Source: Paracoccaceae bacterium
GTDB taxonomy: Bacteria > Pseudomonadota > Alphaproteobacteria > Rhodobacterales > Rhodobacteraceae
Length of the DNA: 64,000 nucleotides
Direction: 5' to 3'
Assembly: GCA_965198725.1 (NCBI GenBank)
Contig: CBDAPX010000001.1
Location: 915,966-979,965 of the forward strand
Notes under the pieces: generated by a model
Seen by the model: the letters and a program-made list of their open reading frames with translations, nothing else
Databases searched by the model: none
Told to the model about the DNA's origin: nothing
Position numbers and translations under genes: made by a program
Shown: in pieces, positions 1 to 64,000 of the stretch
Numbering within the stretch: the first letter of the stretch is position 1
Layout of the letters: each line of letters opens with the position of its first letter

Positions 1-1
1 C

Positions 2-253
2 AAGATGTTCAAGCACGAAGAGCGGCGGCGCCGTAAGCTGCTGGTCAGCAAACGAGAGCTTTCGGATATGTGGTCAGCGACCCAGCGCAAAGGCATGACG
101 CTTGTCCCGATGGTGATGTATTTCAATCATCGTGGTCTGGCGAAGCTGAAGATCGGGATCGCAAAAGGCAAAAAGCTGCATGACAAGCGGGAAACTCAGG
201 CCAAGCGCGACTGGAATCGCCAAAAGCAGCGTTTGATGAAAGATCACAGCTAA
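2..253 (+). CDS. smpB: SsrA-binding protein SmpB, C-terminal part (5' end outside window)
   Basis: ORF open to window edge; ...[12 protein letters not shown]...[12 protein letters not shown]...[16 protein letters not shown] matches conserved SmpB C-terminus. Confidence 0.85.
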
Positions 254-327
254 GCACGACCAGCGCCTTGCCCTAAGGCAAAGCTGGATGTAGGCAGGGT
301 GAGATTTCTGGCGAGGGGACAGTTGCC

Positions 328-1179
328 ATGGATGACCCAAAAACACTGGTTTCAACCGATTGGCTTGCAGCGCATTTGAAGGACCCGGATTTGCGGGTGC
401 TGGATGCGTCATGGTATTTGCCAAGCTCCGGACGAGAAGCGAAAACCGAGTATGATGCTGCGCACATCCCCGGAGCGCGGTTTTTCGATATCGATGAGAT
501 TTCTGATCATCGCTCTGACCTGCCGCACATGGTGCCGCCGGTTGAAAAATTCATGTCCCGCATGCGGGCGATGGGCGTCGGAGACGGGCATCAGGTTGTG
601 GTCTATGACGGGGCGGGCGTCTTTTCCGCCGCGCGGGTCTGGTGGCTGTTCCGGCTGATGGGGCAAACAGACGTCGCAGTGCTCGATGGCGGATTTCCCA
701 AATGGCTGTCAGAGGGCCGCGAGGTGGAAGACCTGCCGCCAATGATACGGGATCGCCACATGACGGTTCGGGTTCAAAACCACATGGTGCGCGACGTTAC
801 TCAGGTGTCCGCCGCTGCAAAATTGCAGGATCATGAAATTGTTGATGCCCGTTCCGCCGCTCGTTTCCGCGGCGAGGTGGAAGAGCCGCGTCCCGGTTTG
901 CGCAGCGGCCATATCCCCGGGTCGCGCAATTTGCCATATACCGATGTGTTGACCGATACCGGGACGATGAAATCGCCCGAGGAATTGAAGACCGTATTCG
1001 AAGCCGCCGGCATCGACTTGTCGAAACCGGTGATTACCGCCTGCGGGTCCGGTGTCACCGCCGCGATCCTGAGCCTTGCGCTCGAACGGATCGGCAAAAC
1101 CGATCACGCGCTATATGACGGTTCGTGGACCGAATGGGGCGCATTCCCAACCCTACCTGTTGCTACTGGAGACGCGTGA
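328..1179 (+). CDS. sseA: 3-mercaptopyruvate sulfurtransferase (tandem rhodanese)
   Basis: 283 aa; WLAAHL...LDASWYLP N-terminus and active-site loop CGSGVTA typical of MST/SseA. Confidence 0.85.
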   Translation: MDDPKTLVSTDWLAAHLKDPDLRVLDASWYLPSSGREAKTEYDAAHIPGARFFDIDEISDHRSDLPHMVPPVEKFMSRMRAMGVGDGHQVVVYDGAGVFSAARVWWLFRLMGQTDVAVLDGGFPKWLSEGREVEDLPPMIRDRHMTVRVQNHMVRDVTQVSAAAKLQDHEIVDARSAARFRGEVEEPRPGLRSGHIPGSRNLPYTDVLTDTGTMKSPEELKTVFEAAGIDLSKPVITACGSGVTAAILSLALERIGKTDHALYDGSWTEWGAFPTLPVATGDA

Positions 1180-2363
1180 TGCTCGAAGCACTCACACCAC
1201 AACCCGCGGACAAAATTCTGGCCCTGATGGCCAAGTACAAAGAAGACCCGCGTGAGACCAAGATCGACCTCGGTGTGGGTGTTTACAAAAACGCCGAAGG
1301 CGTGACACCGGTCATGCGCGCCGTCAAAGCCGCCGAGCAACGCATCTGGGAAGAACAGCAAAGCAAAGCCTATACTGGCCTGGCCGGTGATCCAGCCTAT
1401 GCGGATGCCCTGATCGGGTTGGTTTTGGGCGATGCGGTGCCCCGCGGTTCTGTTGCCGCGGTCGCAACCCCGGGGGGCACCGGTGCCGTGCGTCAGGCGT
1501 TTGAACTGGTGAAAATGGCCAACCCGAACGCGCGCGTGTTCGTGTCGAACCCGACATGGCCAAACCATGTCTCGATCCTGAACTACCTCAATATCGAAAC
1601 CGTGGCGTACCGGTACTTTGATGCCGAAACCCGGGGTGTCGATTTCGGCGGGATGATCGAGGATCTCAAACAAGCGCGGGCCGGCGATGTGGTGCTTTTG
1701 CACGGCTGCTGTCACAACCCGACCGGCGCGAACCTGAACCCGGTGGAATGGCAGGCAGTGATCGATGTGATCAATGCCCAAGGCCTGATCGCGATGATCG
1801 ATATCGCCTATCAGGGCTTTGGTGATGGGCTGGAAGAAGACGCAGCCGCGACGCGCCTTGTGGCGTCGGGCGTGGCCGAGTGCCTGATCGCGGCGAGCTG
1901 TTCGAAAAACTTCGGCATCTACCGGGAACGCACCGGACTTTTGATGGCCGTGACACAGGACGGCACGCAAACCGCGCTGGCGCAAAGCACTTTGGCGTTT
2001 CTGAACCGTCAGAACTATTCCTTTCCGCCGGATCACGGCGCACGGATCGTGTCCACGATCCTGACCGACGAGGCGCTCCGCGCCGATTGGGCGGAAGAGT
2101 TGGAAGACGTGCGCCTGTCGATGCTGGATCTGCGGCAGAAACTGGCGGATGAGCTGCAACGCTTGTCAGGCTCGGACCGTTTCGCCTTTCTGGCACAGCA
2201 CCGCGGCATGTTCTCGCGCATCGGCGCGTCGCCGGAACTGGTGGAACGCTTGCGAGCCGAACATGCGGTTTACATGGTCGGTGACAGCCGGATGAACATC
2301 GCCGGGCTCAACGCCCAAACGGTGCCCATCTTGGCCAAAGCGATTGTGGACGTCGGGGCCTAA
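1179..2363 (+). CDS. class I aromatic/aspartate aminotransferase (AspC/TyrB family)
   Basis: Start chosen at ATG overlapping sseA stop (GTGATG); DLGVGVYK, HGCCHNPTG, PLP-lysine motif SCSKNFGIYRERTG. Confidence 0.85.
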   Translation: MLEALTPQPADKILALMAKYKEDPRETKIDLGVGVYKNAEGVTPVMRAVKAAEQRIWEEQQSKAYTGLAGDPAYADALIGLVLGDAVPRGSVAAVATPGGTGAVRQAFELVKMANPNARVFVSNPTWPNHVSILNYLNIETVAYRYFDAETRGVDFGGMIEDLKQARAGDVVLLHGCCHNPTGANLNPVEWQAVIDVINAQGLIAMIDIAYQGFGDGLEEDAAATRLVASGVAECLIAASCSKNFGIYRERTGLLMAVTQDGTQTALAQSTLAFLNRQNYSFPPDHGARIVSTILTDEALRADWAEELEDVRLSMLDLRQKLADELQRLSGSDRFAFLAQHRGMFSRIGASPELVERLRAEHAVYMVGDSRMNIAGLNAQTVPILAKAIVDVGA

Positions 2364-2483
2364 TTCGACCTGCATATCAAATGGTTGATGCAAAGGCCGT
2401 GCAGACGTGGCGCGGTCTCAATGCGGGCGGTTAGAGTGATCGCTCGTCTTGTTGTGTCCGTCAGAGGTAGGTGATGGTTTTGC

Positions 2484-2876
2484 CTACCCGGCAACTTGCC
2501 GATCGTAATCCGCCCCATCGAACCATCCCAAAGCACGGGTGACCTTCATGTCCTCGTCGAGTTCCCACTCTTCCCATCCTTGAACACTCAACGGATTTCC
2601 GGTTTCGGCATGATGTCCCGTGAATGTCCATAAATAGACGACGTGTGCCCCTGCACCGCGAATGCCGTCGCAGGTTAAGTGTAAGTCCGGAACGTCGGCG
2701 TGGAAACCGGCTGCCATCGCGGTCAGCCCTGCGTGACCCTCCGAAGGCTCGCCACGATTGATGATTATACTACTGCTTTCTGTGTGGAACGAAGCGACGT
2801 TCTCAGGGATCTTTGAATTCCACGCGGCGGTGTAGCGTTTTGCGAGCCCGTCCAAATCACTTTGTGAAAATGTCAT
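2484..2876 (-). CDS. SnoaL-like / NTF2-fold protein (ester cyclase-like)
   Basis: 130 aa from MTFSQSDL...; ...YTAAWNS... and overall size fit SnoaL-like fold; upstream part of the 170-aa ORF overlaps the neighbouring Lrp gene. Confidence 0.5.
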   Translation of the reverse strand: MTFSQSDLDGLAKRYTAAWNSKIPENVASFHTESSSIIINRGEPSEGHAGLTAMAAGFHADVPDLHLTCDGIRGAGAHVVYLWTFTGHHAETGNPLSVQGWEEWELDEDMKVTRALGWFDGADYDRQVAG

Positions 2877-2976
2877 GCGTTTCTCCTGACAATCTGGAAA
2901 CGGTACCTTCCTCACAGAAAGCAGGCAAGGAAGCTGGCAGCTTGGCCTTGCGGCTGCGTAGCGGATCACACCCGAA

Positions 2977-3462
2977 CTAAAGCCCATGCCCCGCAAGCGG
3001 CGGGCGTTCGGTGATTGGCTTTAAAACGATGGTCGTGCGCACCCGTGTGACTGACGGTACGGTGTTGATCTCATCGTCGATAATGCTGTTCAGCTCATCT
3101 GTTCCGGATGCCCGCACTTTCAAAAGGTAACAGTCGTCACCGGCGATTTTGTGTAGCTCTTCAAGCCCGGTCACTTTTGACAAAGCGGCGGCGGTGTCAA
3201 AGCCCTGGCTGGGCTTCTGATCCGTCACAAAGATAAAAGCCAAAAGCGGACGCCCAAGAACATGGGCGTCGAGCCGCACCTCATAGCCGCGGATCAGTCC
3301 GTCGTCCCGCAGGCGGCGCACACGTTCGGAAACCGCGGATGGGGCGAGGCCGACGCGGCGGGCGATCTCTGCTTTGGAGGTATCAGCGGCCTCTAGTAGG
3401 ATCGTCAGTATTTCTCTGTCTTTTTCGTCGATCATTCTGCGTATTTTTAATATTGACGTCAT
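2977..3462 (-). CDS. Lrp/AsnC family transcriptional regulator
   Basis: DEKDREILTILLEAADTSKAEIARRVGLAPSAVSERVRRLRDDGLIRGY = Lrp HTH, followed by a RAM-like domain; divergent from the 3499 operon. Confidence 0.85.
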   Translation of the reverse strand: MTSILKIRRMIDEKDREILTILLEAADTSKAEIARRVGLAPSAVSERVRRLRDDGLIRGYEVRLDAHVLGRPLLAFIFVTDQKPSQGFDTAAALSKVTGLEELHKIAGDDCYLLKVRASGTDELNSIIDDEINTVPSVTRVRTTIVLKPITERPPLAGHGL

Positions 3463-3498
3463 TTCATCGTTTGTGCGACGTATCTTCCGTCAATTGGA

Positions 3499-4314
3499 GT
3501 GCCCGCAACCATGCAAGAAGTCAACCTTGATCTAACTGTTCACGACGTGGACATGCGGCTGGCGATCCTGCGTCGCTCCGGTTCCAAGATGCCGCTTGTG
3601 TGCTTGCATGGGTTTGGATCTTCCAAAGAGGATTACGCCGAACTGGCGCTGCGCGAAGATTTCGCGAACCGCGACCTCATTTTGATCGATGCCCCCGGTT
3701 GAGGCGCTTCGACGGTCTCGCGCCCCGAAGCTGTGAACATGCCCTTCCGTGTCCGCACAACACTTTTGGTGCTCGATGCGTTGGAGATGCCCCGTGCACA
3801 TATGCTTGGGCATTCGTTGGGCGGGTTGACCGCGTTGATGCTTGCGCGAGAGGTGCCCGAGCGCGTGGCATCCTTCTTCGACATCGAGGGCAATGTCGCA
3901 CCTGAAGACTGTTTTTTGTCACGGCAAATCATCTCGCATCCTGCGGACACGCCGGAGTCGTTCCTTTCGGAATTTCAGGCACGGGTTCGGGCGCGACCGG
4001 AATATGGCACGGCCGTTTACGGCGCGGGTATGCGCGCAAAGGTGAACCCAGAGGTTGTTGGTCCCATCTTTCGCTCGATGGTGGCGGTTTCGGACAGCGA
4101 ACCTTTGTTGGAGCAGATGGCAGAACTGCCGTGCCCAAAGGCCTTTGTGTATGGCGTTCAAAACCGGCATTTGTCCTATTTGCCGCGCCTTGCGGCTCTG
4201 GGCATTGAGCCGGTGGAAATTGCCCACTCGGCGCACTTTCCCATGTATTCCAACCCTCCGGCATTGTGGGACGCTTTGTCGGCGTTTTTGGCTCGGGCGG
4301 AGATGGGTGAATGA
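3499..4314 (+). pseudogene. alpha/beta hydrolase interrupted by in-frame TGA (3700-3702)
   Basis: ORFs 3499-3702 and 3733-4314 share one frame; reads LHGFGSS...DAPG-TGA-GAS...GHSLGG (nucleophile elbow). The stop sits in the conserved D-x-P-G-x-G-x-S loop. Confidence 0.75.
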
Positions 4315-4928
4315 GCCTTGCATCTTACCCAACCGGGAACCTTTGCAACGCGGACCAACGGGTACGCCCGTTGCCGCCGACGATCCGACCTTTGACCGGG
4401 GGCACGCGGATCGCAGGGCCTGCGCGCACCGCGCGGGTGGCACCGGGCGAAAATGGCGGCATACATCGCGCTGTCCATCATTCGTGCCCGGGTGAGGTTT
4501 TGGTGGTCGCTGGTGGCGCGTCCGACCGGAGGGGCCACTTTGGTGACCTGCTGGCGGATGCCTGCATGGCCAAGGGTATGGTGGGTGCCGTGCTGGATTG
4601 CACTATTCGAGACCGTGCTGATATCGCCGCACTTGGCTTTCCAGTTTACGCGCGCGGTCTGCATCCAGAAGCCACGTCAAAAGCGGCACCCGGCGAGATC
4701 AACCTGGTCGTTGATATCGGAGGCACCCGCATCGCGCCGGGTGATTGGATCGTGGCAGACGAAGACGGGGCAGTGGTCGTTCCCGCAGATGCTGTGGACG
4801 ACGTGCTGGCCGCGGTGGTCCATGTTGCTGCGCGCGAAGAAGGCATTCGCAGCCGTATCCGACGCGGTGAAACCACCTGTGAGATTTTCAACATTGATCC
4901 GGGCTTGCCAGAGGAGACCCCATCATGA
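4311..4928 (+). CDS. RraA-family protein (HMG/oxaloacetate aldolase-like)
   Basis: 205 aa; ...GEVLVVAGG...GDLLA..A...G..G.V.D...RD...I..LGFPVYARG... typical RraA/demethylmenaquinone-MTase-like fold. Confidence 0.7.
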   Translation: MSLASYPTGNLCNADQRVRPLPPTIRPLTGGTRIAGPARTARVAPGENGGIHRAVHHSCPGEVLVVAGGASDRRGHFGDLLADACMAKGMVGAVLDCTIRDRADIAALGFPVYARGLHPEATSKAAPGEINLVVDIGGTRIAPGDWIVADEDGAVVVPADAVDDVLAAVVHVAAREEGIRSRIRRGETTCEIFNIDPGLPEETPS

Positions 4929-5308
4929 CGACCCCGTCCCATCCAGAGTTCCACACGATGTCTGATCTTTCCGACGGTATTGCCCGCACGCTGACCGAGG
5001 GGCTTTCGGCGCGTATCTATCCGGGCGATCAGGCGATGCTGTCTGTCGTCACGGTTGAGCCGGGCGCGCAAGGCTCCATTCATTCGCACGCGGAAGAACA
5101 AGGGGGCATGTGCCTGGAAGGGTCTGGTACACGCATCCAAGGCGGGATCGACGTACCTGTCTCCAAGGGTGATTTCTGGCGCACCCCCGGTGGGGTCGAA
5201 CACGGCTTTCGCGCGGGACCGGACGGTGCCCGGCTGTTGGACATCTTTGCGCCACCGCGCGCGGACTACCGCCAATCTGGCAGCGGCTTTGGAGATGCAG
5301 AGGCGTAG
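4925..5308 (+). CDS. cupin domain protein
   Basis: 127 aa; G.QGSIHSHAEEQ...G...V.KGDFW..PGGVEHGF matches the two cupin motifs. Confidence 0.7.
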   Translation: MTTPSHPEFHTMSDLSDGIARTLTEGLSARIYPGDQAMLSVVTVEPGAQGSIHSHAEEQGGMCLEGSGTRIQGGIDVPVSKGDFWRTPGGVEHGFRAGPDGARLLDIFAPPRADYRQSGSGFGDAEA

Positions 5309-5404
5309 TCACCTCTGGATGTAACGCGACGCGGCTTTTTTGCCCAAGGGCGCGCGGATCACGACGCGATAGACAAACCGGGATGTGATCCGCACAGTTC
5401 CACT

Positions 5405-5929
5405 ATGCGCGATTTGCCGAAACTTGCCCTTTCTGTGCGCCAGCCCTGGGCGTGGGCGATCATCGATGGCTGCAAGATCATCGAAAACCGATCCCTTGGG
5501 GCGATCCGCTCTGGTGGGATGCGGACGGGACGCATTTGTATTCACGCGGCGTCCGAGGTCAAAGAAGATGAGTTTCGCTGGGGCGTTTGGCGATTGCAGC
5601 GGCATGGCGTGACCCCGCCGCGGCCGGATGACCTGCCAAGACGCGCGATCATCGGCACCGTGGATGTGGTCGATATTATCGATCACAGTGACAGCGAGTG
5701 GTTCGGTGGCCCTTGGGGGCTTGTGCTGGAAAATCCGGTACCCATCGACCCGATCCCGGCCAAGGGGGCGTTGGGCTATTTCGAATGGGTTGCCGAAGGT
5801 GCCCTGACACCGGTCAAACCTTGGATGCGGCGCTATGACCTGGCGAATGGCGACGATCAGACCAACAGTCTTTTTCCAGAGCTAGAGCAGAGCTTTCGCG
5901 AGACGCCAACGCGGCCCCGTCGGAAATAA
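5405..5929 (+). CDS. ASCH domain protein
   Basis: LSVRQPWAWAIIDGCKIIENRS is the hallmark ASCH/PUA-like N-terminus. Confidence 0.7.
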   Translation: MRDLPKLALSVRQPWAWAIIDGCKIIENRSLGAIRSGGMRTGRICIHAASEVKEDEFRWGVWRLQRHGVTPPRPDDLPRRAIIGTVDVVDIIDHSDSEWFGGPWGLVLENPVPIDPIPAKGALGYFEWVAEGALTPVKPWMRRYDLANGDDQTNSLFPELEQSFRETPTRPRRK

Positions 5930-5934
5930 AAAAA

Positions 5935-5954
5935 CCCGGGCGCGAACGCCCGGG
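5935..5954. terminator. bidirectional hairpin between convergent ASCH gene and amtB
   Basis: CCCGGGCG-CGAA-CGCCCGGG perfect 8-bp stem preceded by an A-run (T-run on the opposite strand). Confidence 0.7.
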
Positions 5955-5983
5955 CCAGTGATTTAGGCTGATGGAAGGAGATA

Positions 5984-7294
<1,311 letters not shown>

Positions 7295-7322
7295 ATTCGG
7301 AATATCCCCTTGTCTGCGCCGC

Positions 7323-7778
<456 letters not shown>

Positions 7779-7916
7779 TTAAATTTTGTGCAAAAATATG
7801 AAAATGCACAAACAATAGTCATTCTGAAAACACGACTTACAAGTGCAGAGAACGCTCAACAATTGCAAGGTTAGGCGTTATTCTGTCGGAAATACATAAG
7901 CCGGGCAGGGCAAAGA

Positions 7917-10127
7917 ATGAGTGATTCATCGCGACGCAGGCCGCGACTTGTGGCGGATAAAAGATATTCTTCGAAACCGTCATCCGGCAAAAAGCCCGGG
8001 GCGGGCAACAAGGCATCGCGCTCAAAATCCAAGACGACAAAAACCAAACGCAAAGCAACTGCCAAATCGACGCGGCGCAAAGCAACGTCCGCGCCCCCGA
8101 AAGGGATATTCGGACGGATCGGTTATGCAGTGCGGCGCGCGGTTGGCTTCCTCTTGGGTCTGGTCTGGGCCTTAACGTGGCGTGTGGGTGCGGTGATCGT
8201 CGGTATCATCGCCTTGTCTGTTTTCTATATCCAGACGACCTTGCCGGATGCAGAGACCGTTCTGGACGGCCGTGCGCGCGGGTCCGTCACAATGCTGGAC
8301 CGCGAAGGGCAAGTGTTCGCGTGGCGCGGTGACCAGTTTGGCGGCGTTGTGACGACGGAAACGGTATCGCCTGACCTTAAGAACGCCATTGTCGCGACAG
8401 AGGACAAACGGTTCTATCGCCATTTCGGTGTCAGCCCCCGCGGTGTGGCCGGTGCGGTTCGGATCAACTTGCGAGAGGGGCGCGGCCCGCTTTCCGGTCA
8501 TGGCGGCTCGACGATCACCCAGCAGACGGCCAAGCTTTTGTGTTTGGGCGAACCGTTTGATGCAGCCTCGGGTATGACCGAGGCGGAATACGAGGCCCTG
8601 TGCCGCGCGGGGACACTTTGGCGCAAAGCCAAGGAAGCCGTTTATGCGATGGCGATGGAGGTCAAGTATTCCAAGGACGAAATCCTGACGATCTACATGA
8701 ACCGGGCCTTCTTGGGCGCCGGTGCGCGCGGTTTCGAAGCGGCCAGCCAACGCTATTTTGGCAAGTCGGCTGCAGATGTGTCCGCTGCCGAAGCTGCCAT
8801 GTTGGCGGGTTTGTTGGTGGCGCCAACCCGATATGCACCGACCAATAACCTGACCCGGTCACAGGACCGCGCGGCCGTCATCGTGCGCCTGATGGAAGAG
8901 CAAGGTTATTTGACACAAGCCGAAGCACAGCGCGCGCGACAGGAGCCGGCGGTCTTGTCCGAAGCGGCAGCAGCCCGGGCGGGTGGGTATTTTGCCGATT
9001 GGGTCATGTCGAGCGGACCGGAGTTTTTAACCCGCAACACGACCGAGGACGTGATCATTCGCACCACGCTGGATCAGCGGCTGCAACGCGCAGCAGAAGA
9101 AGCGCTGTTCTGGGTTTTTGACAACAAGGTTCGCGAAGGCTCTAAGGCGCAAGCGGCAATCGTTGTGATGTCGGCCGATGGCGCCGTGCGCGCCATGGTG
9201 GGCGGGCGCAAGACCCAAGTCAGCGGGGCGTTCAACCGTGCGACCCAGGCGCTGCGCCAAACCGGTTCGGCCTTTAAACCCTTTGTCTATGCAGCGTCAC
9301 TCGATCTGGGCAACTCTCCTTACGATCTCATACTTGATGCCGAATACTGCCTCAACATCGCGGGGTCGGGCCGATGGTGCCCGACGAATTACACCAACAA
9401 ATTCTATGGCGAAGTGACGATGACCCGCGCCTTGCGCGACTCGCTCAACATTCCGGCGGTCAAGGTTTCTGAAGCCGTCGGTCGGGATTTTGTGCGTCAG
9501 GTCGCGTCGGATTTTGGTATTGAAAGCGATCTGGCCCTTGGTCCGGCGCTGGCATTGGGAGCATCGGAAAGCACCCTGATTGAAATGACTGGGGCCTATG
9601 CCGGTATTCTGAACGGGGGATCTTCGGTCGCGCCATATGGGCTGATCGACCTGACCCTGCTGGGCGACGACGCACCGGTCATGGGGATCGACGGCGGCAT
9701 CCGAGAGCGCGTGATCTCTGAGACTGCAGCAGGACAGTTGATCTGGATGATGGAAAAAGTCGTCTCGGAAGGCACCGGAAAGCGCGCCGCATTGCCGGAT
9801 CGGCAAGCGGCAGGGAAAACCAGTACAACACAAGCAGCCCGAGACGCATGGTTTGTGGGGTTCACGGCAGATTATATTGCCGGCGTCTGGATGGGATACG
9901 ATGACAACACCCCGCTGACCGGTGTTACGGGCAGCGGACTACCGGCCGAAATCTGGCGCGAAACCATGGTGCGCGTGCACGAAGGCGTGCCGGTCAAACC
10001 CTTGCCTATGGTCATACCGGAACCGCCGCGCGCGGTGGCACGGCAACAACAGCCCAGACGCTCTCAAAACAATCTGGGCGACATCGTCGACAGCGTATTG
10101 CGCGATATCTTTGGCGGGTCGCGGTGA
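7917..10127 (+). CDS. class A penicillin-binding protein (glycosyltransferase + transpeptidase)
   Basis: 736 aa; basic N-tail + TM; GT51 motif EDKRFYRHFGVS, RITQQ-like TITQQ; transpeptidase SAFKP (SxxK) and KTST. Confidence 0.9.
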   Translation: MSDSSRRRPRLVADKRYSSKPSSGKKPGAGNKASRSKSKTTKTKRKATAKSTRRKATSAPPKGIFGRIGYAVRRAVGFLLGLVWALTWRVGAVIVGIIALSVFYIQTTLPDAETVLDGRARGSVTMLDREGQVFAWRGDQFGGVVTTETVSPDLKNAIVATEDKRFYRHFGVSPRGVAGAVRINLREGRGPLSGHGGSTITQQTAKLLCLGEPFDAASGMTEAEYEALCRAGTLWRKAKEAVYAMAMEVKYSKDEILTIYMNRAFLGAGARGFEAASQRYFGKSAADVSAAEAAMLAGLLVAPTRYAPTNNLTRSQDRAAVIVRLMEEQGYLTQAEAQRARQEPAVLSEAAAARAGGYFADWVMSSGPEFLTRNTTEDVIIRTTLDQRLQRAAEEALFWVFDNKVREGSKAQAAIVVMSADGAVRAMVGGRKTQVSGAFNRATQALRQTGSAFKPFVYAASLDLGNSPYDLILDAEYCLNIAGSGRWCPTNYTNKFYGEVTMTRALRDSLNIPAVKVSEAVGRDFVRQVASDFGIESDLALGPALALGASESTLIEMTGAYAGILNGGSSVAPYGLIDLTLLGDDAPVMGIDGGIRERVISETAAGQLIWMMEKVVSEGTGKRAALPDRQAAGKTSTTQAARDAWFVGFTADYIAGVWMGYDDNTPLTGVTGSGLPAEIWRETMVRVHEGVPVKPLPMVIPEPPRAVARQQQPRRSQNNLGDIVDSVLRDIFGGSR

Positions 10128-10739
10128 TCAGCCCAGTTTGGGCAGATCACGCGTCAACTGATCCAGGTTTCCGCCCCGTTGATCGAGCAGGGCGCCGATT
10201 TCGGTCCGCTCGGTCAGCAACAAGTTCACACCTTCGATGAACATGTTGAAGAACAGGTCTTTGCCAGAGCGCCCGGACACAAGGAACGAAACCGCAAACG
10301 GCGACTGACCGCGCAGATAGGCTGTGGCGTTCACTTCGTAGCCAGACTTGATCTGCCGTGCCGAGGTTACCTCGATCCGGCCGCCAATGAATTCTCGGAA
10401 CCGGCGTCCATATTTCCGGGCGATGTATCCTTGAAACGCCTTGGTGAAGCTTCGCAGTTGCACGTTTGACGCGCTGCGTGCATCTGCGCCAAGCGCGTAC
10501 CGCGCCATGATCGCAACATCCGCATACTGCACAAATATCCGTTCAAAGTCGCGGATCATGGCGTTTTCCGACTTACCGGATGCGATCACCTTGTTGATGT
10601 CGTCGACCAGCGAATTCACCAACGACTTGGCGCCGGCTTCTGTCAGAGCCCAAAGCGGAGAGGCAAGCCAAGCGGGCGCCAATGCGGCAGCACCTGCACC
10701 CAACAAGAAAAAGCGGCGGCTGGAAAAACTAGTTGGCAT
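10128..10739 (-). CDS. MlaC/Ttg2D-family phospholipid-binding periplasmic protein
   Basis: Start at MPTSFSSRRFFLLGAGAA (Tat-like signal); ...MARYALG...FTKAFQGYIARKYG...FNMFIEGVNLLLTER typical MlaC. Confidence 0.75.
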   Translation of the reverse strand: MPTSFSSRRFFLLGAGAAALAPAWLASPLWALTEAGAKSLVNSLVDDINKVIASGKSENAMIRDFERIFVQYADVAIMARYALGADARSASNVQLRSFTKAFQGYIARKYGRRFREFIGGRIEVTSARQIKSGYEVNATAYLRGQSPFAVSFLVSGRSGKDLFFNMFIEGVNLLLTERTEIGALLDQRGGNLDQLTRDLPKLG

Positions 10740-11586
10740 AGGGGTCCTCGTAGGGGTCAAACGAGCTTGCGACGTCACTCGGCACCGCGTCGGGCGCGCC
10801 AAAAGGATCATCGTAAGGATCAAGATAGAGGTCAATGTAGCCGTCTGCGCCGGAACCACCCAATTCAAATCTACGTGCTTGCAGATAAATCAGGCGCGCT
10901 TGGGCATAGCTGTCGGCACTTTCATACAGAATGGAATCGATCGTGTCCGAAAACCGGCCCCGTTCCGTCAACGCTTCGAGCCCTTCAGCATAAATACCAA
11001 TGTTGTCGAGCGGGTTCTGTGGTGCAAGCGTAAGTGGGTTGGTGAAGAAGTCTACGAAGACGCCGACCGCATCGCGTTGGGTGGATGGGCCGAAGATCGG
11101 CAACTCGACATATGCACCTTCTGGCACGCCCCAAACATGCAAGGTTTCGCCGAAATCCGTATCGGTGCGCGGAATGCTGAACTCTGTGGCAGGATCAAAC
11201 AGACCCAAGAAGCCAAAGACGGTATTAAATGCAAACCTGCCAAGCGAAATGCTGGCCTCGCCGATCTTGCCTTGTGCCAGATAGTTCACCGCATCGCCGG
11301 GTTCAGACAGATTGGCTGAAAAGTTAAGGACCATGTCCTCTATTGGATCCGGAACCACCTTGGTAAAGCTGGTCGAAGCAGGACGATAGAGCAGCCTGTC
11401 CACTTCTCTGTTGAATTCGTGGACGCTGCGGTTGTTGTCTTCGAACGGATCAAAGACGCCGTCTGACGAAACTTCGCCCGGCTCCGGCGTACTGCATCCG
11501 GCAACCAAGAGTACCAATGCCAATGCAGAAAACTGGAACTTTTCTTTTGTTTGTCTTGTCATTGGCCGTTCGACTTTGGATAACAT
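10729..11586 (-). CDS. mlaA: MlaA/VacJ family lipoprotein
   Basis: Lipobox LLVAGC; DPFE..NR..H.FN...D........P...Y...P......V.NF..NL.EP family pattern. Start may be the internal ATG at 11562. Confidence 0.8.
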   Translation of the reverse strand: MLSKVERPMTRQTKEKFQFSALALVLLVAGCSTPEPGEVSSDGVFDPFEDNNRSVHEFNREVDRLLYRPASTSFTKVVPDPIEDMVLNFSANLSEPGDAVNYLAQGKIGEASISLGRFAFNTVFGFLGLFDPATEFSIPRTDTDFGETLHVWGVPEGAYVELPIFGPSTQRDAVGVFVDFFTNPLTLAPQNPLDNIGIYAEGLEALTERGRFSDTIDSILYESADSYAQARLIYLQARRFELGGSGADGYIDLYLDPYDDPFGAPDAVPSDVASSFDPYEDPYAN

Positions 11587-11742
11587 TTTATAACTTGACC
11601 ATTCCTCTACGCCTCATTGTTTGACGCTATGCGGTCACAATGGCGAGACATAGTGTTGCCGTTGCGGTTTTGAAACAAGAGGAGCGTGATTTCCCTCAAA
11701 AAATTCAGTAGTGAATAAATCCTTCATAACTTCGATTACACC

Positions 11743-13261
11743 ATGAGCATGATACAGACCAGTCAAGACGCAGCACGGGCGGAACTACGCCAAGCACGCC
11801 GCAAAAGCAGAAACCTGTTTTGGTTCGTTGGCATTTTCAGCATGTTTGCAAACCTGCTGATGCTGACGGGACCGATTTACATGCTACAGGTCTATGATCG
11901 CGTTTTGGGCAGCCGGTCCGAAGCCACTCTGATCGCTTTGTCGGTTCTTGTCTTGTTTCTGTACTCCATTATGGGAATTTTGGATTACACACGGGGCCGG
12001 ATCATGGCGAGGGCTGCCGCACGGTTTCAGTCGGGGCTGGACGTGCGCGTTTTCAACGCTGTGATCCGTCGATCGTCGATCGGGACTTCAACATCTGCAC
12101 AATCCGGGTTGGGCGATCTGGAATCGATACAAAGACTGATCGCTTCACCGGTTATGATGTCAGCCTTTGACTTGCCTTGGACGCCGATTTTTCTTGCTGG
12201 TATAGCACTTTTTCACCCTTGGCTTGGCCTATTGGCAATTGCTGGCGGTTTGGTTTTGATCCTGGTTTCCGTGCTCAATCAGGCGTTCTCCAGAAGGCCG
12301 TCGGCCGAAGCGAACAAGGCCTCTCATGTCGGTACTGCTGTGTCGGATCAAATGCGGACCGAAGCTGAAATGGTTGAAAGCATGGGCATGCGAGAAGCCG
12401 CTTTTCGGAGATGGAGCAAATTGCGCGACGTCTCGCTGGAGCGGACTATGGCAACAGGGGATGTTACTGAAACCTTCTCTACCATGACAAAGACACTGAG
12501 ATTGTTGCTACAATCTGCCATGCTAGGGCTTGGCGCCTATCTTGTCTTGCAAGCTGAATTAACAACCGGCGCCATGATTGCTGCATCAATCCTGATGGGC
12601 CGAGCATTGGCGCCCATAGAACTGGCGATAAACCAATGGCCTTTGGTTCAAAGAGCACAATTGGGATGGTCGAATTTGGTCGAACTTTTAAGCGAAGTTC
12701 AGCCAGAGCCGAAAAAAACGCAGTTGCCGGTACCTAAAGCGCGGCTTGAGGTCCGGAACGTAACGGTTGTCGCACCGGGTGAAAAAACTGCTGCGTTGAA
12801 AAACGTGAGCTTCGACGTACAACCTGGTCAGGCGGTTGGCGTTATTGGTCCATCGGGAGCAGGTAAGTCTACGCTAGCGCGTGCGTTGACGGGTGTCTGG
12901 CGCTCTGCCGGAGGTATAATTCGGTTGGATGGAGCTGCTCTGGATCAATACTCTGATCAAACACTAGGTCGTCACATTGGTTACCTGCCACAGCGCGTCC
13001 AGTTGTTTGCAGGAACGATCGCGGACAATATTGCACGGCTAAATGAAAACCCGGACGCGGAAAAAGTTGTGGCCGCAGCGCAAAAAGCGGCCGCTCATGA
13101 AATGATACTGCAGTTACCACAAGGTCACGATACAGTCATTGATACAGCTGGTTCGCGTCTGTCGGGCGGTCAAATGCAGAGAATTGGCTTGGCGAGAGCC
13201 CTATATGACGACCCCGTTGTACTGATATTAGACGAGCCGAACTCAAATCTGTATAACACCG
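11743..13261 (+). pseudogene. type I secretion system permease/ATPase (PrtD/AprD family), 3' end removed by IS
   Basis: Intact TMD + Walker A GPSGAGKST, LSGGQ, Walker B LILDEPNSNL. Reading then runs into the IS inverted repeat and stops, so about 60-70 C-terminal aa are missing. Confidence 0.85.
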
Positions 13262-13302
13262 TGAACCGCCCCAGTTTTGGCGGAGACTATTGAGTTCGTA
13301 TT

Positions 13303-14202
13303 TCAAGCTGCGATTTTGTCTGACTTCAAGGCTTCTTCGTATCTCTCCTCGGCTTCGATTGGCGTGATGTACCCGAGTGGTTCAAGCAGGCGCTCTTTGT
13401 TGAACCAGTCCACCCATAGCAGGGTTTCCCATTCGACCTGATCCTTGGACTTCCACGGACCTAGTTGATTGATGACTTCGGTTTTGAAGAGGCCGATGAT
13501 CGTCTCAGCCAGTGCATTGTCATAGCTGTCACCAACGCTGCCGACGGATGGCTCCAGCCCAGCATCGGCCAACCGTTCTGTGTACTTGATCAACACGTAT
13601 TGGCTGCCGCGATCTGAATGATGGATCAGTTTCTCAGCGGGTCTGCGTGCGTGGATCGCCTGTTCAAGCGCATCTAAGACAAACTGCGTGTCCTGCGTTG
13701 TTGATGCCTTCCAGCCCACAATCCGGTTCGCGAAGGTATCAATGACGAACGCCACATAGACGAACCCGCGCCAGGTCGAGACGAACGTAAAGTCGGACAC
13801 CCACAGTTCGTTCGGCATTGAAGCCCTGAACTGGCGATTGACCTTGTCCAGCGGGCATTGATCCGCAGGTTGACCACAGGTGGTTTTGACCTTCTTTCCG
13901 CGCCGGACGCCTTGAATGCTAAGCTGGCGCATCAACCGTTCTACAGTGCAGCGAGCAATATCAATCTTCTCGCGATTCATCGCGTGCCATAGTTTGCGTG
14001 CGCCATAGACAGAACGGTTCTTCTCCCAAACATCCTTCATCGTTTTGCGCAGAAACTCATCCCGCTTGGCCCGGTCCGAGGCACGGTCGGGATCACGCTC
14101 GATGGCAATGCGTTTATAGAACGTCGAAGGGGCAATCTGGAGAACTCTACAGATCGGCTCGACCCCATGCGCCCCACGATGATCCTTGATGAAGGCAATC
14201 AT
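13303..14202 (-). CDS. IS3-family transposase OrfB (DDE integrase core)
   Basis: 299 aa; ...WVSDFTFV...HSDRGSQY...DNALAET... DDE/rve motifs; overlaps orfA stop in the -1 frame. Confidence 0.9.
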   Translation of the reverse strand: MIAFIKDHRGAHGVEPICRVLQIAPSTFYKRIAIERDPDRASDRAKRDEFLRKTMKDVWEKNRSVYGARKLWHAMNREKIDIARCTVERLMRQLSIQGVRRGKKVKTTCGQPADQCPLDKVNRQFRASMPNELWVSDFTFVSTWRGFVYVAFVIDTFANRIVGWKASTTQDTQFVLDALEQAIHARRPAEKLIHHSDRGSQYVLIKYTERLADAGLEPSVGSVGDSYDNALAETIIGLFKTEVINQLGPWKSKDQVEWETLLWVDWFNKERLLEPLGYITPIEAEERYEEALKSDKIAA

Positions 14203-14531
14203 TTGCGGAATGGGCGGTCGAGCTCCGCCTGAGCAAAATAAGCAGATGCCTTCTTCAGGATCTCATTTGCCTGACGCAACTGCCGGTTCTCGCGCTCAAG
14301 TTCTTTGATGCGATCCCGCTCTGCAGAGGTCACGCCATCGCGTTTGCCGGTATCCGCCTCGTGTTGCTTGACCCAGATACGAAGGCTGTCTCTGCTGCAC
14401 CCAACCTTCTGAGAGATCGACAAAAGTGCTGCCGATCTGCTCGTGTATTCGCTCTCGTGATCCAAGACCATCCGCACCGCTCGTGCGCGCAATTCCTCTG
14501 GATAACGTGTTCCGTTCTTTGTCTTTCCCAT
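14199..14531 (-). CDS. IS3-family transposase OrfA (HTH + leucine zipper)
   Basis: 110 aa; YPEELRARAVRMV..., ...ELERENRQLRQANEILKKASAYFAQ typical IS3 OrfA end. Confidence 0.9.
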   Translation of the reverse strand: MGKTKNGTRYPEELRARAVRMVLDHESEYTSRSAALLSISQKVGCSRDSLRIWVKQHEADTGKRDGVTSAERDRIKELERENRQLRQANEILKKASAYFAQAELDRPFRK

Positions 14532-14579
14532 GACCCAGTATCCTTACTTCTGGGTCTCCGCCAAACAAGGGGCGCTTCA

Positions 14580-15368
14580 GGTCTTAAAGCTCAACAGACT
14601 TCGGTGCAGCGCCAGTTAGAACTGATACAGAAAGAACTAGCCGATCAAACCACCCTGTTTGAACGTGGATTGGCGCAAGCGTCTCGAGTTTTGGCGTTAC
14701 AGCGGGAAGATGCCAATCTGGAAGGCAGTTTGGGAGAATTGATTGCAGGAGAAGCGCAGGCTGCCGGTCGAATTACCGAGATTGAGATCGAGATACTGAA
14801 GCTGGACTCACGCCGGCGCGAAGAAGCCATTACGCAGTTGCGTGATTTGCAATACAGAGAGCTGGAGCTTGCGGAAAACCGGCGGGCTCTCAAGGAACAG
14901 TTGAAACGGCAGGACATACGCGCACCGGTTTCCGGAATTGTCTACGGGCTGCAGTTCCAGACACCTAGGTCGGTTATTCGACCGGCCGATCCGGTCATGT
15001 ACATCGTCCCACAGGACCGTCCCTTGGTGATAGCCGCACAGGTGCAGCCAACTGACATCGATCAGCTTTACGTCGGCCAACAAGCCGTACTGCGCTTCAC
15101 AGCATTGGATCAAAGGCTTACCCCAGAACTCTTCGGAACAGTAACCCATATTTCGGCGGACGCTTTCGCTGAAGAAAACACGGGAGCGTAATTCTACCGT
15201 GCTGAGGTGTTTTTGAACGAGCATGAAACAGAAAAGTTGCCGGACGGCGCAGTGTTGATCCCCGGCATGCCGGTTGATGCATTTATCCGGACAGGTGACC
15301 GGTCGCCGCTGGATTACCTGACAAAACCCTTCACGGATTATTTTGTGCCCGCCTTCCGCGAAAGCTGA
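14580..15368 (+). pseudogene. HlyD-family T1SS membrane-fusion protein remnant (N-terminal part deleted, in-frame TAA at 15189-15191)
   Basis: Starts immediately after the IS right end inside the coiled-coil region; ...IRAPVSGIVYGLQ...; same frame continues after TAA as FYRAEVFLNE...IPGMPVDAFIRTGDRSPLDYLTKP (canonical HlyD C-terminus). Confidence 0.85.
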
Positions 15369-15441
15369 GATTGCTCTTTTCGGGGCCGCGCTTCGCGGCT
15401 AGCGTCCGTTCGGACCATCCTCGGAATTGGAGAGCGGAAAG

Positions 15442-15900
15442 ATGAGCATCGAAGCAAAACTGGCGGAACTTGGCGTCACATTACCGGACGCACCTGCGCC
15501 GGCCGCAAACTATGTGCCTTATGTTCAAGTCGGCGATATCGTTTATGTCTCTGGACAGGTTTCCATGGGGCCGGACGGGTTCATCACCGGCAAGCTTGGC
15601 GATGACATGAGCATTGAAGACGCGGCCGACGCTGCGCGCAGCTGTGCCATCAGTTTGCTGGCCCAGGTTAAGGCGGCCTGTGGTGGCGACATTGAGCGTT
15701 TGGTGCGGGTCATCAAACTGACAGGCTTCGTCAACTCGACGCAGGATTTCGGAGATCAGCCAAAGGTGATCAATGGCGCGTCGGACTTTCTGGTCGAAGC
15801 GTTGGGTGATGCCGGGCGGCATTCCCGGTCTGCCGTCTCGGCAGCGTCTTTGCCCTTTGGCGTCGCTGTTGAGATCGAAGGCATTTTTCAGGTTTCATGA
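15442..15900 (+). CDS. RidA/YjgF family protein
   Basis: MSIEAKLAELG..LP......Y.P.V..G..VYVSGQ...G......GKLG......A..AAR...L...... Confidence 0.8.
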   Translation: MSIEAKLAELGVTLPDAPAPAANYVPYVQVGDIVYVSGQVSMGPDGFITGKLGDDMSIEDAADAARSCAISLLAQVKAACGGDIERLVRVIKLTGFVNSTQDFGDQPKVINGASDFLVEALGDAGRHSRSAVSAASLPFGVAVEIEGIFQVS

Positions 15901-16667
15901 TCCCTGCGCTTCCCGCCGCTTTTCTGACCACACCTCTGGCGCATCGGGCCTATCACGATGTGACAGATGGGCGGCCAGAAAACAGTCGCGCGGCAATCCG
16001 GGCGGCTGTTAGGGCGGGAAATGGGGTTGAGATTGACCTGCAGTTGACGTCTGACGGCGCGGCCGTCGTGTTCCACGACTATGATCTTGGACGGCTTACA
16101 CCGGAACGTGGTCCTATCCGACAGCGCAGCCTGCGGAACACCGCACAAATCCCGTTGCTGCACAGCGATGGAGAGACCATTCCAAGCCTGACAGAGGTTT
16201 TGGACATCGTGAACGGTGCGGTCCCGTTACTGATCGAATTAAAGGATCAGGATGGCGCGATGGGGCCCAATGTTGGTGCCTTGGAGGCGGCAACCATCGC
16301 CGCCTTGGAAGGATATGGTGGCCCTGTAGCCGTGATGTCATTCAATCCCAACAGCGTTGCGAAACTTGGCCAGTTGGCCCCGGGCATTTGTCGTGGACTG
16401 ACCACCGAAGACTATCCGCCCGAAAACTGGCCGTTTTCCAAGGCGATTTGTGCGCGCCTTCGCGATATTCCGGACTTTGATACTGTGGGTGCTGCCTTCA
16501 TTTCGCATAAGGCAACAGATTTGGACCGCCCGCGTGTGGCCGAGCTGAAAGCGCGCGGCGTGCCGATCCTTTGCTGGACAATCCGGTCGCCCGAACAAGA
16601 GGCAGAGGCGCGCAAGGTTGCCGATAATGTGACCTTTGATGGCTATGCCGCGGCAATCCCCTCTTGA
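15897..16667 (+). CDS. glycerophosphodiester phosphodiesterase family protein
   Basis: 256 aa; HRAY.....ENS..A...A...G..VEIDLQ...DG..VVFHD GDPD pattern. Confidence 0.75.
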   Translation: MIPALPAAFLTTPLAHRAYHDVTDGRPENSRAAIRAAVRAGNGVEIDLQLTSDGAAVVFHDYDLGRLTPERGPIRQRSLRNTAQIPLLHSDGETIPSLTEVLDIVNGAVPLLIELKDQDGAMGPNVGALEAATIAALEGYGGPVAVMSFNPNSVAKLGQLAPGICRGLTTEDYPPENWPFSKAICARLRDIPDFDTVGAAFISHKATDLDRPRVAELKARGVPILCWTIRSPEQEAEARKVADNVTFDGYAAAIPS

Positions 16668-16740
16668 ACAACCCTTTGCCGGGGCCAGATTGTAGCCTGT
16701 GCCGGGGAGAGACATCAGCGAACCAGAGCCACAGCGTCAG

Positions 16741-17919
16741 ATGCAGATCGAAATCCGTGTATTGGGCAGTTTGCGCGACATTGATGCCGCCGATTGGGAT
16801 GCGTGTGCCTGTCCTGAAACGGCTGACGGCGGCCGTCCGGTCGATCCTTTCACCACGCACCGTTTTTTGAGCGCGTTGGAGCAGAGCAATTCGGTTGGCG
16901 CCGGGACAGGCTGGCAGCCGCAATACCTTGCCGCCTATCAGGACGGGCTGTTGATCGGCTGCGCGCCGCTTTATGCCAAATCACACAGCCAGGGTGAGTA
17001 CATTTTTGACCACAACTGGGCCCATGCCTATGAACGGGCCGGCGGGCGGTATTACCCTAAGCTTCAGGTCGCGGTCCCGCACACGCCCGCAACCGGGCGC
17101 CGGTTGCTTGCACGTCCGGGGTATGAGGCGACCGCCCAAGCCGCCTTGGTGCAAGGGGCCGTTCAGCTTGCATCAGACAATAATGTCAGTTCGCTACATC
17201 TGACATTCTGCACCGAAGAAGAGGCCGAAGCCGGCACCGAAATGGGCTTGATGCGGCGGGTGACGCAACAGTTTCACTGGCTGAATGGCGATTACCCTGA
17301 CTTTGACGGGTTTCTGGGCAGCCTGTCATCGCGCAAGCGCAAGAATATCCGCAAAGAACGTAAGCAGGCGCATGGGTTTGGCGGTGAAATAGAGGTGTTT
17401 TCGGGCGACGATCTGCGCCCCGAGCATTGGGACGCCTTTTGGGTCTTTTACCAAGACACGGGCGCGCGAAAATGGGGTACACCTTATCTGACGCGCAAGT
17501 TCTTTGACCTTGTTCAGGAAAGCCTGCGTGACGACGTGGCACTCGTACTGGCGTCGCGCGAAGGTCGCTATGTGGCCGGCGCATTGAACTTCATCGGGCG
17601 CAACACGCTTTTTGGCCGTTATTGGGGCTGCATCGAGCACCACCCCTGCCTGCATTTCGAGCTTTGCTATTATCAGGCGATTGATATGGCCATTCAGATG
17701 GGCCTTGACCGTGTCGAGGCGGGCGCGCAGGGCGAGCATAAGCTGGCGCGTGGATACCTTCCGACGCAGACGCACAGCTTGCATTGGGTGGGCGACCCGG
17801 GGTTCGCAAATGCAATCGACCAGTATCTGGTCGCCGAACGCGCCGCGATTGAAGAAGAAATTGAGATCCTGACCGATTATGGTCCGTTCAAGAAAGTGGA
17901 TATCGAGGAACAGCAATGA
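16741..17919 (+). CDS. DUF482 / FemAB-like GNAT-fold protein
   Basis: Start at MQIEIRVL; ...[23 protein letters not shown]......L.G..PLY.KSHS.GEY.FDH.WA.AY conserved family block. Confidence 0.7.
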
Positions 17920-18209
17920 CCGAGAAATTGACCGATGCGGAACGCGACGCAGAGCTTGCGCCCCTGATGGACGCTGGATGGACCATGATGGATGGGCGCG
18001 ACGGCATCGAAAAAACCTTTGTGTTCAAGAACTTTGTCGATGCTTTTGGGTTCATGACGCGGGCGGCGATCTGGGCCGAAAAGTGGAACCATCATCCCGA
18101 ATGGTTCAACGTCTACAAAACCGTCAAGGTTCAACTGACAACGCATGACGCGGGCGGGCTCAGCGGTCTGGACGTCAAACTGGCCAAGAAGATGGATAGC
18201 CTAGTTTAG
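17916..18209 (+). CDS. phhB: 4a-hydroxytetrahydrobiopterin dehydratase
   Basis: 97 aa; ...[36 protein letters not shown] family. Confidence 0.85.
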
Positions 18210-19111
18210 AGCGGTGGTTTTCCCACAAGATCAAGCCAAAGCGCCTGAACCTTGTCCCTGTCGACAACAGCCTTCTGTGATTGCTTGCGCATCGTGGCAT
18301 CGGCGGCTGCGCGAATGGGCGCACCTGCCGGCAGTGAAGCGGTTTCCGTGGTCAGGATGTCTTTGGCGACTGCGGCGTCATTCATGGCGCCCAGCTGATC
18401 CTGCAAGACTTTGAGCGTTGCAACAAAATGCTGGGTTTCGGGGCGGTTGTGCAAGCTGTACGCGCATTCACAGGAATACCGCAGTTTTTTCAGCTCTTTG
18501 CGAAATTCGTGCCGCCCTTTTTCATTCAGCGTGGCGAACCGGTCGCCCATAGTATTGGCCTTGCCCATCCGTTTGGCAATCACGGTCTCCGACAAGGGCA
18601 ACAGGCCGTCTGCACCCTCATCGGGAAGCGTCCAATCGTCCGGTCTGGCCAAACTGTCCAGCGAGGCCAAAAAGCGTCCGACCCGCGATCCGGCAAGGGT
18701 TTTGCGCAATTGGACCTTGGCTTGCAAACGGGCGCTTTCCAGTTGTTGACCCAACGCGTGCAGCCCGTCGTCGGTTGTCGCTTTCTTAAGCTGCTTGGCC
18801 AAGGTTTCGGTCAGCAAGACATCGAGGTCACGTAAAACGCCCGCTTCGCGGCCCAGCCACTTGGCCTCTGCGGACAACAGGCTGACTTTGTCCTTTGTTA
18901 AAACCTTGGAAAAGTAGGACAGAGAGCTGCGGACGCGACGCAGTCCAACCCGCAATTGATGCGGGCCTTCGGGATCGTCACTGATCATTGTCACCACGCG
19001 CCCCGACTTGATCTGGGCAGCATGTTTGGCCATGAGCGCGGGGGCAGGGTGCAGCTTGGGCGCTGGTTCCGCCGATGCTTGGGGCTTTTGGTCTGTTTCG
19101 GTCATGCACAC
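18206..19111 (-). CDS. CHAD domain protein
   Basis: [14 protein letters not shown]... and [12 protein letters not shown]... are the repeated CHAD helix motifs. Confidence 0.75.
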
Positions 19112-19168
19112 TCCGTTGGGTGGTCATAACGCAAAACTGCTTCAAGAGCAGGAAAATAAGTGTAAAGA

Positions 19169-19194
19169 GGCGCGGCTTTGTCCAAAACCGCGCC
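19169..19194 (-). terminator. hairpin downstream of the peroxiredoxin gene
   Basis: GGCGCGG-N12-CCGCGCC; on the minus strand followed by a moderately T-rich tail. Confidence 0.4.
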
Positions 19195-19217
19195 GAAATT
19201 GCCGTTGTGCAACGGGA

Positions 19218-19706
19218 TTAGATGGCGTCAAGCAACGCTTCGCCGCCGGACACTTCGCATACGCCGGGGTTTTCTTCGGCTTGCAGCACAGTGACCTTAC
19301 CGTCCTCAACGACCATCGCATAACGCTTTGACCGGGCCATCAGACCAACTGGCGGGGCGTCGAAGTTCATGCCGATGCCGGTGGTAAAGGCGCTTTCCGG
19401 GTCGGCCAGCATGGTGATGCCCGCATCGGTCGCGCCGGTGGCTTCGCCCCATGCTTTCATTACGAACGGGTCGTTGACCGAAATGCAGATGATTTCGTCG
19501 ACGCCCTTGGCGTCAAACTCGGCCTTGGTGCGGATGAAGCTTGGCACATGTGCAGAATGGCAGGTTGGGGTATATGCGCCCGGTACGGCAAAGATCACAA
19601 CCTTGCGGCCTGCGGTCTTGTCGGCCAGCGCAACGGGCGCCGGGCCTTCATCCCCCATTTGAACCAATGTCACCTCTGGCAGTGCGTCGCCGGTCGAAAT
19701 CGCCAT
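19218..19706 (-). CDS. Prx5-type peroxiredoxin
   Basis: 162 aa; FAVPGAYTPTCH peroxidatic-Cys motif. Confidence 0.9.
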   Translation of the reverse strand: MAISTGDALPEVTLVQMGDEGPAPVALADKTAGRKVVIFAVPGAYTPTCHSAHVPSFIRTKAEFDAKGVDEIICISVNDPFVMKAWGEATGATDAGITMLADPESAFTTGIGMNFDAPPVGLMARSKRYAMVVEDGKVTVLQAEENPGVCEVSGGEALLDAI

Positions 19707-19799
19707 GTCTCATCCTTCTCATGAATTGCGTTTCCGTTATGAACGCATATAGGCTGCCCGACGAATGCAACCAACCAATATTCCCGAAGGAAGAGGCAT

Positions 19800-21008
19800 A
19801 TGAGCCATATCGTTGTGATCGGAGGCGGTCAGGCCGGATCATCCCTAGTCGCGCGGCTGCGCAAGAACGGGTTCGACGGGGAAATTACCTTGGTTGGGTC
19901 AGAAGCGGTTCCGCCCTATCAGCGCCCACCGCTCAGCAAGGCCTATCTGATGGGGGATATGACGTTGGAACGTTTGTTCCTGCGACCAGAAACTTTCTAT
20001 GCCGAACAGAACATTTCCTTGCGGACAGGCGAAACCGTCAGCGCAATCGATCCCGCGGCGAAAACGGTCACCATCGGCGATGAGGTGGTCAATTACGATC
20101 ACCTGGTCCTGACAACCGGATCTGATCCGCGTCGTCTGCCGGCGAAAATCGGCGGTGATCTTGGCGGTGTCTATCTGGTGCGCACTTTGGCTGACGCTGA
20201 CGCCATGGCGCCCGCTTTTGTGGAAGGTGCCAAGGCACTTATCGTAGGCGGCGGCTACATCGGTCTTGAGGCAGCGGCGGTTGCGGCGAAATCTGGCGTC
20301 AAAGTTACCTTGGTCGAGATGGCGGATCGCATTCTGCAACGGGTCGCGGCGCCGGAAACAAGCGACTACTTTCGGGCGCTGCACAGCGATCATGGCGTCG
20401 ACATCCGGGAAGGTGTCGGGCTGGATCATCTGGTCGGGGACGAAGCGGTGTCTCAGGCCGTTTTGACCGATGGAACGACACTGGACGTGGATTTCGTGAT
20501 CGTCGGTGTGGGCATTGCCCCGGCCACAGGCTTGGCCGAGTCCGCTGGACTGACGCTCGACAACGGGATCTCAACCAATGAATTTGGCCAAACCTCGGAC
20601 CCGTCGATCTGGGCGGCCGGGGATTGTGCGAGCTTTCCTTACAAGGGAAAGCGTATCCGACTTGAAAGCGTGCCCAACGCAATCGATCAGGCCGAATGTG
20701 TTGCGGACAACATCATGGGGGCCGAAAAACCCTATGTCGCAAAGCCATGGTTCTGGTCCGACCAGTACGACGTCAAATTGCAAATCGCAGGCCTGAACAC
20801 GGGCTATGACCGCGTTGTCACGCGGGCGGGTGAGGGGCTGTCAGTGTCTTTCTGGTATTATAATGGCGGCACGTTGCTGGCCGTGGACGCAATGAACGAC
20901 CCGCGCGGTTACATGATTGGCAAACGTCTGATCGATGCGGGCAAAACGGCAGATCCGGACGTAGTTGGCGACCCAGCGGCCGATCTGAAAGCGCTTTTGA
21001 AAGCGTGA
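19800..21008 (+). CDS. FAD-dependent NAD(P)H ferredoxin-reductase-like oxidoreductase
   Basis: 402 aa; VVIGGGQAG and IVGGGYIGLE dinucleotide folds, ...AAGDCA...; putidaredoxin/rubredoxin-reductase-like. Confidence 0.8.
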   Translation: MSHIVVIGGGQAGSSLVARLRKNGFDGEITLVGSEAVPPYQRPPLSKAYLMGDMTLERLFLRPETFYAEQNISLRTGETVSAIDPAAKTVTIGDEVVNYDHLVLTTGSDPRRLPAKIGGDLGGVYLVRTLADADAMAPAFVEGAKALIVGGGYIGLEAAAVAAKSGVKVTLVEMADRILQRVAAPETSDYFRALHSDHGVDIREGVGLDHLVGDEAVSQAVLTDGTTLDVDFVIVGVGIAPATGLAESAGLTLDNGISTNEFGQTSDPSIWAAGDCASFPYKGKRIRLESVPNAIDQAECVADNIMGAEKPYVAKPWFWSDQYDVKLQIAGLNTGYDRVVTRAGEGLSVSFWYYNGGTLLAVDAMNDPRGYMIGKRLIDAGKTADPDVVGDPAADLKALLKA

Positions 21009-21565
21009 GGATCGTCGCAGGCAAGTATCGTGGTCGTGCGCTGACCCCTCTAGGGCGTGGTGATGCAGGCGCGCATTTGCGCCCCACGACGGACCGCATC
21101 CGCGAAAGCCTGTTCAACATCCTTGGCCATCGTTTTGACTTTGAGGGTGCGCGGGTGCTCGACCTTTTCGCGGGCACCGGTGCGTTGGGCCTTGAGGCGT
21201 TATCGCGCGGTGCGTCCGAGGTGGCGTTTGTCGATGACGGACGTATTGCGGGCGGGCTGATCCAGAAAAACATCGACCTTCTGGGCGTTCGCGGCGAAGC
21301 ATGTCTGATCCGGGCCAATGCCGCCCGATTGCGGGAAAACGCCGGTGCGCCCTATGACCTTGTGTTTCTCGATCCGCCCTATGGCAAAAACCTGGGCGAG
21401 AAAGCCATTGCCTCGGCCTTGCGCCATGGATGGATTGCGGCGGGTGCGTTGATTGTGTGGGAAGAGGGCCAAGAGGTCGCTGTTCCCGACGGGTTTGAAG
21501 CCGAGGATCAGCGCAAATTCGGCCAAACCCAAGTCCTGATCATGCGACGGCGCGACAATTCCTAA
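21005..21565 (+). CDS. rsmD: 16S rRNA (guanine966-N2)-methyltransferase RsmD
   Basis: RIVAGKYRGR.L....G...RPTTDR.RE.LFN.L; FAGTGALGLEALSRGA; FLDPPY. Confidence 0.85.
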   Translation: MRIVAGKYRGRALTPLGRGDAGAHLRPTTDRIRESLFNILGHRFDFEGARVLDLFAGTGALGLEALSRGASEVAFVDDGRIAGGLIQKNIDLLGVRGEACLIRANAARLRENAGAPYDLVFLDPPYGKNLGEKAIASALRHGWIAAGALIVWEEGQEVAVPDGFEAEDQRKFGQTQVLIMRRRDNS

Positions 21566-21757
21566 TTCGTGCTATGCTGCCGCTATGGATGCAGCGATTC
21601 ACAAATGGTTCGGCTGGTGGACGGCCAAGGATGATACCAAGGTGAAAACCGGCCCGGCGAAGCCGCGCCGGACCCCTGTATTTATCCACGACGCCATCAC
21701 ACCTTGTCAGGATGAGACCCTGTTGTTGATGCTGTTGCGGCGTTCAGACCGGGACGA

Positions 21758-22570
21758 TCAGCCGTAAGTGGGATGGAACTTTCCGGCGGGCGACAGAGTA
21801 AATATCTCTGCCCCATCCTTTGTCACACCGACCGAATGCTCAAACTGCGCCGACAGCGACTTGTCGCGCGTCACGGCAGTCCAGTCATCGGCAAGGGACT
21901 TGGTTTCCGGCCGTCCCAAATTGACCATCGGTTCGATGGTAAAGAACATGCCTTCTTCCAAAATCGCCCCGGTGCCGGGCCGTCCGTAGTGCAGGACATT
22001 AGGAGGCGCGTGGAAAACCTGGCCCAAGCCGTGGCCGCAAAAGTCGCGCACAACGCTCATCCGGTGTGATTCAACATAAGCCTGGATCGCGTGGCCAATA
22101 TCACCAAATGTCCGCCCCGGGCGGACCATCTCGATCCCCCGCAGCAGGGCATCATGTGTCACCTCGATCAAGCGCTCTGCTTTGCGGGGAAGCTCGCCTG
22201 CGACATACATCCGGCTGGTATCGCCGAACCAGCCGTCCACGATCACCGTCACGTCAATGTTCAGGATGTCCCCATCCTTCAACATCTTTTGTCCCGGGAT
22301 GCCGTGACAGACGACATGGTTCACGGAAATACAGCTGGCGTGCTTGTACCCTTTGTATCCGATCGTGGCCGAGGTGGCGCCGGCCTCTTCGACCATATCG
22401 GTGATGGCCTTGTCGATGGCCGCTGTGGTTTGCCCCGGAAACACCAGTTCCGCCATACGGTCCAAAATACCCGCAGCAACTGCGCCGGCCTTGTGCATGC
22501 CCGCGAAGTCAGAAGCGTCGTAGATGCGGATGCCGTCTTTGGTCAGCCGGCCGCGGAGTTCATTGTTCAA
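21758..22570 (-). CDS. map: type I methionine aminopeptidase
   Basis: 270 aa; ...SVNHVVCHGIP...DGDILNIDVT...GHG.G..FH..P...HY...EEGMFFTIEP. Confidence 0.9.
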   Translation of the reverse strand: MNNELRGRLTKDGIRIYDASDFAGMHKAGAVAAGILDRMAELVFPGQTTAAIDKAITDMVEEAGATSATIGYKGYKHASCISVNHVVCHGIPGQKMLKDGDILNIDVTVIVDGWFGDTSRMYVAGELPRKAERLIEVTHDALLRGIEMVRPGRTFGDIGHAIQAYVESHRMSVVRDFCGHGLGQVFHAPPNVLHYGRPGTGAILEEGMFFTIEPMVNLGRPETKSLADDWTAVTRDKSLSAQFEHSVGVTKDGAEIFTLSPAGKFHPTYG

Positions 22571-22618
22571 ATCGAGGCTCCGTTTCTGGAATGCGCATTA
22601 ATTTAGTGTGATTGCAGA

Positions 22619-23341
22619 TCAACCACCAGAGGTAAGCGCGGATATATCAACCGGTTGTGCAGATAATGTGATCTCGGTGGTCGAGATATCGGCAGAAAAG
22701 GCCATGGTTTCCACCCCAGCGGCCCGGGCTGATAGATAGGCTTGCCAATAGTCAGGATCAATATCCGACGCGATTTTGAGAGCGGTGCAGTCGGTCCGCT
22801 GGATCAAAAACAGCATGATCGCACGGTGGCCAGTTCGGGCCTTTTCGGCCAACTCATGCAAATGTTTGGCGCCGCGTTTCGTCACACTGTCGGGAAACTC
22901 CGCCAGACCGGGTTGCCGGGACAATGTCACGCTTTTGACCTCGACATAGGCGTCTGCCAGATGCGGGTCGGTCAAAAGGAAATCAACCCTGCTGGATGTT
23001 CCATATTTGACCTCTGCTTGGACTTTTGTGTAGGCGCGCAAGGCTGGAACGGTCCCCGACATTAACGCCTCTCCCACCACTTTGTTGGCCAAACCGGTAT
23101 CAATCACGGTAAATTGGCCGGGTTCCTGTTCCACCAGCCGCCAACCAAATTTCAACTTTTTCTTCGGATCGTCGTTAGGTTCCAGCCAGACGCGCGTGCC
23201 GGGTGCGGCGAGGCCCATCATCGAACCGGGGTTGGCGCAGTGGGCTGTTATTTCGCGCCCGTCGTCCAATTGGCAGTCTGCGAGGAAGCGTTTGTAGCGA
23301 CGGATCAGACGTGCGGGCAAAAGTGGAATTTGAAAGCGCAT
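22619..23341 (-). CDS. sfsA: sugar fermentation stimulation protein SfsA
   Basis: MRFQIPLLPARLIRRYKRFLADC...H..NPG.M......G..VWL...D...KL....E.V family N-terminus. Confidence 0.85.
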   Translation of the reverse strand: MRFQIPLLPARLIRRYKRFLADCQLDDGREITAHCANPGSMMGLAAPGTRVWLEPNDDPKKKLKFGWRLVEQEPGQFTVIDTGLANKVVGEALMSGTVPALRAYTKVQAEVKYGTSSRVDFLLTDPHLADAYVEVKSVTLSRQPGLAEFPDSVTKRGAKHLHELAEKARTGHRAIMLFLIQRTDCTALKIASDIDPDYWQAYLSARAAGVETMAFSADISTTEITLSAQPVDISALTSGG

Positions 23342-23390
23342 TTTGTGGCCCTATACCTCCTAAAATAATGTTTCAAGGACCGAAGAAGAC

Positions 23391-24110
23391 ATGCCGAACC
23401 CCACTGCCGCGATGATGGTAATAGGCGACGAAATCCTGTCTGGACGCACGCGGGACACGAATACCAATCACTTGGCGAACGAATTGACAAACCACGGTAT
23501 CGACCTGCGCGAGGTGCGCGTGGTTCCCGACGATGAAGAGATGATCGTAGACACCGCACGGTCGTTGTCCGCGGCCTATGACACGGTGTTTACCAGCGGC
23601 GGCATCGGTCCGACCCACGATGACATCACGGCTGATTGCATCGCCAAGGCTTTTGACACGCCGATTGACGTGCGCGACGATGCCCGCGCCATTCTGGCGG
23701 CGCATTACAAAAAATCCGGCCAAGAGCTGAACGCTGCTCGGTTGCGCATGGCGCGGATACCTGATGGCGCAACGTTGATCGATAACCCGGTTTCCGCGGC
23801 GCCGGGCTTTACGCTGGGCAACGTCCACGTCATGGCGGGCGTTCCCGCGGTCTTTGAAACAATGGTCGCAAGCGTTTTGCCACAACTGACAGGCGGGGCA
23901 CCGTTGCTGTCGCAAAGCCTGCGTGTGCTGCGGGGGGAAGGCGACATCGCGGGCCCGTTGGGCGATATCGCAACCGCCTATCCAGAGCTGTCGATTGGCA
24001 GCTATCCGTTTCAAAAGGATGGCGTTTATGGCGCCAACATCGTGGTGCGCGGAACCGATGGCGCTGCGCTTGAGACCGCGATGGCCGCACTGGCAAAAGA
24101 GTTTGCATGA
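23391..24110 (+). CDS. CinA-like molybdopterin-binding (MoCF) domain protein
   Basis: AAMMVIGDEILSGRTRDTN...LA..L...GI.L......V.D......SGGIGPTHDD.T. Confidence 0.8.
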   Translation: MPNPTAAMMVIGDEILSGRTRDTNTNHLANELTNHGIDLREVRVVPDDEEMIVDTARSLSAAYDTVFTSGGIGPTHDDITADCIAKAFDTPIDVRDDARAILAAHYKKSGQELNAARLRMARIPDGATLIDNPVSAAPGFTLGNVHVMAGVPAVFETMVASVLPQLTGGAPLLSQSLRVLRGEGDIAGPLGDIATAYPELSIGSYPFQKDGVYGANIVVRGTDGAALETAMAALAKEFA

Positions 24111-24829
24111 TGATCGAAGAAAACCGGTTGTTTGATGTCGTTGAAACGACGTGGCCTGCTGCCAGCACCAAAGCTGTAGGTCCATGGCTGATCCGCGATG
24201 GAAAAGGGGGCGGCAAACGTGTGTCCGCTATCACGGCAGTAGAGGCGGTGACCGAAGATGATATCGCCTCGGCCGTTGTCGGAACGTCTGAATTCCGCCA
24301 ATCGCCGATCTTTATGATCCGCCCGGGTGAGGATGATCTGGATGCCTTGTTGGAACAAGCGGGTTACCAAATCGTGGATCCGGTCGTCATCTACGAATGC
24401 CCAATCGCCAAATTGACCGATCTGGAAATCCCGCGTGTCACGATGTTCCCGATTTGGGAACCTTTGAAGATCATGGAAGAAATCTGGCGCGGCGGCGGGA
24501 TCGGTCCAGAGCGGGTCGAGGTGATGCGCCGGGTCACGACGCCGAAAACCGCGCTGCTGGCGCGGCGCAATGATCAACCTGCGGGAACCGCGTTCTGTGC
24601 TTTGCACGAAGATATCGCCATGGTCCACGCGGTTGAGGTTTTGCCAGAACACCGTCGGTCCGGCATGGGCGCATGGATGATGCGTGGCGCGGCGGTCTGG
24701 GCGCAGGAAAATGGGGCAACGACAACGACCGTGCTGTGCACGCGGGCCAATGTCGCGGCCTGTGGCCTTTACGAGTCTCTGGGCATGACAGACGTAGGAG
24801 GGTATCACTACCGGTATCTGCCCACTTAG
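24107..24829 (+). CDS. GNAT family N-acetyltransferase
   Basis: C-terminal ...VEVLPEHRRSGMGAWMMRGAAVWAQENGATT..L.......A...YESLGM acetyl-CoA-binding pattern. Confidence 0.7.
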   Translation: MMIEENRLFDVVETTWPAASTKAVGPWLIRDGKGGGKRVSAITAVEAVTEDDIASAVVGTSEFRQSPIFMIRPGEDDLDALLEQAGYQIVDPVVIYECPIAKLTDLEIPRVTMFPIWEPLKIMEEIWRGGGIGPERVEVMRRVTTPKTALLARRNDQPAGTAFCALHEDIAMVHAVEVLPEHRRSGMGAWMMRGAAVWAQENGATTTTVLCTRANVAACGLYESLGMTDVGGYHYRYLPT

Positions 24830-24840
24830 AAAGACCGGCC

Positions 24841-25413
24841 ATGACCTCAGAAACGCCGCCGACCGCCCTGGACTTGCCCATGGTGGATCCGTTGCCTGAA
24901 GCCACGCAAAAGTATTTTGACATCTGTCAGGAAAAGCTTGGGATGGTGCCGAACGTGCTAAAGGCGCATGCCTTTGACGTCGAAAAGCTGAACGCCTTTA
25001 CCAACCTCTATAACAATCTGATGTTGGCAGAGAGCGGTTTGTCCAAGCTGGATCGTGAAATGATCGCGGTTGTGGTGTCGTCCATCAACCGCTGTTTCTA
25101 TTGCCTCGTCGCCCATGGCGCAGCTGTCAGAGAGTTGTCGGGCGATCCGGTTCTGGGTGAAATGCTGGTCATGAACTATCGGGTCGCAGACATGTCCGAT
25201 CAACAACGCGCGATGCTCGATTTCGCGGCCAAGCTAACGACGTCGAGCGCCAGTGTTGAAGAAGCTGATCGCGCCGCATTGCGCGCGGTCGGGTTCACCG
25301 AGCGGGACATTTGGGACATCGTCAATGTTGCGGCGTTTTTTAACATGACCAATCGCGTGGCCAGCGGAACGGATATGCGTCCGAACGCGGAATATCACGC
25401 GCAAAACAGATGA
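24841..25413 (+). CDS. AhpD-like peroxidase-related enzyme (carboxymuconolactone decarboxylase family)
   Basis: Start MTSETPP; ...SSINRCFYCLVAHG (CxxC..H motif). Confidence 0.8.
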   Translation: MTSETPPTALDLPMVDPLPEATQKYFDICQEKLGMVPNVLKAHAFDVEKLNAFTNLYNNLMLAESGLSKLDREMIAVVVSSINRCFYCLVAHGAAVRELSGDPVLGEMLVMNYRVADMSDQQRAMLDFAAKLTTSSASVEEADRAALRAVGFTERDIWDIVNVAAFFNMTNRVASGTDMRPNAEYHAQNR

Positions 25414-26345
25414 TCCGGCAAACTCTTCTTTGTCTGGTTTGGGCCTTTTGCGCCGGTCCGGTATGGGCCCAGTCAATCTCTGTGCCGGCGGGGGCGCAAG
25501 AGGTGAGCAGTCGCCCAAGCGCGTTGGACAGCTATGACCTTCCCGTTGCCCCTTTTGCAAATGGCGTTTTGCCGATCGAAGCTTTTGAGGGGCGGCTGGA
25601 ACGGCGGTCGTGGCGTGTGGACAGCACGTCGCTGACCACTTTGCAAATCACTGATCCGATCAAAACCCAATTGGTTGAACAGGGGTTCGACGTCATATTC
25701 GAATGCCGCGACACAGAGTGTGGCGGCTTTGATTTTCGCTTTGCAACAGAGGTGATCCCGGCGCCAGACATGTTTGTGGACATCGGCGATTATCGGTTTT
25801 TGAGCGCGACGCGCGGGTCGGCAGAGGCGGTTTCCCTTTTGGTGAGTGGTGGTCAGTCGGCCTCTTACCTTCAGCTTATTTCGGTGTTGCCGACCGATGC
25901 GGTGACACCCTCTGCAGTGGAAACCGTCCCTGTATCTGCTTCGGGGCCTGAAACGCCGGAGGCGACGGCGGATCTTATCGATGCGTTGATGACCCAAGGC
26001 CACGTGGTTCTGCCGGATCTCGAATTTGCACAAGGCAGTTTTATCCTGAACGACGGACCCTTCCCGTCGCTTGCGACGATGGCAGATTTTCTGGTGTCGC
26101 GCCCGGAAATCCGGATCGCTCTTGTGGGTCATACGGACAGCACGGGCAGCCTGCAAAGCAACTTGGACCTGTCAAAACAACGCGCCGAAGCTGTGTTGTC
26201 GCGGTTGTCCGAGGCCTATGGCGTTCCGGCCGAACAGCTGGACGCCCATGGCGTCGGATACCTGGCGCCGTTGCATTCCAACGCGACAGAAGCCGGGCGT
26301 GAAGGCAACCGGAGGGTCGAGGCGATCCTTGTGTCGGGATCATAA
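25410..26345 (+). CDS. OmpA-family protein with signal peptide
   Basis: Signal LLCLVWAFCAGPVWAQS; C-terminal ...IALVGHTDSTGS...NLDLSKQRAEAV...RVEAIL OmpA-C domain. Confidence 0.8.
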   Translation: MIRQTLLCLVWAFCAGPVWAQSISVPAGAQEVSSRPSALDSYDLPVAPFANGVLPIEAFEGRLERRSWRVDSTSLTTLQITDPIKTQLVEQGFDVIFECRDTECGGFDFRFATEVIPAPDMFVDIGDYRFLSATRGSAEAVSLLVSGGQSASYLQLISVLPTDAVTPSAVETVPVSASGPETPEATADLIDALMTQGHVVLPDLEFAQGSFILNDGPFPSLATMADFLVSRPEIRIALVGHTDSTGSLQSNLDLSKQRAEAVLSRLSEAYGVPAEQLDAHGVGYLAPLHSNATEAGREGNRRVEAILVSGS

Positions 26346-26349
26346 AAAA

Positions 26350-26377
26350 GCCCCGATACAGCTAAGCTGATCGGGGC
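26350..26377. terminator. hairpin at chromosome/prophage junction
   Basis: GCCCCGAT-N12-ATCGGGGC; A6 precedes it on the + strand, so the T-run belongs to the minus strand; no T-run after it on +. Confidence 0.5.
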
Positions 26378-26543
26378 GAGTTCGTTGCCCAGGAGAAGCA
26401 ACATTGTAAATCCCACAAACGCATAAAAATCCCTATATATTATGGGTATGTAGTGGGGTTTGGCGCTGCGGTGCAATGAGAACATACCAAAAACAAACAC
26501 ACCATTTTGACATCCCATTACGAACGAATTACGAATCCGCCTT

Positions 26544-27512
26544 ATGGCGACATTCCGAAAGCTCCCCTCGGGCAAGTGGCAAGCCCAAATTGCCCGCAAT
26601 GGTATTCGCAAATCATCGAGCTTTGCAACCAAGCGCGAGGCCCAGGATTGGGCCGCGCGGCAAGAGTATCTTGTGACGAATGCCGAACCTCCCCAAACCA
26701 AACTGACACTCAAAGACGCCTTTGATCGCTACGCCCGCGAGGAATCACCCAAGCGGCGTGGTGAGAGATGGGAAGTGGTGCGCCTTGAGCGTCTGTCATC
26801 TGACAAGATTGCGGATAAGCGGCTGGCCGATCTTGAGCCTGCTGACTTTGCCGAGTGGCGGGATCGCCGCGCCAAAGAGGTTGCACCGGCCACTGTGCGC
26901 CGCGAGATGACGCTTATGTCATCGGTGCTGACAACGGCCCGCCGTGAATGGGGCCTGATCTCTCACAATCCTATCTCTGACATTCGCAAGCCCGCCTCAC
27001 CGCCGCCGCGAGATCGGCGTGTGTCTGCGGATGAGATCGATAAGCTCATCAAGGCGGGCGGCACGGACTTGTCCAAGGCCCAGGCCCGAGCCGTTCATGC
27101 GTTCCGATTTGCGGTGGAGACGGCTATGCGGGCCGGTGAGATCGTGGGGCTGACCGATAAGACGGTTGACCGGGATACGCGGGTGGCCACGTTGCCCAAA
27201 ACCAAGAACGGCACGGCTCGCAAGGTTCCATTGTCCACTGCCGCGCTCGGCCTCTTGGATGAGTTGCCCGAAACCGATGGCCCGCTGTTCGATCTGAGCA
27301 ATCAGCAGATCGATGCGATGTTCCGCAAGGCGCGGGATAAATCAGAGATTGAGGATTTGCGTTTCCACGATAGCCGCCATGAGGCGATCACGCGGCTGGC
27401 GAAAAAGGTGGATGTTCTGAGCCTGGCCCGAATGGTGGGGCACAAAGACGTTAAGATGCTGATGATCTATTATAACGAAACCGCCGAGGAACTGGCTCAG
27501 CGGCTGGACTGA
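26544..27512 (+). CDS. int: tyrosine-type phage integrase
   Basis: 322 aa; MATFRKLPSGKWQAQI... SAM-like N-domain; ...FHDSRHEAITRLA...VGHKD..ML..YY catalytic R..H.R..Y pattern. Confidence 0.9.
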   Translation: MATFRKLPSGKWQAQIARNGIRKSSSFATKREAQDWAARQEYLVTNAEPPQTKLTLKDAFDRYAREESPKRRGERWEVVRLERLSSDKIADKRLADLEPADFAEWRDRRAKEVAPATVRREMTLMSSVLTTARREWGLISHNPISDIRKPASPPPRDRRVSADEIDKLIKAGGTDLSKAQARAVHAFRFAVETAMRAGEIVGLTDKTVDRDTRVATLPKTKNGTARKVPLSTAALGLLDELPETDGPLFDLSNQQIDAMFRKARDKSEIEDLRFHDSRHEAITRLAKKVDVLSLARMVGHKDVKMLMIYYNETAEELAQRLD

Positions 27513-27772
27513 TTCAGAACGCATTCCCTGCTTATCAAGATGTTCTTGCCATCGCGCCGCGTGTCAAAGTGGCCAGCCCGCACCTTGCGCCGGATCGTGT
27601 CGGGGGTGATGCGTAGATACTTTGCTGCCTCTTTCACGGTCAGCCATTCCGGCATTTTATCCTGACGCTGCGCCTCAACGGCCTGGGTGAGCGTCTCAAC
27701 CTGGGATGCGAGGCCGAGCATGATTTTCTTGATCTCGGCAATGTCAGCAGATGTTGCGATCTCAATTCCCAT
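27497..27772 (-). CDS. excisionase-family HTH DNA-binding protein
   Basis: C-terminal WLTVKEAAKYLRITPDTIRRKVRAGHF...GKNILIS = HTH_17/excisionase motif; last gene of the leftward operon; 3' end overlaps int. Confidence 0.65.
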   Translation of the reverse strand: MGIEIATSADIAEIKKIMLGLASQVETLTQAVEAQRQDKMPEWLTVKEAAKYLRITPDTIRRKVRAGHFDTRRDGKNILISRECVLNQSSR

Positions 27773-28019
27773 TCTGCGCCCCCGCCTGCTTTTCAATCTC
27801 CGCAACAGGTTTCGCGGCCTGTTGGATTGTTTTGATCGCCTGCAAATAAATCCGCGCACCGTTCCAGATTTGCTTGGCTATTGCGGCTCTGGCGTGCGCC
27901 TCAGCAGGACTGATCTTTCCAGCCCGCAAGTCCTGCAAATCCTGTGAAAGCCCCGCGATGGTCTCTTTCAGGCTGAGTTCATCGGATACAGGCGTGGAGA
28001 CATAATCGCGCTCAGCCAT
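27762..28019 (-). CDS. hypothetical phage protein
   Basis: ORF with protein-like helical composition (MAERDYVSTPV...); start at 28019 chosen. Confidence 0.5.
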   Translation of the reverse strand: MAERDYVSTPVSDELSLKETIAGLSQDLQDLRAGKISPAEAHARAAIAKQIWNGARIYLQAIKTIQQAAKPVAEIEKQAGAQNGN

Positions 28020-28082
28020 AGATTGGGCCCTCCCCAATTTGGATGCGGTGCGCATCGATTTCGAGAGCGCACACAAGGGCGC

Positions 28083-28469
28083 TCAGTTGCTTGATGATCC
28101 TGCGATCAGGGTTTCGGGTGGAAGGGGTTGTTCCGCCGCCTGGCTCTCGGCAGTGCGGCGGCGTTCAATCTCATCCTCAATGTCGTATTGATTGGGATCG
28201 CGGCGGGTCAGACGGCCCTCATCATCGGCAAAGTAGATGCCCGTGCCCATCGGGCGCTGAGGTATCTTGGCCGTCAGTTTCGGCGTGCATTCGATCTGGC
28301 CTGCCTTGTTCAGCTTGAACGGCAGTTTGATGCTGATCTCGCCATCGCCGCCCGTGGCGTGCATGGCTTCAATGACCTTGGAAAGCCGCTGATCGCCCTC
28401 GCGCAGCAGTTCGCCGCGCCGAAAGCTCTGCATGAACTCAAGGAAGTTGATGGAGTGATCAAGTTTCAT
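28083..28469 (-). CDS. hypothetical phage protein
   Basis: 128 aa from MKLDHSINF...; no family recognised. Confidence 0.55.
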   Translation of the reverse strand: MKLDHSINFLEFMQSFRRGELLREGDQRLSKVIEAMHATGGDGEISIKLPFKLNKAGQIECTPKLTAKIPQRPMGTGIYFADDEGRLTRRDPNQYDIEDEIERRRTAESQAAEQPLPPETLIAGSSSN

Positions 28470-28482
28470 GGATGGGATTCCT

Positions 28483-28758
28483 CTACCTGGGGGTTGCGAT
28501 TTTGCCGGTCCACGCATCGAATTCCGTGCGCAGGGTTTGAAAGCGGGCGAGCGCCTGGGGATCAGTGTTCAGATCGCGGCGGCTGGTGATCTTGCAGCAG
28601 TCACGCAGATATTCAGCGGCGGCTGAGGTGCTGAATTGTCCATCGGGAAAGCCGCACCGCGTGGCCGCGAACCACTGGAACCGGTCATCGTTGCAGATGA
28701 TGCCCGCCTGTTGCGCGGGCGGCAGATCGTCGAAGCGTTGGCGCAGCGGGACGTTCAT
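28483..28758 (-). CDS. hypothetical phage protein
   Basis: 91 aa from MNVPLRQRF...; ATGA coupling with the upstream gene at 28755-28758. Confidence 0.5.
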   Translation of the reverse strand: MNVPLRQRFDDLPPAQQAGIICNDDRFQWFAATRCGFPDGQFSTSAAAEYLRDCCKITSRRDLNTDPQALARFQTLRTEFDAWTGKIATPR

Positions 28759-29051
28759 GACCGGCCCTGCCAATCTTTGAGGCCAGGGCATTCTGGGCGC
28801 ATCGTGCCGCCTGGGCAGTTGCATCCAGGCCAGAGCGGGCAATGGAATTCACGCTCGGGCGGTGTTTCAGGCGCACGCAGTTCCGTTAGGTTTGAGTGGT
28901 GGGCTTGACGTGCGCCCTGGGTAGCGGCATTGCTGCGGCTCCCAAAACGGGTGAAGAAAAGGCCGAGAGCGGCGAGCAGTCCGCCCTCGGCAGTCGCACC
29001 GGCAGGTTTCACGGCACCGGCAACAGAAAGGTTTGTGGTTCGGCCCATCAT
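28755..29051 (-). CDS. hypothetical small membrane / Cys-rich protein
   Basis: MMGRTTNLS...GGLLAALGLFFTRF (hydrophobic) ...HCPLWPGCNCPGG...ECPG; start 29051 or 29048. Confidence 0.45.
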   Translation of the reverse strand: MMGRTTNLSVAGAVKPAGATAEGGLLAALGLFFTRFGSRSNAATQGARQAHHSNLTELRAPETPPEREFHCPLWPGCNCPGGTMRPECPGLKDWQGRS

Positions 29052-29223
29052 GCGGATGCGGCCTCGGCCAGATGCGAGGCCCATCCATCGCCCTCACGCG
29101 GCGGGATGTAGCTGCCGCCTGTTTCCAGAGCTTCATTCATAAAGCTCTCGGCGCGGGCTTTGGGGGTCAAGCAATTCCAGGTGATTCAGAAACTGGCGCT
29201 TGCGGTCAAAATGGTGATCCATC

Positions 29224-29544
29224 CTAGCGTCCTTCCTTTGGAAGGGCGCGTTGCCCGTCAGGCGCATCGCTCTGCGATGCTGCCGAGAGGGACGCGATTT
29301 CAGGCTCAAGGTAACGGATCACTGCACCTTGCAGTTGGGCGGTAGCCTCGTTCATTTCAGGGAGGCACTCGATTGGCAGGCGCAGGCTGTCGGCTAGTTG
29401 ATCAACCGTATCGCCTGCGCTGATGTTGTCAGGGTATTTAAGGCCTGCGTTGCTGCGTGCGCATTCGATCATGTCGGTGGTTGCAGCGCTTGTGCCCTCA
29501 GCGGCGGCCAGCAATTTTAGCGCTCTATCCATTCCGTTCATCAC
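29224..29544 (-). CDS. hypothetical phage protein
   Basis: 106-aa ORF, coupled to the upstream ORF (29541 overlap). Confidence 0.5.
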   Translation of the reverse strand: MMNGMDRALKLLAAAEGTSAATTDMIECARSNAGLKYPDNISAGDTVDQLADSLRLPIECLPEMNEATAQLQGAVIRYLEPEIASLSAASQSDAPDGQRALPKEGR

Positions 29545-29741
29545 GCCACCTGCAGATCTGCATGGCGGCTCAAGCGATCTGCGAGAGCGATGGCTGATGC
29601 AGCATCAGGTTCGGCTAGAACTCTTGCCACCTCAGCATCATTAAGTGCTGTCAGATCAAGGAATGGCGCTTCGAGATGCTCAGGGTGGTTCACCACCTCT
29701 TTGGCGTCTGCGGCGATCTGTGAATGTTCTTGTGTCAGCAT
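29541..29741 (-). CDS. hypothetical phage protein (first gene of leftward early operon)
   Basis: 66 aa; AGGAGG RBS about 7 nt upstream (reverse complement of 29750-29755). Confidence 0.5.
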   Translation of the reverse strand: MLTQEHSQIAADAKEVVNHPEHLEAPFLDLTALNDAEVARVLAEPDAASAIALADRLSRHADLQVA

Positions 29742-29766
29742 GGGTTGCCTCCTGTGTTGGAGGTAA

Positions 29767-29821
29767 CAAATATTAGGTATAAAAAACTATGTCAACAAAA
29801 ATAGTTTAAAATACCTATTTC
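29767..29821 (-). promoter_or_regulatory. PL-like leftward early promoter embedded in a 42-bp palindrome (operator candidate)
   Basis: Arms AGGTATAAAAAACTAT (29775-29790) and ATAGTTTAAAATACCT (29801-29816); minus-strand TTGACA (-35) sits in the spacer at 29790-29795; AT-rich. Confidence 0.55.
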
Positions 29822-29904
29822 AGGTCATGCAGTAATAATTACCGAATCACGATAACCCGCTAAGTCAGGATGATCAGCCCCACCTGAGTGGTCCAATTTG
29901 ATTG

Positions 29905-30771
29905 TTAGTGCATGATCGACCTTTGGTCCATCTTGACGACGGTTTCGGGAGCCGGTGGGCGGTAGCCTAGAGCACTGTGTGGTCGTTTCGTGTTGTAGTG
30001 TTTCCTCCATTCCTCAATCAGGATTTGTGCTTCGCGCAGGCTATAGAAGATTTCGCCGTTCAAGAACTCATCGCGGAAACGGGCGTTGAAGCTTTCGCAG
30101 TACCCATTCTCCCAAGGGCTGCCTGGTTCGATGTAAGCCGCCCTTGCGCCGACAGCCTTGATCCAGTCCTGCACGGCTTGCGCAACGAACTCAGGGCCAT
30201 TGTCGGAACGGATGAACGACGGGATGCCGCGCAGAATGAACAGGTCGCTCAGCACATCGATCACATTGCCTGAGTTGAGCTTGCGATCCACGCGTATGGC
30301 CAAGCATTCCCGACTGTACTCGTCGATGATGTTGAGTGTGCGGAAAGCTTTACCATCGTCGGTGCGGCAGTGGACAAAGTCGTAAGACCAGACATGATCG
30401 CGGCGCTCTGGCCGAAGCCTGACACATGATCCATCATTCAGCCAAAGCCGCCCTTTCTTCGGTTGTTTCATTGGCACTTTCAGCCCCTCTCGTCGCCATA
30501 ACCGTTCCACGCGCTTGTCATTCACATGCCAGCCAGCGTCTCTCAGTAGTGCCGCGATCCTACGATAGCCGTAGCGGCCATACTGCCGGGTCAGTTCGAT
30601 CATATCAGCCACTAAACGTTCTTCATCCGGGCGACCCGCAGGTACTTTGCGCTGTGTGGATCGATGTTGTCTTAGAACCCGGCATGCCCGACGCTCCGAG
30701 ATGTTCAGCTCAGCACGAACGCGATCAATACAGGCACGACGACGAGCGGGGCTCAGAAGTTTCCCTTTGCC
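29905..30771 (-). CDS. IS3-family transposase OrfB (made as OrfAB by -1 frameshift near 30760-30771)
   Basis: First ATG at 30612, but the frame is open upstream (..LSPARRRACIDRV...ERRACRVL..). DDE core ...WSYDFV..., SDNGPEF, ENGYCESFN. Confidence 0.85.
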   Translation of the reverse strand, partial: GKGKLLSPARRRACIDRVRAELNISERRACRVLRQHRSTQRKVPAGRPDEERLVADMIELTRQYGRYGYRRIAALLRDAGWHVNDKRVERLWRREGLKVPMKQPKKGRLWLNDGSCVRLRPERRDHVWSYDFVHCRTDDGKAFRTLNIIDEYSRECLAIRVDRKLNSGNVIDVLSDLFILRGIPSFIRSDNGPEFVAQAVQDWIKAVGARAAYIEPGSPWENGYCESFNARFRDEFLNGEIFYSLREAQILIEEWRKHYNTKRPHSALGYRPPAPETVVKMDQRSIMH

Positions 30772-31031
30772 GCCTCCGCCAAGATCAGCTTGTCCAGCGT
30801 CAGATCAGAAACGGCTTTGCGCAATCGCTCGTTCTCTTTTTGCAGACGCTTCAGTTCCTTCAATTGATCCGTGCCCATTCCGCCGTATTTTTTCTTCCAC
30901 CGGTAGTAGGTCTGTTCAGTCACACCGATCTGACGGATCGCATCCAGACGCGGCATCCCTTGCCCCGTCAGAACCTCAACCTGCCGTAACTTCGTGACAA
31001 TCTCTTCTGGCTTTGGTCGCTTGTTGGCCAT
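30753..31031 (-). CDS. IS3-family transposase OrfA
   Basis: MANKRPKPEEIVTKLRQVEVL...TYYRWKKKYGGM...LKELKRLQKENERLRKAV. Confidence 0.9.
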   Translation of the reverse strand: MANKRPKPEEIVTKLRQVEVLTGQGMPRLDAIRQIGVTEQTYYRWKKKYGGMGTDQLKELKRLQKENERLRKAVSDLTLDKLILAEAAKGNF

Positions 31032-31069
31032 GTGTTTCCTCCGTTTCCTAAACATAGCGGAGGACCACT

Positions 31070-31555
31070 TCAGTGGGGGAAGACCAAAACCCCACATTGT
31101 TGCTTGAATGGTTCCAGCGCCCTAGTGGAGCCGCTGAGGTTGAAGCGGAAGGTGGCCGTGCGATGCGGGACGCGGATGAGCATAGTAGAGGCCCTGCGAA
31201 CTTCATTCATAATTCGTTCACCAATGAATGACCTGAGCGTCATGTCCAAAGGCTCTTGGTTGTCGAATTTCACGGTTACAATAGTGCTGGGTGATAGGCG
31301 CACGCCTGAGACTTGATAGCCATAGTGAAAGCTAACAAGGAGTTCGCCGTTCGGTTTGCAGGTGAGGATCAAGATATCCTCGTCGGATATTCGCCTGTAG
31401 CTTTCTGCCAGAAAGGCGACGCTATATTCGTTCTGTCCACTAATCTCGTCTCGCTGCACTAACGGCATAACGTCTGCAACAGCGGAAACTGTCAGCAGGC
31501 CAGTGATGGCTAAGTATTTGATTGAATGCAAAATAACTGAGGTGCAGCGGCGCAT
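31070..31555 (-). CDS. low-GC secreted hypothetical protein downstream of cI; 3' end runs into IS terminus
   Basis: 161 aa; N-terminal signal-like LAITGLLTVSAVA; hand count about 43-50% GC in 31201-31320; last 5-6 codons + stop lie inside the IS right end. Confidence 0.6.
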   Translation of the reverse strand: MRRCTSVILHSIKYLAITGLLTVSAVADVMPLVQRDEISGQNEYSVAFLAESYRRISDEDILILTCKPNGELLVSFHYGYQVSGVRLSPSTIVTVKFDNQEPLDMTLRSFIGERIMNEVRRASTMLIRVPHRTATFRFNLSGSTRALEPFKQQCGVLVFPH

Positions 31556-31638
31556 GTCAAGGCCCTTTCGTCGGGATTAATGTTCTGCTAATGTTCTCCC
31601 TATGGGAGTGCAAGCAAAAACCATTTCTGATTCGACCA

Positions 31639-31998
31639 TTATTCATGAGCTTCATCAGATTGCTCGCTACTCTTCCGATGCTGAGAGGCTAGAGCGCGTC
31701 CGTAGCCTAATAGCTCACGGCGGAGATCGCCGGGTAATTGCGATACTAGGCGAACAATCTCTAGCTCTTCTTCTGTCTGAGCGCTCGACATGAACTCTTC
31801 AAGAGTTGTGCCCAGGGCGGCGCATATCTTTCTCATGGTGGACGCGCGAGGGCTGCGGGTTTGATCAAACATCTGGCGGATAGCGCTGTTCGATAGCCCT
31901 GCTTTGACGGCCAAGTTTGACACATTGAGGTCAGGATCAGCGTCAATGGCAGCTTTCAGCTTGATCAGGAACGGCTCTGTGATTGGTTTATCATCCAT
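31639..31998 (-). CDS. XRE-family (cI-like) repressor
   Basis: ...NVSNLAVKAGLSNSAIRQMFDQTRSPRASTMRKICAALG HTH_3 pattern; divergent from a cro-like gene. Confidence 0.75.
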   Translation of the reverse strand: MDDKPITEPFLIKLKAAIDADPDLNVSNLAVKAGLSNSAIRQMFDQTRSPRASTMRKICAALGTTLEEFMSSAQTEEELEIVRLVSQLPGDLRRELLGYGRALASQHRKSSEQSDEAHE

Positions 31999-32047
31999 GT
32001 AGTATTATTTACGTATCCGTGAGCCGCACGCATTCGGTTTAAAGTTC

Positions 32048-32077
32048 TTGACCAATATAGTTTTGTAGTTCTATTTC
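32048..32077 (+). promoter_or_regulatory. PR-like rightward promoter/operator
   Basis: TTGACC (32048-32053)-N17-CTATTT; overlaps the 21-mer ATAGTTT-N7-CTATTTC (32057-32077), which also occurs at 29801-29821. Confidence 0.5.
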
Positions 32078-32083
32078 GGGTTT

Positions 32084-32284
32084 ATGGAACAGTTTCTATC
32101 TGATCTTGAAGCATATGCGGCAGCGCTTGGCGTATCCCCCTCAACTGTTATCCAGCGTGCTGGTGTGGGTGGAGGTGCGACATGGCGCAGGTGGCGCGAT
32201 GGCAAGGGCAGTCCCACGCTGGTGACGGTGGACAAGCTCAAAGCCTACATGACCGCGAACCCTCCAATGCAGGAGGCAAGCTGA
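32084..32284 (+). CDS. Cro-like small HTH protein
   Basis: 66 aa; ...AAALGVSPSTVIQRAG... HTH; position divergent from the repressor. Confidence 0.6.
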   Translation: MEQFLSDLEAYAAALGVSPSTVIQRAGVGGGATWRRWRDGKGSPTLVTVDKLKAYMTANPPMQEAS

Positions 32285-32469
32285 TGGCCGATACCCGCAC
32301 CGCCGATCAGAAAACCATCGCTCGCCTGCAATCCGATTTGCGGCGTGTTGGCGATGCGTTTGAGCGCAAGGCTGCAAAGGCAGATCGGTTGGAAAAGGAA
32401 AACGTGGCGCTGCGGATGCGGTTGATCCGGCTGCGGCGTTTCTCTGGTGTTCGCGGGGTGTCAGCATGA
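32284..32469 (+). CDS. hypothetical coiled-coil protein
   Basis: 61 aa from MADTRTADQKTIARLQSDL...; ATG overlaps the cro-like stop (CTGATG). Confidence 0.4.
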   Translation: MADTRTADQKTIARLQSDLRRVGDAFERKAAKADRLEKENVALRMRLIRLRRFSGVRGVSA

Positions 32470-32470
32470 C

Positions 32471-32812
32471 TTATTCTCGCGCCATCAGCTTGTTTGCCAG
32501 ATCAATGCGTGTGCGCAGGTCGCTCAGCGCTTCCAGATCGGCCTCTTTTGCGGTTTCAGGCGAACTATCAGAAAGCGGATTGTTCACCTTTTCAAAGGCC
32601 TCATCCAGTGCCTGCACCACAATGTTACGCACGGCGGGCATGGTATCATCCAGTGCCGTCAGCATCGCCATGAGTGCAATGCGCAGGGCGTCATTCTGGG
32701 CGCGGGCGTCCTGGTATAGCCCTGCCAGGTTCTCAATCTCTTGGTCCAAATCCTCAAAGAACAGCTTGAGCTTTTCGGGGTCGCGGAATTCGTCCAGTTC
32801 ATCGGCCATCAA
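32471..32812 (-). CDS. hypothetical acidic helical protein (opposite strand to early-right operon)
   Basis: 113 aa with natural D/E/L/A composition; the overlapping + strand ORF is Ser/Arg-rich (antisense-like). Confidence 0.5.
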   Translation of the reverse strand: MMADELDEFRDPEKLKLFFEDLDQEIENLAGLYQDARAQNDALRIALMAMLTALDDTMPAVRNIVVQALDEAFEKVNNPLSDSSPETAKEADLEALSDLRTRIDLANKLMARE

Positions 32813-32919
32813 AATCCTCCCTGATGGTTGGTGGCGCGGGGCGGCTCGGTTGGCGCTGATCGTCCCGCATCGCTCTTCTACGGCAAGTCATGCCGGTTTT
32901 ACAGAAAACGAGGTTTCCC

Positions 32920-33393
32920 ATGCCTGATCTGCGGATGATTACGCATCGGGCCATGCGGTCCATTGTCAAGGGGTTCGGCTGCTATGATGCCGTGGCCGAG
33001 GTGCTGAACGCCCGTTGGGGCTGTGGCGCGTCCAAGGGCACGATCAGCAAGAAAATGTCGGGCCAGTTGGATTGGACCCTGCCGGATGTGATCGCCTTGC
33101 AGGACGCGGCGGGGGAATATCCGATCACCCGCCTGCTTGCACGGCAAAAGGAAAGTCACGTTGCGGGCGATATTGCCTGTTTGGTGGTGCAGAGCGGGAT
33201 CATCGCCAAGGAAAGCGGTGAAGCGATCTCGGCCATTCTGGATGCTGAGCATTCATCCTGCGCCGATGATCGCGCCCAGGCCGTGGCCGAGATCGATCAG
33301 GCGATTGCGGCGCTCAAGCTGGCCCGCACAAAGCTGACCGAGGGTCAGAATACTGCACCAACTTTGGTTCCTGTTGAAGGGACGGTTTCATGA
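32920..33393 (+). CDS. phage regulatory protein, CII/CP76-like (tentative)
   Basis: ...AVAEVLNARWGCGASKGTISKKMSGQLDWTLPDVIALQDAAGEYPITRLLA resembles the CII-type HTH regulator family; start 32890, 32920 or 32935. Confidence 0.4.
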   Translation: MPDLRMITHRAMRSIVKGFGCYDAVAEVLNARWGCGASKGTISKKMSGQLDWTLPDVIALQDAAGEYPITRLLARQKESHVAGDIACLVVQSGIIAKESGEAISAILDAEHSSCADDRAQAVAEIDQAIAALKLARTKLTEGQNTAPTLVPVEGTVS

Positions 33394-33430
33394 CTCCTGG
33401 CGTTCAATCACCCACTTTGGAGGACTGCAC

Positions 33431-33685
33431 ATGGCAGACGAAACATGCTTGGGCGACACGCCCTACAAGCTCCCTCAAGGCGTCCAGGATGCCTTGGATT
33501 TTGAACAGCAGGCTTTGGCCGAATACAGGCAGCGTAAGCCGCGCTGCAATGGCGCAGATCGCGCATCCAGTCAGTATTCATGCTGCATGGCAGGGCTTAC
33601 CCCCATGCAGATTGAGGCCGTTAAAGCGCTTATTGCGTCTTTTCCTGCTCAAGACGGTCAACTGCTTGCGCAAGCTCTTCCATAG
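33431..33685 (+). CDS. hypothetical phage protein
   Basis: 84 aa from MADETCLGD... Confidence 0.4.
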   Translation: MADETCLGDTPYKLPQGVQDALDFEQQALAEYRQRKPRCNGADRASSQYSCCMAGLTPMQIEAVKALIASFPAQDGQLLAQALP

Positions 33686-33860
33686 CCTGGAAAATATCAT
33701 CAAAGCCGCTGGCAAAATGGACGGCGCTTTGATCCGCTCTACCGCGCTGCATGTTTTCAAGGGCGCGGCGAATGTTGCCGGCGGTTGCTCGCATCTTGCT
33801 TCGCGCGTTCTGTGTGTTGGTCGATTTTCGGTTTTCCATGGTGCTTTTCTTCCTGAGCAT
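33630..33860 (-). CDS. hypothetical protein (opposite strand)
   Basis: 76-aa ORF, basic N-terminus/helical C-terminus; overlaps the 3' end of the 33431 ORF. Confidence 0.3.
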   Translation of the reverse strand: MLRKKSTMENRKSTNTQNARSKMRATAGNIRRALENMQRGRADQSAVHFASGFDDIFQAMEELAQAVDRLEQEKTQ

Positions 33861-33973
33861 TGTGGGATTGCGCGGCAGGCTGGCGGGCCTGTCGCGCCTC
33901 TTGCCAATCTATGCCGCAAATTGTGGCCGTTTTCAATTCAATCACAAGATATGGTTGTGCGGGGTGGCGTCTG

Positions 33974-34498
33974 ATGGGTGTTGAAATCCGCCTTCCCGAC
34001 GCGCCGGATTGGGGCAATCCGCATCTGGTGAGCTTTGAGCGGGGTGAGTTGCTCTATCGTGATGCCTCTCTAGCCGATGTGATCAGCCATGCGCGGGGGC
34101 GTCTGTGCTATCTGGCCACACCTTATTCTAAGGTCTGCGTCACCGACGATGGCGAGTGGAACCAGGTGGAAAGCCTGTTCTGTTCTGGCCGTGCCGCGCG
34201 ATGGTCGCGGGCTTTGGCCGTTGAGGGGATCACCGCGATCTCGCCCATCATCCAATCCGTTGAGATGGTGCATGTGGATTTTGACGAATGGCTTGATCCG
34301 CTGGATGCCAAGTTCTGGACCGATTGGTGTCAACCGCTACTGAATGCCTGCGGCCCTGTGATCGTGCCGCCGCTGGATGGCTGGCAGGAAAGCCTGGGCG
34401 TTTGGCAAGAGGCGCTGTTCGCGCTGCGCTCTAATCGGTCTGTGTTCCTCATCGATCCAAAAGAGGCTCCGCACCTGGCGTGGTGGTTGGATGAATGA
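33974..34498 (+). CDS. DUF1937 (nucleoside 2-deoxyribosyltransferase-like fold) protein
   Basis: ...RLCYLATPYSKV...GITAISPIIQS... matches the YLA(S/T)PYS...SPI pattern of DUF1937. Confidence 0.55.
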   Translation: MGVEIRLPDAPDWGNPHLVSFERGELLYRDASLADVISHARGRLCYLATPYSKVCVTDDGEWNQVESLFCSGRAARWSRALAVEGITAISPIIQSVEMVHVDFDEWLDPLDAKFWTDWCQPLLNACGPVIVPPLDGWQESLGVWQEALFALRSNRSVFLIDPKEAPHLAWWLDE

Positions 34499-35643
34499 GC
34501 GCGATCTTGCCGGATATTCAGATCGGGCCATGCCGCCTGATCCTGGGGAATTCGATTGAGGTTCTGCCCGAGGTAGGCGGTTTCGATCATCTCATTTCAG
34601 ATCCACCCTATGAGCAGGCGATGCATGACCTGCACAACAAGGCAGAGTTTCGGCGCAAGGACGGCGGGTCAGAGCGCAAGCATTTTGCATTTGCGGGTAT
34701 CGATGATTTGCGGCCTGGCCTGGTTCGATTGGTAGAGCAGCAGTGCAGCGGCTGGTTTCTGGCTTTCTGCACCGCTGAGGGTGTTGGAAACTGGCGAGCG
34801 GCTGTGGCTGAATGCCCTGGCCTCAAATTCAAAACCACCTGTGCATGGGTGAAACCTGATTGCACGCCTAAGCTCAATGGGCAGGGGCCTGCTGTCGGCT
34901 ATGAGCCGTTCATCACGGTTTGGGCCGGAAAGGGTCATGCGCGGTGGAACGCAGGCGGCAAGCGCGGTGTTTATCGGCACTTGGTCAACCCACCGGATCG
35001 GCATGGTGGCCACCCTACCGAAAAGCCTTGGCGGCTATTCTCGGAGCTTCTGACCGATTTTACCAAGCATGGGGAGATCGTTTGCGATCCATTCATGGGC
35101 AGCGGAACCACGTTGGTATCATGCGCAAAGCTCGGGCGCAAAGGCGTCGGGATTGAACTTGATCCTGAGTTCTTTGAGATAGCGTGCAAGCGCGTGTCGG
35201 ACGCCTATCAGCAGGCCGATCTATTCGTGCCCCCCCCGAAAAGCCCGTTCAGGAAGCCATGTCATTCGATGGCAAAAAGGGGGTGGCGTGATGGTTTACA
35301 GCCCCACAGCTTCGCGCAGAATGTCATTGGCTCGCGACTGCCAGCCCTTGCCGGATGCACGCAGGGCCTCAACCAGGTCAGCGTCCAGGCGGATCGAAAC
35401 GGCTTGTTTGGGTGTGTCCAGAGGAGGCCGCCCACGGCGCTTAATCTCCTCTTGGAGTTTACCTGCCAACTCCGGCAGGGCCTCAGTGAATGGCCGTGCG
35501 GTTTCCAGCGCCTCATCGGACAATTCAGGAGCCTCCACGGCGTCCCAATATGTTTTGGTGTATCCATTTTCAGCGGCGTGTTTGGGGTCAAATTCCTTCA
35601 TGGATTTCCCTTTCCTTTTTGCTGGCGGGACGCAGCGAGATAA
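34495..35643 (+). CDS. beta-class N6A/N4C DNA methyltransferase; as-read ORF extended by a C8 tract
   Basis: DPPY (motif IV) then ...CDPFMGSGTT (motif I), PF01555-like order. After C8 (35230-35237) the frame runs antisense through brnA. With 9 C it would end PPEKPVQEAMSFDGKKGVA-TGA at 35291. Confidence 0.8.
   Translation: MSAILPDIQIGPCRLILGNSIEVLPEVGGFDHLISDPPYEQAMHDLHNKAEFRRKDGGSERKHFAFAGIDDLRPGLVRLVEQQCSGWFLAFCTAEGVGNWRAAVAECPGLKFKTTCAWVKPDCTPKLNGQGPAVGYEPFITVWAGKGHARWNAGGKRGVYRHLVNPPDRHGGHPTEKPWRLFSELLTDFTKHGEIVCDPFMGSGTTLVSCAKLGRKGVGIELDPEFFEIACKRVSDAYQQADLFVPPPKSPFRKPCHSMAKRGWRDGLQPHSFAQNVIGSRLPALAGCTQGLNQVSVQADRNGLFGCVQRRPPTALNLLLEFTCQLRQGLSEWPCGFQRLIGQFRSLHGVPICFGVSIFSGVFGVKFLHGFPFPFCWRDAAR
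35296..35601 (-). CDS. brnA: BrnA antitoxin (CopG/RHH-like)
   Basis: 101 aa; ...RGRPPLDTPKQAVSIRLDADLVEALRASGKGWQSRANDILREAV is the BrnA_antitoxin signature. Confidence 0.8.
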   Translation of the reverse strand: MKEFDPKHAAENGYTKTYWDAVEAPELSDEALETARPFTEALPELAGKLQEEIKRRGRPPLDTPKQAVSIRLDADLVEALRASGKGWQSRANDILREAVGL

Positions 35644-35848
35644 CCGAAAGCGCCTCAGTTCCGAGTGTCGCAAAGATTGTTGTAACTGTTCCGTCTGCGA
35701 GCATTCCAATCGCGGCAAGGCGTCCGTCTTTGGCGTCAATGACTGTCGCGCTCAGAAAGAACTCATAGGTCAGATCGGCAAAATCCAGGCCATGCTTGGC
35801 GAGGTTCGCCTGCCGTTTCGGTTCGTCCCATGTGATCAACTTATCCAT
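35588..35848 (-). CDS. brnT: BrnT ribonuclease toxin (DUF497)
   Basis: 86 aa; ITWDEPKRQANLAKHGLDFADL...G....T.IFA......VISLRPASKKERE typical BrnT. Confidence 0.8.
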   Translation of the reverse strand: MDKLITWDEPKRQANLAKHGLDFADLTYEFFLSATVIDAKDGRLAAIGMLADGTVTTIFATLGTEALSVISLRPASKKEREIHEGI

Positions 35849-35850
35849 GT

Positions 35851-35900
35851 TTATTGTATATACGATAAATGTGGGAAACGCAATAGTGTATATACAATAA
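35851..35900 (-). promoter_or_regulatory. inverted repeat upstream of brnT (autoregulatory operator candidate)
   Basis: TTATTGTATATAC (35851-35863) and GTATATACAATAA (35888-35900) are exact reverse complements; AT-rich. Confidence 0.55.
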
Positions 35901-35986
35901 ATAGCAGGGAATTTGGCACTGGTGTGGATCGCCATCCTGCCTTAGCGCCGATTTCAGGCCCTTTTCATGCCGAGGGGGCGTAGGAC

Positions 35987-36370
35987 ATGCTTGATGCTGC
36001 TCCCTCTAATGCCGTGGCACGCCGTAATGAGCCTGAGAAATTTCAGGTCTATGCGGCGTCTGAATTGCTGGCTGCGCCACCTTGGCGCGAGGGCATTTGC
36101 TTTTTGCCAGAATGTTCGCGGCCCTTCACGCCTGCGCGGTCCTGGCAGATGTATTGCTGCACCGCGTGCGAACGGGCGGGCACGGCAGAGATGCGCAAGT
36201 GGGGCCATCGCATGTCGCTGCCTCTGCTGACCTGGCGCATGGGAAAATACGAACAACAAGACACCGGCATTCGTGATCTCACCCGTGCCGCGCGGCGTTA
36301 TGTGACGCACGCGCAATCGGCATGGCTTGAGGATCGCAATCGCCGGTCAAAAACAGCGGAGGCAGAATGA
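35987..36370 (+). CDS. hypothetical protein with zinc-ribbon-like Cys cluster
   Basis: 127 aa; CFLPEC...YCCTAC. Confidence 0.45.
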   Translation: MLDAAPSNAVARRNEPEKFQVYAASELLAAPPWREGICFLPECSRPFTPARSWQMYCCTACERAGTAEMRKWGHRMSLPLLTWRMGKYEQQDTGIRDLTRAARRYVTHAQSAWLEDRNRRSKTAEAE

Positions 36371-36999
36371 TGGGGCAGCGCAAGTATCAGGACATTGAAA
36401 TTCACGGGGTGGTCTATCCCGATGCTAACGCGGCAGCGGCAGCGCTTGGTGTGACCGCTGGGCAGGTTCGCATGGCGGTGCGCAGAGGGCGGCTGGATGG
36501 TCTGGGCACGCGCCCTGCCTTGCGTCCTGTGACCATTCGCGGCGTCACCTATTCCAATTTCAGCGAGGCTGGAAAGGCCCTTGGCGTTCACGCGAACACG
36601 GTGCGGGCGGCGTATCGCAATGGCACATTGCATCGGGTTGGAACGGGCCGCGTTGGTCCCGAACCGATGCGGGTGCGGATCGCAGGGCAAGATTTTGAAG
36701 ATGTGAACGCAGCGGCGGCGCATTTTGGCGTGCAGCCTGGAACGGTCTATTCCGCGATCTGTGATGGTGATCCTGACCGCATTGCGCGGCCTGCGGTCTA
36801 CAATCCGTGGAAGTCCAAAGCCTTCACCATAGGTGGTGTAACCTTCCCTTCCATGCGTGCGGCAAGCCGTGCCTTGGGTTTCAAGGATGAGGAATACATC
36901 GCCAAGGCTTTGAAGCGAGGATCGCGGCGTGGTCGTGAGCGCATCTTGGCGGCGGCGATGAGTTATGTTGCCCAGGACAAGCAAGTGGAGATGGCGTGA
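36367..36999 (+). CDS. DNA-binding protein made of four tandem NUMOD1/HTH-like repeats
   Basis: 4x I.I.G..Y.....AA.ALGV....V..A...G: IEIHGVVYPDANAAAAALGVTAGQVRMAV / VTIRGVTYSNFSEAGKALGVHANTVRAAY / VRIAGQDFEDVNAAAAHFGVQPGTVYSAI / FTIGGVTFPSMRAASRALGFKDEEYIAKAL. Confidence 0.55.
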   Translation: MMGQRKYQDIEIHGVVYPDANAAAAALGVTAGQVRMAVRRGRLDGLGTRPALRPVTIRGVTYSNFSEAGKALGVHANTVRAAYRNGTLHRVGTGRVGPEPMRVRIAGQDFEDVNAAAAHFGVQPGTVYSAICDGDPDRIARPAVYNPWKSKAFTIGGVTFPSMRAASRALGFKDEEYIAKALKRGSRRGRERILAAAMSYVAQDKQVEMA

Positions 37000-37610
37000 T
37001 GGCGGCTCCACAGGTTCAACTGATCGATACGCAAGAACTTGAGCTTTACCCGATCTCAGCCAGTGATCGGCTTGATTCCCATTACTTCCTGCAATGGAAC
37101 CTCAAGCGCTGGCGAGGGAGTGAGTTCCGCAAAACTTGCGATCCTGAGGTGGGCTGGTATGGGTTCCAGCTTTTCTGCATTGCCCAGGATGGCTCGCCTA
37201 TCGGCACGCTACCCTGTGATGACAAGCAGCTTGCGTTTGATCTTAATCTGCCGCTGGAAAAATGGCAGGCGCTGATCCGGCGTGATGTGACGCCGCTGCA
37301 TGGCTGGTATCAGGTGCAGTGTGACAACGGTGAGGTGCGCTATGCGCATCCCGTTGTGACCGAGGTTGCGGTTGAGGCGCTCGGCTCCAAGAAACGCAAC
37401 GCGGCCAAGAACGCTGATGAGCGTATGCGCAAGCGGCTCGGCACGATTGCCCAGAACCTCAAGGTCAACATCCCTGGCGGCGCTCGCATCGCCCAGAATG
37501 AGGAACTGATCAACCGCATCAGCGATTGGATTGAGGACGCCTATCCAGGCGGCAGCGCCACGGTGAAGCGCATCCAGGAGGCGTGGGAGGCTCTTTCACA
37601 GCAGCCCTAG
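36996..37610 (+). CDS. DUF1376 (YdaU-like) replication-associated protein
   Basis: ...HYFLQWNLKRWRGSEF......GWYGFQLFC.....G..G.LP.D...LA DUF1376 pattern. Confidence 0.5.
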   Translation: MMAAPQVQLIDTQELELYPISASDRLDSHYFLQWNLKRWRGSEFRKTCDPEVGWYGFQLFCIAQDGSPIGTLPCDDKQLAFDLNLPLEKWQALIRRDVTPLHGWYQVQCDNGEVRYAHPVVTEVAVEALGSKKRNAAKNADERMRKRLGTIAQNLKVNIPGGARIAQNEELINRISDWIEDAYPGGSATVKRIQEAWEALSQQP

Positions 37611-37631
37611 AAAACCGTGCCAATTCTTCCA

Positions 37632-37690
37632 GCGGAAGTTTTGGAAATTCCTGCGGAGGATTTTGGGAGGATTTGCGGAAGGTTTTGGAA
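37632..37690. repeat. three phased iterons (origin candidate)
   Basis: GCGGAAGTTTTGGAA (37632), GCGGAGGATTTTGGGA (37653), GCGGAAGGTTTTGGAA (37675); 21-22 bp spacing, in a 223-bp gap between genes. Confidence 0.55.
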
Positions 37691-37789
37691 GTTTCATTTC
37701 TGCCGAAAACCGAGCCGCTGAAAGGAAAAGAGAAGAAAATGAAAAAGAAAAGAGAATACCGATCAGCGCCAAAAATCAGGCGGTTTGCC

Positions 37790-37798
37790 TGTGGATAA
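37790..37798 (-). promoter_or_regulatory. consensus DnaA box
   Basis: TGTGGATAA = reverse complement of TTATCCACA; lies 30 bp after a 37-nt purine tract (37720-37757). Confidence 0.5.
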
Positions 37799-37833
37799 CT
37801 TGGGATTTGCTTAGAAAGATTAGGGGGCATGAC

Positions 37834-38415
37834 ATGGAAGGCGAGGCGCTAAGAGCAGGCAAGGAACGGGTCAGAGAGAACCTGATACTGCCATTGACCA
37901 AAGGCGGCATGATCCGAAAGCGGGGAATGCCTAAGGCGGCTGAGGATGAGATGCTGGCCAATCTTGAGGCGCGTCTTGCTTATATGACCGCTGACAACCT
38001 CAAGGCATTGGCCGAGGTGCTTGAGCGCTATGCGGGCGGCAAGCACAAGAATGTGTGGCCTGCTGAGGTATCCATCTACAATTGGGCGCGGGCCATCCAG
38101 TTTCCACCGGCCAGTGAGAGCCGCCTTGTGCGGTCCTATCTGCAATCGGCGGCGGGCAGCGCGGCTGAGGTGGGTGGCTATCTGGTGGAACTGTTCTGGT
38201 ATCTCAAGAAATTCGGAGCGCCCCCGAACAATTACTCCCTGTCTGAGATCAAGCGCGAAGCGGATGACAATCGCAGCGCCCTCGCTCGGATCAAGAGAGA
38301 GCAGGAAGTGGGGCGGGCCAGTCAGCGAGAATTGAATTGGGTTGAGCATTACTACCAGACGCAGCGCCGCTGCCTGGATTTGATCAATGCTAAGGGCGAC
38401 GGGGTAGTGGCATGA
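37834..38415 (+). CDS. hypothetical phage protein
   Basis: 193 aa from MEGEALRAG..., GGGGG RBS-like upstream; no family recognised. Confidence 0.5.
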   Translation: MEGEALRAGKERVRENLILPLTKGGMIRKRGMPKAAEDEMLANLEARLAYMTADNLKALAEVLERYAGGKHKNVWPAEVSIYNWARAIQFPPASESRLVRSYLQSAAGSAAEVGGYLVELFWYLKKFGAPPNNYSLSEIKREADDNRSALARIKREQEVGRASQRELNWVEHYYQTQRRCLDLINAKGDGVVA

Positions 38416-39239
38416 AATATGAGCGGGTGTTCTTGGTGAACCGGCACGGTGTGGCAATGGCGATGGACGTGCGCACCCTGGGCGAACAGGCGCGGATTGA
38501 TGGGGTCAAGGCGCTTGGCGCTGTGCCAGATGGGTGCGGCCCTGAGATACCGATGGCTCCTGCGCGTGGGCCAGTGCGGGCGTTCACACCAATGAAGCTC
38601 TATCCCAAGGGCGAGGATGAATGGGAACTCAAACCATCAGGTCACATCGGGCCGGATGGTCAGCCTTTCAAATCGATCCAGCGGGCCGATGCCTTTGATC
38701 TCATGACCCATCGGGCGCGGCTTGCGCACAAGGGCAAGAAGGCTGAGTTCATTCCCCCGTTCACGCCTGCCCAGGTCACGATGGGCCGTCACTATCGCAA
38801 CCTGTGGGAACGGCACGCCTCAGCCGGTGTGCGCTGTTCCTCGGTGGAGACATTGCGCGGCGGTGGCGCGGGCGGCGATGGCGGGTTCATTGATGCGGTG
38901 CTGCGGGATCGGGATCAGATCAAGCGCATCCGTCGCCGGATCGGTGACGGCTTTGCCTTGGAGGTGAAGCGGCAGGGCAAGGCGTCCAAGCGCAGCGGGA
39001 TCACAGATCGGCGGCTGGTGGATATGGTTTGCCTTGAAGAGAAAACGCTGGCCGAGGTGTTGCGGGCGCATGGGTGTAGCAAATGGGGTGGCAATGTCAT
39101 GGTGCTACAGGAGGCGCTGGCCGAGGCTCTCAATCGGATGATGGGTCCAGTGCGGCGGCAGGCGAGCTATACAATCCATGACGCTGATATGCCGCTTGGG
39201 TTCGAGCAATTCTCAGAGGCGGTTCACAAAGGGGCTTGA
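38412..39239 (+). CDS. hypothetical protein with C-terminal HTH-like segment (possible late regulator)
   Basis: 275 aa; ...ITDRRLVDMVCLEEKTLAEVLRAHG... resembles sigma region 4/LuxR-type HTH; last gene before the packaging module. Confidence 0.4.
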   Translation: MKYERVFLVNRHGVAMAMDVRTLGEQARIDGVKALGAVPDGCGPEIPMAPARGPVRAFTPMKLYPKGEDEWELKPSGHIGPDGQPFKSIQRADAFDLMTHRARLAHKGKKAEFIPPFTPAQVTMGRHYRNLWERHASAGVRCSSVETLRGGGAGGDGGFIDAVLRDRDQIKRIRRRIGDGFALEVKRQGKASKRSGITDRRLVDMVCLEEKTLAEVLRAHGCSKWGGNVMVLQEALAEALNRMMGPVRRQASYTIHDADMPLGFEQFSEAVHKGA

Positions 39240-39404
39240 CGCTTACCTCACCTGCGTGCCACTAAATGTGCATCATCAACAATTGCGCTCAACAAATCGT
39301 TGGGCGCTTTTCTATTTGTGGGAATGCAGTAAAGCCAACGTCTGCCATCCTTGGGATGTATCGGGAGCCAGTTGGTCCCGCCCACAAATCTCCAAAGGTT
39401 GTCC

Positions 39405-39788
39405 ATGATCCGTAGGCTCTGTTCCTTTCCAGGCTGTGATGAATTCGCAGAGGAAGGGCAGACGCGGTGCGCAGAGCATATGGCAGACAAGCGGCAAGCG
39501 GATGCGCAGCGATGGCAGCGCACACAACGCACACCCGAGATCGCAGCGGCTCGCAAGCTCTACGATACCAGATGGTGGCGGCGCGAAAGCAAAGCGTTCC
39601 TTGAGCGCAACCCGCTCTGCAAGCACTGTGAAGAGCTTGGGTTGGTCACAGCGGCCCGAGAGGTGGATCACATCATCCCGCATCGTGGCAACAAGAAACT
39701 GTTTCGGGATCGGAACAACTGGCAGGCGCTTTGTTCGCCCTGTCATGGTCGCAAGACGGCCAGCGAAACACTGAACAAGTCAGACTGA
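39405..39788 (+). CDS. HNH endonuclease (terminase-associated)
   Basis: C..C......VDHIIPHRGN..LF.D.NNWQALC..CH..KT; located immediately upstream of terS as in HK97-like cos phages. Confidence 0.85.
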   Translation: MIRRLCSFPGCDEFAEEGQTRCAEHMADKRQADAQRWQRTQRTPEIAAARKLYDTRWWRRESKAFLERNPLCKHCEELGLVTAAREVDHIIPHRGNKKLFRDRNNWQALCSPCHGRKTASETLNKSD

Positions 39789-39920
39789 TCGCGCCCCTGT
39801 CGATATAGGGGGGGTGGTCAATTTCTTAGGTGGCCCCTGCTGCCGACCGCGCCCTGAAGCTCTCCTGTTGCGCGGGTTGAATTGGGGAAAAAAGCCCACT
39901 GGTTTTGAGGAAAGGAGGGA

Positions 39921-40361
39921 ATGATGAAAGGTAAGAAACCTGAACTGGATAACGTCATTCCAATGAAAGGCGCTTCCTCGCGCCCGGTTCCGCCGCCACC
40001 CGATCTCATGGCGGAAGGGGCCAAAAAGGTCTGGGATCGCCTCGCGCCAGAGATGGTTCGTCTGGGTCGCCTTGAACCGATCTATGAGGATAATTTCGCG
40101 GTTGTGTGTTGCGCCATCAATGATGTGATGGAACTGCAAACCGTGATCGATTTGGAGGGTCGCACCTATACCGTCAAAACACGGAACGGGATGCAGCAGA
40201 AGAAAACAGCGGCGTGGCAGGCTCAATTGGATGCGCTTGCGATTTTGCGCCAGTTCGGTGCGTTCTTTGGCATGACGCCTGTGGATGACAAACGCCTCGC
40301 AAACACAGATCAAGGTGATCTCTTTGCGATGCTGAAAGAAGGGCTGGATGCAACCCCTTGA
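39921..40361 (+). CDS. terminase small subunit (P27 family)
   Basis: 146 aa; AAAGGAGGG RBS; ...PPDLMAEGAKKVWDRLAPEM...L...D........... Confidence 0.75.
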   Translation: MMKGKKPELDNVIPMKGASSRPVPPPPDLMAEGAKKVWDRLAPEMVRLGRLEPIYEDNFAVVCCAINDVMELQTVIDLEGRTYTVKTRNGMQQKKTAAWQAQLDALAILRQFGAFFGMTPVDDKRLANTDQGDLFAMLKEGLDATP

Positions 40362-42045
40362 CCATCCCGTTTCGCGCTATGCCTCGGATGTGCTGGATGG
40401 AAAGATCGTTGCGGGTGAACTGGTGCGCCTCGCCTGTGAGCGCCATTTCCGCGATCTGGAAACGGGGGCAGATCGTGGTCTGGTGTTTGATTGCCAATCG
40501 GCCAGCCGCGTTCTGAACTTTGCCAAGATGATTGCCCACACCAAGGGCGACATGGCAGGCAAGCCACTGACCTTGCAGCCCTGGCAGATGTTCCGGCATG
40601 GGTCTGTGTTCGGGTGGAAGAAACCGCGCGATTTCGTTGATCCGATCACGGGCGAGGTTGAAACCAAGCTGGTGCGCCGATTCCGCTACACCTATCACCA
40701 GGTGGCAAAGAAGAACGGCAAAACCACCGATACGGCGGTGCCCGCGCTCTATACGCAGCTATTCGATGGCGAGCAGACGCCAGAGATGTATTGCGCGGCC
40801 ACCACGCGAGATCAGGCGGGGCTGCTGTTCCAGGATTTGCGCCGGATGGTGCAGGCCTCGGTGTTGAACAACACATTGATGAAGGTGTGGCGCTACCACA
40901 TTGAAACCCTACCAACGGGCGGAATCATCAAGTGCCTCAGCCGTGACGGCAACTCAACGGACGGGATCAACCCGCATTTCGCGGCGCGTGATGAGGTCCA
41001 CCGCTGGACGGATCGGGAACTGGCGGAGATCGTGGTGAACTCCATGATGGCGCGGCCTCAGCCGATTGATTGGGCGATCACCACGGCGGGCGCGGATCGC
41101 GCCTCTATCTGCGGTGAATTGCGTAAGTATGCCGAGGACGTTCTGCGTGGTGACGTGGAGGATGACACGTTCTTTGGCTACGTGGCCGAGCCGCCAGAGG
41201 ATGCTGATCCAGGCGATCCGAACACTTGGGCGATGGCAAATCCCAACATGGGAATCGCCTTTGACCCTGGCGAGCTACGCACGATCTATGACCGCGCTCG
41301 CGCGATCCAGGGGCAAATGCCGAACTTTCGGCGGCTGCACCTCAATCTTTGGACCGAGGGTTCGCAGTCCTGGATTGGCCGTGATGTGTGGGACAAGGGC
41401 GGCGAAAAGTTTGACGTTGAGATGCTCTATGGCCGTCCTGCCTGGGCAGCGGTGGACCTGTCGCGCACCACGGACATGACTGCCATAGCCGTGGCGGTGC
41501 CTGTTGAAGATCAGGTGTATCTGCTGGTTTACAGCTTTCTGCCCGAGGGTCCGAAAGGGTTCATCACGCGGGCGCAGACTGAGAATCGGTCATACATCGC
41601 TTGGAAAGATGCCAACTGGCTTGAGGTCCACAAAGGCGGCGTGATCGATGAGGATCAGGTGTTTCAGCGCCTGGTGCAGATCAAGGAAACCTTTGACCTG
41701 CAAGAGGTGGCCTATGACGAATGGGGCATGAAATACCTCGCTCAGAAACTGAGCCGCCGAGGGTTCCTGATGGTTCCGCATCGGCAGGGGTATGTGTCCA
41801 TGTCACCGCCAATGAAACGGTTTGAGCAGTTGGTGATCCAGAACCGGCTGCAACATGGCGGCAATCCTGTTCTCGCCTGGGCCGTGGGCAATGTTCATTG
41901 CGACATGGACGCGGCTGAGAACATCAAGCCGAACAAAGGCAAGGCCTCGGGCCGGATTGATCCGGCCGTGGCTTCCATCATGGCAGTTGGCCGAGCGGCG
42001 GCTGCGCAAGAGAAACGCAAAGCGCGGGAGATCATGTTCGTATGA
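40348..42045 (+). CDS. terminase large subunit
   Basis: 565 aa; ...YHQVAKKNGKT (Walker A-like)..., nuclease half ...AAVDLS.T.D.TA...; position and size. Confidence 0.9.
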   Translation: MQPLDHPVSRYASDVLDGKIVAGELVRLACERHFRDLETGADRGLVFDCQSASRVLNFAKMIAHTKGDMAGKPLTLQPWQMFRHGSVFGWKKPRDFVDPITGEVETKLVRRFRYTYHQVAKKNGKTTDTAVPALYTQLFDGEQTPEMYCAATTRDQAGLLFQDLRRMVQASVLNNTLMKVWRYHIETLPTGGIIKCLSRDGNSTDGINPHFAARDEVHRWTDRELAEIVVNSMMARPQPIDWAITTAGADRASICGELRKYAEDVLRGDVEDDTFFGYVAEPPEDADPGDPNTWAMANPNMGIAFDPGELRTIYDRARAIQGQMPNFRRLHLNLWTEGSQSWIGRDVWDKGGEKFDVEMLYGRPAWAAVDLSRTTDMTAIAVAVPVEDQVYLLVYSFLPEGPKGFITRAQTENRSYIAWKDANWLEVHKGGVIDEDQVFQRLVQIKETFDLQEVAYDEWGMKYLAQKLSRRGFLMVPHRQGYVSMSPPMKRFEQLVIQNRLQHGGNPVLAWAVGNVHCDMDAAENIKPNKGKASGRIDPAVASIMAVGRAAAAQEKRKAREIMFV

Positions 42046-43319
42046 GTTTAATTTCGCGCCTATTGGGGTCGGGCCAGAGCCAAGCCGCGCGGGTAGAGCC
42101 GCCGATGGTTGCGGCTGCTGGCGAAACCTCGGGCACATCCAAACCTGCCGGTTGGCTTTCAGATACCGGCTGGGGGTCGCAAAGCCGCGTGAAAACGCTG
42201 CCGCGCGTTTCGGCAACCATCGCCCAAAAGCACGCAACCGTGACGGCCTGTTGCAGCGTTCTGGCGGGCGATACCTCCAAGGTTCCTTTGCTGCTCAAGC
42301 GGCTCAAGGATGATGGCGAGGAAGAGGTGATCCGAGATCACCCGTTGGTCTATCTGATGAACGTGGAATCGAGCGATGGCGTTCCGGCCTCAGTTCTGCG
42401 CTTCACGCTGGCCTATGCCTTCACGCTGCGTGGCAATGCCTTTGCCTACACGCCTCGGGATGGTTCCGGCGAACTGACTATGATCGATCTGATCAAGCAG
42501 GATCGGCCAACCGTTCTGCGCAATGGCCGTCAGCGGTTCTATGACTTTGAGGATGGCGCACAGGTCCATCGGCGGGTGCCAAGCCGCTCAATGGCGCATC
42601 TGCGCTATATGTCTGAGGATGGTTGGATGGGCCGCTCGCCTATTGAGGTGGCGGCTGAAAGTATGGGGCTGGCTCTGGCCGGTCAAGAGGCTGCGGCTCG
42701 CGCTGCATCGGGTAGGCCTCTCTCGGCATTGATCGAACTGCCTGACAACTTTGAGGGCGATGATGGTTGGGAGCGCAATGCTACTCGGCTTGGGGATCGG
42801 CTGCGTAATCCAAATGAATCGGGCATTGCAATGGTGCCTGAGGGGACAAAGGCAAACCGCCTGGATATGTCTGCTGCCGATCAGGAACTGTTGGGAAGCC
42901 GCAAGTTCGACAAGGTGCAGATCCTGGGCATTTACCGCGTGCCTGGTTTCAAAGTGCAGGATGTTGAGGGTGGCGTGAAGGCGAACAGTGAGCAAAGTTC
43001 CATCGACTATCGCACGGATGCTCTGCTGCATTGGGGCGGGTTCATTGAAACCGGCTTGGCCCTGGCGCTGCTCACGCGGGGCGAGCGTGAGGCGGGCTAC
43101 TTTCTTGAGCATGATTTTGACGCGCTAATGCGCCCCACACTCAAGGATCGCTATGACGCCATGCACAAGGCCGTGGGTGGCCCGTTCATGACTGCGAACC
43201 ATGCCCAGAAACGCCTCGGCCTGCCGATCACTGATGGGCCGGATGATGACAAGTTGAACCCTGCGCCGAACATGACGCGGGACAAAGAGAAGAGCGGCGA
43301 AAAGGAGACTGAGGAATGA
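42042..43319 (+). CDS. portal protein (HK97 family)
   Basis: 425 aa following terL; typical portal size and position. Confidence 0.85.
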   Translation: MSLISRLLGSGQSQAARVEPPMVAAAGETSGTSKPAGWLSDTGWGSQSRVKTLPRVSATIAQKHATVTACCSVLAGDTSKVPLLLKRLKDDGEEEVIRDHPLVYLMNVESSDGVPASVLRFTLAYAFTLRGNAFAYTPRDGSGELTMIDLIKQDRPTVLRNGRQRFYDFEDGAQVHRRVPSRSMAHLRYMSEDGWMGRSPIEVAAESMGLALAGQEAAARAASGRPLSALIELPDNFEGDDGWERNATRLGDRLRNPNESGIAMVPEGTKANRLDMSAADQELLGSRKFDKVQILGIYRVPGFKVQDVEGGVKANSEQSSIDYRTDALLHWGGFIETGLALALLTRGEREAGYFLEHDFDALMRPTLKDRYDAMHKAVGGPFMTANHAQKRLGLPITDGPDDDKLNPAPNMTRDKEKSGEKETEE

Positions 43320-44206
43320 CGAAACAAACAATTGCCAGCCTGTTCGCGGCCACTGATTTGGCGATCTGCGCTCAGAGTGCGCAGGCGCTCTTGAGCCTGC
43401 CGATGCCCAAAGCCGAAACCAAGGCTGTGACCAATGCGGCGATGATCGCGCGGGGCGAGCGCTTTGCGATCTCGCGCGGTGTTGCCGAGGTGCCGGTCAA
43501 GGGGCTGCTCACGCCGAACCTCTTTGTTTTGGAGCGCTGGCTTGGATGGGCCACCTATCAGGGCCTTGAGGAAACGCTGAACCTGCTGGCCAGCAATGAA
43601 GAGGTTTCCGCCATTGTGTTGGAATTCGACACACCAGGCGGGATGGTTCTGGGGGTTGAGGCTGCAAATGCCGCCATTGCAGCCTGTGCCAAAGTGAAGC
43701 CGGTTCATGCGCTGGTGAACCCGCTCTGTGCCTCGGCAGGATATTGGCTGGCCTGCGCCTCCACCGAGATCACCGCCACGGCAGGTTCCTTGATCGGGTC
43801 CATTGGCACGATGCGCGGGGCCTACGCAGCAGAGGAACCATTCTATGAATTCCGTTCCTCGCACGCTCAGGCCAAGAACCCTGATCCTTCGACTGAGGAA
43901 GGCAAGGCGGAAATCCAGAAAGTGCTGGACCTGGCCGAGGCCAAGTTCCACCAGGCGATTGCCACTGGCCGCAAGATCGCGCCGGCAGACCTGCCCACAC
44001 GGATCAGCGCCACTGATGACGCCAAGGATGGCGGGCGGGCCTTTGAGGTATCAGAGGCGCAATCGCGCGGCCTGATCGATGCCGCCGAGACGCGGGATGC
44101 TTTCTATGCTCGCATCTTTTCCAAGTATGGGCCTAAGCCGCGCACCTCTGGGCGGCGGGCCATGACGGCGAAAGCCAAGGCCGCACAGGCCATCGCCGCC
44201 ACCTGA
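43316..44206 (+). CDS. head maturation protease (S49/SppA-ClpP fold)
   Basis: ...AIVLEFDTPGG....G....A........KPV.A.V....ASAGYWLA S49 pattern. Confidence 0.8.
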   Translation: MTKQTIASLFAATDLAICAQSAQALLSLPMPKAETKAVTNAAMIARGERFAISRGVAEVPVKGLLTPNLFVLERWLGWATYQGLEETLNLLASNEEVSAIVLEFDTPGGMVLGVEAANAAIAACAKVKPVHALVNPLCASAGYWLACASTEITATAGSLIGSIGTMRGAYAAEEPFYEFRSSHAQAKNPDPSTEEGKAEIQKVLDLAEAKFHQAIATGRKIAPADLPTRISATDDAKDGGRAFEVSEAQSRGLIDAAETRDAFYARIFSKYGPKPRTSGRRAMTAKAKAAQAIAAT

Positions 44207-44300
44207 ATTCTTGCACATCGCTGTGCCTGAACACCCTGCCCCACGCGGCGGGGCCAACCTGCTGCGTTTTGCAGCGTCTGATCTGCGAAAGGAAAATCAG

Positions 44301-45617
44301 ATGAAAGACATCAACGATCTTCGCCGCGAACGCACGAGCGCGGCAACCAAAATGGAAGAATGTGCCAATGCCATTGCGACCCTGGAAGAGGCCGAAACGG
44401 CGGCTGACGCCCAAGAAATGGTTGATGCCGTGGCGGCGTTTGATGCTGCCGAGGCGGAGTTCCAAGCGGCTGACAAGGCGGTGAAACGCGCTGAGGCCGT
44501 TGAACAAGCCAAGGCCACCTCGGCCCAGGGCGATGAGGGCAACGATCAGGCTCAGAACACCCCTGCGCCCGCTCAGCCCAAGTCCGATGCTGACAAGGGC
44601 ATTGAGGCGGGCCTGATGTTCCAGGCGCTGGCCGCAACGAAAGGTGACACCGAGAAGGCTGCAAAGTTCCTTGAGGATGGCGGCAATTCGGGTGTGGCTG
44701 CTACCCTGTCGGGTGCAACCGAGGGTGCTGGTGGCGTTACCATTCCGCGTGCCCAGGCCAGTGAACTGATCGAATTGTTGCGCCCGCGCGTGGCTGTACG
44801 TGCCTCTGGTGCGCGGATGATCGATATGCCTGCTGGCCAGATGCGCCATGCACGGCAGAGTTCCTCGGCCACCGCGAGCTACACCGGCGAGAATGCGGCG
44901 ATGCCCGTCAGCGAACCTGGCTTTGACAAAGTGGATCAGAGCTTCAAAAAGCTGACCGCTCTGGTTCCTGTCGGCAACTCGCTGTTGCGTCATTCCAGCG
45001 TGGCGATGGCTGCTCTGGTGCGTGATGACATTCTCAAAGTCATGGCGCTGCGCGAGGATTTGGCCTTCATTCGCGGCGATGGTTCCGCCAATACCCCCAA
45101 GGGTATCAAGAACTGGATGCTGCCTGCCAATTGGGTTGCGGGTGTGGCCAACGCGCCGATGACCGTTGACGCGGCGCTGCGCGGCCTGGTGTCTAAGGTG
45201 GAAGATGCCAATGTGGGCATGGTTTCCTGCGGCTGGATCATGCGGGCGGCAACCAAGAATTTCTTGGCCGCGCGGCGCGATCCGAATGGCGGCAATTACC
45301 TGTATCCGTCCATTCAGCAGAATGGCACGCTGCTTGGCTATCCGATCAAAACCACGTCTCAGATTCCGATGAACCTGGGCGCGGGCGGGAACGAAACCGA
45401 GGTCTATTTCGGTGACTTTGATGAGGTGTTCATCGGTGACGCGATGACGCTGGAATTCGAGACTTCGTTCCAGGCCGCATATGTGGATTCGAACGGTGAC
45501 ACGCAATCTGCGTTCCAGCAGGATTTGACGCTGTTCCGCGCGATCTCCGAACACGATCTGGCCCCGCGCCATGATGAGGCTCTGTCTGGCCTGAAGGGCG
45601 TAGGCTGGACACTCTGA
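44301..45617 (+). CDS. major capsid protein (HK97 fold) with N-terminal delta/scaffold-like coiled coil
   Basis: Start MKDINDLRRERT...; size, position and ...LVPV.N.LL......A..VRDD........ED.AF.RGDG pattern. Confidence 0.85.
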   Translation: MKDINDLRRERTSAATKMEECANAIATLEEAETAADAQEMVDAVAAFDAAEAEFQAADKAVKRAEAVEQAKATSAQGDEGNDQAQNTPAPAQPKSDADKGIEAGLMFQALAATKGDTEKAAKFLEDGGNSGVAATLSGATEGAGGVTIPRAQASELIELLRPRVAVRASGARMIDMPAGQMRHARQSSSATASYTGENAAMPVSEPGFDKVDQSFKKLTALVPVGNSLLRHSSVAMAALVRDDILKVMALREDLAFIRGDGSANTPKGIKNWMLPANWVAGVANAPMTVDAALRGLVSKVEDANVGMVSCGWIMRAATKNFLAARRDPNGGNYLYPSIQQNGTLLGYPIKTTSQIPMNLGAGGNETEVYFGDFDEVFIGDAMTLEFETSFQAAYVDSNGDTQSAFQQDLTLFRAISEHDLAPRHDEALSGLKGVGWTL

Positions 45618-45638
45618 CCTGATCGTCAAAACCCATAG

Positions 45639-45667
45639 CGCCTCGCGGTGATCGCGGGGCGTTTTTT
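45639..45667 (+). terminator. intrinsic terminator after capsid gene
   Basis: CGCCTCGCG-GTGAT-CGCGGGGCG followed by TTTTTT. Confidence 0.7.
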
Positions 45668-45688
45668 AACCCATTCGGAGAAAGACCC

Positions 45689-46141
45689 ATGAAAAAGATC
45701 GTTTTGTTCACTGCTGCATTCCAGGCCTATTCCAAGGGCGATGTAGCGGGCTTTGATGTTGAGATGGCAGATGACCTGATCAACAAGAAAAAGGTGGCTG
45801 AGGAATATGAAGCGCCAAAGGGCGACACACAGACCTTGACCATCACAGTGGACAGTGAAGAGGCGCAGGCTGAGATTGCTCGCCAGGTGGAAGCCGCCAC
45901 GGCTGAACTGGAAAAGCAGGCCAAAGCGCGTTCCGACGAACTGGACGCCCGCGAGGCCAAACTTGATGAGCGCGAAAAGTCCATCGTCAAGGATGAGGCT
46001 GAGATGGACAAGTACGCTGGCGAGCTTGATGCGCTCAAGGCCGATCTGGATGCCCGCGAGGCCGCGCTGACCGAACCGGCCAAAACCGATGCGGCTAAGG
46101 AAACCACCTCGGCCAAGCCCCCCAAGCAGGGCGGCAAGTAA
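45689..46141 (+). CDS. hypothetical coiled-coil E/A/K-rich protein
   Basis: 150 aa; long charged helix EAATAELEKQAKARSDELDAREAKLDEREKSIVKDEAEMDKYAGELDALKADLDAREAAL. Confidence 0.6.
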   Translation: MKKIVLFTAAFQAYSKGDVAGFDVEMADDLINKKKVAEEYEAPKGDTQTLTITVDSEEAQAEIARQVEAATAELEKQAKARSDELDAREAKLDEREKSIVKDEAEMDKYAGELDALKADLDAREAALTEPAKTDAAKETTSAKPPKQGGK

Positions 46142-46153
46142 GGAAACGCGCTG

Positions 46154-46738
46154 ATGCGACTTCTAGGAAATGACCCCCTGCCGCTTGCTGTATCCGTTGA
46201 GGATTTCGGCAAGGCGATGCCGTGGATTGAGGTTGACGATCCTCTGACGATTGAAAGCTATCTCCGCGCCGCGCAGGAGGTCGTTGAGGTCGCATCACGC
46301 CGCCCGCTGACTGAGCGGGCCGTTGAGATTGAATTTGACCTGGCCGAGGCGCATGGGTTCCGGCGCTGGTGGTTCCCGATTGCGCCTATCTCTGAGATCA
46401 CGTCTGTGACGGTGATTCAGCCGCTGGTGGCAGAGACCGCGATTGCCTTGGATCAGGTGGACGTGCAGCGTTGCCATGATGAGCCGCAACTGTGGCTGGT
46501 AGATGCAGCACTGGCGATTGCTGATCCCTCCAAAGCGCAAAGCGTGCGGATAGAGGCAACGGTGGGCTATGCCGAGGGGAAACTGCCCAAAGGGCTTGCC
46601 CATGCGATCATCCTGATCGTCAAGGAATGGTATGATGCAGGTGTGTCCATCGGTGATCTCACCGAGGCCTCTGTGTCATTCAACGTGAAGGCGCTGATCA
46701 AGCAGCAGCGGTATTATCGGCCACGGGAGTTCGGCTGA
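46154..46738 (+). CDS. head-tail connector protein (gp6-like)
   Basis: ...ESYLRAAQEVVEVASRRPL... pattern and position. Confidence 0.6.
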   Translation: MRLLGNDPLPLAVSVEDFGKAMPWIEVDDPLTIESYLRAAQEVVEVASRRPLTERAVEIEFDLAEAHGFRRWWFPIAPISEITSVTVIQPLVAETAIALDQVDVQRCHDEPQLWLVDAALAIADPSKAQSVRIEATVGYAEGKLPKGLAHAIILIVKEWYDAGVSIGDLTEASVSFNVKALIKQQRYYRPREFG

Positions 46739-47073
46739 TGGCCGGCAATCAGATACGCCTGGATACAAGGGTGATGTTTTGCAGCCCAACCGAGGGCGAG
46801 CGCACGGAAACTGGCGGCTCCAAAGAGGGCTGGAATGAGGAATTCCCCGCCTGGGCAGCGGTGCGCTACCTGCGTGGCGGTGAGGCTGTCATGGCGTCTC
46901 GGATGCAAGGGCGCAGGCCCGCGATCCTGATCCTGCGCAAGCGTTCTGTGTTGGATTCAATTCGCCTGGATTGGATCGTGAAGTTCGGCGAGCAGTCCTA
47001 TCAAGTGCGGGAATTGCCCAAGCGCCGCGAGGATGGTGCGACGTTGGAGATGCTGGTGGAGGCCAAGATATGA
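46738..47073 (+). CDS. head closure / head-tail adaptor protein
   Basis: 111 aa; ...W...F..WA.V....G.E........R....I..R........D.I......Y.V SPP1 gp16-like pattern. Confidence 0.65.
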   Translation: MAGNQIRLDTRVMFCSPTEGERTETGGSKEGWNEEFPAWAAVRYLRGGEAVMASRMQGRRPAILILRKRSVLDSIRLDWIVKFGEQSYQVRELPKRREDGATLEMLVEAKI

Positions 47074-47471
47074 GCGCGGCAAACGCTTTGCAGGCCTTCC
47101 TGGTGCAAACACTGTTGGCTGATGCCAGGGTGGCGGGTATCGTTGCAGATCGTGTCTGGGATGACATTCCAGACGCGCCTTTGCATCCCTATTGTTCCAT
47201 CGGTCCAAACTATCACAATCGCAGCGATGCGGACTGCATCCGCGCCCGAGAGCATTATTTCCAGATCGATTGCTGGACGCAGCAGCAGGGGCGGCGGGAT
47301 CAGGTGAACGCTCTGACAGACGCCATTGAGACTGCGCTGGATGGTGCAACGGGCGATCTCGGGGCACACGCACTATCATCTTGTGATGTTGTCCTGGTGC
47401 GCGTGCTGGATGAGCCAGACGGCGAAAAGCACGGCGTGGTGCAGGTGCGGGCTATCGTTGAGGAAGGCTGA
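47070..47471 (+). CDS. DUF3168 tail-completion protein
   Basis: 133 aa from MSAANALQAFLV..L..D..V.......V.D..P....PY....G pattern; ATGA coupling. Confidence 0.6.
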   Translation: MSAANALQAFLVQTLLADARVAGIVADRVWDDIPDAPLHPYCSIGPNYHNRSDADCIRAREHYFQIDCWTQQQGRRDQVNALTDAIETALDGATGDLGAHALSSCDVVLVRVLDEPDGEKHGVVQVRAIVEEG

Positions 47472-47935
47472 TGGCCACCACAGCAAAGCTCAATCCGCGT
47501 CTCAAGGCTCAGCTTGAGCGCACGCCAGAGATCGCCGCGCGGGCAGCGGCTCAGGCGATGGAAGAGGGCGCGGATGAGATCGTGACCTTTATGAAATCGC
47601 TTGTGCCAGTGCGCAGTGGTGATCTGAAGGACAGTATCGCCTGGACCTGGGGCGATGCCCCAAAGGGGTCACTGGTGATTGATGAGATTCGCAGCGGCCA
47701 GAACGCTGGCAGGCAGTTCGCTACGCTGCGCATCACTTTCTACGCGGGCGAGTGGTATGGGCGGCTGGTGGAGTTCGGCACGCTGCCACATGCGCAGCCC
47801 AATCGGGGCACGGATCATCCAGGGGCAACGGCCCAACCGTTTTTCTATCCGGCATGGTGGGCCATGCAGGCCAAGTTCAAGCGCAAAATCAGGGCGGCTG
47901 TGCGCCGCGCAATCAAGGAGGCGATCCATGCCTAA
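47471..47935 (+). CDS. HK97 gp10-family protein
   Basis: ...GADEIVTFMKSLVPVRSGDLKDSI...EFGT....A.PF..P. Confidence 0.7.
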   Translation: MATTAKLNPRLKAQLERTPEIAARAAAQAMEEGADEIVTFMKSLVPVRSGDLKDSIAWTWGDAPKGSLVIDEIRSGQNAGRQFATLRITFYAGEWYGRLVEFGTLPHAQPNRGTDHPGATAQPFFYPAWWAMQAKFKRKIRAAVRRAIKEAIHA

Positions 47936-48116
47936 GGCGATCTTTACACGCGAATTTCACTACTCAAGCCGCAAGAAAAATGTGGGCTGGTCTGCATATC
48001 CTAGCGGAAAGCCTCAATCCTTCCCGACCGAGTTCATTGATGCGGCGATCAAAGCAGGATGTGCCCAGGCCACGCCTGCGCCTGCACCTGCAAGCAAAGA
48101 AACCCCGAACTCCTGA
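47928..48116 (+). CDS. small hypothetical protein
   Basis: 62 aa from MPKAIFTREFHY...; ATG overlaps the gp10 3' end. Confidence 0.4.
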   Translation: MPKAIFTREFHYSSRKKNVGWSAYPSGKPQSFPTEFIDAAIKAGCAQATPAPAPASKETPNS

Positions 48117-48183
48117 GCGCATCCCGCGCCAGGGCTAAACAGCCAACGGCCCGCAAGGGGGTCGTTTCTAATGGAGGACTGAC

Positions 48184-48630
48184 ATGGCTGAACCTGTAAC
48201 CCAAAAGTTTGAAGAGATGATCCTTGAGATCAGTGATGACGGTAACACATGGTCGCGGATTTGCGGGCTTGTCGGTGTCACGGTGACACGGCAGGCACAA
48301 ACAGACACCTCAGAGGTGCCCGCTGACTGCGATGATGAGAGTTTGCCGTTGAAGGTGAGCAAATCGGTGCGCTCAATTGACGTATCGGCCTCGGGCGAGG
48401 GTGTCTGGGCGCAGCAATCGCACGGCACTATCATGGATTGGTTCTACAGCGGCCAAACCAAGTTCGCGCGGATCGGCAACACCAAAGCTGCCGTTGGTGA
48501 GACGGAATATGAGCATGGTCCTGCATTCCTTACTCAGGTTTCCAATCAGCGAACCAAAGGGCAGCAGGTATCTGCGTCGATTCAGCTTGAGTTCGATGGT
48601 ACGCCCGCGCGGGCCGCGAAAGCGGCCTAA
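48184..48630 (+). CDS. major tail (tube) protein
   Basis: 148 aa; GGAGGA RBS; position before chaperone/TMP; phage major tail protein 2-like. Confidence 0.7.
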   Translation: MAEPVTQKFEEMILEISDDGNTWSRICGLVGVTVTRQAQTDTSEVPADCDDESLPLKVSKSVRSIDVSASGEGVWAQQSHGTIMDWFYSGQTKFARIGNTKAAVGETEYEHGPAFLTQVSNQRTKGQQVSASIQLEFDGTPARAAKAA

Positions 48631-48633
48631 GCC

Positions 48634-49029
48634 ATGCAGCCTATCGAAGTGATTTGGCCGGGTGGCAAGCATCCTATGACGCTTGCCGCTCTTGCGCATC
48701 TTGAGGGGTTGCAAGGTGCCGTGGACGCAGGGCCAGAGTTCCTGCTCAATAAAATCCGCCTTGGGCAATGGAACGCGGGCGATCTGTTTGAGGTCATTCG
48801 TTGGGGTTTGATCGGTGGCGGCTTGGATAACCTTGAGGCTGAAAAGTTGATGCAGCGTGTCTTTGGTCAGCATCCAAAGGCGGACTTCAAAGGGCCTGCA
48901 ATAGAGGTGCTCGCACACGCTTTATACGGTCCATCCGATGATCCCGTGGGGGAGACTGGGCCGGTGATGGAGCCGACACCGGCAGAACAAAAAACGGAAA
49001 ATGGAAGTTCAGCACCTTCTACGGATTAG
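48634..49029 (+). CDS. tail assembly chaperone (RcGTA g10-like)
   Basis: MQPIEVIWPGGKHPMTLAALAHLE.......G...L...I..G.W...D....I..GL GTA gp10-like pattern; directly upstream of TMP. Confidence 0.65.
   Translation: MQPIEVIWPGGKHPMTLAALAHLEGLQGAVDAGPEFLLNKIRLGQWNAGDLFEVIRWGLIGGGLDNLEAEKLMQRVFGQHPKADFKGPAIEVLAHALYGPSDDPVGETGPVMEPTPAEQKTENGSSAPSTD
48989..48994 (+). other. A6 slippery run for -1 frameshift of the tail chaperone
   Basis: CAA AAA ACG in frame of 48634 ORF; the -1 frame is open from 48942 to 49196. Confidence 0.5.
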
Positions 49030-49037
49030 GTGCGGCA

Positions 49038-49196
49038 ATGGGGTTTGATCCGTCGCAAGTGGGGCGGATGAGTCACTGGCAATTCATGGCTGCTCTTGAT
49101 GGATATGGCCGTGCAAACGGTTGGAAAAAGAGCGGTGGTTCGGGTGAAGCGATCAGCGATCAGCGTCTATCCGAACTTGGCATTGAGGGTTTTTAG
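49038..49196 (+). CDS. rcc01693-like small tail protein / frameshift extension of chaperone
   Basis: MGFDPSQVGRMSHWQFMAALDGYGRANGW... (52 aa) in the -1 frame relative to 48634 ORF. Confidence 0.55.
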   Translation: MGFDPSQVGRMSHWQFMAALDGYGRANGWKKSGGSGEAISDQRLSELGIEGF

Positions 49197-49198
49197 GG

Positions 49199-52129
49199 AT
49201 GGATGACAGCGATCTTTTGATCCAGGCGGGGTTTTCCACGGCCAAAATGGAGGCCGAAACCCGCAAGGTCATTGCCAAATACGAAGAAGCCGCCAAGCGC
49301 TCTGCCAAGAAGTTTGATGAGGCGATGGCCAAGGTTTCCAACAATGAAACCCTCAAGGCCACCGCCCGTGAAATTGACCGCCTCTCGCGCAAGTATGATC
49401 CAGCCTATGCTGGTGCCAAGAAATACGAGCGCGGGGTGAAAGAACTGAACCGCGCCGTGGAGATCGGCGCGATCACCAACAAGGAATATGAGCAGGGCCT
49501 TGAGCGTCTTGTGCAGGATTTGGAGCGCGGCGGCAAAGGCGCGGGCAAGTTCGGCGCTGCAATGCGTCAAGGCAGTGGTGCCTCTCGTTCCTATGGTGGG
49601 GCCTTGCAAAATGTCGGGTTCCAGATCGGGGACTTTGCCACGCAAGTTGGCGCAGGCACATCTGCCACGCAGGCGCTTGGCCAGCAGCTTCCTCAATTGC
49701 TCGGAGCGTTTGGTGCCTTTGGTGCAGGTGCCGGTGCAGCGGCGGCAATTCTGATCCCGCTTGGCGCGGCGCTTTACAAGAACCTGACGGGTGCAGTTGA
49801 TCTGGAAGAGCAGATGAAAGCGCTCTCTGAGGCCACGGATGCTTATGTTTCAGTTGCTGAGGCAGCGGCTACACCTATCGAAACGCTGCGCGAGAAATAT
49901 GGCGATCTCGCGGATGAGATGGCCTCGGTTAATGGGCAGCTTGCAACCATGCTTGGTGCAGTTGCTGAATTACAGCTTGATCAGAGCTTTTCCAGTTTTG
50001 CCAATCAGTTTGGCGGATTTTCTGAAACTGTTGACCGGCGCGGCAGAAATGCTGGTCCTGGCGGCGTTTCTGAGAGCGAGTTTCAGCGCACCGTATCATC
50101 GGTTACGCGTGCATATGACGTTGCTCGCGACGATGCTGAGGCCATTGTTAGAGCGCTCAAGAATGTGAATGAGGCAGTGGGTGCAGAGCAACGGCTTGAT
50201 GCTTTGCATGAAATGCTTGCTATTTTCACCCGCGCGGCGGAGTCATCAGAACAACTGGTAGACGTTTTTTCTGGTGACATTGCTCGGATTCAGCAGTTGA
50301 TCGAAAGCACGTCTAAGCAGGTAGAGGCTAGCCTGACCGAAGAAGAGCGCCGCCGCGAACAGATTTTCGCAAAGTATGCCGAGCGCGAGCGTGAACTGGC
50401 TCAGTTGATCTATGATCGGGGAATTGCAGAGCAAGAACTACGGCAAGCTACTCTTGATGGCGACCTGGACCATATAAAAGCGTCTCGCGCGGTTATCGCT
50501 GGCATTGATGAAGAGATCGAACGCCTGACCGATGCTCAGGGCCGCGTCACCGATTTGACCGCTGAAACGGAAATTTTGATTGGGGCGTTGGAGCGTGTCA
50601 CATTTGATCCAGACAATGAGGTCTATCAACAAGCATTGAAGCTCGCTGCGGCAGTGGCCGATGCCGAGCAAAATGTTGGTGATCTTGACGACGCTGATTT
50701 GTCCAGCTTGGAGGCACGTCTGAACTTCCTAAAGGATGGGTTCGAGAGCCTGCGCAGTCTGGCGCAAGGGCTTGATGGTGATCTGTCCTTGGCTGCGCAA
50801 AATGCGGCGGCGGAATATGGTCGCTCACGCATCCAGGGCGAAACAATGCGGCGCAACGCTGTGTCAGGCAGTGCCATTGAAACCATCAAGCAGTTTGAGG
50901 GAATGCGCGTGTCCTATGAGGATGCTAACCGCGATCTGTTGCGCCGTGTGGGCGAGTTCCAAGACGGCATCATTGGTCAGATTGGCCGTGATCGTTTCAA
51001 CGGCTTCACAGAGGCGCAGCAAGCCTCGCTGACCTCCATTGCCTACAATTATGGCTCTCTGCCTGACCGCATCCTGCCTGCTGTTCGAGGTGGGACGGAT
51101 CAGGACATTGCAACTGCCATCGCGCGGCTCCAAGGCGATAACGATGGCGTTAATCGCAACCGCCGTCTGCAAGAGGCCTCGGCCTTTGGCAATACGGCGC
51201 TGGTGCAATCCGAAATCCAGCAGCAAAGCGAACGCCAACGGCTCTTGGAGCAAGAGGCCAAAGAACGTGAGCGGTTGCAGGATATTCGCACCAGCTATGC
51301 TGATCTCATGCGAACGCAGATTACCGATGCAGAGTTTGAAAACAGCCTGATCGGGAAATCAGCCGAGGAACAAGCGCGGCTCAGGGCTGAATACCTGCTG
51401 ACGCAAGGTGCCAAGCGGCGCGGGATCGATCTGAATGAAAAGATCGCGGGTTCCGAGGAAACCTATGGCGAGGCGATCAAGCGCACCGCTGCCGCGCTGG
51501 CAGAGCTGGACGTGGTGCAACAGGAATTGCAGTCACGCCAGGAAGAGGCCGAGGCCAGCACGCGGCGCATGGAACAGGCGCAGAACTCGCTCAAGCAAGG
51601 GCTGATTGATGCGATTGTGGAGGGCAAGAACTTCTCGGACGTTCTGGGAAATGTGGCCAAGATGCTGGCCAAGGCGGCATTGGAGGCGGCTCTGTTTGGT
51701 AAGAATGGTCTGTTCAGCGGCCTCGGTGGCGGTGGTGGCGGATTGCTGGGCGGTCTGTTTGACGCATTGTTTCCTAGTGCGAATGGCAACGTTTTCTCAG
51801 GGGGACATCACGTCACGGCATACGCCAACGGCGGCGTGGTTGGAGGGCCAACCTACTTTCCGATGAAAGGTGGGCAAATGGGGCTCATGGGCGAGGCTGG
51901 ACCGGAGGCTATCATGCCGCTTACGCGCCTGCCCAATGGCAAGCTCGGCGTCGCATCTTCTGGGCAATCAGGTGTCTCTGTTACGTTCTCACCTGTGATT
52001 GATGCGCGTGGTGCTGATGCCGAGGCAGTGGCGCGGCTGGAATCGGCCATGCAGCGCGCGCAGGCTGAATTCAAGCCGCGTGTGATCGAGACAATGCGCG
52101 AGGCAGGCAAAAGGAACATTCAGGTATGA
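49199..52129 (+). CDS. tail tape measure protein with embedded lysozyme-like segment
   Basis: 976 aa, coiled-coil rich, G-rich hydrophobic blocks (GAFGAFGAGAGAAAA; GLGGGGGGLLGG); position. Confidence 0.85.
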   Translation: MDDSDLLIQAGFSTAKMEAETRKVIAKYEEAAKRSAKKFDEAMAKVSNNETLKATAREIDRLSRKYDPAYAGAKKYERGVKELNRAVEIGAITNKEYEQGLERLVQDLERGGKGAGKFGAAMRQGSGASRSYGGALQNVGFQIGDFATQVGAGTSATQALGQQLPQLLGAFGAFGAGAGAAAAILIPLGAALYKNLTGAVDLEEQMKALSEATDAYVSVAEAAATPIETLREKYGDLADEMASVNGQLATMLGAVAELQLDQSFSSFANQFGGFSETVDRRGRNAGPGGVSESEFQRTVSSVTRAYDVARDDAEAIVRALKNVNEAVGAEQRLDALHEMLAIFTRAAESSEQLVDVFSGDIARIQQLIESTSKQVEASLTEEERRREQIFAKYAERERELAQLIYDRGIAEQELRQATLDGDLDHIKASRAVIAGIDEEIERLTDAQGRVTDLTAETEILIGALERVTFDPDNEVYQQALKLAAAVADAEQNVGDLDDADLSSLEARLNFLKDGFESLRSLAQGLDGDLSLAAQNAAAEYGRSRIQGETMRRNAVSGSAIETIKQFEGMRVSYEDANRDLLRRVGEFQDGIIGQIGRDRFNGFTEAQQASLTSIAYNYGSLPDRILPAVRGGTDQDIATAIARLQGDNDGVNRNRRLQEASAFGNTALVQSEIQQQSERQRLLEQEAKERERLQDIRTSYADLMRTQITDAEFENSLIGKSAEEQARLRAEYLLTQGAKRRGIDLNEKIAGSEETYGEAIKRTAAALAELDVVQQELQSRQEEAEASTRRMEQAQNSLKQGLIDAIVEGKNFSDVLGNVAKMLAKAALEAALFGKNGLFSGLGGGGGGLLGGLFDALFPSANGNVFSGGHHVTAYANGGVVGGPTYFPMKGGQMGLMGEAGPEAIMPLTRLPNGKLGVASSGQSGVSVTFSPVIDARGADAEAVARLESAMQRAQAEFKPRVIETMREAGKRNIQV

Positions 52130-52704
52130 CGCTTGACCTATCAGTGCAGTGTTGGGATCGACCCGACATTAGACTTATGCGGCGTCAGGAGGTTTCTCGC
52201 ACGCAGGGCGGGATCACCATCAAAAAAGACATGGGGCCTGCTCTTTGGCATGTCTCGCTTTCGTCTTTTCCGGTAAGCCTAATTGAAGCGGATGCTCTGC
52301 ACGCACAACTCCAGGCTTTGGAAAATGACAGTGTGTTGATCAAAGGCGCTGTTGCCAATTGGCAGCCCAGTCATAGGGGGTTGCTTGATGGCGTTTCGAT
52401 TGAGGGTGTGTCGGGTCAAAGGCTGTCACTGGCAGGGCTTCCTGCGGGCTTGGTGCTTCCTATTGGTGCTCGTATGTCCGTGATTACCGGCCCTGGGCGT
52501 GAGTACTTTCAGTTGCTTGATCCGTCTGATCATGTTGGAGGTTTTCGTGTTTTGCCGGACATCCGCAATGTCTTAACGGGAATGAACGTTGAGCTTTCCC
52601 CGCCCTTGATTGAGGTGATGATTGAACCCGGAACCATAGAGTTCCAGTATCAAACGCGCCTCAAAAAGCGGGTTTCCTTTACTGCTATTCAGGTGCTGAC
52701 ATGA
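52126..52704 (+). CDS. distal tail / minor tail protein (hypothetical)
   Basis: 192 aa, ATGA-coupled to TMP; function by position only. Confidence 0.45.
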   Translation: MTLDLSVQCWDRPDIRLMRRQEVSRTQGGITIKKDMGPALWHVSLSSFPVSLIEADALHAQLQALENDSVLIKGAVANWQPSHRGLLDGVSIEGVSGQRLSLAGLPAGLVLPIGARMSVITGPGREYFQLLDPSDHVGGFRVLPDIRNVLTGMNVELSPPLIEVMIEPGTIEFQYQTRLKKRVSFTAIQVLT

Positions 52705-53315
52705 TTTTCGTTCAAGGTCCTGTCCAGACCGCATTGAATGGTCGCGCGATCAAGGTGCGCGATTTCATATGGTTCGTGGTGCGCGATCAGGACACGGGCG
52801 CGGATGTGCAGGCCGGGTTCTGGTCTGATGTGGGCACTGTTGACATGCAGGTCATCGACTCGCGCAGCCAGGCGGTGCAGGTGCGGCAGTTTGACGGGGC
52901 CGGGTCGTTGATCTCTGTCAGCCCAATTCCGCGAGTTTCCAACTTGACCGTCCAAAATGTCACGGTGGAACTGAGTCAGGTGTCAGATGCAAATGCCTTG
53001 ATCCGGGCCTATGATGCGCGCCAAGCCCGTGTCGAGATATTCCGGGGTCTGTTCGAGCCGGAATCGCTGGTGCAGATTGCACCGGCCTTTCCACGGTTCT
53101 TTGGCTTCGTCGATGACCCGGAGATCACCACGCCCCGCGAAAACGAGGATGGCAAGATCAGCCTGACCTGCGTGTCGCACACCCAAGAACTGACCCGGTC
53201 TAATCCTGCCACCCGCTCTGATGCCTATCAGCGGCAACGGAACGTGAATGACACCTTCCGGCAACATGCCGCTGTTGTGGGCAGCTGGGACATAAAATGG
53301 GGCACGGCGTCCTGA
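52701..53315 (+). CDS. tail hub protein (DUF2163-like, tentative)
   Basis: 204 aa; position equivalent to RcGTA g13; weak pattern similarity only. Confidence 0.4.
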   Translation: MIFVQGPVQTALNGRAIKVRDFIWFVVRDQDTGADVQAGFWSDVGTVDMQVIDSRSQAVQVRQFDGAGSLISVSPIPRVSNLTVQNVTVELSQVSDANALIRAYDARQARVEIFRGLFEPESLVQIAPAFPRFFGFVDDPEITTPRENEDGKISLTCVSHTQELTRSNPATRSDAYQRQRNVNDTFRQHAAVVGSWDIKWGTAS

Positions 53316-53316
53316 C

Positions 53317-53748
53317 ATGATCCGGCAAGCTGTCGATGCTGACCGCCCGAACATGGTTCGGATGGGGCGGGATTTCGTGTGCGCGTCTGGTTTGCCTCTG
53401 CCCTTTGATGCGGCATGGGCAGATCGGTCGCTGGCCGGGCATATGGCGCAACCTGACCGACTGGCGTTGGTGCTGGAACTTGATGGCGCAGCGCGCGGCA
53501 TGCTGTGCGCCGCGCAGGTCCAGTCACCGCTGGCCCCTGTGCGCGTGGCATCCGAATTGGTGTTTTGGATCGATCCGCCTGCGCGTGGCCGATGGGCGAT
53601 GAAAATGATCTGCGCCTATGAGGCGTGGGCGAAAGAACAGGGTTGCGCCTTGGCCAGTTTGGCCACGGTCGGAGCCAAAGGCGCGGATGCGCTTTATCGG
53701 CGGTGCAGTTTTGCGCCTGCCGAACGTCACTTCATGAAGGTTCTCTGA
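53317..53748 (+). CDS. GNAT-fold acetyltransferase-like protein inside tail module
   Basis: 143 aa; ...VFWIDPPARGRWAMKMICAYEAWAKEQGC....L......A..LY.R..F resembles the GNAT beta4-alpha3 acetyl-CoA loop. Confidence 0.5.
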   Translation: MIRQAVDADRPNMVRMGRDFVCASGLPLPFDAAWADRSLAGHMAQPDRLALVLELDGAARGMLCAAQVQSPLAPVRVASELVFWIDPPARGRWAMKMICAYEAWAKEQGCALASLATVGAKGADALYRRCSFAPAERHFMKVL

Positions 53749-56700
53749 TGGCAGTTTTCACAGCGATTGCGACCGCGATTGGCATTGGCGGCACGTTCCT
53801 TGGAACGCTGTTTGTCGCGGGCCTGAAAACCCTTGTGGGCATCGGTCTGAACAAGCTGGCCATGAAACTGGCCGGGAAAAAACAGGGTGATGGTTCGCAG
53901 TTTTCCGTTAAAAGCCAACTGCAGCGCGGAGCGGACCTGCCGCAATCCTTCCTGATCGGAAAGTGCGCAACCGCCGGTTCGCTGACCTATGCCAACACAT
54001 GGGGTGAAGCGGGTGGCACACCGAACGCCTATCTGACGATGGTGATTTCGCTCAGTGACATTCCGGTGCAGTCACTGGACGGCATTTGGGTCAATGGCGA
54101 AGCGGGCACCATTGGTGCAACCGCCCATGCTGATTATGGGTTCCCGGTCAAAGAGTTCCACAAGGATGGGAAAGATCATCTATGGGTGAAGTTCTTTGAC
54201 GGCACCCAGACGGCGGCTGATAGCTATCTGGTGAACACGGCGTCGAACGCGGAACGCCCATGGGATGCCAATGCCATCGGTCACGGCACGGCATACGCTG
54301 TGATGACGGCCCGGATCAATCAAGACCTGTTCAACGGCTTTCCATCCTTCCTGTTCGAACTGACAGGCGCGCGGTTTTACGATCCTTCCAAGGACAGCAG
54401 TGTCGGTGGCGTGGGCGCGCAGCGGTGGAGCGATCCGGCGACATGGGGCGGCGATGGTGATCTGTTGCCAGCGGTCCAGCTTTATAATCTGTTTCGCGGC
54501 ATGCAATTTGGGGACCGCTGGTTCTACGGCATGCAGGCCACCACCGCAGAACAGATGCCTGTGGCGCATTGGATTGGCCAGATCAACAAATGCCGCTCTT
54601 TGATTGCGGCACAAGGCGGCAATGAGCCAAAGTTTCGGTCGGGCGGCGAAATCGCTGTGGGCGCGCCGATTGCCGATGCGATGGAAGCGCTGCTGGATGC
54701 GTGTCAGGGCCGCATTACGGAATCGGGCGGTGTCTACAAGCTGTTCGTGGGTCATCCCGAAACAACCGTTGCGTCCTTCAGTGATGACGACATCCTGTCG
54801 ACTGAAGAGCAGTCATTCACACCGTTCTTTGGTCTGGCGGATACCGTCAACGGCGTGAACGCCAAGTATCCTGACCCCGATCAGGGCTGGCAGATTGAAA
54901 CCGCGCCACCGCTGAACAATTCCGACTATGAGGCCGAAGACGGTGCGCGACGGCTGATGGTCGATGTGCAGTTTGATCTTGTGCCCTACGCAGAGCAGGT
55001 GCAGCGCCTGATGCTGGCATCGCTCAATGAAGCCCGTCGCGCCCGCCGCCACACGTTCACGTTGCCGCCACGGTTCTGGGCGTTGGAGCCGGGTGACGTG
55101 GTTGAATGGACCAGTGCGCGCAATGGCTATGATGCCAAGCTGTTCCGTGTCGATGGGGTTCTGGACCAGCCCAATGCGGATGTGGTTGTCGATCTGACAG
55201 AAATTGACCCGACCGATTATGACTTCGACACGAATGTAGATTTCACACCTGTCGGGGGCGGATCGGTCACAAGCCCGATTTATCCGCCGCAGACGATTGC
55301 GGGCTGGACGGCGCAAGCCTCTTCGGTGCCGGATTCCACAGGGCTTGGCCGTCTTCCAGCGATCATGATCACATGGAATGGTGATGTTGATGATGTCGCT
55401 GCGGTGCAGGTGCGTGTTCGCGTCAAGGCGACTGGGGCTGTGGTGTTTTCGGGGCGCTTTGATGACGTGGTTGCGGGCACGGCGCTCATTGCCGAAGGCA
55501 TTCTGCCTGCGACTGAATATGAGGTTCAGGGGCGTTATATCCCGCGCAGCCCGCGCGATGTCGCGTGGTCTGACTGGTTGACCGTTATGACGCTGGATTT
55601 GCGTTTGGGCATCACAGATTTAGCGACGGAGGTTGGGCAGGCAATTTCCGATGCTCAAGCGGCGGCGGATGGCGCTGCTGCGGATGCGACCCAAGCCCTA
55701 CAGGATGCAGCGGATGTGCAGGCTGACCACAACGCGCTGACCAATGATTTCACCGGAACGCTGAACGCGGCGTTTTCGCAAAGGGATGCTGGTATCGCTG
55801 CAGCGCAGGCGGCGGCTGATGATGTGCAGGCTGATCATGATGCGCTGGTTGCTGGCTTTACCGGCGGCACGATTGAAGGGGCGATTGAAGCCCTGCGCGC
55901 AGAGAATGAGGCCAATATCGCGCCGCTTGGGGCATCTGTCTTGCGTGAGCCGCGCAGCCTCTGGTCGTGCAACGTGCATGTGGCCCGGCCTGATCTGGTG
56001 AAGCCTGCTGTGACCACGGGTCTGTTCATCACCGATGACGCAGATTTCGGGGAGTGCTTCGAATTTGGCGGGGTTTACAACACCAATCTTGGCCCAGCCT
56101 ATCCGGTCGAATTTGACCCGAACCGGGTCTACCGTATCACCGCCTGCTATAAGGTGGTTGATGATAATGGCGGCGCAGGGGTGCGTTTGCACCTTGGCGT
56201 ATCGACCCAAACGGGCACAACGCTTGTTCAGTCAAACATCCAGTCCGAGTTGCACAGCCCTTGGCTTCTGGTTGCCGATGGCCCGCAAACTTCGGTGCGC
56301 TATGTGTCGGGCGATGCGGCGGCGCTGGACGCCTATGGCATTGCCGGTTCTGACCGTATTGTCCTGACGGGGTCTGCATCGGCCAACAAGCTCTATCCCC
56401 AGCTTCGACAAAACAGTCGTGGTTCAACCAGCGGCAAGGTTCGGGTGGCCAGCATTGAAGTGGTCGATGTCACCGAAGCGCTGTCGGGCGTGAATGCCCT
56501 GCGCACAGAATTACAGAGCAATATCGACGGGGTCAGTGCCACACTGGCCAATGACTATTACACCGCTGTCGCCACCGATCAGGCCATTTCTGCGGCACAG
56601 CAGACCTTGCAGTCGAATATCGACGGCGTTGCCTCAGACCTGCAGACAAATCACTACACAATCGCCCAAACCGATGGTGCGATCAGCGCGGCCACCACAG

Positions 56701-59700
56701 CGCTGCAGGCGCAGATGGAATCGCCATCCGGGTCCATTGGGTCGCTATCTGCCACGTTGACCAGCGACTATTCTACTACGGTGCAGATGGATCATGCGAT
56801 TTCCGCCGCACAGACCGCGCTGCAATCCAGCATTGATGGCGTCTCTGCCGATCTGTCGAACAACTACTACACTTCGGTTCAGGTTGACGGCGCGATTTCG
56901 ACGGCCCAGACCACATTGCAGGCGGACATTGATGATGTCTTCAGTGATCTGGCGGACGCCCTGCCATCTGACTTTTCTGAGCAGGGCCGGTTCTGGACCG
57001 AAAGCATTTCGGGTGCGACGGCAGCAACGGGTGATGTCGATGCCAATGTGTCCTTTGTCACAACGGCCAACGATGGTCCGATTTGCCGGATTGATATTTC
57101 CACCACTGTGGGGGCGAGCAACCATATCGCCCCGCGTGGCCGTCTGCCTTATGTCGTGGGCCGCAAATACAAGGTCACTGTCACAGCCCGTCTGACCGGC
57201 GTTTCCAGCCTGGGCGATGGTCGGGCGTTCAACATCCAGTTTCGCGGTTTGAATGGCAGATACGGTTCGGTGTCGGGTGCGTGGAGCACATTCCATCCGT
57301 CCTTCGCTTCGGTCGATACATGGGAGGTCTTCACCCATGAATTTGAAGCTACCGATCAGGGCGCATGGGCCGACATTGCGCATTTACTGCCCTTTGTCTA
57401 CCGCTTGAGTTCCTATGTGCGAGCCGGTGCCTATTTGGACATCAAGTCCATTGTCATTGAAGATGTGACCGAAGCGGGCAGCATCGCATCGAACCTGCAG
57501 CAGAATTATTCGACCACGGCGCAGATGGATCAAGCCATCGCGCTTGCCCGGACCACGTTGCAATCGAGCATCGACGGTGTCGCGTCGGACCTGTCAAACA
57601 ACTACTACACCGAAGCCCAGACGGGCGCGGCGATCACTTCGGCCACCACAGCGCTGCAATCCAGCATTGATGGCGTCTCTGCCGATCTGTCGAACAACTA
57701 CTACACTTCGGTTCAGGTTGACGGCGCGATTTCGACGGCCCAGACCACATTGCAGGCGGACATTGATGATGTCTTCAGTGATCTGGCGGACGCCCTGCCA
57801 TCTGACTTTTCTGAGCAGGGCCGGTTCTGGACCGAAAGCATTTCGGGTGCGACGGCAGCAACGGGTGATGTCGATGCCAATGTGTCCTTTGTCACAACGG
57901 CCAACGATGGTCCGATTTGCCGGATTGATATTTCCACCACTGTGGGGGCGAGCAACCATATCGCCCCGCGTGGCCGTCTGCCTTATGTCGTGGGCCGCAA
58001 ATACAAGGTCACTGTCACAGCCCGTCTGACCGGCGTTTCCAGCCTGGGCGATGGTCGGGCGTTCAACATCCAGTTTCGCGGTTTGAATGGCAGATACGGT
58101 TCGGTGTCGGGTGCGTGGAGCACATTCCATCCGTCCTTCGCTTCGGTCGATACATGGGAGGTCTTCACCCATGAATTTGAAGCTACCGATCAGGGCGCAT
58201 GGGCCGACATTGCGCATTTACTGCCCTTTGTCTACCGCTTGAGTTCCTATGTGCGAGCCGGTGCCTATTTGGACATCAAGTCCATTGTCATTGAAGATGT
58301 GACCGAAGCGGGCAGCATCGCATCGAACCTGCAGCAGAATTATTCGACCACGGCGCAGATGGATCAAGCCATCGCGCTTGCCCGGACCACGTTGCAATCG
58401 AGCATCGACGGTGTCGCGTCGGACCTGTCAAACAACTACTACACCGAAGCCCAGACGGGCGCGGCGATCACTTCGGCCACCACAGCGCTGCAAGCAGCAA
58501 TGGAAGCGCCAAGCGGGTCTATCGGCAGTCTGTCTGCAACCCTGACCAGCGACTATTACACTGGTGTTCAAACCGATGGCGCGATCAGTGCCGCTGTGAC
58601 CACGCTGGAAGCGACGTTCGGGCCGTCCGCGCTCAGCAACGGCTGCATTCAAGACCCGACTTTGTCAGAGCAAGACGGGACAAAATGGACCCGCTGGTCA
58701 AGCGGTGGAACGCTCACGTTCTCAGATAATCAGGTCTATCCAACTGGGAAGAGTGCGCGCTTCGTCTGTGCGTCTGGCGACAATAGCGGCCTATATACAG
58801 CTTCGCATCGGGCCACATGGATCGGCGCAGAAAATCTGGACGCCTATGTCGTTGAGGTTGATTTCACCTTGAATTCGGGAAGTCTGAGCGGGGCCGGGGT
58901 TCGGGTGGATTGGGACAAAACGACAGGCGAACGCACCACACCGATTGCGCTACAGCACATGCAGGTAACTGGCACGACAGGATTTGTGCAACGTGCGTCG
59001 GCGGTGTTCTTGAAGCCCTCGAATTTTGCGGGCACGTTTGTTGATCACGATCTATACCTCTTTGCGAATTTTTGGGGCCTTCCGAATTCGCCAAAGGCTG
59101 CGAAAGACATTACCTTCCATCGCTGTTTCATCCGCCCCGCAACCCCGGAAGAAACGGGTTCCGGCATTCTGGCCGACACGCTGAACGCAGAGATCACCGA
59201 CATCAAGGGGCTGGATGTCGATGCTAGCACAGCCTTCGGCACTTTGATGCAGCAGCTGCAGGTGAATGCGGGCGGTACCAGCGCGACCATCACCAACCAC
59301 GCATCCGCCGTGGCCGAACTAAATGGCTTCAGTTCGGCCTTCGCAGGCGTGACCGTTGACACCAATGGCGGCAATATCGCGGGCTTGCGGGCAACGTCCT
59401 TCGCCAACCCGGATGGGTCGGGCAATGGTGTGCTGGAACTGTTGGGGGATGTGGTGGCCGAAGGCACACTGTCCACCAATAAGCTGGTTGTCGGTCTGGG
59501 CCGCAATCTGCTGTCAAACACGGATTTCAGCGACGGGCTACAAGGGTGGATTAGAACGGGCGGTTCCGGTAGCGGTGCAACCGCGACCTTGTCGCTGCGT
59601 CCGCCGGGTTCATGGGCTGGTGCATATTTTCCGGTTCTGCAGCTTTACCAAGGCTCGTCTGCAAGCGACGGGTATCGAGATGTCGAACATCGCCCGCATC

Positions 59701-60581
59701 TGACTGACGGTAGTGTTTCCGTTGGTGTGCCCGTGGAAGCCGGGCAATGGCTGGAAGCCAGTGTGAAAGCCTCGATCCATCGGTGTGTTTTTGAATTGCG
59801 CATTCGGTTTCTGGATGCGTCCGGCGCGCATCTTGCGTGGTCGGGCGTTATTGCAAGCGGCAATGGCGCGACATCGTCTTCGACGGACCCAGAACTATGG
59901 CCGGTGTATTGGGGGAAGGCTCTGGCACCTGCGGGTGCGGCCTACGCGACGGTTCATTATCGCAAGTTGGCCACTAATACGGGTTCGAACAGTTATCTGT
60001 TCATCCATAAGCCACAGCTTGCGGTTTCGCATGCAAGTGCGACCCAGCCCGCACCCTACAGCCCCGGTGGCACCACGCTGATTTCCGGCGACAAGATCAT
60101 GACTGGTGCTATCACGGCAGAAAGCGCCATTCTGGCCAGTGCCAGCGTGGTCGAAGCGAACATTCAGGATCTGGCCGTGTCCACCCTGAAGATCAAGGAT
60201 CAGGCCGTCACTATTCCCGTCTATGTGCAGGACAACGTGCTTCAGAACATCCACAGCACAACAGACTGGGTGACGGTCATCAGCGCGGTGATGGACCGGG
60301 AAGGCTATGCCACGGCGTTGCAGTTCACCGCCCAGATCGACGGTTATGGCGATGGCAACCTGATGTTCGGTTTCGCGCGCAACGGCGGGCATTTCAACAA
60401 TGGCTTCACCCAGCATATCGCAGGCAACGGGTCGCAAACCAATGTGACAATTTCGACAGTGGACACAAACACAGGCACCGGCCCGACCACCTACAGTGTT
60501 CATTGTCGCCGTGTCAGCGGCCTGAACAGGCATGGCCGCGTGTTCAAGAAGTTCCTGTCGGCACACCAGTTCAAGAAATAG
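53748..60581 (+). CDS. giant host-specificity / tail fibre protein (2277 aa)
   Basis: ATG overlaps GNAT stop (TGATG). N-terminus resembles RcGTA g15/lambda J-type phage-tail_3 domain, followed by 32-aa LQSxIDGVxxDLxxNYYT repeats alternating with about 190-aa beta-sandwich-like modules. Confidence 0.85.
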   Translation: MAVFTAIATAIGIGGTFLGTLFVAGLKTLVGIGLNKLAMKLAGKKQGDGSQFSVKSQLQRGADLPQSFLIGKCATAGSLTYANTWGEAGGTPNAYLTMVISLSDIPVQSLDGIWVNGEAGTIGATAHADYGFPVKEFHKDGKDHLWVKFFDGTQTAADSYLVNTASNAERPWDANAIGHGTAYAVMTARINQDLFNGFPSFLFELTGARFYDPSKDSSVGGVGAQRWSDPATWGGDGDLLPAVQLYNLFRGMQFGDRWFYGMQATTAEQMPVAHWIGQINKCRSLIAAQGGNEPKFRSGGEIAVGAPIADAMEALLDACQGRITESGGVYKLFVGHPETTVASFSDDDILSTEEQSFTPFFGLADTVNGVNAKYPDPDQGWQIETAPPLNNSDYEAEDGARRLMVDVQFDLVPYAEQVQRLMLASLNEARRARRHTFTLPPRFWALEPGDVVEWTSARNGYDAKLFRVDGVLDQPNADVVVDLTEIDPTDYDFDTNVDFTPVGGGSVTSPIYPPQTIAGWTAQASSVPDSTGLGRLPAIMITWNGDVDDVAAVQVRVRVKATGAVVFSGRFDDVVAGTALIAEGILPATEYEVQGRYIPRSPRDVAWSDWLTVMTLDLRLGITDLATEVGQAISDAQAAADGAAADATQALQDAADVQADHNALTNDFTGTLNAAFSQRDAGIAAAQAAADDVQADHDALVAGFTGGTIEGAIEALRAENEANIAPLGASVLREPRSLWSCNVHVARPDLVKPAVTTGLFITDDADFGECFEFGGVYNTNLGPAYPVEFDPNRVYRITACYKVVDDNGGAGVRLHLGVSTQTGTTLVQSNIQSELHSPWLLVADGPQTSVRYVSGDAAALDAYGIAGSDRIVLTGSASANKLYPQLRQNSRGSTSGKVRVASIEVVDVTEALSGVNALRTELQSNIDGVSATLANDYYTAVATDQAISAAQQTLQSNIDGVASDLQTNHYTIAQTDGAISAATTALQAQMESPSGSIGSLSATLTSDYSTTVQMDHAISAAQTALQSSIDGVSADLSNNYYTSVQVDGAISTAQTTLQADIDDVFSDLADALPSDFSEQGRFWTESISGATAATGDVDANVSFVTTANDGPICRIDISTTVGASNHIAPRGRLPYVVGRKYKVTVTARLTGVSSLGDGRAFNIQFRGLNGRYGSVSGAWSTFHPSFASVDTWEVFTHEFEATDQGAWADIAHLLPFVYRLSSYVRAGAYLDIKSIVIEDVTEAGSIASNLQQNYSTTAQMDQAIALARTTLQSSIDGVASDLSNNYYTEAQTGAAITSATTALQSSIDGVSADLSNNYYTSVQVDGAISTAQTTLQADIDDVFSDLADALPSDFSEQGRFWTESISGATAATGDVDANVSFVTTANDGPICRIDISTTVGASNHIAPRGRLPYVVGRKYKVTVTARLTGVSSLGDGRAFNIQFRGLNGRYGSVSGAWSTFHPSFASVDTWEVFTHEFEATDQGAWADIAHLLPFVYRLSSYVRAGAYLDIKSIVIEDVTEAGSIASNLQQNYSTTAQMDQAIALARTTLQSSIDGVASDLSNNYYTEAQTGAAITSATTALQAAMEAPSGSIGSLSATLTSDYYTGVQTDGAISAAVTTLEATFGPSALSNGCIQDPTLSEQDGTKWTRWSSGGTLTFSDNQVYPTGKSARFVCASGDNSGLYTASHRATWIGAENLDAYVVEVDFTLNSGSLSGAGVRVDWDKTTGERTTPIALQHMQVTGTTGFVQRASAVFLKPSNFAGTFVDHDLYLFANFWGLPNSPKAAKDITFHRCFIRPATPEETGSGILADTLNAEITDIKGLDVDASTAFGTLMQQLQVNAGGTSATITNHASAVAELNGFSSAFAGVTVDTNGGNIAGLRATSFANPDGSGNGVLELLGDVVAEGTLSTNKLVVGLGRNLLSNTDFSDGLQGWIRTGGSGSGATATLSLRPPGSWAGAYFPVLQLYQGSSASDGYRDVEHRPHLTDGSVSVGVPVEAGQWLEASVKASIHRCVFELRIRFLDASGAHLAWSGVIASGNGATSSSTDPELWPVYWGKALAPAGAAYATVHYRKLATNTGSNSYLFIHKPQLAVSHASATQPAPYSPGGTTLISGDKIMTGAITAESAILASASVVEANIQDLAVSTLKIKDQAVTIPVYVQDNVLQNIHSTTDWVTVISAVMDREGYATALQFTAQIDGYGDGNLMFGFARNGGHFNNGFTQHIAGNGSQTNVTISTVDTNTGTGPTTYSVHCRRVSGLNRHGRVFKKFLSAHQFKK
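56817..58493 (+). repeat. perfect 834-bp in-frame tandem duplication (2 copies + 9 bp) inside fibre gene
   Basis: 56817-57650 and 57651-58484 read identical by line-by-line comparison; identical antisense ORFs at +834 offset in the ORF track. Confidence 0.9.
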
Positions 60582-60590
60582 GAGGGCGCT

Positions 60591-60833
60591 ATGAAGGCTG
60601 CAAATACGACTTTGATTTCTGGTGAAATTTCGGCCACGGGGGAGGTATTGGCCGACGGTCCAGTCGAGCAAGCGAACATTCCAACGCTTCATGTATCGAA
60701 TTTGGTTTTATTCGAAGACGGGGTTTCGAATCCGCCGGATCAGAAACATCGTGCTGAAGCGGCATTGCAGGCCGAAACCACATTGGAAATTGGAGCGCCA
60801 GTTCTCGGTGGCTATGGATATTTGTCAGGCTGA
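60591..60833 (+). CDS. hypothetical protein
   Basis: 80-aa ORF directly after the fibre gene. Confidence 0.4.
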   Translation: MKAANTTLISGEISATGEVLADGPVEQANIPTLHVSNLVLFEDGVSNPPDQKHRAEAALQAETTLEIGAPVLGGYGYLSG

Positions 60834-61295
60834 CGATGTCGCTCTAACCCGGTAGTCCAGCCAATTGTTTTCGCTTTGCCAATCCAGATGTATAGCGCAG
60901 TTTTCAAGGAAATTTCGGCCAATGATGGCATGGTATGGGGCGCCTGCGGCCAGTCCTTCAACCGCTATCAATTGAGCCTGCTGCGTCAATGATATGTCGG
61001 GGAAAGCCAAGGCGCTGTTGAACGCAAAAACTGGTGTTGAAAGGCTAACGGTTCTCATTTCGCGGGTGGAAAACTCGCTGTGTCCTAGGCTTTTTGCTAG
61101 GTCCAAGTCTACCGTTGTTGTGCCTGCCCCGGTGTCAACCAACGTCCATATTGGTGGGGAAAAGGTGGACAGATCATTCGTCCAATTGGGTTTTGCCAAT
61201 TGGACGGAAATTACAGGCGCGCGTGAACCGACCGTGCTGCCGTCAATCGAGACAGTCACAAACTGGATGGGTATTCGAAGGGTGCGAATGGGCAT
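60825..61295 (-). CDS. retropepsin-like (clan AA) aspartic protease
   Basis: 156 aa; catalytic LVDTGAGTT and flap/dimer motif AIIGRNFL; no signal peptide; about 50-53% GC by hand count in 60841-60960. Confidence 0.7.
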   Translation of the reverse strand: MPIRTLRIPIQFVTVSIDGSTVGSRAPVISVQLAKPNWTNDLSTFSPPIWTLVDTGAGTTTVDLDLAKSLGHSEFSTREMRTVSLSTPVFAFNSALAFPDISLTQQAQLIAVEGLAAGAPYHAIIGRNFLENCAIHLDWQSENNWLDYRVRATSSA

Positions 61296-61313
61296 TTTAG
61301 AAACCTTACCTCA

Positions 61314-62156
61314 ATGGAGAAACACATGATCGACTTTACCGTCTATGACGGCCCAACAGGCCGCATTCTTCGTGTTGGGCAATCGCAGCCCAGCACCCTG
61401 CATCATCAAGCGCTTGGCGACAGCGAAGCCATGATCTTTGGGGTGTTTGATGCGGATACCCACTACATTTCTCAAGGGCGCGCGCGAATGCGACCCGTCC
61501 TACCTGCCATCACCTTGAATGGACAGGGCTGGGAATTTGACGGCCTGCCACCTGAAGGAACTGCGGCGCAGGTCCAGTCGCTGTTCATTGACGGCACCTT
61601 TGACATTGACGCTCGCACAGTCGCTTTGGCCGTGCCGGAACCTGCGCAGGTTCAGATCACCGCCCCATGGCCGTATCAGGACGTGCAGATTGAACTGGAC
61701 GGAACACCACAGGCACCCGTTGCCGATGCGCAAATTATTGGACCTGATCTGGATCGTATGAAGGACCATTTCGGCGCGGAACTTTACCGGCAAGCGGATG
61801 CTTTGATGCTGTCGATGCTGGGAAATCCTGACGAAAACACGCAAAAACGCTGGCTGGTCAAACGGGCGATCTTCGACAAGTTCGAAGCGGGCAACCTGTC
61901 AGAATCGGACCGCGCGGCACTGGCTGAAGAGGTCCGATATTCGGGCGAAACGGTTGAAGATCATCTGACGGTGATCGGCAAGAAAGTCGCATTCCAGAAC
62001 TGGGTGACATTCCGGTCAGACGGCCTGCGGGCCGAAGCCGAAAACCGGCTGGACGGGGCCACCATAGCGGAAGAGGCGTTGGCCGCGATCACATGGGCCG
62101 AAACGGAAAGCGCAAACGCTGTGGCTGAAGCGCAGGCGCTTCTGACAGCAGGATAA
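61314..62156 (+). CDS. tail fibre assembly/chaperone-like protein (tentative)
   Basis: N-terminus IDFTVYDGPTGRILRVGQ...DADTHYI resembles tail-fibre-assembly/DUF4376-type proteins; alternative start 61326. Confidence 0.4.
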   Translation: MEKHMIDFTVYDGPTGRILRVGQSQPSTLHHQALGDSEAMIFGVFDADTHYISQGRARMRPVLPAITLNGQGWEFDGLPPEGTAAQVQSLFIDGTFDIDARTVALAVPEPAQVQITAPWPYQDVQIELDGTPQAPVADAQIIGPDLDRMKDHFGAELYRQADALMLSMLGNPDENTQKRWLVKRAIFDKFEAGNLSESDRAALAEEVRYSGETVEDHLTVIGKKVAFQNWVTFRSDGLRAEAENRLDGATIAEEALAAITWAETESANAVAEAQALLTAG

Positions 62157-62252
62157 GGCAGGCGGGCAAAACGCCGATCAAGGCTGAGCCGCCACCGGGC
62201 CGGGCGGGCGAATAACAACACAATCCCGGCGGTGAATAAAAACACCCACTGA

Positions 62253-62531
62253 ATGGAGATGAGCGGGACAATGACAGAAAAGACCCTGGAGGCTTCTTTC
62301 TCGGAGGATGAGCGTGCGGCGCTGCATTCTCTGGCAGAGATGTTTCAAGATAAAGACTGCCGCGACGAACTGCGGACCCTTGTTCACGAGGGAACGACAC
62401 TGCGCGAGATAATTCTCGCGTACAAGGCCAACCGCCGGGTGATTTCGACCCTGAAGACGGTCGGCGGATTGATCATTCTTGCGGGCGGCTCCGTCGCGGC
62501 CCTCAAGGGCCTTGGCCTCTGGCCCAAGTAA
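62253..62531 (+). CDS. small membrane protein (holin/antiholin candidate)
   Basis: 92 aa with a single C-terminal TM, VGGLIILAGGSVAALKGLGLW. Confidence 0.4.
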   Translation: MEMSGTMTEKTLEASFSEDERAALHSLAEMFQDKDCRDELRTLVHEGTTLREIILAYKANRRVISTLKTVGGLIILAGGSVAALKGLGLWPK

Positions 62532-62555
62532 CAGACGCCATCTTGCAACCGAACC

Positions 62556-62582
62556 GGCCCGCCATCCGTGCGGGCCTTTTTT
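62556..62582 (+). terminator. intrinsic terminator 14 bp upstream of the endolysin start
   Basis: GGCCCGC-CATCCGT-GCGGGCC followed by TTTTTT. Confidence 0.7.
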
Positions 62583-62595
62583 ATGGAGAACTGAC

Positions 62596-63357
62596 ATGTT
62601 CGATCAAAACTGGCAGGCCATTGTCCTGCGTTCCTATACCGCTTGGGCGTTCTACATCCTTGCGGCGATCACCCTTGCGCCAGACATCATCTACCTGGTG
62701 GCTGAGCGTGACACCAACCCGGCTGTCTGGTCGGCCCTGCAAATCTGGGTCATTGTTTTGGGCATTCTGGGCCGTCTGGTTTTGCAACCCCATGAAGGGG
62801 CTTTGCGGCGGCGGCTTATTCTGGGCGTCGTGGTGATCGGCACAATCCTTGTTGCGGCGCAGGCGATGGCGCAGACTACGGAACGGGCCACGATGCGTGT
62901 CTTGGTGCCGCTGGTCATCAAGTGGGAAGGCGAACACCGATGCTCTGATGCCCGTCACCTGCATTGCGCTTATCGTGACATCGTGGGGGTGCCGACGCTC
63001 TGCTATGGCGAAACGCTGGGCGTTCGCATGGGGGATCGGGCAACCGATGCGGAATGCCGTGATGAGTTGGAACACCGTTTGACTGATGATTTCCGCGACG
63101 GCCTGCATCGGTATTTCAGTGACACCACGCGCGGAACCCGGCTGACACCGCATCGGGACGCCGCCTATGTCTCGCTAGCCTACAACGTGGGCATTCGGGG
63201 TGCTGGCCGCTCCACCGCTACGCGCCGTCTGAATGCCGGCGACATCGCAGGTGGCTGTGCGGCTTTGGGATGGTGGAACAAGGCCGGTGGCCGGGTTGTG
63301 CGGGGGCTGGTGAATCGACGCGCTGAAGAAACTGCGCTTTGCCTTCGGGGCCTGTGA
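62596..63357 (+). CDS. GH24-type lysozyme with three N-terminal hydrophobic helices
   Basis: IKWEGE...AYRDIVGVPTLCYGET...AAYVSLAYNVG lysozyme motifs; preceded by AWAFYILAAITLAPDIIYLV, VWSALQIWVIVLGILGRLVL, LILGVVVIGTILVAAQAMA. Confidence 0.8.
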   Translation: MFDQNWQAIVLRSYTAWAFYILAAITLAPDIIYLVAERDTNPAVWSALQIWVIVLGILGRLVLQPHEGALRRRLILGVVVIGTILVAAQAMAQTTERATMRVLVPLVIKWEGEHRCSDARHLHCAYRDIVGVPTLCYGETLGVRMGDRATDAECRDELEHRLTDDFRDGLHRYFSDTTRGTRLTPHRDAAYVSLAYNVGIRGAGRSTATRRLNAGDIAGGCAALGWWNKAGGRVVRGLVNRRAEETALCLRGL

Positions 63358-63707
63358 GCGTGTGGGCGCTTGGCTGGCGGCTGCTGTCCAGCCGCGTTGG
63401 TCTGGCGGTGGTGCTGTGTGCGGCGCTGTGGGGGCACACCTATGACAAACGCCAAGCGATTCGCGCCGCCCGTGAGGGGTTTGTGCAGCAGTTTGAATTA
63501 ACCGCTGCACAGGCCGAGTTAGAGGCGCTGCGCGGGCGCATGGCTGCAGCGCAAGAGGCAAATCGCGCATTGCAAGAAAAGGTCCAGGTGGCCGAGGGCG
63601 AGGCGCTACGTTTTGCCGCTGAATTGGAGGCGTTCGAGCGTGAAACACAAATCAATCCTGATGGCGTGGTGGATTCCGATCTTTTGCGCCGCCTGCGCTC
63701 AAACTGA
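63339..63707 (+). CDS. i-spanin (Rz-like)
   Basis: N-terminal TM VGLAVVLCAALWG followed by coiled coil; position after endolysin; alternative GTG start 63357. Confidence 0.6.
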   Translation: MPSGPVSVWALGWRLLSSRVGLAVVLCAALWGHTYDKRQAIRAAREGFVQQFELTAAQAELEALRGRMAAAQEANRALQEKVQVAEGEALRFAAELEAFERETQINPDGVVDSDLLRRLRSN

Positions 63708-63945
63708 CGGGGAGCGCATCGCACAGGCCGGTGAGGCCTTGGGTAATGCTCGCGCTGCTGCGGTGTGGCCCGAGTATCCTGGTGATTGCCGTCGCACATC
63801 GCGTGGCGGGATTTCTGAGGGGGATCGCTTGGATATGGCTGTGTTGAAGCTGGATCAGGCTCTGGCACGCCAGAATGCGCGGACTGAGCGCTGCGCGGAC
63901 TGGTATGATCAGCAGCGCGACCTTGCGGCGGGGAGTAGTGAATGA
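63640..63945 (+). CDS. o-spanin (Rz1-like lipoprotein) overlapping i-spanin 3' end
   Basis: VKHKSILMAWWIPIFCAAC|AQ lipobox-like; starts (GTG 63640 or ATG 63661) inside the Rz-like gene in another frame. Confidence 0.5.
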   Translation: MKHKSILMAWWIPIFCAACAQTDGERIAQAGEALGNARAAAVWPEYPGDCRRTSRGGISEGDRLDMAVLKLDQALARQNARTERCADWYDQQRDLAAGSSE

Positions 63946-64000
63946 TCACGCTTGCGTTCTACAAAGGTTGGCGATTGCGGCCCTCCTATCTGATCCAGGA
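63942..64000 (+). CDS. hypothetical protein, 5' fragment (continues beyond window)
   Basis: ATG overlaps preceding stop (ATGA); MITLAFYKGWRLRPSYLIQ... Confidence 0.4.
   Translation, partial: MITLAFYKGWRLRPSYLIQ

Follow-up and report, generated by a model that had tools for sequence, protein, structure and literature searches.

The ORF at positions 31070–31555 on the minus strand of the window (the whole stretch of DNA analysed, 64,000 nt, to which all positions refer) encodes, as judged from homology, context and structure predictions, a new and unannotated secreted protein family that serves as prophage cargo. By gene order and operator-like repeats, the ORF lies between a phage repressor gene and an OL/PL-like control region, within a wider region that by its gene content is a siphophage-type prophage. 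This prophage spans about 26.5–61 kb of the window and encodes an integrase, an HTH_17 excisionase-like protein, a DUF1937 protein, a methylase and a 2318-aa Phage-tail_3 tail protein; over the TerS, TerL and portal genes, as annotated in locus L001, it is 92–95% identical to the prophage there.

The gene and its place in the immunity region

The features of this region are given below, with the basis of each assignment in brackets.

31070–31555, minus strand: accessory-protein ORF of 161 aa with an ATG start (ORF list)
31088–31555, minus strand: native coding sequence of the accessory protein, 156 codons, ending ..QQCGV (ORF list; 156-aa homologues P0001 and P0002; dN/dS)
31556–31638, minus strand: repressor-to-ORF spacer of 83 nt, with the Shine-Dalgarno sequence AAAGGG at 31563–31568 (alignment A4)
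31639–31998, minus strand: repressor of 119 aa, cI-like in role, with an HTH_3 domain only and no S24 peptidase domain (Pfam HTH_3, E 5.8e-6; PHROG regulator/repressor families)
31999–32083, no strand assigned: divergent repressor/cro-like intergenic region, OR-like (alignment A3; 17-mer scan)
32084–32284, plus strand: cro-like gene, 66 aa, divergent from the repressor (ORF list; syntenic 66-aa gene in L001)
29774–29817, no strand assigned: OL/PL-like region, an inverted 17-mer pair flanking TTGACA (29790–29795, minus strand) (pattern search)
29541–29741, minus strand: first gene of the early-left operon, 66 aa, downstream of the OL/PL-like region (ORF list; syntenic with L001 10606–10806)

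Homologues of the ORF product are rare: a collection of 5.8 billion proteins yielded only two, P0001 (93% identity) and P0002 (59%), both of 156 aa and ending in QQCGV or QQCGA, with TGA following at once. Compared with the L001 copy over the mature part, the ORF gave a dN of 0.014 and a dS of 0.111 (dN/dS 0.125), while against the L002 copy an amino-acid identity of 58% is kept despite saturated synonymous sites (third-position identity 0.32). By these substitution patterns the ORF is a real gene under purifying selection. That it is a chance ORF has a negligible probability: the sole point on that side is the absence of annotation, against which stand the conserved homologues, a dN/dS far under 1, a Shine-Dalgarno sequence that is likewise conserved and a structure predicted with confidence, and the conservation data by themselves already refute it. 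The repressor gene, compared between the window and L002, gave a dN of 0.107 and a dS of 1.75; this value, together with the saturated dS of the ORF in the same comparison, indicates an old linkage of repressor and ORF, and protein-level change is estimated to be about four times faster in the ORF than in its neighbour.

The low GC content reported for the ORF in the earlier note held in direction but proved weaker than claimed, as the native coding part has 51.0% GC (4th percentile of same-size windows), not 43–50%, versus 57.5% for the window. In 8 of 11 loci, the family gene has a lower GC content than its locus. Thus, the base composition of the ORF is atypical of its surroundings, but the difference is modest and the adjacent repressor gene is similarly low (52%).

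As the earlier note had described, the ORF is on the same strand as the cI-like repressor gene and downstream of it, the gap to this HTH_3 gene being 83 nt. The proposed equivalence of its position with that of rexAB was strengthened by an operator-like 17-mer, TAGGTATAAAAAACTAT, which in L001 and L002 occurs as one pair in the repressor/cro intergenic region and as a second pair downstream of the ORF, the latter beside a TTGACA, with the first early-left gene following after about 50 nt. In the window the downstream pair is preserved (2 matches versus 0.02 expected in the pattern search), and the OL/PL-like region there is 50 nt upstream of the first early-left gene, in an arrangement shared with L001, L002 and L014. 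Since in L001 and L002 17-mer pairs occur on both sides of the unit formed by repressor and ORF, the ORF takes a position like that of rexAB in lambda. The OR-side 17-mers are degenerate in the window relative to L001, L002 and X3, the last of which differs over 31989–32083, and normal control of the repressor promoter in the window is uncertain on account of these degenerate operators. A CII-like gene lies further to the right of the cro-like gene.

Conservation of the gene beside the repressor, proposed earlier as a check, was found in prophages free of the insertion sequence (IS) described below: the gene is kept there in L001, L002 and X3. Two further phages carry no family member at their loci. 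In the Neptunicoccus cionae prophage (L014; repressor 76% identical) the slot is empty, with a 230-nt spacer, and in an IMG/VR phage (L015; repressor 66% identical) it holds a 300-aa DUF7946/DUF7947 gene with its own strong terminator, so the slot is a variable cargo space. The cI–N interval is known as a hotspot of mosaicism, with rexAB and bstA among its contents (PMC8585504).

The ORF is probably transcribed in the lysogen, because it is co-oriented with the repressor, no terminator was detected by the scan of the 83-nt spacer, and blocks of this spacer together with the Shine-Dalgarno sequence are conserved with L002, for which synonymous sites are saturated (alignment A4). The conserved blocks may include a promoter. 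Consensus scans for promoters and terminators over 29400–32400, which are uninformative for this organism, returned no minus-strand site; RNA folds of the spacer and the 3′ region were no better than those of shuffled sequences, with weak downstream hairpins, and Rfam had nothing in the region. In X1 and X2, the only two runs with the sequence, unitig depth was flat and DNA-like across repressed and lysogenic genes.

The insertion sequence at the 3′ end

The ORF ends within a mobile element, and two features describe the junction.

29871–31086, minus strand: IS3-family insertion sequence of 1216 bp, its transposase genes co-oriented with the ORF (Pfam HTH_Tnp_1 and rve; inverted repeats; megablast)
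31070–31087, minus strand: altered 3′ end of the ORF, where T 31087 is the first base of the former TGA and 31070–31086 is terminal sequence of the IS

An IS3-family element is defined by orfA plus orfB, TG..CA inverted repeats, a length of about 1.2–1.5 kb and a target duplication of 3–5 bp. By gene content, inverted repeats and size the inserted element is a member of this family: it encodes orfA with HTH_Tnp_1 and orfB with rve/DDE and has terminal inverted repeats TGATCAGCCCCACCTGAGTGGTCC / TGGTCTTCCCCCACTGAAGTGGTCC with TG..CA ends. A Leisingera plasmid carries an annotated IS3-family copy that matches it from end to end at 86.8% identity, and a Nitratireductor plasmid has an unannotated match at 85.9%. 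The 3–5 bp target-site duplication expected for the family was not found when the flanks (..GTTT, IS, TCCTGAC) were compared with IS-free sequences. On the coding strand, the IS-free L001 reads GTT TGA CCACCC CCTGAC, and the IS-free run X3 (organism B) reads GTT TGA CCGCCC CCTGAC, in a contig that joins window positions 29869 and 31087 with eight letters between them, while the window reads GTT T, the IS, and T CCTGAC. Hence eight nucleotides were lost at insertion (GACCRCCC), i.e. the last two bases of the stop codon and six more. IS911, likewise of the IS3 family, reportedly directs its targeted insertion at inverted-repeat-like sequences. The lost target TGACCRCCCCCTGAC resembles the IS ends (TGATCAGCCCCACCTGAG), and insertion into an IS-end-like target in the manner of IS911 is a possible explanation for the missing duplication. 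Targeted insertion by IS911, processed by host recombination functions, has been described in work referenced in PMC7986276.

It had been noted earlier that the last codons and the stop of the ORF are supplied by the IS; this was borne out, as the terminus of the element, which ends at 31086, contributes the last five codons (LVFPH) and the TGA. That the gene is thereby clipped was not. The IS-free relatives L001, L002 and X3 all encode 156 aa with ..QQCGV or ..QQCGA directly before TGA, so the IS did not clip the gene; by this comparison it has lengthened the protein by 5 residues and left all 156 native codons intact. Likewise, the end ..QQCGVFLT-stop predicted for the IS-free frame arises only if the flanks of the IS are joined mechanically, as in simple excision, and occurs in none of these relatives. 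The IS3-family element landed exactly on the stop codon, took the stop and further nucleotides with it, and added LVFPH.

Whether the window copy has been disabled, in an otherwise functional family, by the LVFPH tail beside C154, by the loss of the 3′ end and its hairpins or by altered transcription has to be weighed at this point. The replaced stop codon and the 8 nt formed a small GGGGU/ACCCC hairpin, the gene is now separated from its downstream hairpins, and in organism A the insertion is fixed, as runs X1 and X2 contain its two junctions and show no IS-free joint. Against disablement, the 156 codons are intact and the insertion looks recent, as its flanks are 97–98% identical to those of the IS-free X3; moreover, relatives naturally carry tails of 1–57 residues beyond the conserved Cys (alignment A2). 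Because of these natural tails, the extended protein is probably still functional and we consider inactivation by the IS quite improbable.

The exported protein, its family and its genomic contexts

The N-terminus of the protein, which had been called signal-like earlier, shows the n-h-c organisation of a signal peptide.

31475–31555, minus strand: signal peptide of 27 codons, with n-region MRRCTSVILHSIK, h-region YLAITGLLTVS and c-region AVA (sequence inspection; cleavage predicted before D28)

The n-region is basic and the cleavage motif is AVA|D. In all 19 aligned family members residue −1 is A, G or S and residue −3 is A, V, S, T or L, none has a lipobox, with no Cys at or near the cleavage site, and none has a TM-like segment in its mature part (maximum 19-mer hydropathy ≤1.12). 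The protein, as read from these features, carries a conserved Sec/signal peptidase I export signal, in keeping with the earlier suggestion of a secreted product. The mature form, predicted to begin with DVMPL, has a computed length of 129 aa, a mass of 14.7 kDa and a pI of 6.9. A lipoprotein exclusion factor of the Llp/Cor/Ltp/Bor type was considered as a candidate and ruled out by the absence of a lipobox.

An exhaustive HMMER search of 1.84 billion representatives returned 18 proteins at E ≤0.001, one of which, P0013, was rejected as a spurious low-complexity match, while P0020 was added via a profile search and confirmed by hhalign (99.4% probability). The family is accordingly very sparse, with about 17 relatives detected among the 1.84 billion representatives. 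Members are about 146–175 aa long, with one of 210 aa, and have the motifs DEIxG, CxPxG, WHxGGRxSG, KFD and FxLxGxxxAFxxFxxQC in common; cysteines C66 and C154 are conserved in 18 of the 19 aligned members, and D36, E59, H77, D98 and Q153 are kept across very distant ones. These five residues could equally well belong to a small enzyme or a ligand binder with a role in host physiology.

The earlier statement that the protein belongs to no recognisable family still holds after Pfam, PHROGs, NCBIfam, PADLOC and PDB searches. Scans of the ORF product and all 19 aligned members against the first four found nothing recurrent or significant: no PADLOC match was shared by two or more members (the best E for any one of them was 0.0061; window protein E 0.045, to Csa3), no homology to RexA, RexB or a catalogued defence protein was found, nor any similarity to a known fitness or virulence factor or enzyme family. 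The sequence-profile search of the PDB gave nothing below E 0.19. The C-terminal ‘F.L.G...A...F..C’ motif presumably resembles that of IalB-like periplasmic proteins; an IalB-like identity was dropped, being unsupported by Pfam or the PDB fold search.

Remote homology searches and structure prediction, both suggested in the earlier note, thus gave no annotated relative, but a confident model without a fold match in the PDB. With the 19-sequence alignment, from which the final model was taken, AlphaFold2 reached a pLDDT of 88.3 and a pTM of 0.78, with 118 residues at ≥90 and low values over residues 1–28 only; a 3-sequence alignment had given an unusably poor model (pLDDT 54). The predicted structure consists of nine strands, short helices and a C-terminal helix. 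Foldseek found no match in the PDB at E ≤0.001 (best E 0.49, TM ≤0.27), nor was fold similarity found there to the periplasmic lysozyme and effector inhibitors (Ivy, PliC/MliC, T4 Sp, T6SS immunity proteins). In BFVD its matches were all to uncharacterised proteins of phages, with V9LYR6 of Vibrio phage VH7D at the top (E 2.2e-4, TM 0.54).

Besides the repressor-to-OL/PL slot, which the family gene occupies in the window, L001, L002 and X3, members are found in the following contexts.

L007, P0003 (40% identity): single gene, antisense, placed between the genes for tail completion and the major tail protein of an HK97-like tail module
L008 and L010, P0004 and P0006: antisense in the tail module, beside a gp10-like gene
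L004 and L005, P0020 and P0019: after the lysis genes and directly before TerL, same strand
L011–13, P0008: integrase-bearing island, divergent from an HTH_3 regulator
L003 and L009, P0011 and P0005: no visible phage genes

The family gene is therefore carried by some phages but missing from the corresponding site of close relatives, and it takes differing positions (immunity slot, antisense in the tail module, before TerL, integrase island), both of which are features of morons, as is the modestly atypical base composition noted above. A moron is a single-gene cassette that has been moved among phage genomes (PMC3594210), and by distribution and placement the family is one of such mobile phage accessory genes. 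Homologues are accordingly unannotated accessory genes in moron-like positions, not the ordinary structural or lysis proteins whose finding would have spoken against the earlier note. Profile searches of genome, viral and metagenome contigs with the family revealed no further copies, and neither did tblastn of four members against phage or plasmid collections.

The contexts bear on what the protein does. At L004 and L005 the gene follows the lysis genes, reads in the direction of the late genes and overlaps the start of TerL by 16 nt, a coupling that suggests late lytic rather than lysogenic expression of these copies. It is consistent with a periplasmic protein whose role is in the lytic cycle of the phage itself, by receptor masking or modulation of lysis, with expression in the lysogen being secondary; phage T5 has such a protein in Llp, which masks the receptor and so keeps progeny from being wasted on cell debris. 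This role is distinctly unlikely for the family, as the gene is antisense to the late operon in the three tail-module loci, where it must have its own promoter, in four loci belongs to the immunity region and to neither of the lytic operons, early or late, and is absent from the closely related N. cionae prophage, hence dispensable.

A function in lysogenic conversion that benefits the host without defending it is somewhat less doubtful, though still on the unlikely side. From the periplasm the protein would then change the physiology of the envelope, with effects e.g. on stress tolerance, on surface properties, on the binding of nutrients or metals or on how the cell interacts with a eukaryotic host; host-fitness morons of this kind are lambda Bor and prophage-encoded SodC. 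Secretion and the moron-like distribution fit such a role equally well, the conserved acidic, His and Gln residues suggest a ligand or catalytic site instead of a fast-evolving phage partner, and the relatives at L003 and L009 are in non-phage contexts. On the other side, the searches found no similarity to a known fitness or virulence factor or enzyme family, the slot classically holds anti-phage cargo, and P0008 at L011–13 is followed by genes for a zinc-ribbon protein, an AAA_15/SMC-like ATPase, a HATPase_c protein and a TCAD9/APH protein, which together resemble a conflict system.

A possible exclusion function and its likeness to known systems

The reading that we prefer, as a conjecture given slightly less than an even chance, is that the accessory protein acts in superinfection exclusion at the level of the envelope. 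It is favoured because the characterised cargo of the slot and the morons of tail modules are predominantly anti-phage, and because one relative, at L011–13, adjoins the conflict-system-like genes; against it, no similarity to a known exclusion or defence protein was found in PADLOC, PHROGs, Pfam or the PDB. We regard defence as a reasonable interpretation. As the conjectured mechanism runs, the gene would be transcribed in the lysogen either from the repressor promoter, by read-through, or from a promoter of its own within the conserved 83-nt spacer, and the 156-aa precursor would be exported by Sec and cut after AVA27 to leave a soluble protein of ∼14.7 kDa in the envelope. This mature form is modelled as β-rich, its C-terminal helix probably tied to strand 3 by a C66–C154 disulfide. 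In the periplasm it might bind a conserved envelope component or the tail or injection machinery of an incoming phage, which would block receptor use or DNA passage. A fuller version of this proposal, which we think rather unlikely to hold in every part, casts the protein as the founder of a family of superinfection-exclusion proteins that are soluble, periplasmic and of a new fold, spread as a mobile single-gene cassette over at least four positions in siphophage genomes and islands and directed at a conserved envelope step of phage or gene-transfer-agent (GTA) DNA entry.

Accessory genes beside the repressor have repeatedly proved to be anti-phage systems, as with rexAB and bstA, and to our knowledge almost all of the characterised ones encode cytoplasmic or membrane proteins and come from enterobacterial phages. 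The gene described here differs in that its product is predicted to be soluble and exported and has a confidently predicted structure without a PDB match, and in its source, prophages of marine Rhodobacterales type, where prophage-encoded exclusion and the biology of gene-transfer agents have received little study. Natural alleles of 156 and 161 aa exist in this small, conserved family. Should the protein indeed block infection from the periplasm, both a new exclusion mechanism and a new fold would be at hand.

In lambda, the interval between cI and OL/PL carries the abortive-infection genes rexA and rexB, which encode a cytoplasmic protein (RexA) and a polytopic membrane protein (RexB). The gene in the window shares with them a slot downstream of and co-oriented with the repressor and upstream of the leftward operator and promoter, which in both cases is a mosaic cargo hotspot, but it has no sequence or fold similarity to either and encodes one small protein predicted to be Sec-exported and soluble. 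BstA, an Abi protein of the cytoplasm, associates with DNA and has a cognate aba element. The bstA gene of the Salmonella prophage BTP1 is likewise a single accessory gene directly downstream of the repressor with homologues in other contexts (PMC8585504), whereas no homology links the two proteins and that of the window has a signal peptide.

Phage proteins that act outside the cytoplasm offer a second set of parallels. HK97 gp15 is an inner-membrane protein, and T5 Llp, φ80/N15 Cor and Streptococcus TP-J34 Ltp block receptor function or DNA injection. The gp15 protein, the first described moron, is a superinfection exclusion protein (PMC3594210). Its gene resembles the relatives at L007, L008 and L010 in being a single-gene insert in the tail module of an HK97-like siphophage, and both products act outside the cytoplasm, that of the window by its predicted export; the family inserts differ in being antisense to the late operon and encoding a soluble exported protein, with no homology to gp15. 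Like the window protein, Llp, Cor and Ltp are small exported phage proteins, Ltp being encoded in the lysogeny module (PMC3952083) and the exclusion by Cor being covered by a reference cited in PMC3594210, but they are lipoproteins with a lipobox Cys, absent from the window family, and match it in neither sequence nor fold. Fold-level resemblance is confined to the BFVD phage proteins such as V9LYR6, which at about 10% sequence identity and a TM of ∼0.5 may reflect general β-sheet similarity.

IS3-family elements in the window

At the 3' end of the gene for the secreted cargo protein (31070-31555, minus strand) lies an IS3-family element (29871-31086), whose read depth in runs X1/X2 of organism A was roughly 45-50x that of the single-copy flanks and which was joined to many different flanks, seen as loose ends, indicating a large expansion of this element in organism A. 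Because its transposase genes have the same orientation as the repressor and the cargo ORF, transcription reading through in the lysogen could extend into the element. By comparison with the IS-free sequences, 8 nt were lost and no target duplication was present at the junctions (window 31087 and 29870). The ancestral target, TGACCRCCCCCTGAC (10469-10490 in L001, an IS-free relative), is similar to the IS terminal repeats and forms a small GGGGU/ACCCC hairpin around the cargo gene stop codon.

A second, different IS3-family element was located in the host DNA of the window:
13257-14580, IS3-family element
Copies on Phaeobacter piscinae plasmids share 87% identity with this element, which contains an ALIL frameshift pseudoknot at 14128-14244 (Rfam RF01497, 108.8 bits).

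Prophage arms compared with relatives

The repressor/cro intergenic region together with the first ~16 repressor codons (31951-32083) is unlike that of L001, L002 and run X3 of organism B, all IS-free relatives, and the operator 17-mers on the OR side are degenerate while the OL-side pair is intact. Right of 31951 the unitig depth doubles in runs X1/X2 (77.7 to 170.4 and 559 to 1017), and the right prophage arm therefore seems to be present twice in organism A. Taken together, the divergent stretch, the degenerate OR-side 17-mers and the depth doubling suggest that the window prophage may have arisen by recombination and carry a non-cognate OR.

In their left arms the window and L001 prophages have only patches in common and are mostly different. 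The window integrase (26544-27512, plus strand) is convergent with the early-left operon (27497-29741, minus strand), whereas the L001 integrase has the same orientation as that operon; the alignment gave no window counterpart for two genes of the L001 left arm, a DNA_methylase and a GapR-like gene.

Within the early-right operon, a BrnT/BrnA pair (35296-35935) is encoded antisense and adjoins a methylase ORF:
35588-35935, minus strand, BrnT toxin (E 2.3e-14)
35296-35739, minus strand, BrnA antitoxin (E 3.6e-24)
34495-35643, N6_N4 methylase ORF
The toxin-antitoxin patch is of low GC (about 0.49), and no counterpart was aligned in L001 in the comparison with the window. The methylase ORF has 382 aa in the window versus 245 aa in L001 and continues antisense to brnA, as would be expected after loss of its native stop.

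Other cargo genes and their settings

In L015, an IMG/VR phage whose repressor is 66% identical to that of the window, the repressor-to-OL/PL slot is occupied by a 300-aa DUF7946+DUF7947 protein (4491-5393). Its gene has a strong intrinsic terminator of its own and is a candidate for another uncharacterised lysogen-expressed cargo gene; no mention of DUF7946 was found in the literature searched. P0008, a distant member of the cargo family, is encoded in L011-L013 on an island with two integrases (e.g. L011 5515-11357), divergently from an HTH_3 regulator, and is followed by a zinc-ribbon protein, an AAA_15/SMC-like ATPase, a HATPase_c protein and a TCAD9/APH/response-regulator protein, a gene set that looks like an NTP-dependent conflict system.

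Follow-up and report, generated by a model that had tools for sequence, protein, structure and literature searches.

The prophage locus and its 2277-residue tail gene

The 64,000-nt stretch of DNA analysed here (the window) encodes, in this order, TerL, MCP, tail tube, a GTA-gp10-type chaperone, TMP, Dit, a 204-aa tail protein, a 2277-aa protein and an endolysin. The main landmarks of the locus are:

26544, integrase of the prophage, upstream, with host genes also upstream
49199, TMP
52126, Dit
52701, 204-aa tail protein, directly before the fibre gene
53748..60581, + strand, the whole 2277-aa gene, a stop-free open frame; putative tail-tip hub and central fibre
62479, endolysin, downstream of the fibre gene

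The fibre gene is the last tail gene in the TMP-Dit-hub module of a siphovirus-type element. Since this element carries an integrase, a DNA methylase, a full-size terminase and its own endolysin, it fits a prophage. An IS transposase is also located within it. The downstream ORFs of 80, 111 and 280 aa had no fibre-like match in Pfam or PHROGs, nor, for the 280-aa ORF, in NCBIfam, and no recognisable separate fibre gene was found between the 2277-aa gene and the endolysin. A megablast comparison of the gene with 50,697 phage records gave no match.

The ATG of the ORF overlaps the TGA of the upstream gene, and this start was preferred over an upstream GTG at 53625 because the closest relative aligns from residue 1. 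Contigs of two public runs (X1 and X2) cover the ORF, with 0 differences to the window over 53600-60700; the 2277-aa ORF is real and intact, and not split by errors, a possibility that the first-pass annotation, made from the letters alone, had named as one that would count against it. With 2277 residues the protein is about twice as long as lambda J (1132 aa; PMC7291167) and stands at the 99th percentile of its best 120 relatives, among which the maximum is 2356 aa. The same annotation had called it far larger than typical siphoviral central fibres; its size is not unique, however, as relatives measure 1255-5318 aa (5318 aa in the representative library).

A J/T5 pb3-type hub at the N-terminus

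The N-terminal third of the gene contains the following features:

53748..53882, + strand, N-terminal hydrophobic segment, aa 1-45, MAVFTAIATAIGIGGTFLGTLFVAGLKTLVGIGL..., read from the sequence
53748..55292, + strand, hub or Tal-like part, aa 1-515, from Pfam, PHROGs and T5 pb3 matches
55293..55592, + strand, possible FN3-like domain, aa 516-615, from weak FN3 matches and position
55605..55937, + strand, first segment presumed helical, aa 620-730, containing two 36-aa repeats and having a family profile of 56 members

Pfam PF13550 (Phage-tail_3) matched aa 308-471 (nt 54669-55160) with a score of 66.6 bits (cut-off 23; E 3.1e-18), phrog_5616 spans aa 3-719 (E 2e-201), and T5 pb3 (8hqz, 7zhj) was matched at E 1.3e-9 by phmmer and at 1e-12 by profile. 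The hub is also 36-49% identical to tail proteins of Rhizobium, Sinorhizobium, Mesorhizobium and Paracoccus phages. At the level of sequence homology, residues 1-620 are a J/T5-pb3-type tail-tip hub, and the J-like N-terminus that had been proposed for this protein is borne out. Behind the hub, aa 516-615 gave weak matches to leptin receptor FN3 domains (E 0.05-0.5); this segment may be FN3-like, its location being that of the corresponding domains in lambda J and T5 pb3 (PMC7291167). The first helical segment contains a 36-aa direct repeat, D2, at nt 55713-55756 and 55821-55864 (73% identity).

The earlier proposal went further and described the N-terminus as g15-like. An alternative along these lines would make the locus a gene transfer agent and its 2277-aa protein a genuine megatron of the RcGTA type, orthologous to g15. 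An iris/penetration helix has been described for the RcGTA and R4C megatron (PMC7296036, PMC10276861). Compared by eye with PMC7296036, residues 3-33 are nearly all hydrophobic or glycine, with a basic stretch after them, so that aa 1-45 may, by analogy, resemble that helix. The GTA-gp10-type chaperone domain upstream and a 39%-identical phage protein that carries the annotation 'megatron' point in the same direction. We nevertheless consider this alternative very unlikely: no RcGTA or R4C megatron chain was present among the PDB matches (phmmer E <= 10; profile E <= 1), which do include T5 pb3, and the g15 comparison therefore failed to sustain this part of the proposal; the 204-aa neighbour does not have the four-cysteine cluster of the GTA hub; and the integrase, methylase, full-size terminase and endolysin argue for a phage. 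The preferred reading of the N-terminus thus stays with a prophage tail-tip hub.

Predicted helical repeats and beta-sandwich modules

Modules and repeats were mapped with HMMs and jackhmmer; self-BLASTP gave the identity match only. Behind the first helical segment the gene is organised as follows:

55941..56492, + strand, module A, predicted A/B-type jelly-roll, aa 732-915, ending IEVVDVTEA, from homology to B
56511..56954, + strand, 32-aa repeat block I, aa 922-1069, 4.4 units, from HMM, AlphaFold and hydrophobic period
56961..57476, + strand, module B, predicted CBM4/16/22-like jelly-roll, aa 1072-1243, ending IVIEDVTEA, from AlphaFold and Foldseek
57483..57788, + strand, 32-aa repeat block II, aa 1246-1347, from HMM and AlphaFold
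57795..58310, + strand, module B', aa 1350-1521, identical in sequence to B
58317..58604, + strand, 32-aa repeat block III, aa 1524-1619, from HMM
58635..59183, + strand, module C, predicted beta-sandwich, aa 1630-1812, AlphaFold all-beta with pLDDT mostly 85-97
59217..59537, + strand, beta-rich linker, aa 1824-1930, AlphaFold strands with pLDDT about 75
59535..60062, + strand, module D, putative distant CBM_4_9-like jelly-roll, aa 1930-2105 (NLLSNTDFSDGLQGW...), from AlphaFold and hhalign
60063..60221, + strand, short fibrous connector, aa 2106-2158 (...ISGDKIMTGAITAESAILASASVVEANIQDLAV...), low to moderate pLDDT in the monomer model
60222..60578, + strand, predicted C-terminal beta-sandwich tip domain, aa 2159-2277, AlphaFold pLDDT about 95

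An HMM built from four seed units recovers 10 full or partial 32-aa units in three blocks, the non-seed units with E 4e-7 to 1e-11. The dominant hydrophobic period of the repeats is 3.556, that is 32/9, and the conserved hydrophobic positions of the unit are 1, 5, 8, 12, 16/17, 26 and 29. In the AlphaFold monomer model of construct aa 905-1350, long helices occupy construct residues 4-86, 96-166 and 337-445 (pLDDT 65-85). The protein sequence shows no collagen (Gly-X-Y) repeat; the D-G and Y-Y-T motifs conserved within the unit could reflect a different fibrous fold.

The model of module B, for which the alignment was built with a query of module B alone, is all-beta with a pLDDT of about 90, and that of module D has a pLDDT above 90. 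By hhalign, A aligns closely with B (99.8%, E 4e-28), D more distantly (95.6%) and C weakly (83%). The model of aa 1620-2277 (pLDDT 84.6) shows three well-predicted all-beta domains and the beta-rich linker. The first-pass annotation had placed at least five beta-sandwich modules close to these residues, and the predicted B, C and D folds together with the homology of A agree with it; B and B' are identical, however, so that there are four distinct module types, and the domain at aa 2159-2277 is a sixth beta domain. It had further placed 32-aa repeats between the modules, which is correct for A, B, B' and C but not for C and D, joined by the beta-rich linker, and had given the modules an I(E/V)VVDVTEA-like ending, which belongs to the A/B type and not to the others.

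In the Foldseek search of the PDB, module B matched CBM4-2 (3jxs, 2y64, 1k42; E 1.5e-6, TMt 0.54-0.55), CBM16 (3oea, 2zew; TMt 0.66-0.67) and CBM22, with E values of the CBM matches from 1e-6 to 1e-4. The aa 1620-2277 region, searched as one construct and so not apportioned among C, D and tip, matched CBM16 (TMt 0.63-0.67) and CBM22 (TMt 0.60-0.61, a tandem CBM22), as well as SGBP-B, Cry1 protoxin CBM-like domains, the lambda gpJ fibre (8xcj) and the Douge central fibre. BFVD structural matches include the DSS3_VP1 host specificity protein J (second-best, E 4e-31) and CenC-like CBM tail proteins. These models support, at fold level, beta-sandwiches of the CBM4/9/16/22 jelly-roll type, with moderate TM-scores to CBMs of 0.54-0.67.

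Sequence searches give a fainter signal. Neither the whole protein nor the isolated modules matched Pfam CBM_4_9 (PF02018) above threshold, the whole protein matched no CBM family of NCBIfam above threshold, and 0 of 48 homologous segments reached the Pfam CBM threshold (a CBM_4_9 match in 0/21 A/B-type and 1/27 D-type segments, the latter at E 0.031). Against the PDB, the best sequence match of the A/B family profile was CBM4-2 2y64, at a non-significant E of 0.1, and the D family profile gave nothing significant. Compared by hhalign with 7 Pfam-positive CBM_4_9 segments of relatives, D scored 96.9% (E 1.7e-10), B 76.7%, A 2.8% and C 0.3%. The CBM likeness first proposed for the modules is therefore upheld at fold level, with a profile link for D, but not by any Pfam CBM threshold.

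Sugar binding by the modules is what these folds would suggest. A central fibre whose jelly-rolls are not lectins would instead bind a protein receptor or virion parts, as in the docking of accessory fibres, or stiffen and space the shaft. Apart from the missing Pfam CBM matches in all modules and their homologues, this option can draw on the EphA2/EphA4 ligand-binding and MAM domains, protein-binding jelly-rolls that are also among the structural neighbours of module B, and on the megatron of RcGTA and R4C, whose C-terminal part holds separate fibres (PMC7296036, PMC10276861). We regard it as rather improbable: the best structural neighbours are CBM4-2, CBM16, CBM22 and glycan-binding phage and bacterial proteins, module D is linked by profile to Pfam-positive CBM_4_9 modules at paralogous positions of relatives, and a recognisable separate fibre gene before the endolysin is missing. 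Weighing against the lectin reading, surface positions of the A/B family are poorly conserved, and no binding residues emerged. An enzymatic (depolymerase) role was rejected because the tailspike matches (CBA120 TSP4, K2-2 TSP) span only 150-190 columns, that is one beta-sandwich; no catalytic domain was found.

Towards the C-terminus, the linker and module D form the most widely conserved stretch (for the linker, 189 domains in 278 relatives); in the representative search, the best-conserved stretch was query 472-800. The connector shows an I-x-x-G/A-x-I pattern, read from the sequence, and may have a role in trimerisation. In the relatives checked, the tip domain finds its counterpart at the very C-terminal end; it is present in 88 relatives, and is 86% identical to that of P0145 and 67% to that of P0007.

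A perfect tandem duplication within the shaft

One stretch of the gene is present twice:

56817..57650, + strand, duplication copy 1, aa 1024-1301 (1.4 repeats, module B and 1.8 repeats), 100% identical to copy 2
57651..58484, + strand, duplication copy 2, aa 1302-1579, from the breakpoint sequences

This 834-nt tandem duplication is perfect, preserves the reading frame and keeps the 32-aa units in register: two units have their first codon exactly at a breakpoint, and a 9-nt microhomology, GCGCTGCAA, is found at 56817, 57651 and 58485. Assemblers classically struggle with long, perfect tandem repeats, and the IS transposase in the prophage means that the element may be decaying; the length of the protein could then be partly an artefact, through a misassembled duplication or a broken frame. 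The contigs make this extremely improbable. The depth of the repeat contig is 2.04-2.16 x that of the flanks in the two runs, and in both a 51-nt contig (57630-57680) bridges the junction of copy 1 and copy 2 at 0.99-1.03 x flank depth. Twofold repeat depth and a single-copy junction are as expected for exactly two copies and together show that the duplication is real; its frame and register, and the identity of contigs and window, also speak against an artefact.

We infer that one cassette, a spacer with module B, was duplicated very recently through the 9-nt microhomology. A scan of genome contigs with the duplicated unit found no relative and no single-copy ancestor, IMG/VR loci L001-L011 matched over 120-210 codons only, and the relatives retrieved contained no perfect duplication of at least this length.

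A widespread family with shuffled modules

The search gave 221 word-indexed homologues, whose annotation reads 'phage tail protein' or 'Tip attachment protein J', and 773 representatives at E <= 1e-3. In the relatives the modules are shuffled, in differing number and combination and up to six per protein, and the nearest relative is a different protein for each segment: module A is 52% identical to modules in the Roseovarius proteins P0003 and P0005, module C is 63-65% identical to modules in P0151 and P0122, and for module B none of the 278 proteins retrieved exceeds 38.5% identity. Because the nearest relatives differ by segment and the duplication breakpoints fall on the first codons of units, the 32-aa repeats do serve as recombination points, as the first-pass annotation had suggested. 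Though large, the protein is an unremarkable representative of a family that is widespread and little studied, and its kind is known: a CBM-decorated central tail fibre.

Comparison with known tail tips

Like lambda gpJ and T5 pb3, the protein is encoded by the last tail-module gene after TMP and Dit and has Phage-tail_3, an FN3-like segment after the hub and a C-terminal tip. The protein is, however, twice as long as gpJ, and in place of FN3 and beta-prism domains a helical 32-aa-repeat shaft with five jelly-rolls is predicted here; T5, moreover, divides hub, fibre (pb4) and receptor-binding protein (pb5) among separate proteins.

The overall plan is that of the CBM-bearing Tal. In phages of S. 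thermophilus, CBMs are inserted in the Tal extension, which also bears a terminal domain (PMC7533335), and the Tal of S. thermophilus and lactococcal siphophages bears three to six CBMs (PMC7533335, PMC7291167, PMC6669499). The scheme of an N-terminal hub, fibrous extension, inserted CBMs, linker and small C-terminal domain (PMC7533335) is shared; in Tal the extension is trimeric and the C-terminal domain, of about 100 aa, is of unknown fold. The parts differ: Tal has a collagen-like shaft, BppA-like CBMs and Gram-positive hosts, whereas here the predicted shaft is alpha-helical with a 32-residue unit, the modules are predicted to be CBM4/9/16/22-like and the host, taken to be an alphaproteobacterium on the strength of the taxa in which relatives occur, is Gram-negative. 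The BppA entry (5E7T) was not among the top-50 PDB structural matches, whereas CBM4/16/22 are.

With RcGTA g15 and the R4C megatron, the protein shares a hydrophobic N-terminal helix, a multi-domain tail tip, an upstream GTA-gp10-type chaperone and residence in a phage-like element of alphaproteobacteria. Carbohydrate-binding parts, predicted here, are a further likeness: the R4C megatron bears a carbohydrate-binding domain (PMC10276861). In the megatron, however, a fibre-binding domain holds separate fibre trimers, whereas here the fibre is fused to the hub. Also close are the host specificity protein J of the Ruegeria phage DSS3_VP1, 39% identical over module D, and the 'phage tail protein' homologues of Roseovarius, Tritonibacter, Rhizobium and Agrobacterium, which keep the order of hub, linker, module D and tip; both differ from it in the number and type of modules.

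A model for the fibre and its meaning

The range of bacteria to which a siphophage can adsorb is set by its central tail fibre. Taking the evidence together, we propose, with a probability of roughly 70%, that the product of the gene is a trimeric tail-tip protein from a siphovirus-type prophage, hub and central fibre in one, with lectin-like modules. The hub (aa 1-620) would plug the tail tube below the Dit ring. The shaft, with about 480 residues of helical 32-residue repeats and nine core positions per unit (three heptads and one hendecad), would most likely be a three-stranded coiled coil, roughly 70 nm long, interrupted by A, B and B' and followed by C, the beta-rich neck and D; in a trimer this would give 15 lectin-like domains, probably displayed laterally, and the distinct terminal beta-sandwich would close the fibre. 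The modules may bind surface polysaccharide (capsule, EPS or LPS) weakly, multivalently and reversibly, and the tip domain would make the final contact, a signal that would open the hub. Such a fibre would evolve by cassette exchange and by changes of copy number at repeat boundaries.

Judging from the uninformative names of their homologues, the central fibres of marine and soil alphaproteobacterial prophages are little known, and the present analysis maps the domains of a large family whose sole annotation is 'phage tail protein'. The design of Gram-positive phages, with hub, CBM-bearing extension and tip, recurs here with different building blocks, and the in-register duplication of spacer plus module via a 9-nt microhomology is a read-verified example of fibre growth. 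The finding adds no new type of system; its practical use lies in better annotation and in defined modules for receptor-binding studies. More speculatively, and with the odds against it, a coiled-coil spacer and a jelly-roll may form a self-registering cassette whose copy number shifts by recombination at the ALQ boundary, an accordion-like tuning of fibre length and lectin valency to the thickness or chemistry of the host capsule. If this is true, module B, the most divergent module, may recognise a ligand outside the known CBM families, and the window would catch the accordion process just after an event.

The fibre gene and its surroundings

The gene encoding the 2277-aa fibre protein is the last tail gene of the prophage, placed like lambda J, and no separate fibre gene could be recognized. 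The genes around it are as follows.

Genes in and around the prophage (coordinates, strand where given, product)
Window start to about 26.4 kb: host genes, left of the prophage
7917-10127: class A PBP (host)
11743-13293: ABC transporter (host)
16699-17919: FemAB-like protein (host)
25410-26345: OmpA-family protein (host)
26544-27512, +: tyrosine integrase, left end of the prophage
29905-30609, -: IS-type transposase (rve, rve_3, HTH_21), early region of the prophage
Inside the prophage: DNA methylase
40348: TerL
44211: major capsid protein
Inside the prophage, listed after the major capsid protein: tail tube protein, then GTA-gp10-type chaperone
49199: tape measure protein, 976 aa
52126: Dit
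52701-53315, +: 204-aa tail protein (phrog_2048, E 2e-43)
53317-53748, +: GNAT acetyltransferase, 143 aa (Pfam Acetyltransf_1, E 3e-6; phrog_1249, E 6e-25)
53748-60581, +: fibre gene
60591-62156, +: three ORFs of 80, 111 and 280 aa, between the fibre gene and the lysis gene
62479-63357, +: endolysin (Phage_lysozyme domain, aa 164-284 only)

The host is probably an alphaproteobacterium. No tRNA gene was found in the entire window, and the insertion of the IS transposase may have inactivated the prophage. The match of the 204-aa tail protein is confined to the C-terminal half of the 390-position phrog_2048 profile; this protein lacks the four-cysteine iron-sulfur motif of the RcGTA and R4C hub proteins. 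Between it and the fibre gene sits the GNAT gene, in the slot that in RcGTA holds the g14 peptidase; a candidate role for its product is the modification of some component of the virion or the host surface. Downstream of the fibre gene, the 80-, 111- and 280-aa ORFs gave no informative match, the last matching only phrog_18216, a function-unknown family; they could be accessory genes for fibre assembly or lysis. Read from its TTG start, the endolysin ORF has three hydrophobic stretches in aa 1-160, a part that reflects either a wrong start, a membrane-anchored lysin or a fusion to a holin-like part.

The fibre ATG shares TGATG with the stop codon of the GNAT gene directly upstream, an overlap that suggests co-translation of both genes. 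Since, in addition, the closest relative of the fibre protein aligns from residue 1, the ATG at 53748, and not the GTG at 53625, is the likely start, as the first-pass annotation had it. The frame runs for 2277 codons without a stop, and contigs of X1 and X2, two public sequencing runs of one sample, show 0 substitutions and 0 indels over 53600-60700; the long unbroken ORF described in that annotation is therefore real and no sequencing accident.

The N-terminal hub

The hub (aa 1-620) matches Pfam Phage-tail_3 at aa 308-471 (E 3e-18), and phrog_5616, 'tail fiber protein', matches at aa 3-719 (E 2e-201). The only solved relatives found by sequence are entries of the T5 baseplate hub pb3 (E 1e-9; 1e-12 with the family profile). 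Over aa 25-625 the protein is 35-49% identical to tail proteins of Rhizobium, Sinorhizobium, Mesorhizobium and Paracoccus phages, one of them annotated 'megatron', the name of the RcGTA (g15) and R4C tail-tip protein. None of the solved megatron chains in the PDB, from RcGTA or R4C, matched the fibre protein even at E <= 10. Consequently, of the proposed 'J/g15-like N-terminus' only the 'J-like' part is shown. Residues 1-33 are strongly hydrophobic and may, by analogy, be likened to the iris/penetration helix that megatrons are described to have (PMC7296036, PMC10276861). The stretch aa 516-615 has an FN3-like appearance, with weak matches (E 0.05-0.5).

The repeats and the predicted shaft

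An HMM of the 32-residue unit places the repeats in three blocks (aa 922-1069, 1246-1347 and 1524-1619). Among 31 distinct units from 18 proteins, the conserved positions are 1 (L), 5 (I), 8 (V), 12 (L), 16-17 (YY), 26 (I) and 29 (A), and hydrophobicity recurs mainly with a period of 3.556 = 32/9, equal to three heptads plus one hendecad. In the AlphaFold model of aa 905-1350 (mean pLDDT 78), the repeat blocks are long unbroken helices flanking module B. From this monomer model we infer that the blocks may form a trimeric coiled-coil shaft, for which about 480 helical residues would give a length of roughly 70 nm. Vibrio phages and prophages also have members of this repeat family in their tail proteins. 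The first helical segment carries a different unit:

55713-55756 and 55821-55864, +: two copies of a 36-aa unit (DVQADH(N/D)AL...F TG), 73% DNA identity

The modules resemble carbohydrate-binding domains in predicted fold

Iterated profiles over 278 retrieved relatives set seven segment families. When these were compared by hhalign, module A (aa 732-915) matched B (1072-1243) with 99.8% probability, and B matched D (1930-2105) with 95.6% and C (1630-1812) with 83%, while the linker and the C-terminal domain showed no relation to the modules. Pfam-positive CBM_4_9 domains are present in several relatives, at other positions; a profile of seven such segments, sharing no members with the module alignments, matched D at 96.9% (E 1.7e-10) and B at 76.7%.

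The AlphaFold model of module B is a beta-sandwich (pLDDT about 90), whose structural neighbours are CBM4-2 of Rhodothermus xylanase (E 1.5e-6, TMt 0.54), CBM16 (TMt 0.67), CBM22 and CBM4. In that of aa 1620-2277 (pLDDT 84.6), C, D and the tip are each a well-predicted all-beta domain, and the linker is rich in beta structure; neighbours of this model are tandem CBM22, CBM16, SGBP-B and Cry1 protoxin domains, as well as the phage fibres lambda gpJ and mycobacteriophage Douge central fibre. Among predicted viral structures, the top matches came from host specificity protein J of DSS3_VP1 and from several tail proteins labelled 'CenC-like CBM'. By sequence, the best PDB match of the A/B family profile is CBM4-2 (2y64), at an E of 0.1 only. 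There is good support for a CBM-type jelly-roll fold in B, in D and, via homology to B, in A; in C such a fold is plausible. The earlier view of the modules as beta-sandwiches of a carbohydrate-binding type holds at the level of predicted fold, and their sugar binding is putative. Against membership in a CBM family, none of the fibre's modules and 0 of 48 homologous segments reached any Pfam CBM threshold.

A recent tandem duplication

The segments 56817-57650 (aa 1024-1301) and 57651-58484 (aa 1302-1579) are 100% identical; in each, module B follows 1.4 repeat units and is followed by another 1.8. All three boundaries start with GCGCTGCAA, the codons that open a unit (Ala-Leu-Gln), outside of which similarity drops to background on both sides, indicating that the event went through a 9-nt microhomology and left reading frame and 32-residue register intact.

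Contig depth at the duplication (X1; X2)
Left flank: 87; 527.6
Repeat unit (843 nt): 187.6; 1078
Junction (51 nt, 57630-57680): 90; 523.8
Right flank: 83.8; 515.2

These depths are what one would expect if essentially every genome has the unit exactly twice. X6, a further run from that study, on a different sample of the organism, yielded 0 contigs on the fibre locus (checked over 56000-59300), so the prophage, or at least the fibre gene, is variable among strains. Long near-exact internal repeats are also found in the relatives P0209 (offset 470/781 aa), P0019 (502 aa), P0117 (115 aa), P0039 (102 aa) and P0151 (32 aa), showing that recent internal duplication is recurrent in the fibre family.

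A mosaic protein in a large family

The segments of the fibre protein have their nearest relatives in different proteins.

Nearest retrieved relative of each segment (identity)
Hub: P0001 (89%)
Module A: P0003 / P0005 (52%)
Module B: P0004 (38.5%)
Module C: P0151 / P0122 (63-65%)
Linker and module D: P0146 (77-84%)
Tip: P0145 (86%)

Module D of P0001 is only 43-44% identical to the one studied here, and the hub of P0146 only 27%. Across relatives the order is constant (hub, helical segment, A/B modules with repeats, C, linker, D, tip), while individual modules are gained or absent from one relative to another. An exhaustive search with aa 1340-2277 gave 773 representatives at E <= 1e-3, of up to 5318 aa. 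The best 120 full-length relatives have a median length of 1515 aa; one is longer than the 2277-aa protein, and five have five recognizable modules (e.g., P0096 and P0097, B-B-B-C-D).

Proposed adsorption and comparison with a known design

The hub would close the tail tube as a plug, and the coiled-coil shaft of the trimer would present 15 lectin-like domains, whose putative sugar binding would make attachment to surface polysaccharide multivalent and reversible. The tip, a terminal beta-sandwich, would then establish the final contact, after which the hub would open. The tip is the extreme C-terminus in the relatives checked, and in gpJ the C-terminus contacts LamB (PMC7291167). Our analysis supplies the parts list alone; the order of events is one we infer from lambda, T5 and RcGTA/R4C.

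The closest described design, the Tal extension found in siphophages of S. thermophilus and lactococci, combines a gp27-like hub with a collagen-like shaft; each extension carries one or two inserted BppA-like CBMs, and a short linker leads to a C-terminal domain some 100 aa long (PMC7533335). The topology is alike; however, the fibre described here has a J/pb3-type hub, a shaft of predicted helical 32-residue repeats and CBM4/9/16/22-like modules. It belongs to an already known design, built from other parts, and is of use to specialists rather than a surprise; its most instructive detail is the 834-nt duplication.

Follow-up and report, generated by a model that had tools for sequence, protein, structure and literature searches.

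Introduction

Tandem duplication inside a tail-fibre gene has been described in the Enterococcus phage EfV12-phi1, in which in-frame duplications of 1.8 kb, present in variable copy number, appear in a 6.6-kb tail-fibre gene during coevolution with the host (PMC6365445). In that phage the duplication was seen arising under host resistance, the heterogeneity in copy number was proven, and a gain in infectivity was found (PMC6365445). A second related case is that of crAssphage, whose BACON repeats form tail-associated tandem arrays of carbohydrate-binding domains (PMC6949934).

Here we describe a tail gene with two identical 834-bp units, located in a prophage within a 64-kb window, i.e., the whole stretch of DNA that was analysed. 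The locus resembles that of EfV12-phi1 in that the duplication is of kilobase scale (0.83 kb here, 1.8 kb there), in-frame and head-to-tail, and lies inside a tail-fibre gene of around 6.6–6.8 kb with a carbohydrate-binding domain adjacent, which in the present case is a predicted one. In both phages the copies are identical in sequence, in such a way that dosage or length changes, and not sequence diversity. By contrast, EfV12-phi1 is a lytic myovirus of a Firmicute with a repeat that has no recognised domain, whereas the phage described here is a siphovirus-type alphaproteobacterial prophage, known from its sequence alone, and its unit corresponds to exactly one predicted CBM-like domain plus a linker. 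As in crAssphage, carbohydrate-binding-type beta-sandwiches seem to form arrays in tail proteins through sequential domain duplication, and the family of the duplicated domain (domain B hereafter) is present in 2–19 copies in 36 of the 78 proteins of the wider family. However, the domain is here CBM4/9/16/22-like by prediction, in a module without Pfam match, and while the BACON repeats are old and diverged, our pair shows zero divergence and its founding junction is still visible.

Results

Gene and Prophage Context

The gene for a J-like baseplate hub and central tail fibre protein extends from 53745 to 60581 on the forward strand and encodes 2278 aa from an ATG codon. This start is backed by homologues beginning with MAVFTAIATAIG; a mechanical ORF list places it at GTG 53625. 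The Pfam family PF13550 (Phage-tail_3), to which the protein belongs, matched aa 309–472 with 66.6 bits (cut-off 23), and phrog_5616 ("tail fiber protein") matched aa 3–715 with an E value of 2.5e-201. Homology to a solved hub was also found, as aa ~291–516 matched the T5 pb3 baseplate hub (8hqz_A, E 2.5e-8; 7zhj_b, E 6.8e-6). The conserved N-terminal hub region covered by phrog_5616 (53745–55889, forward strand; aa 1 to around 715) is 87% identical to that of the relative P0002 over aa 2–676, and 47–64% identical to those of other relatives.

The prophage carries genes for the small terminase subunit, large terminase, portal, S49 protease, capsid, a 976-aa ORF, the J-like protein, a lysozyme and an integrase. 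Their order is large terminase, portal, protease, capsid, 976-aa ORF (49199–52129), two small ORFs, GNAT and the J-like gene, which therefore occupies a distal position in the siphovirus tail gene block, as J-like hubs do. The 976-aa ORF, in the position of the tape measure, had no Pfam match; the nearest relative locus (L015) has the same gene order, and there the gene in this position shows a weak TMP_2 match. NCBIfam gave no match for the tail proteins. An IS-type transposase is present in the early region of the prophage, and a plasmid search with the host flank matched IS3 elements only.

The gene is one for a tail-tip hub protein of the lambda J/T5 pb3 class, in an HK97-like siphovirus prophage of a Rhodobacterales (roseobacter-like) host. 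The initial annotation had called it a host-specificity gene, in agreement with the Phage-tail_3 score, the phrog_5616 match and the homology to T5 pb3. Like lambda gpJ and T5 pb3, the protein has Phage-tail_3 in its N-terminal third, aligns to T5 pb3 and is encoded after the 976-aa ORF and small tail genes. Unlike them, it is much longer, with a C-terminal fibre in which 32-aa helical repeats would carry five beta-sandwich modules, and its gene is directly preceded by one for a GNAT acetyltransferase.

Sequence and Boundaries of the Duplication

Direct string comparison between positions 56817–57650 and 57651–58484 gave 0 mismatches over 834 bp, and the period of 834 runs exactly from 56817 to 58493. 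The sequence thus enters by 9 bp into a third unit (58485–58493, forward strand). This segment, GCGCTGCAA, encoding Ala-Leu-Gln, is also found at 56817–56825 and 57651–57659, and it marks the recombination site as a microhomology. The unit begins at a codon boundary, as (56817 − 53745)/3 = 1024, and its length is 278 codons; the ORF is open across both copies and ends in a C-terminus that is common to the relatives and conserved to the last residues. The three claims made on these points in the initial annotation, namely two copies identical base for base, the 9 bp of a third unit after the second copy and the maintenance of the frame by a 278-codon unit, were all reproduced. No other direct or inverted repeat of at least 60 nt exists in the 64-kb window, which excludes a chance origin of the pair. 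Tandem Repeats Finder did not detect the 834-bp repeat because its maximum period is 500. Two antisense ORFs on the minus strand within the repeat (56745–57383 and 57594–58217) were regarded as a by-product of the high G+C content of the coding strand.

The first copy (56817–57650, forward strand; aa 1025–1302) is built of a 32-aa repeat, a truncated repeat, a 174-aa domain, a half repeat and another 32-aa repeat, and the second one (57651–58484, forward strand; aa 1303–1580) is the same. Each unit contains then a single 174-aa domain and helical linker repeats make up the other 104 aa or so. Both full 32-aa LQSSIDGV repeats of the unit had been recognised from the start, but the truncated repeat (LQADIDDVFSDLAD) and the 26-aa half repeat (SIASNLQQNYSTTAQMDQAIALARTT) had been overlooked, and the module between ALPSDF and VTEAG, previously estimated at about 190 aa, is 174 aa long.

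Architecture of the Fibre and Fold of Domain B

According to the models, the C-terminal two thirds of the protein is a fibre of CBM-like beta-sandwich domains, in the order A, B, B, C, D, on helical 32-aa repeats. Module A (55956–56600, forward strand; aa 738–952) represents an ancient, strongly diverged paralogue of domain B, detected with the profile HMM of the B family at E 1.4e-5. The upstream linker repeats are R1 and R2, of 32 aa each, and R3, a 39-aa variant (56511–56819, forward strand); they were delimited by regular expression and translation; the left microhomology comes from the end of R3. The globular domains B1 (56958–57479, forward strand; aa 1072–1245) and B2 (57792–58313, forward strand; aa 1350–1523) have the same sequence and a predicted beta-sandwich of CBM4/16/22-like fold. 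The rest of the gene (58494–60581, forward strand) encodes the downstream linker variant of 39 aa together with modules C and D and a C-terminal domain, and this part is collinear with relatives that have a single B domain.

The initial annotation had proposed structure prediction for the duplicated module. A model of the whole unit from the single sequence reached a pLDDT of 45, so an alignment-based model was used instead. AlphaFold2 on an 18-sequence alignment produced for domain B an all-beta core of moderate confidence, with pLDDT of 70 and pTM of 0.71, which corresponds to a CBM-like beta-sandwich. The top Foldseek matches in the PDB were CBM16 (2zey, E 3.6e-6), CBM4 (1gu3, E 5.5e-6) and CBM4-2 (4bj0, E 8.6e-6), with modest TM-scores of 0.44–0.48 by query and around 0.6 by target (0.62 for 2zey). 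At moderate confidence, the model superposes on solved CBM beta-sandwich (jelly-roll) folds. In the BFVD viral library the top matches were phage tail-fibre, receptor-binding and CBM-cenC proteins, the others being uncharacterised. The duplicated module itself matched 0 Pfam families, and CBM_4_9 (PF02018) was recognised in two of the 18 aligned family members (best E 7.4e-5). Domain B is thus a plausible candidate for a receptor-binding domain with a CBM-like fold, and such a fold suggests that it may bind carbohydrate.

Relatives and the B-Domain Family

A single copy of the module is present in the relatives whose alignment extends across the duplicated region. In the collinear relatives P0005 and P0007, one B domain is followed by C and D: residues 1349–2256 of the 2278-aa protein are collinear with 699–1563 of P0005 (36.6% identity), and residues 1634–2140 match 966–1474 of P0007 (47%). 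Further downstream, residues 1854–2278 are 50% identical to 1424–1845 of P0002. A single-copy ancestral state is suggested by these comparisons, drawn from relatives at only 33–38% identity because no near-identical one was found in the collections searched (phage records, representative genomes, viral contigs, metagenome contigs and a protein collection). Among phage records, megablast returned no match to the tail gene, and tblastn of the unit returned one Vibrio phage at 25.6% identity. Exact-protein look-ups for the tail protein, the 976-aa ORF and one host protein found no record, and a word-indexed protein search with the unit gave one match at 31%. In representative genomes one locus was matched, from Roseovarius at 48%, and it lacks the B module; 13 loci were matched in viral contigs, none of them with a B domain, and module-specific peptides had no match in metagenome contigs.

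The B-domain family comprises 62 representative clusters. The best identity between B copies of the same protein ranges from 22 to 91%, and reaches 100% at the duplicated locus alone. The protein P0166 has a tandem duplication of around 220 aa with ~86–91% identity. Internal repeats of at least 80 aa in the 121 J-like homologues range from 25 to 98% identity; these were sought by tiling, as whole-protein self-BLAST returned the identity match only. Given the multi-copy arrays at 22–91% in the family, the locus represents the zero-divergence start of a common process of duplication and divergence.

The Junction and the Founding Event

The initial annotation placed the junctions within the linker repeat and saw in this repeat the homology used by unequal recombination. 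The boundary lies indeed between linker repeats, and the new joint is a seamless join of one 32-aa repeat to another, but long homology is lacking: the recombining sites share exactly only the 9 bp of GCGCTGCAA, and their flanks match at 30 of 60 and 23 of 60 positions. The 32-aa linker repeats are 50–72% identical pairwise in DNA, and R3 is 68% identical in DNA to the downstream 39-aa variant (58488–58604). As only 9 exact bp are shared, in surroundings of around 50% identity, the founding event is better described, from the sequence of the junction, as microhomology-mediated (slippage or illegitimate recombination), with no long-homology crossover.

A single illegitimate event would have joined two copies of GCGCTGCAA, located at the ends of two different linker repeats, doubling 278 codons that hold one domain B and around 104 aa of linker. 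It could have taken place by replication slippage or template switching, or else sister or concatemeric genomes could have recombined through short homology. Both break points share the phase of the linker repeats, and because of this the frame, the repeat register and the downstream domains remained untouched. No phage single-strand-annealing recombinase was recognised in the early region of the prophage. Homologous unequal crossing-over between the 834-bp copies would be possible only after the founding event, leading to expansion or contraction, and retained copies would be expected to diverge, as in the older arrays of the B-domain family.

Discussion

The initial annotation had named three possible origins, namely a very recent event, a dynamic polymorphism in copy number and an assembly miscount. 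The most probable origin of the two units is a genuine and evolutionarily very recent tandem duplication, in-frame, of a single unit, both structural and functional, of the phage central tail fibre. It is very unlikely, in our view, that the two units result from an error of the assembler at a perfect tandem repeat, the true number being one, or three or more. The 834 bp of perfect identity exceed the length of short reads, in such a way that a short-read assembler is unable to count the copies directly, and no independent copy that could corroborate the count appeared in the collections searched. Nevertheless, the usual outcome of assembly at a perfect tandem repeat is a collapse of the copies or a contig break, and an additional in-frame copy is rarely created within a long contig. 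Moreover, the junction makes biological sense, being a 9-bp microhomology at a repeat-phase boundary, the ORF is intact, multi-copy arrays of the B domain are common in nature and the window has no other suspicious repeats. A programmed diversification of this receptor-binding gene, by a diversity-generating retroelement or a site-specific cassette, has a negligible probability. Host-specificity genes are typical targets of such systems, but the copies are identical and do not behave as adenine-mutagenised template and variable repeats, and the 64-kb window has no inverted or other long repeats. Neither reverse transcriptase nor invertase was found among the prophage ORFs scanned, which were a part of the ORF set; the perfect identity and the head-to-tail geometry effectively refute such a programmed diversification.

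It is also unlikely, in our opinion, that the duplication is an older one held identical by concerted evolution (gene conversion, or contraction followed by re-expansion), thus constituting a standing copy-number polymorphism. Two identical direct repeats of 834 bp offer RecA-type unequal exchange a favourable substrate. Populations of EfV12-phi1 contain simultaneously 0 to 4 or more extra copies (PMC6365445), and in relatives from Agrobacterium vitis the two members of one internal repeat pair share 98% identity in P0016 versus 73–78% in P0018, P0019 and P0022, which could reflect homogenisation in one lineage. However, the adjacent linker repeats and module A have escaped homogenisation, and the 50–72% DNA identity of the former, together with the distant relationship of the latter to B (E 1.4e-5), indicates that the region is not generally homogenised. 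In addition, identity ends exactly at the microhomology on either side, a signature of a single founding event that differs from the patchy tracts left by conversion.

A bolder reading of the locus, to which we assign a low probability, is that copy number in the J-like fibres of alphaproteobacterial prophages works as a rapidly reversible and selected switch of valency or length, based on an uncatalogued CBM-like family. Unequal exchange among one, two and three copies would then track the thickness of capsule or LPS, and the window would have caught the expanded state and not a neutral one-off.

Regarding the very recent duplication that we favour, its effect on the virion can be estimated by analogy. 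Assuming that it forms a trimer, as the hubs lambda J and T5 pb3 do, the protein would give each virion six B domains instead of three, on a longer fibre; the 104 helical residues, at 0.15 nm per residue, would add around 15 nm, plus the domain. Additional B domains and length would raise the avidity or the reach for a surface polysaccharide receptor.

The identical pair in the sequence is real and well defined, but it is not new in kind, and the advance is incremental because duplications in tandem within tail-fibre genes were already documented, as were tandem arrays of carbohydrate-binding domains in the tails of phages. The locus constitutes an unusually clean time-zero example of how a modular receptor-binding fibre grows, with a founding junction that can still be read, and the B-domain family shows all the later stages, with identities that fall from 91% to 22% and arrays of as many as 19 copies. 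Should the prophage be inducible, simple recombination would yield isogenic phages with one copy or two, in which it could be tested whether the valency and length provided by a CBM-like module influence the adsorption or the host range of a marine roseobacter phage.

Identification of the duplication and of the gene that carries it

Direct comparison of positions 56817-57650 with 57651-58484 revealed identity at 834 of 834 positions, and the 834-bp period was found to span exactly 56817-58493, so that 9 further bp (GCGCTGCAA), matching the start of the unit, follow the second copy. The initial annotation, which had described two identical copies plus 9 bp of a third, was therefore borne out with 0 mismatches and with the period ending at 58493. 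Its claim that each unit corresponds to 278 codons and keeps the frame also held, as the first base of the unit opens a codon of the ORF at 53745-60581 (+) ((56817-53745)/3 = 1024) and this ORF is open across both copies. In a repeat scan of the whole 64-kb window this was the only repeat, direct or inverted, of at least 60 nt, so that chance is rejected and the tandem is a singular feature. Tandem Repeats Finder did not detect it, solely because its period limit is 500. Two antisense ORFs of 212 and 207 aa (56745-57383 and 57594-58217, both on the minus strand), one within each repeat copy, probably arise as artefacts from a coding strand rich in G+C.

The mechanical start of the ORF is a GTG at 53625, with an alternative ATG at 53745 (MAVFTAIATAIG...); the latter is almost certainly the true start, because homologues open with the same residues. 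The 2278-aa product matches Pfam Phage-tail_3 (66.6 bits, cut-off 23), its residues 3-715 match phrog_5616 "tail fiber protein" (E 2.5e-201), and it aligns to the solved baseplate hub pb3 of phage T5 (E 2.5e-8). Upstream lie genes for the small and large terminase subunits, the portal, an S49 protease and an HK97-type capsid. They are followed, in the place of a tape-measure gene, by a 976-aa ORF that itself matched no Pfam family, and then by two small tail ORFs and a GNAT acetyltransferase gene; downstream there is a lysozyme gene. Judged by these matches and this gene neighbourhood, the prophage is an HK97-like siphovirus and the product its J-like tail-tip or host-specificity protein, the gene type originally proposed. 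An integrase (26544-27512) and a DNA methylase (34495-35643) are also encoded in the window. Homologues were found in Roseovarius, Tritonibacter, Sedimentitalea, Leisingera and Rhizobiales.

Several other features of the region were recorded. The GNAT-family gene (53317-53748, +; Pfam Acetyltransf_1, E 3e-6) overlaps the start codon of the J-like gene and sits between it and the small tail genes, a position kept in the nearest phage contig, L015 (9615-10001); an acetyltransferase within a tail-gene block is unusual, and modification of virion proteins or of the receptor are guesses at its role. An IS-type transposase ORF (29905-30612, -) with rve and rve_3 integrase core and HTH_21 matches, located between the integrase and the early genes, may be an IS insertion inactivating or rearranging the prophage. 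In the early region, the ORF at 36367-36999 (+) shows HTH motifs and weak NUMOD1 and I-TevI-like DNA-binding motifs, below Pfam curated cut-offs or, for I-TevI_DNA-bd, at the cut-off; no nuclease domain was detected in it, and it could be a regulator or what remains of a homing endonuclease. An IS3-family transposase region in the host flank (13257-14580) shares ~87% identity with plasmid-borne elements of Phaeobacter piscinae and Roseovarius. This match, the strongest hint at the lineage of the host, and the origins of the homologues place the host among the roseobacter-group alphaproteobacteria.

Organization of the fibre and nature of the duplicated module

The hub region (aa 1 to ~715) is followed by module A (aa 738-952; 55956-56600, +), which matches the profile of the duplicated B-domain family (E 1.4e-5), by two 32-aa linker repeats starting at aa 923 and 955, and by a 39-aa linker variant starting at aa 987 (56703-56819, +). 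The 32-aa repeat at aa 1026 belongs to unit 1 (aa 1025-1302) as its opening element, and unit 2 (aa 1303-1580) is joined to that unit. Each unit opens with a 32-aa repeat (LQSSIDGVSADLSNNYYTSVQVDGAISTAQTT) and continues with a truncated repeat (LQADIDDVFSDLAD), a globular domain of 174 aa (ALPSDF...VTEAG), a 26-aa half repeat and a closing 32-aa repeat; the two full linker repeats per unit had been correctly described beforehand, whereas the size then given for the module, about 190 aa, was slightly high. A second 39-aa variant starting at aa 1582 (58488-58604, +) precedes modules C and D and the C-terminal domain. The two 39-aa variants (LQAxMExPSGSIGSLSATLTSDY...) that flank the duplicated block share 68% DNA identity and may be leftovers of an earlier, larger block duplication.

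The B module of the window matched no Pfam family, and CBM_4_9 was matched by two of 18 aligned relatives (best E 7.4e-5). A single-sequence AlphaFold model was too poor to use (pLDDT 45). The model based on an alignment of 18 homologous sequences (pLDDT 70, pTM 0.71) had a core that is an all-beta sandwich, with a helix after it; the linker segments were helical in both models, with low confidence. In Foldseek comparisons with the PDB, the best matches of the B model were carbohydrate-binding modules (CBM16 2zey, CBM4 1gu3, CBM4-2 4bj0 and CBM22 4xup; E 4e-6 to 1e-4, TM ~0.6 normalised to the target), and a phi812 baseplate chain also scored well. Among predicted viral structures, the top matches included phage tail-fibre, receptor-binding, "CBM-cenC" and "galactose-binding" proteins, together with uncharacterised ones. 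The best-supported assignment is that of a CBM4/9-like lectin-type domain that would bind glycans, and the receptor-binding role suggested by the initial annotation is plausible.

In an exhaustive HMMER search (E <= 1e-3), the 214-aa domain region matched 62 representative clusters (50% identity), many of them giant proteins with several matched stretches. The family often forms long arrays in such proteins, as in those of 4870 aa (P0132, 19 copies), 3790 aa (P0124, 8 copies) and 3443 aa (P0122, 7 copies), and seems to be a CBM4/9-like family of tail-fibre domains not yet catalogued.

The junction and the founding event

The two junction sites were compared as they would have stood in an ancestor with one copy. 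There, the left site, at the end of the 39-aa repeat, reads ...CAGACC GCGCTGCAA TCCAGC..., and the right site, at the end of the last 32-aa repeat, reads ...ACCACA GCGCTGCAA GCAGCA.... Exact identity between both is limited to 9 bases, with 30/60 matches over the 60 bp upstream and 23/60 over the 60 bp downstream; DNA identity among the 32-aa repeats is 50-72%. Since the sites share only these bases within so divergent flanks, the founding event proceeded by microhomology. Candidate mechanisms are slippage or a template switch during replication, and recombination of the illegitimate or short-homology type. RecA-type unequal crossing-over between long homologies does not fit; the homology formerly proposed as the substrate of unequal recombination is 9 bp long. 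The linker repeat is cut at one and the same phase at both sites (Ala-Leu-Gln followed by Ser/Ala), and because of this the new joint (...SATTALQ/SSIDGV...) resembles any native repeat-to-repeat joint, with frame and repeat register kept. After the event, the two 834-bp copies constitute a long perfect direct repeat, and such repeats are expected to delete or expand at appreciable frequency.

Age of the duplication and alternative explanations

Taking a rate for a resident prophage of ~1e-9 to 1e-10 substitutions per bp per generation, the lack of differences in 2 x 834 bp would bound the age at less than about 1e6 to 1e7 host generations, a figure that depends on the assumed rates. The duplication would thus be evolutionarily recent, but need not be a laboratory event. 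The instability expected of an 834-bp perfect direct repeat would be easier to reconcile with a much younger age, with selection in favour of two copies, or with units still being gained and lost.

Zero divergence could also reflect an older duplication kept identical by concerted evolution, or a dynamic polymorphism. This is unlikely, as the adjacent linker repeats are not homogenised and the identity stops exactly at the microhomology. That the assembly miscounted the copies is improbable: assemblers tend to collapse perfect tandems or to break at them, rarely adding an extra in-frame copy, and the microhomology at the junction makes biological sense, lying where one repeat phase gives way to the next. 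A diversity-generating retroelement or a cassette mechanism was excluded by the perfect tandem identity and by the lack of other repeats in the window. A recent duplication founded at the 9-bp microhomology is the more probable reading.

Copy number in relatives and comparison with known systems

None of the close relatives carries the B module. In the nearest phage (Logan contig L015, protein P0002) the gene order is the same, GNAT gene included, and the identity of its protein to the window protein is 87% within aa 2-676 and 50% in the final 430 aa, with an entirely different middle; the fibre middle is therefore a mosaic hot spot. P0005 and P0007 (Tritonibacter mobilis) have one B-type domain (33-38% identity) followed by C, D and the C-terminus in collinear order (699-1563 of P0005 with 1349-2256 of the window protein), on account of which a single copy is the likely ancestral architecture. 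Module A, by its profile match, is a very old, distant paralogue of B, and the fibre therefore already held an ancient duplication of like kind.

Among 78 proteins with a B-family domain, 42 have one copy, 17 have two, 10 have three and nine have 4-19. The best identity between copies of the same protein ranges from 22% to 91% across the family, with a tandem pair at ~86-91% and an offset of ~220 aa in P0166, and reaches 100% in the window protein alone. Internal repeats of at least 80 aa among 121 J-like homologues are 25-98% identical. In a set of Agrobacterium vitis prophage tail proteins and a related metagenome-derived cluster, the same pair of ~229-aa internal repeats, 500 aa apart, shows 98% identity in P0016 and 73-78% in its close relatives P0018, P0019 and P0022, a difference that points to gene conversion or to a renewed duplication in a single lineage.

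Among documented cases, the nearest is that of Enterococcus phage EfV12-phi1, with in-frame tandem duplications in its tail-fibre gene, of which 0 to 4 or more extra copies were detected by MinION reads (PMC6365445); for crAssphage tail proteins, tandem arrays of carbohydrate-binding domains that arose through sequential duplication have been described (PMC6949934). This kind of event is thus already known, and the window locus adds another case, distinctive in that the founding junction is still readable, that the unit comprises exactly one CBM-like domain (by its predicted fold) plus stalk, and that the domain family lacks a Pfam model for the window copy. Seen against its homologues, the locus shows at its youngest a process that the J-like protein class undergoes routinely.

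Follow-up and report, generated by a model that had tools for sequence, protein, structure and literature searches.

The window, by which we mean the whole stretch of 64,000 nucleotides analysed here, carries one integrated prophage of siphovirus type. Positions 1-26 kb hold ordinary host chromosomal genes (encoding an aminotransferase, an ammonium transporter, PBP1, an ABC transporter, a FemAB-like protein and a CHAD protein), and a tyrosine integrase gene lies at 26544-27512. From 40348 onwards, the + strand encodes a terminase, a portal protein, a head protease, the major capsid protein, a tape measure protein and the distal tail proteins, with the tail genes upstream of the fibre gene assigned by PHROGs. 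A giant host-specificity gene (tail fibre, gpJ-like) lies at 53748..60581 on the + strand; it was listed as an open reading frame from 53625, and its start is likely the ATG at 53748 (MAVFTAIA...). Beyond the fibre gene are ORF80 (60591..60833, + strand), the retropepsin-like gene that is our subject here (60825..61295, - strand) and a conserved late gene for a 276-aa protein (61326..62156, + strand), which is usually found directly after the host-specificity gene. A holin-like ORF, a lysozyme gene and an Rz-like gene (63707) come after this gene of 276-280 aa.

The retropepsin ORF is an intact frame of 156 codons with an ATG start and no interruptions. A preliminary description of this DNA had pointed out both hallmarks of clan AA, and we found each of them in place. 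LVDTGAG occupies residues 52-58 and contains the catalytic motif L52-V53-D54-T55-G56-A57 (hydrophobic-hydrophobic-D-T/S-G-A), and IIGRNFL occupies residues 124-130 and contains the second motif I124-I125-G126-R127-N128 (hydrophobic-hydrophobic-Gly-Arg), the counterpart of which in HIV-1 protease is IIGRN. Every large gene between TerL (40348) and the Rz-like gene (63707), these two included, is encoded on the + strand, and the retropepsin ORF is the sole credible gene on the - strand within the late block. Its stop end shares 9 bp (60825-60833) with ORF80. Base composition sets the two ORFs apart from their surroundings, with GC contents of 0.520 in the retropepsin ORF and 0.502 in ORF80, against 0.58 in the fibre gene, 0.578 in the 276-aa gene and 0.608 in the lysis genes. 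The same is seen at third codon positions, where GC3 is 0.548 and 0.457, respectively, against 0.61-0.71 in the flanking phage genes. The placement on the opposite strand, the 9-bp overlap and a GC content of about 50-53%, below that of most of the surroundings, had all been described before, and our measurements agree with these statements. GC by codon position is flat in the retropepsin ORF, meaning that there is no strong coding periodicity. The protein was also said to lack a signal peptide, and indeed we found no obvious signal-peptide h-region and no transmembrane segment in it (the maximum Kyte-Doolittle mean over 19 residues is 1.17). As neither a transmembrane segment nor a signal-like region is present, the product is probably soluble and apparently cytoplasmic. 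A role as the head maturation protease was considered and rejected, as the prophage has its own at 43316-44206.

The length of the frame says little about whether it is a gene. Between 40348 and 64000 there are 18 - strand ORFs of 156 aa or longer, and apart from the retropepsin ORF all of them (17) lie inside known + strand genes, so a frame of this length is at chance level. The curated models are also of limited help. A search with PF13650, PF13975 and TIGR03698 had been suggested as a check, and the protein does match all three, but every score is under the cut-off: 21.7 bits against 24.3 for PF13650, 20.2 against 28.2 for PF13975 and 18.3 against 57.35 for TIGR03698. RVP (PF00077) behaves in the same way, at 14.6 bits against 20.7, and with all scores below the gathering cut-offs, the protein does not attain curated membership in any of these four families. 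A phmmer search of 1.8 billion representative proteins returned 14 remote matches with whole-library E-values from 1e-7 to 8e-4, and these relatives are mostly 120-165 aa long. In an alignment of the window protein with 12 relatives (A1), residues D54, T55, G56, L70, G126, R127 and L130 are invariant, and all 13 members, the window protein included, match PF13650 and PF13975 at E<=0.01. Five of these residues (D54, T55, G56, G126 and R127) are invariant in a second alignment (A2) as well. Loss of the DTG motif in homologues had been named as a finding that would speak against the proposal made for this gene, and it is never lost in either alignment. A search of PDB sequences with the single protein gave only noise, and a profile was required; the A1 profile matched the solved structures of HTLV-1 protease (1.4e-6) and Ddi1 (8e-6), with further matches to the HIV-1, EIAV and FIV proteases and to ApRick. 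Because A2 includes the window protein, the family profile was rebuilt from A2 with this protein removed. Against the leave-one-out profile, the window protein scored 53.8 bits (E 9e-19), and the best of 1000 shuffled versions reached 8.1 bits.

Structure prediction gave the same picture. An AlphaFold2 model built from 64 sequences has a mean pLDDT of 86 and a pTM of 0.79, and it is confident over nearly the whole length of the protein. When this model was searched against solved structures with Foldseek, the best match was ApRick (5c9f, E 1.7e-5), followed by the HIV-1, EIAV, FIV and HTLV-1 proteases and Ddi1, and the retropepsin matches had a probability of 1.00 throughout with TM-scores of 0.4-0.69. 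The predicted fold is a single-lobe beta-barrel that superimposes on the solved retropepsins. The evidence for a gene therefore comes from homology (the leave-one-out profile and phmmer) and from the fold, rather than from length or the curated models, and on this evidence 60825..61295 encodes a real, divergent retropepsin-like (clan AA) protein.

The protein stands at a considerable distance from everything else in the databases. In a word-indexed search of 5.8 billion proteins it matched nothing but itself, its cluster has one member, and it stands alone among about 15 billion sequences. Its closest relatives share 20-39% identity with it, none above about 39%. The nearest family consists of "predicted aspartyl proteases" of about 150 aa, to which there are 305 matches at E<1e-5. 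Of the 35 positions with a conservation of 90% or more in this family, the window protein keeps 16 and has lost 19. The core is retained (L52, V53, D54, T55, G56, A57, D63, A67, L70, P99, G126, R127, F129 and L130), both flap glycines are gone (G82T and G85L), and so is the Y-G-G motif near the C-terminus (YxGxxG). The N-terminus resembles that of the relative P0012 (MPxR...IRIPVQ), and the start sites of the two proteins match. PHROGs has no family for the protein, and only one of 64 relatives matched one. Searches of 50,697 phage records and 72,556 plasmids with blastn and tblastn found no match for the region, the retropepsin, the 276-aa neighbour, P0012 or P0009, and scans of IMG/VR with the retropepsin and with the 276-aa neighbour were likewise negative. 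The protein is best described as a divergent near-orphan.

To place the gene in context, we compared the locus with four independent lineages of related prophages (L004, L005/L006, L007 and L008/L009), in which the fibre homologues of L004, L005, L007 and L008 carry the Phage-tail_3 domain (PF13550). The homologue of the 276-aa gene begins 8 bp past the Phage-tail_3 gene in L004 and L007 and 2 bp past it in L008 and L009. In L005 and L006, an unrelated 54-aa ORF on the + strand lies alone between the host-specificity gene and the 276-aa homologue. None of the four lineages has a - strand gene at this junction, and a family HMM run over the L004-L009 loci found no copy of the retropepsin anywhere in them. 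The two edges of the extra DNA in the window can be located closely. On the left, the fibre C-terminus (...QFKK, common to the window prophage and L004), the stop codon and the Shine-Dalgarno/ATG are conserved, and on the right, DNA homology with L004 restarts at 61317, 9 bp before the ATG-ATC-GAC start, which is conserved. These two boundaries define the foreign DNA as a lineage-specific patch of about 0.73 kb at 60591-61316, supported by synteny, DNA homology and GC content. The patch is made up almost exactly of the two convergent ORFs, and the GC content falls to 0.50-0.53 across it. The insertion went into a spacer, only a few bases long, that separates the host-specificity gene from the 276-aa gene. 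The earlier view of the retropepsin as an inserted, compositionally foreign accessory gene is well supported by these observations, as the gene is absent from the junction in all four lineages and its GC and GC3 are lower.

The other half of the patch, ORF80, had been taken for a late gene, but it is probably a leftover of another fibre gene's 3' module. It uses the Shine-Dalgarno sequence and ATG located downstream of the stop codon of the fibre gene, and its residues 6-48 resemble a conserved hinge of host-specificity proteins ("TTLISG...ANI.DLAVSTL"), which sits about 170 residues before the C-terminus in those proteins. BLASTP aligned ORF80 with residues 2150-2198 of the resident fibre at 41% identity over 49 columns (E 3e-5), and weaker hinge matches were found in L004 (3.8e-4) and L008 (0.006). 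There is also support at the DNA level, in the form of a 12-mer, AAGCGAACATTC, that is common to the fibre gene (60154) and ORF80 (60670). The hinge match and the common 12-mer both suggest a truncated remnant. No family was found for ORF80 in Pfam, PHROG or PADLOC. The retropepsin gene probably came in alongside ORF80 by mosaic recombination. Several more specific mechanisms were examined for the patch and set aside. Direct or inverted repeats on its flanks do not exceed what chance would give, and a target-site duplication can be dismissed since the two SD-ATG junctions agree at only about half of their bases. An invertible fibre switch of the Mu G or P1 C type does not fit, as the inverted matches are short and at chance level and the - strand ORF is a protease rather than a fibre module. 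A diversity-generating retroelement was rejected because the patch is only about 0.73 kb long and no reverse transcriptase match was seen among the genes scanned around it. A non-coding RNA was rejected too, with an Rfam match of 23.5 bits against a gathering score of 155.

On the other side of the patch, the start of the neighbouring gene deserves comment. It had been placed at 61314, which would leave a divergent gap of 18 bp to the retropepsin gene. However, the database protein for this neighbour (P0132) is 276 aa long, and the homologues in L004 and L005 start with MID or MIE, those in L007 and L008 start directly, and the four extra residues of the 61314 version are absent. For these reasons the true start is most likely 61326 (MIDF...), and with this start the gap is 30 bp. 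Homologues of the 276-aa protein share 42-66% identity with it and include proteins of Tateyamaria sp. and Rhodobacteraceae bacterium G21628-S1, and another homologue of the gene (P0135) is found on the same chromosome. Judged by these relatives, the host probably belongs to the roseobacter group. The protein belongs to phrog_18216, a PHROG with no assigned function. Its AlphaFold2 model (pLDDT 89) has an N-terminal beta domain and a C-terminal helical bundle, and its fold matches are weak and include DUF4376 and tail assembly chaperone proteins. Taken with the fixed place of the gene after the fibre gene, these chaperone-like matches hint that the protein assists in tail-fibre assembly or serves as a fibre accessory. 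If so, the patch would lie within the tail module instead of at the boundary between tail and lysis genes. The retropepsin gene had been assigned to the junction of fibre and lysis genes, but these weak matches make it more likely that the gene falls within the tail module, with the fibre gene on one side and a gene for a possible assembly-chaperone-like protein on the other.

The signals for expression of the retropepsin gene are sparse. A probable ribosome-binding site, GAGGTAAGG, lies at 61304..61312 on the - strand, with its end 8 nt from the ATG. The foreign DNA extends only about 20 bp upstream of this ATG. A scan of the 225 nt upstream on the - strand with E. coli-type consensus sequences, which are weak predictors for alphaproteobacterial promoters, found no promoter-like site. 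The lone promoter-consensus match of the region is at 61762-61734, and the number of such matches is no greater than in shuffled sequence. Consensus scans and folding revealed no terminator downstream of the gene or anywhere in the patch, a result compatible with read-through of late transcription into the 276-aa gene. Because the foreign DNA seems to have brought a ribosome-binding site and no promoter, a transcription start would have to lie inside the antisense strand of the 5' coding region of the 276-aa gene.

These features bear on the proposal in the preliminary description that the gene is a moron expressed from the lysogen. Classical morons carry their own promoter and terminator, and a familiar example is bor of phage lambda, which lies near the lysis cassette and is transcribed in the direction opposite to the late genes. 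Like such morons, the retropepsin gene is an extra gene in the late region that is absent from relatives, lies on the opposite strand and deviates in composition, and as lineage-specific foreign cargo it supports this part of the proposal. It differs from them in that we found no promoter or terminator belonging to it and the foreign DNA ends about 20 bp before the start codon, so it does not look like a classical self-contained moron. We therefore regard the retropepsin gene as accessory cargo that probably lacks its own transcription unit.

The genes of the relatives offer a view of how such proteases are arranged elsewhere. The cellular relatives are encoded in unrelated chromosomal neighbourhoods (L002/L003, L010 and L011), one relative (L001) is in a possible mobile element, and two are on IMG/VR viral contigs (L012 and L013). 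The preliminary description asked whether homologues recur at the fibre-lysis junction of related prophages; the position beside the fibre gene was not repeated in any context that we read. What does recur is a conserved gene of 75-92 aa, directly upstream and on the same strand, in five of the six relative contexts, including both viral contigs. This small partner carries the motif GPYLIRQVGA and has weak matches to DUF5678. The pair of L013 has a PD-(D/E)XK nuclease gene and a RecT gene nearby, which places it in an early region. A profile of the partner (A5) searched against the six-frame translation of the window gave a best E-value of 2.4, and the upstream side of the window retropepsin is occupied by the divergent 276-aa gene, so a toxin-antitoxin-like pair at the window locus was rejected because there is no partner gene. 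In the relatives, the pair of small protein and retropepsin might conceivably be a toxin-antitoxin-like or defence system that has so far gone unrecognised, and the window gene would then be a solo derivative of it. PADLOC returned a weak match of residues 52-140 of the window protein to PDC-M08B (E 7.6e-4, 17.5 bits), and the relative P0012 matched the same model at E 2.7e-7. This match is likely generic clan AA similarity. PDC-M08 as a multi-gene defence candidate was rejected, as ORF80, the 276-aa gene and the upstream neighbours of the relatives have no PADLOC match, and a literature search found no paper on PDC-M08 or on a function of DUF5678. Free-standing cytoplasmic retropepsins were also said to have no established role in phage biology. 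That part of the statement agrees with our literature search, in which we found no paper giving one and no characterised bacterial retropepsin-like protease with a role in phage biology, but such proteins do exist in phages. The best Foldseek matches among viral proteins are 127-182 aa long and come from uncultured Siphoviridae, Myoviridae, crAss-like phages and marine phages.

Several explanations of the locus can be weighed against each other. We favour the view that this is a true accessory gene, encoding a soluble aspartic protease that forms a dimer and acts, if it is expressed, while the late genes are silent, and we would give this reading a probability of roughly 0.55. According to this scenario, a lower-GC patch of about 0.73 kb brought the retropepsin gene together with a fragment of another fibre gene (ORF80). 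By analogy with the family, the protein would form a homodimer in which D54 of each chain contributes to the catalytic dyad under two flaps, and the substrate of this dimer would be a specific protein or peptide of the cytoplasm. Transcription would start on the antisense strand of the 5' end of the 276-aa gene, and any expression would be expected mainly in the lysogen, since late read-through opposes an antisense gene. The role of the protease would then lie outside the virion assembly programme, and a lysogen-phase accessory function would be the likeliest class. A quite different reading is that the frame arose by chance opposite to the late genes and is not a gene at all. The abundance of long - strand ORFs in the late region, the flat GC by codon position and the sub-threshold scores with curated families would all be expected from such a frame, but this idea is effectively refuted by the predicted fold and the leave-one-out profile, against which no shuffled sequence came near the score of the real one. 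The motifs are also correctly spaced and invariant in the family, and the ORF occupies a space that has no + strand gene and for which the related prophages have no DNA.

The same patch might alternatively be silent recombination debris, the scar of an illegitimate or mosaic exchange of fibre modules that left a promoterless, unexpressed gene which is intact only because the event was recent. We take this possibility seriously while thinking it somewhat improbable. It would explain why the adjoining ORF80 is a truncated fibre-hinge fragment, why so little foreign DNA (about 20 bp) precedes the ATG and why neither promoter-like nor terminator-like sites were found, and it would be consistent with a patch whose composition has not drifted toward that of the host. 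The singleton status of the protein, the loss of many family-conserved positions, flap glycines included, and the absence of the relatives' partner gene point in the same direction. However, the 156-codon frame is uninterrupted, with a plausible ribosome-binding site and a start that matches that of P0012, the catalytic-core residues are all kept in a model that folds confidently nearly from end to end, and the consensus scans that failed to find a promoter are weak for alphaproteobacteria. A late morphogenetic role, in which the protease would process or assemble the host-specificity protein or another virion protein as a module-specific maturation factor, seems very improbable to us. The gene does have the fibre gene on one side and a possible assembly-chaperone-like gene on the other, and it did arrive with a fragment of a fibre gene, but that fragment is truncated, late transcription would work against the expression of a gene antisense to the late operon, and the protease is absent from all the related prophages, whose fibre termini are homologous and whose downstream gene is the same. 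Our literature search found no maturation pathway of tailed phages that uses a retropepsin, and to our knowledge none exists. A defence or exclusion role is possible. In one version of it, the protease would be active and expressed in the lysogen and would serve, as a single gene, in a conflict between phages or between phage and host; it might, for instance, cleave a protein of a superinfecting phage or a host factor on which such a phage depends. This version is in our opinion unlikely. If it were true, no earlier case would be known of prophage cargo that provides exclusion or defence by means of an aspartic protease.

Returning to our preferred reading of an accessory protease gene, the locus is of interest on several counts. 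It is a clean example of mosaic fibre-gene recombination dropping foreign cargo into a tail operon, and the wider family points to an uncharacterised two-gene module made up of a small partner and a retropepsin. Bacterial retropepsin-like proteases are widespread and little studied, and the characterised examples that we found in the literature are APRc, RimB and the Rlo enzymes. A prophage-borne, free-standing copy with an intact active site would, if expressed, be a convenient entry point to these enzymes.

When the window protein is compared with the free-standing bacterial proteases of PF13650 and PF13975 (about 130-170 aa), there is a clear resemblance in size, in the single-lobe fold, in the DTGA and ψψGR motifs and in an N-terminal beta extension. 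In contrast to these proteases, it scores below the family cut-offs, has lost the flap GxxG and the C-terminal YxGxxG and has no small partner, and its gene lies in the tail module of a prophage, whereas theirs lie in the chromosome or in an early phage region. The best structural matches overall are retropepsin-like proteins of phages (E 2e-7, TM-scores of 0.64/0.70), with identities of only 12-18%. Two of these, A0A8S5LJK9 of Siphoviridae sp. ct3o911 and A0A8S5QUR9, a "Retropepsin-like protein" of a crAss-like phage, are similar to the window protein in length and are likewise free-standing and phage-borne. Among solved structures, the best match is ApRick, with TM-scores of 0.51/0.59 and about 15% identity in the structural alignment. 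This enzyme, also called APRc, is membrane-anchored, and the window protein differs from this surface-associated relative in having no membrane segment. What the window protein and the Rickettsia conorii enzyme (5c9b, 5c9d and 5c9f; PMC4140852) have in common is that both are bacterial, retropepsin-like and carry the DTG motif. APRc has been described as a protein associated with the rickettsial surface, where it modulates other proteins (PMC8649778). RimB of Pseudomonas offers another comparison. It is a cytoplasmic retropepsin-like protease of about 163 aa that trims polyglutamate tails from RpsF, and it has no reported signal peptide, unlike the secreted RloA, RloA2 and RloA3 (PMC11957791). 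Neither RimB-type models nor the solved RloA structures are among the best matches of the window protein. RimB is encoded in the rimABK operon together with partner enzymes (PMC11957791), and no partner genes of the rimABK type are found near the window ORF. Nevertheless, both are small bacterial retropepsin-like proteases with no signal peptide reported, and RimB illustrates that enzymes of this kind can have one narrow regulatory substrate.

Among the distant relatives of the window retropepsin (the 156-aa clan AA protease encoded at 60825-61295 on the minus strand), five of the six contexts examined carry a conserved gene of 75-92 aa immediately upstream and on the same strand, which abuts or overlaps the start of the retropepsin gene. 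These small genes lie at 7763-7990 in L002, 5736-6014 in L010, and 5757-5990 in L011, which are loci of cellular relatives, and at 3145-3420 in L012 and 5763-6008 in L013, both of which are IMG/VR viral contigs. The motif LIRQVGA is invariant in the encoded proteins, which also have weak matches to DUF5678. The pairing of a DUF5678-like small gene with a retropepsin gene in these distant relatives looks like an unstudied two-gene module, and our literature search found no publications on it. The relative with the most coverage of the window retropepsin (93%) is P0012 in L001, where the 84-aa gene upstream is unrelated to the DUF5678-like partner. P0012 is surrounded (L001 252-9190) by small genes of unknown function and has as neighbours an AAA_25 gene and a gene for a DUF4145 protein assigned to phrog_1305, “DNA binding protein”; this region could represent a mobile or phage-like element.

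The giant host-specificity (fibre) gene of the window prophage contains a 100% identical direct repeat, reported as 300 nt in length, at 56814-57113 and 57648-57947, with the copies 834 nt apart, and a repeat of approximately 278 aa is seen in its translation. This identity points to a tandem duplication of very recent origin, which accounts for the greater length of the window fibre, 2277-2318 aa depending on the start chosen, compared with 1159-1968 aa in its relatives. In ORF80 (60591-60833, plus strand), which follows this gene, residues 6-48 match a hinge motif that is present both in the resident fibre (at residues 2150-2198) and in the fibres of the related prophages at L004 and L008. 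ORF80 is probably what remains, in truncated form, of the 3' module of a different fibre, and it now uses a Shine-Dalgarno sequence and an ATG located after the fibre stop codon.

In related Rhodobacteraceae prophages, the host-specificity gene is always followed by the conserved 276-aa gene that the window carries at 61326-62156 (plus strand); a second copy, P0135, with 47% identity, is found on the same chromosome as the window. The confidently predicted structure of the 276-aa product comprises a beta domain and a helical bundle. This model weakly matches the folds of DUF4376 and tail assembly chaperone proteins, a hint that the protein may serve as an accessory to the fibre.

The window also contains two IS3-type transposase ORFs on the minus strand (13303-14202 and 29905-30612; rve, HTH_21, and rve_3), one in host DNA and the other in the prophage early region near the integrase gene (26544-27512).

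Among the lysis genes, the lysozyme ORF (62479-63357, plus strand) overlaps the 3' end of a 92-aa holin-like ORF (62253-62531). Approximately 160 residues with hydrophobic stretches lie N-terminal to its lysozyme domain (residues 164-284), and the protein as called may be an endolysin of the membrane-tethered or signal-anchor type.
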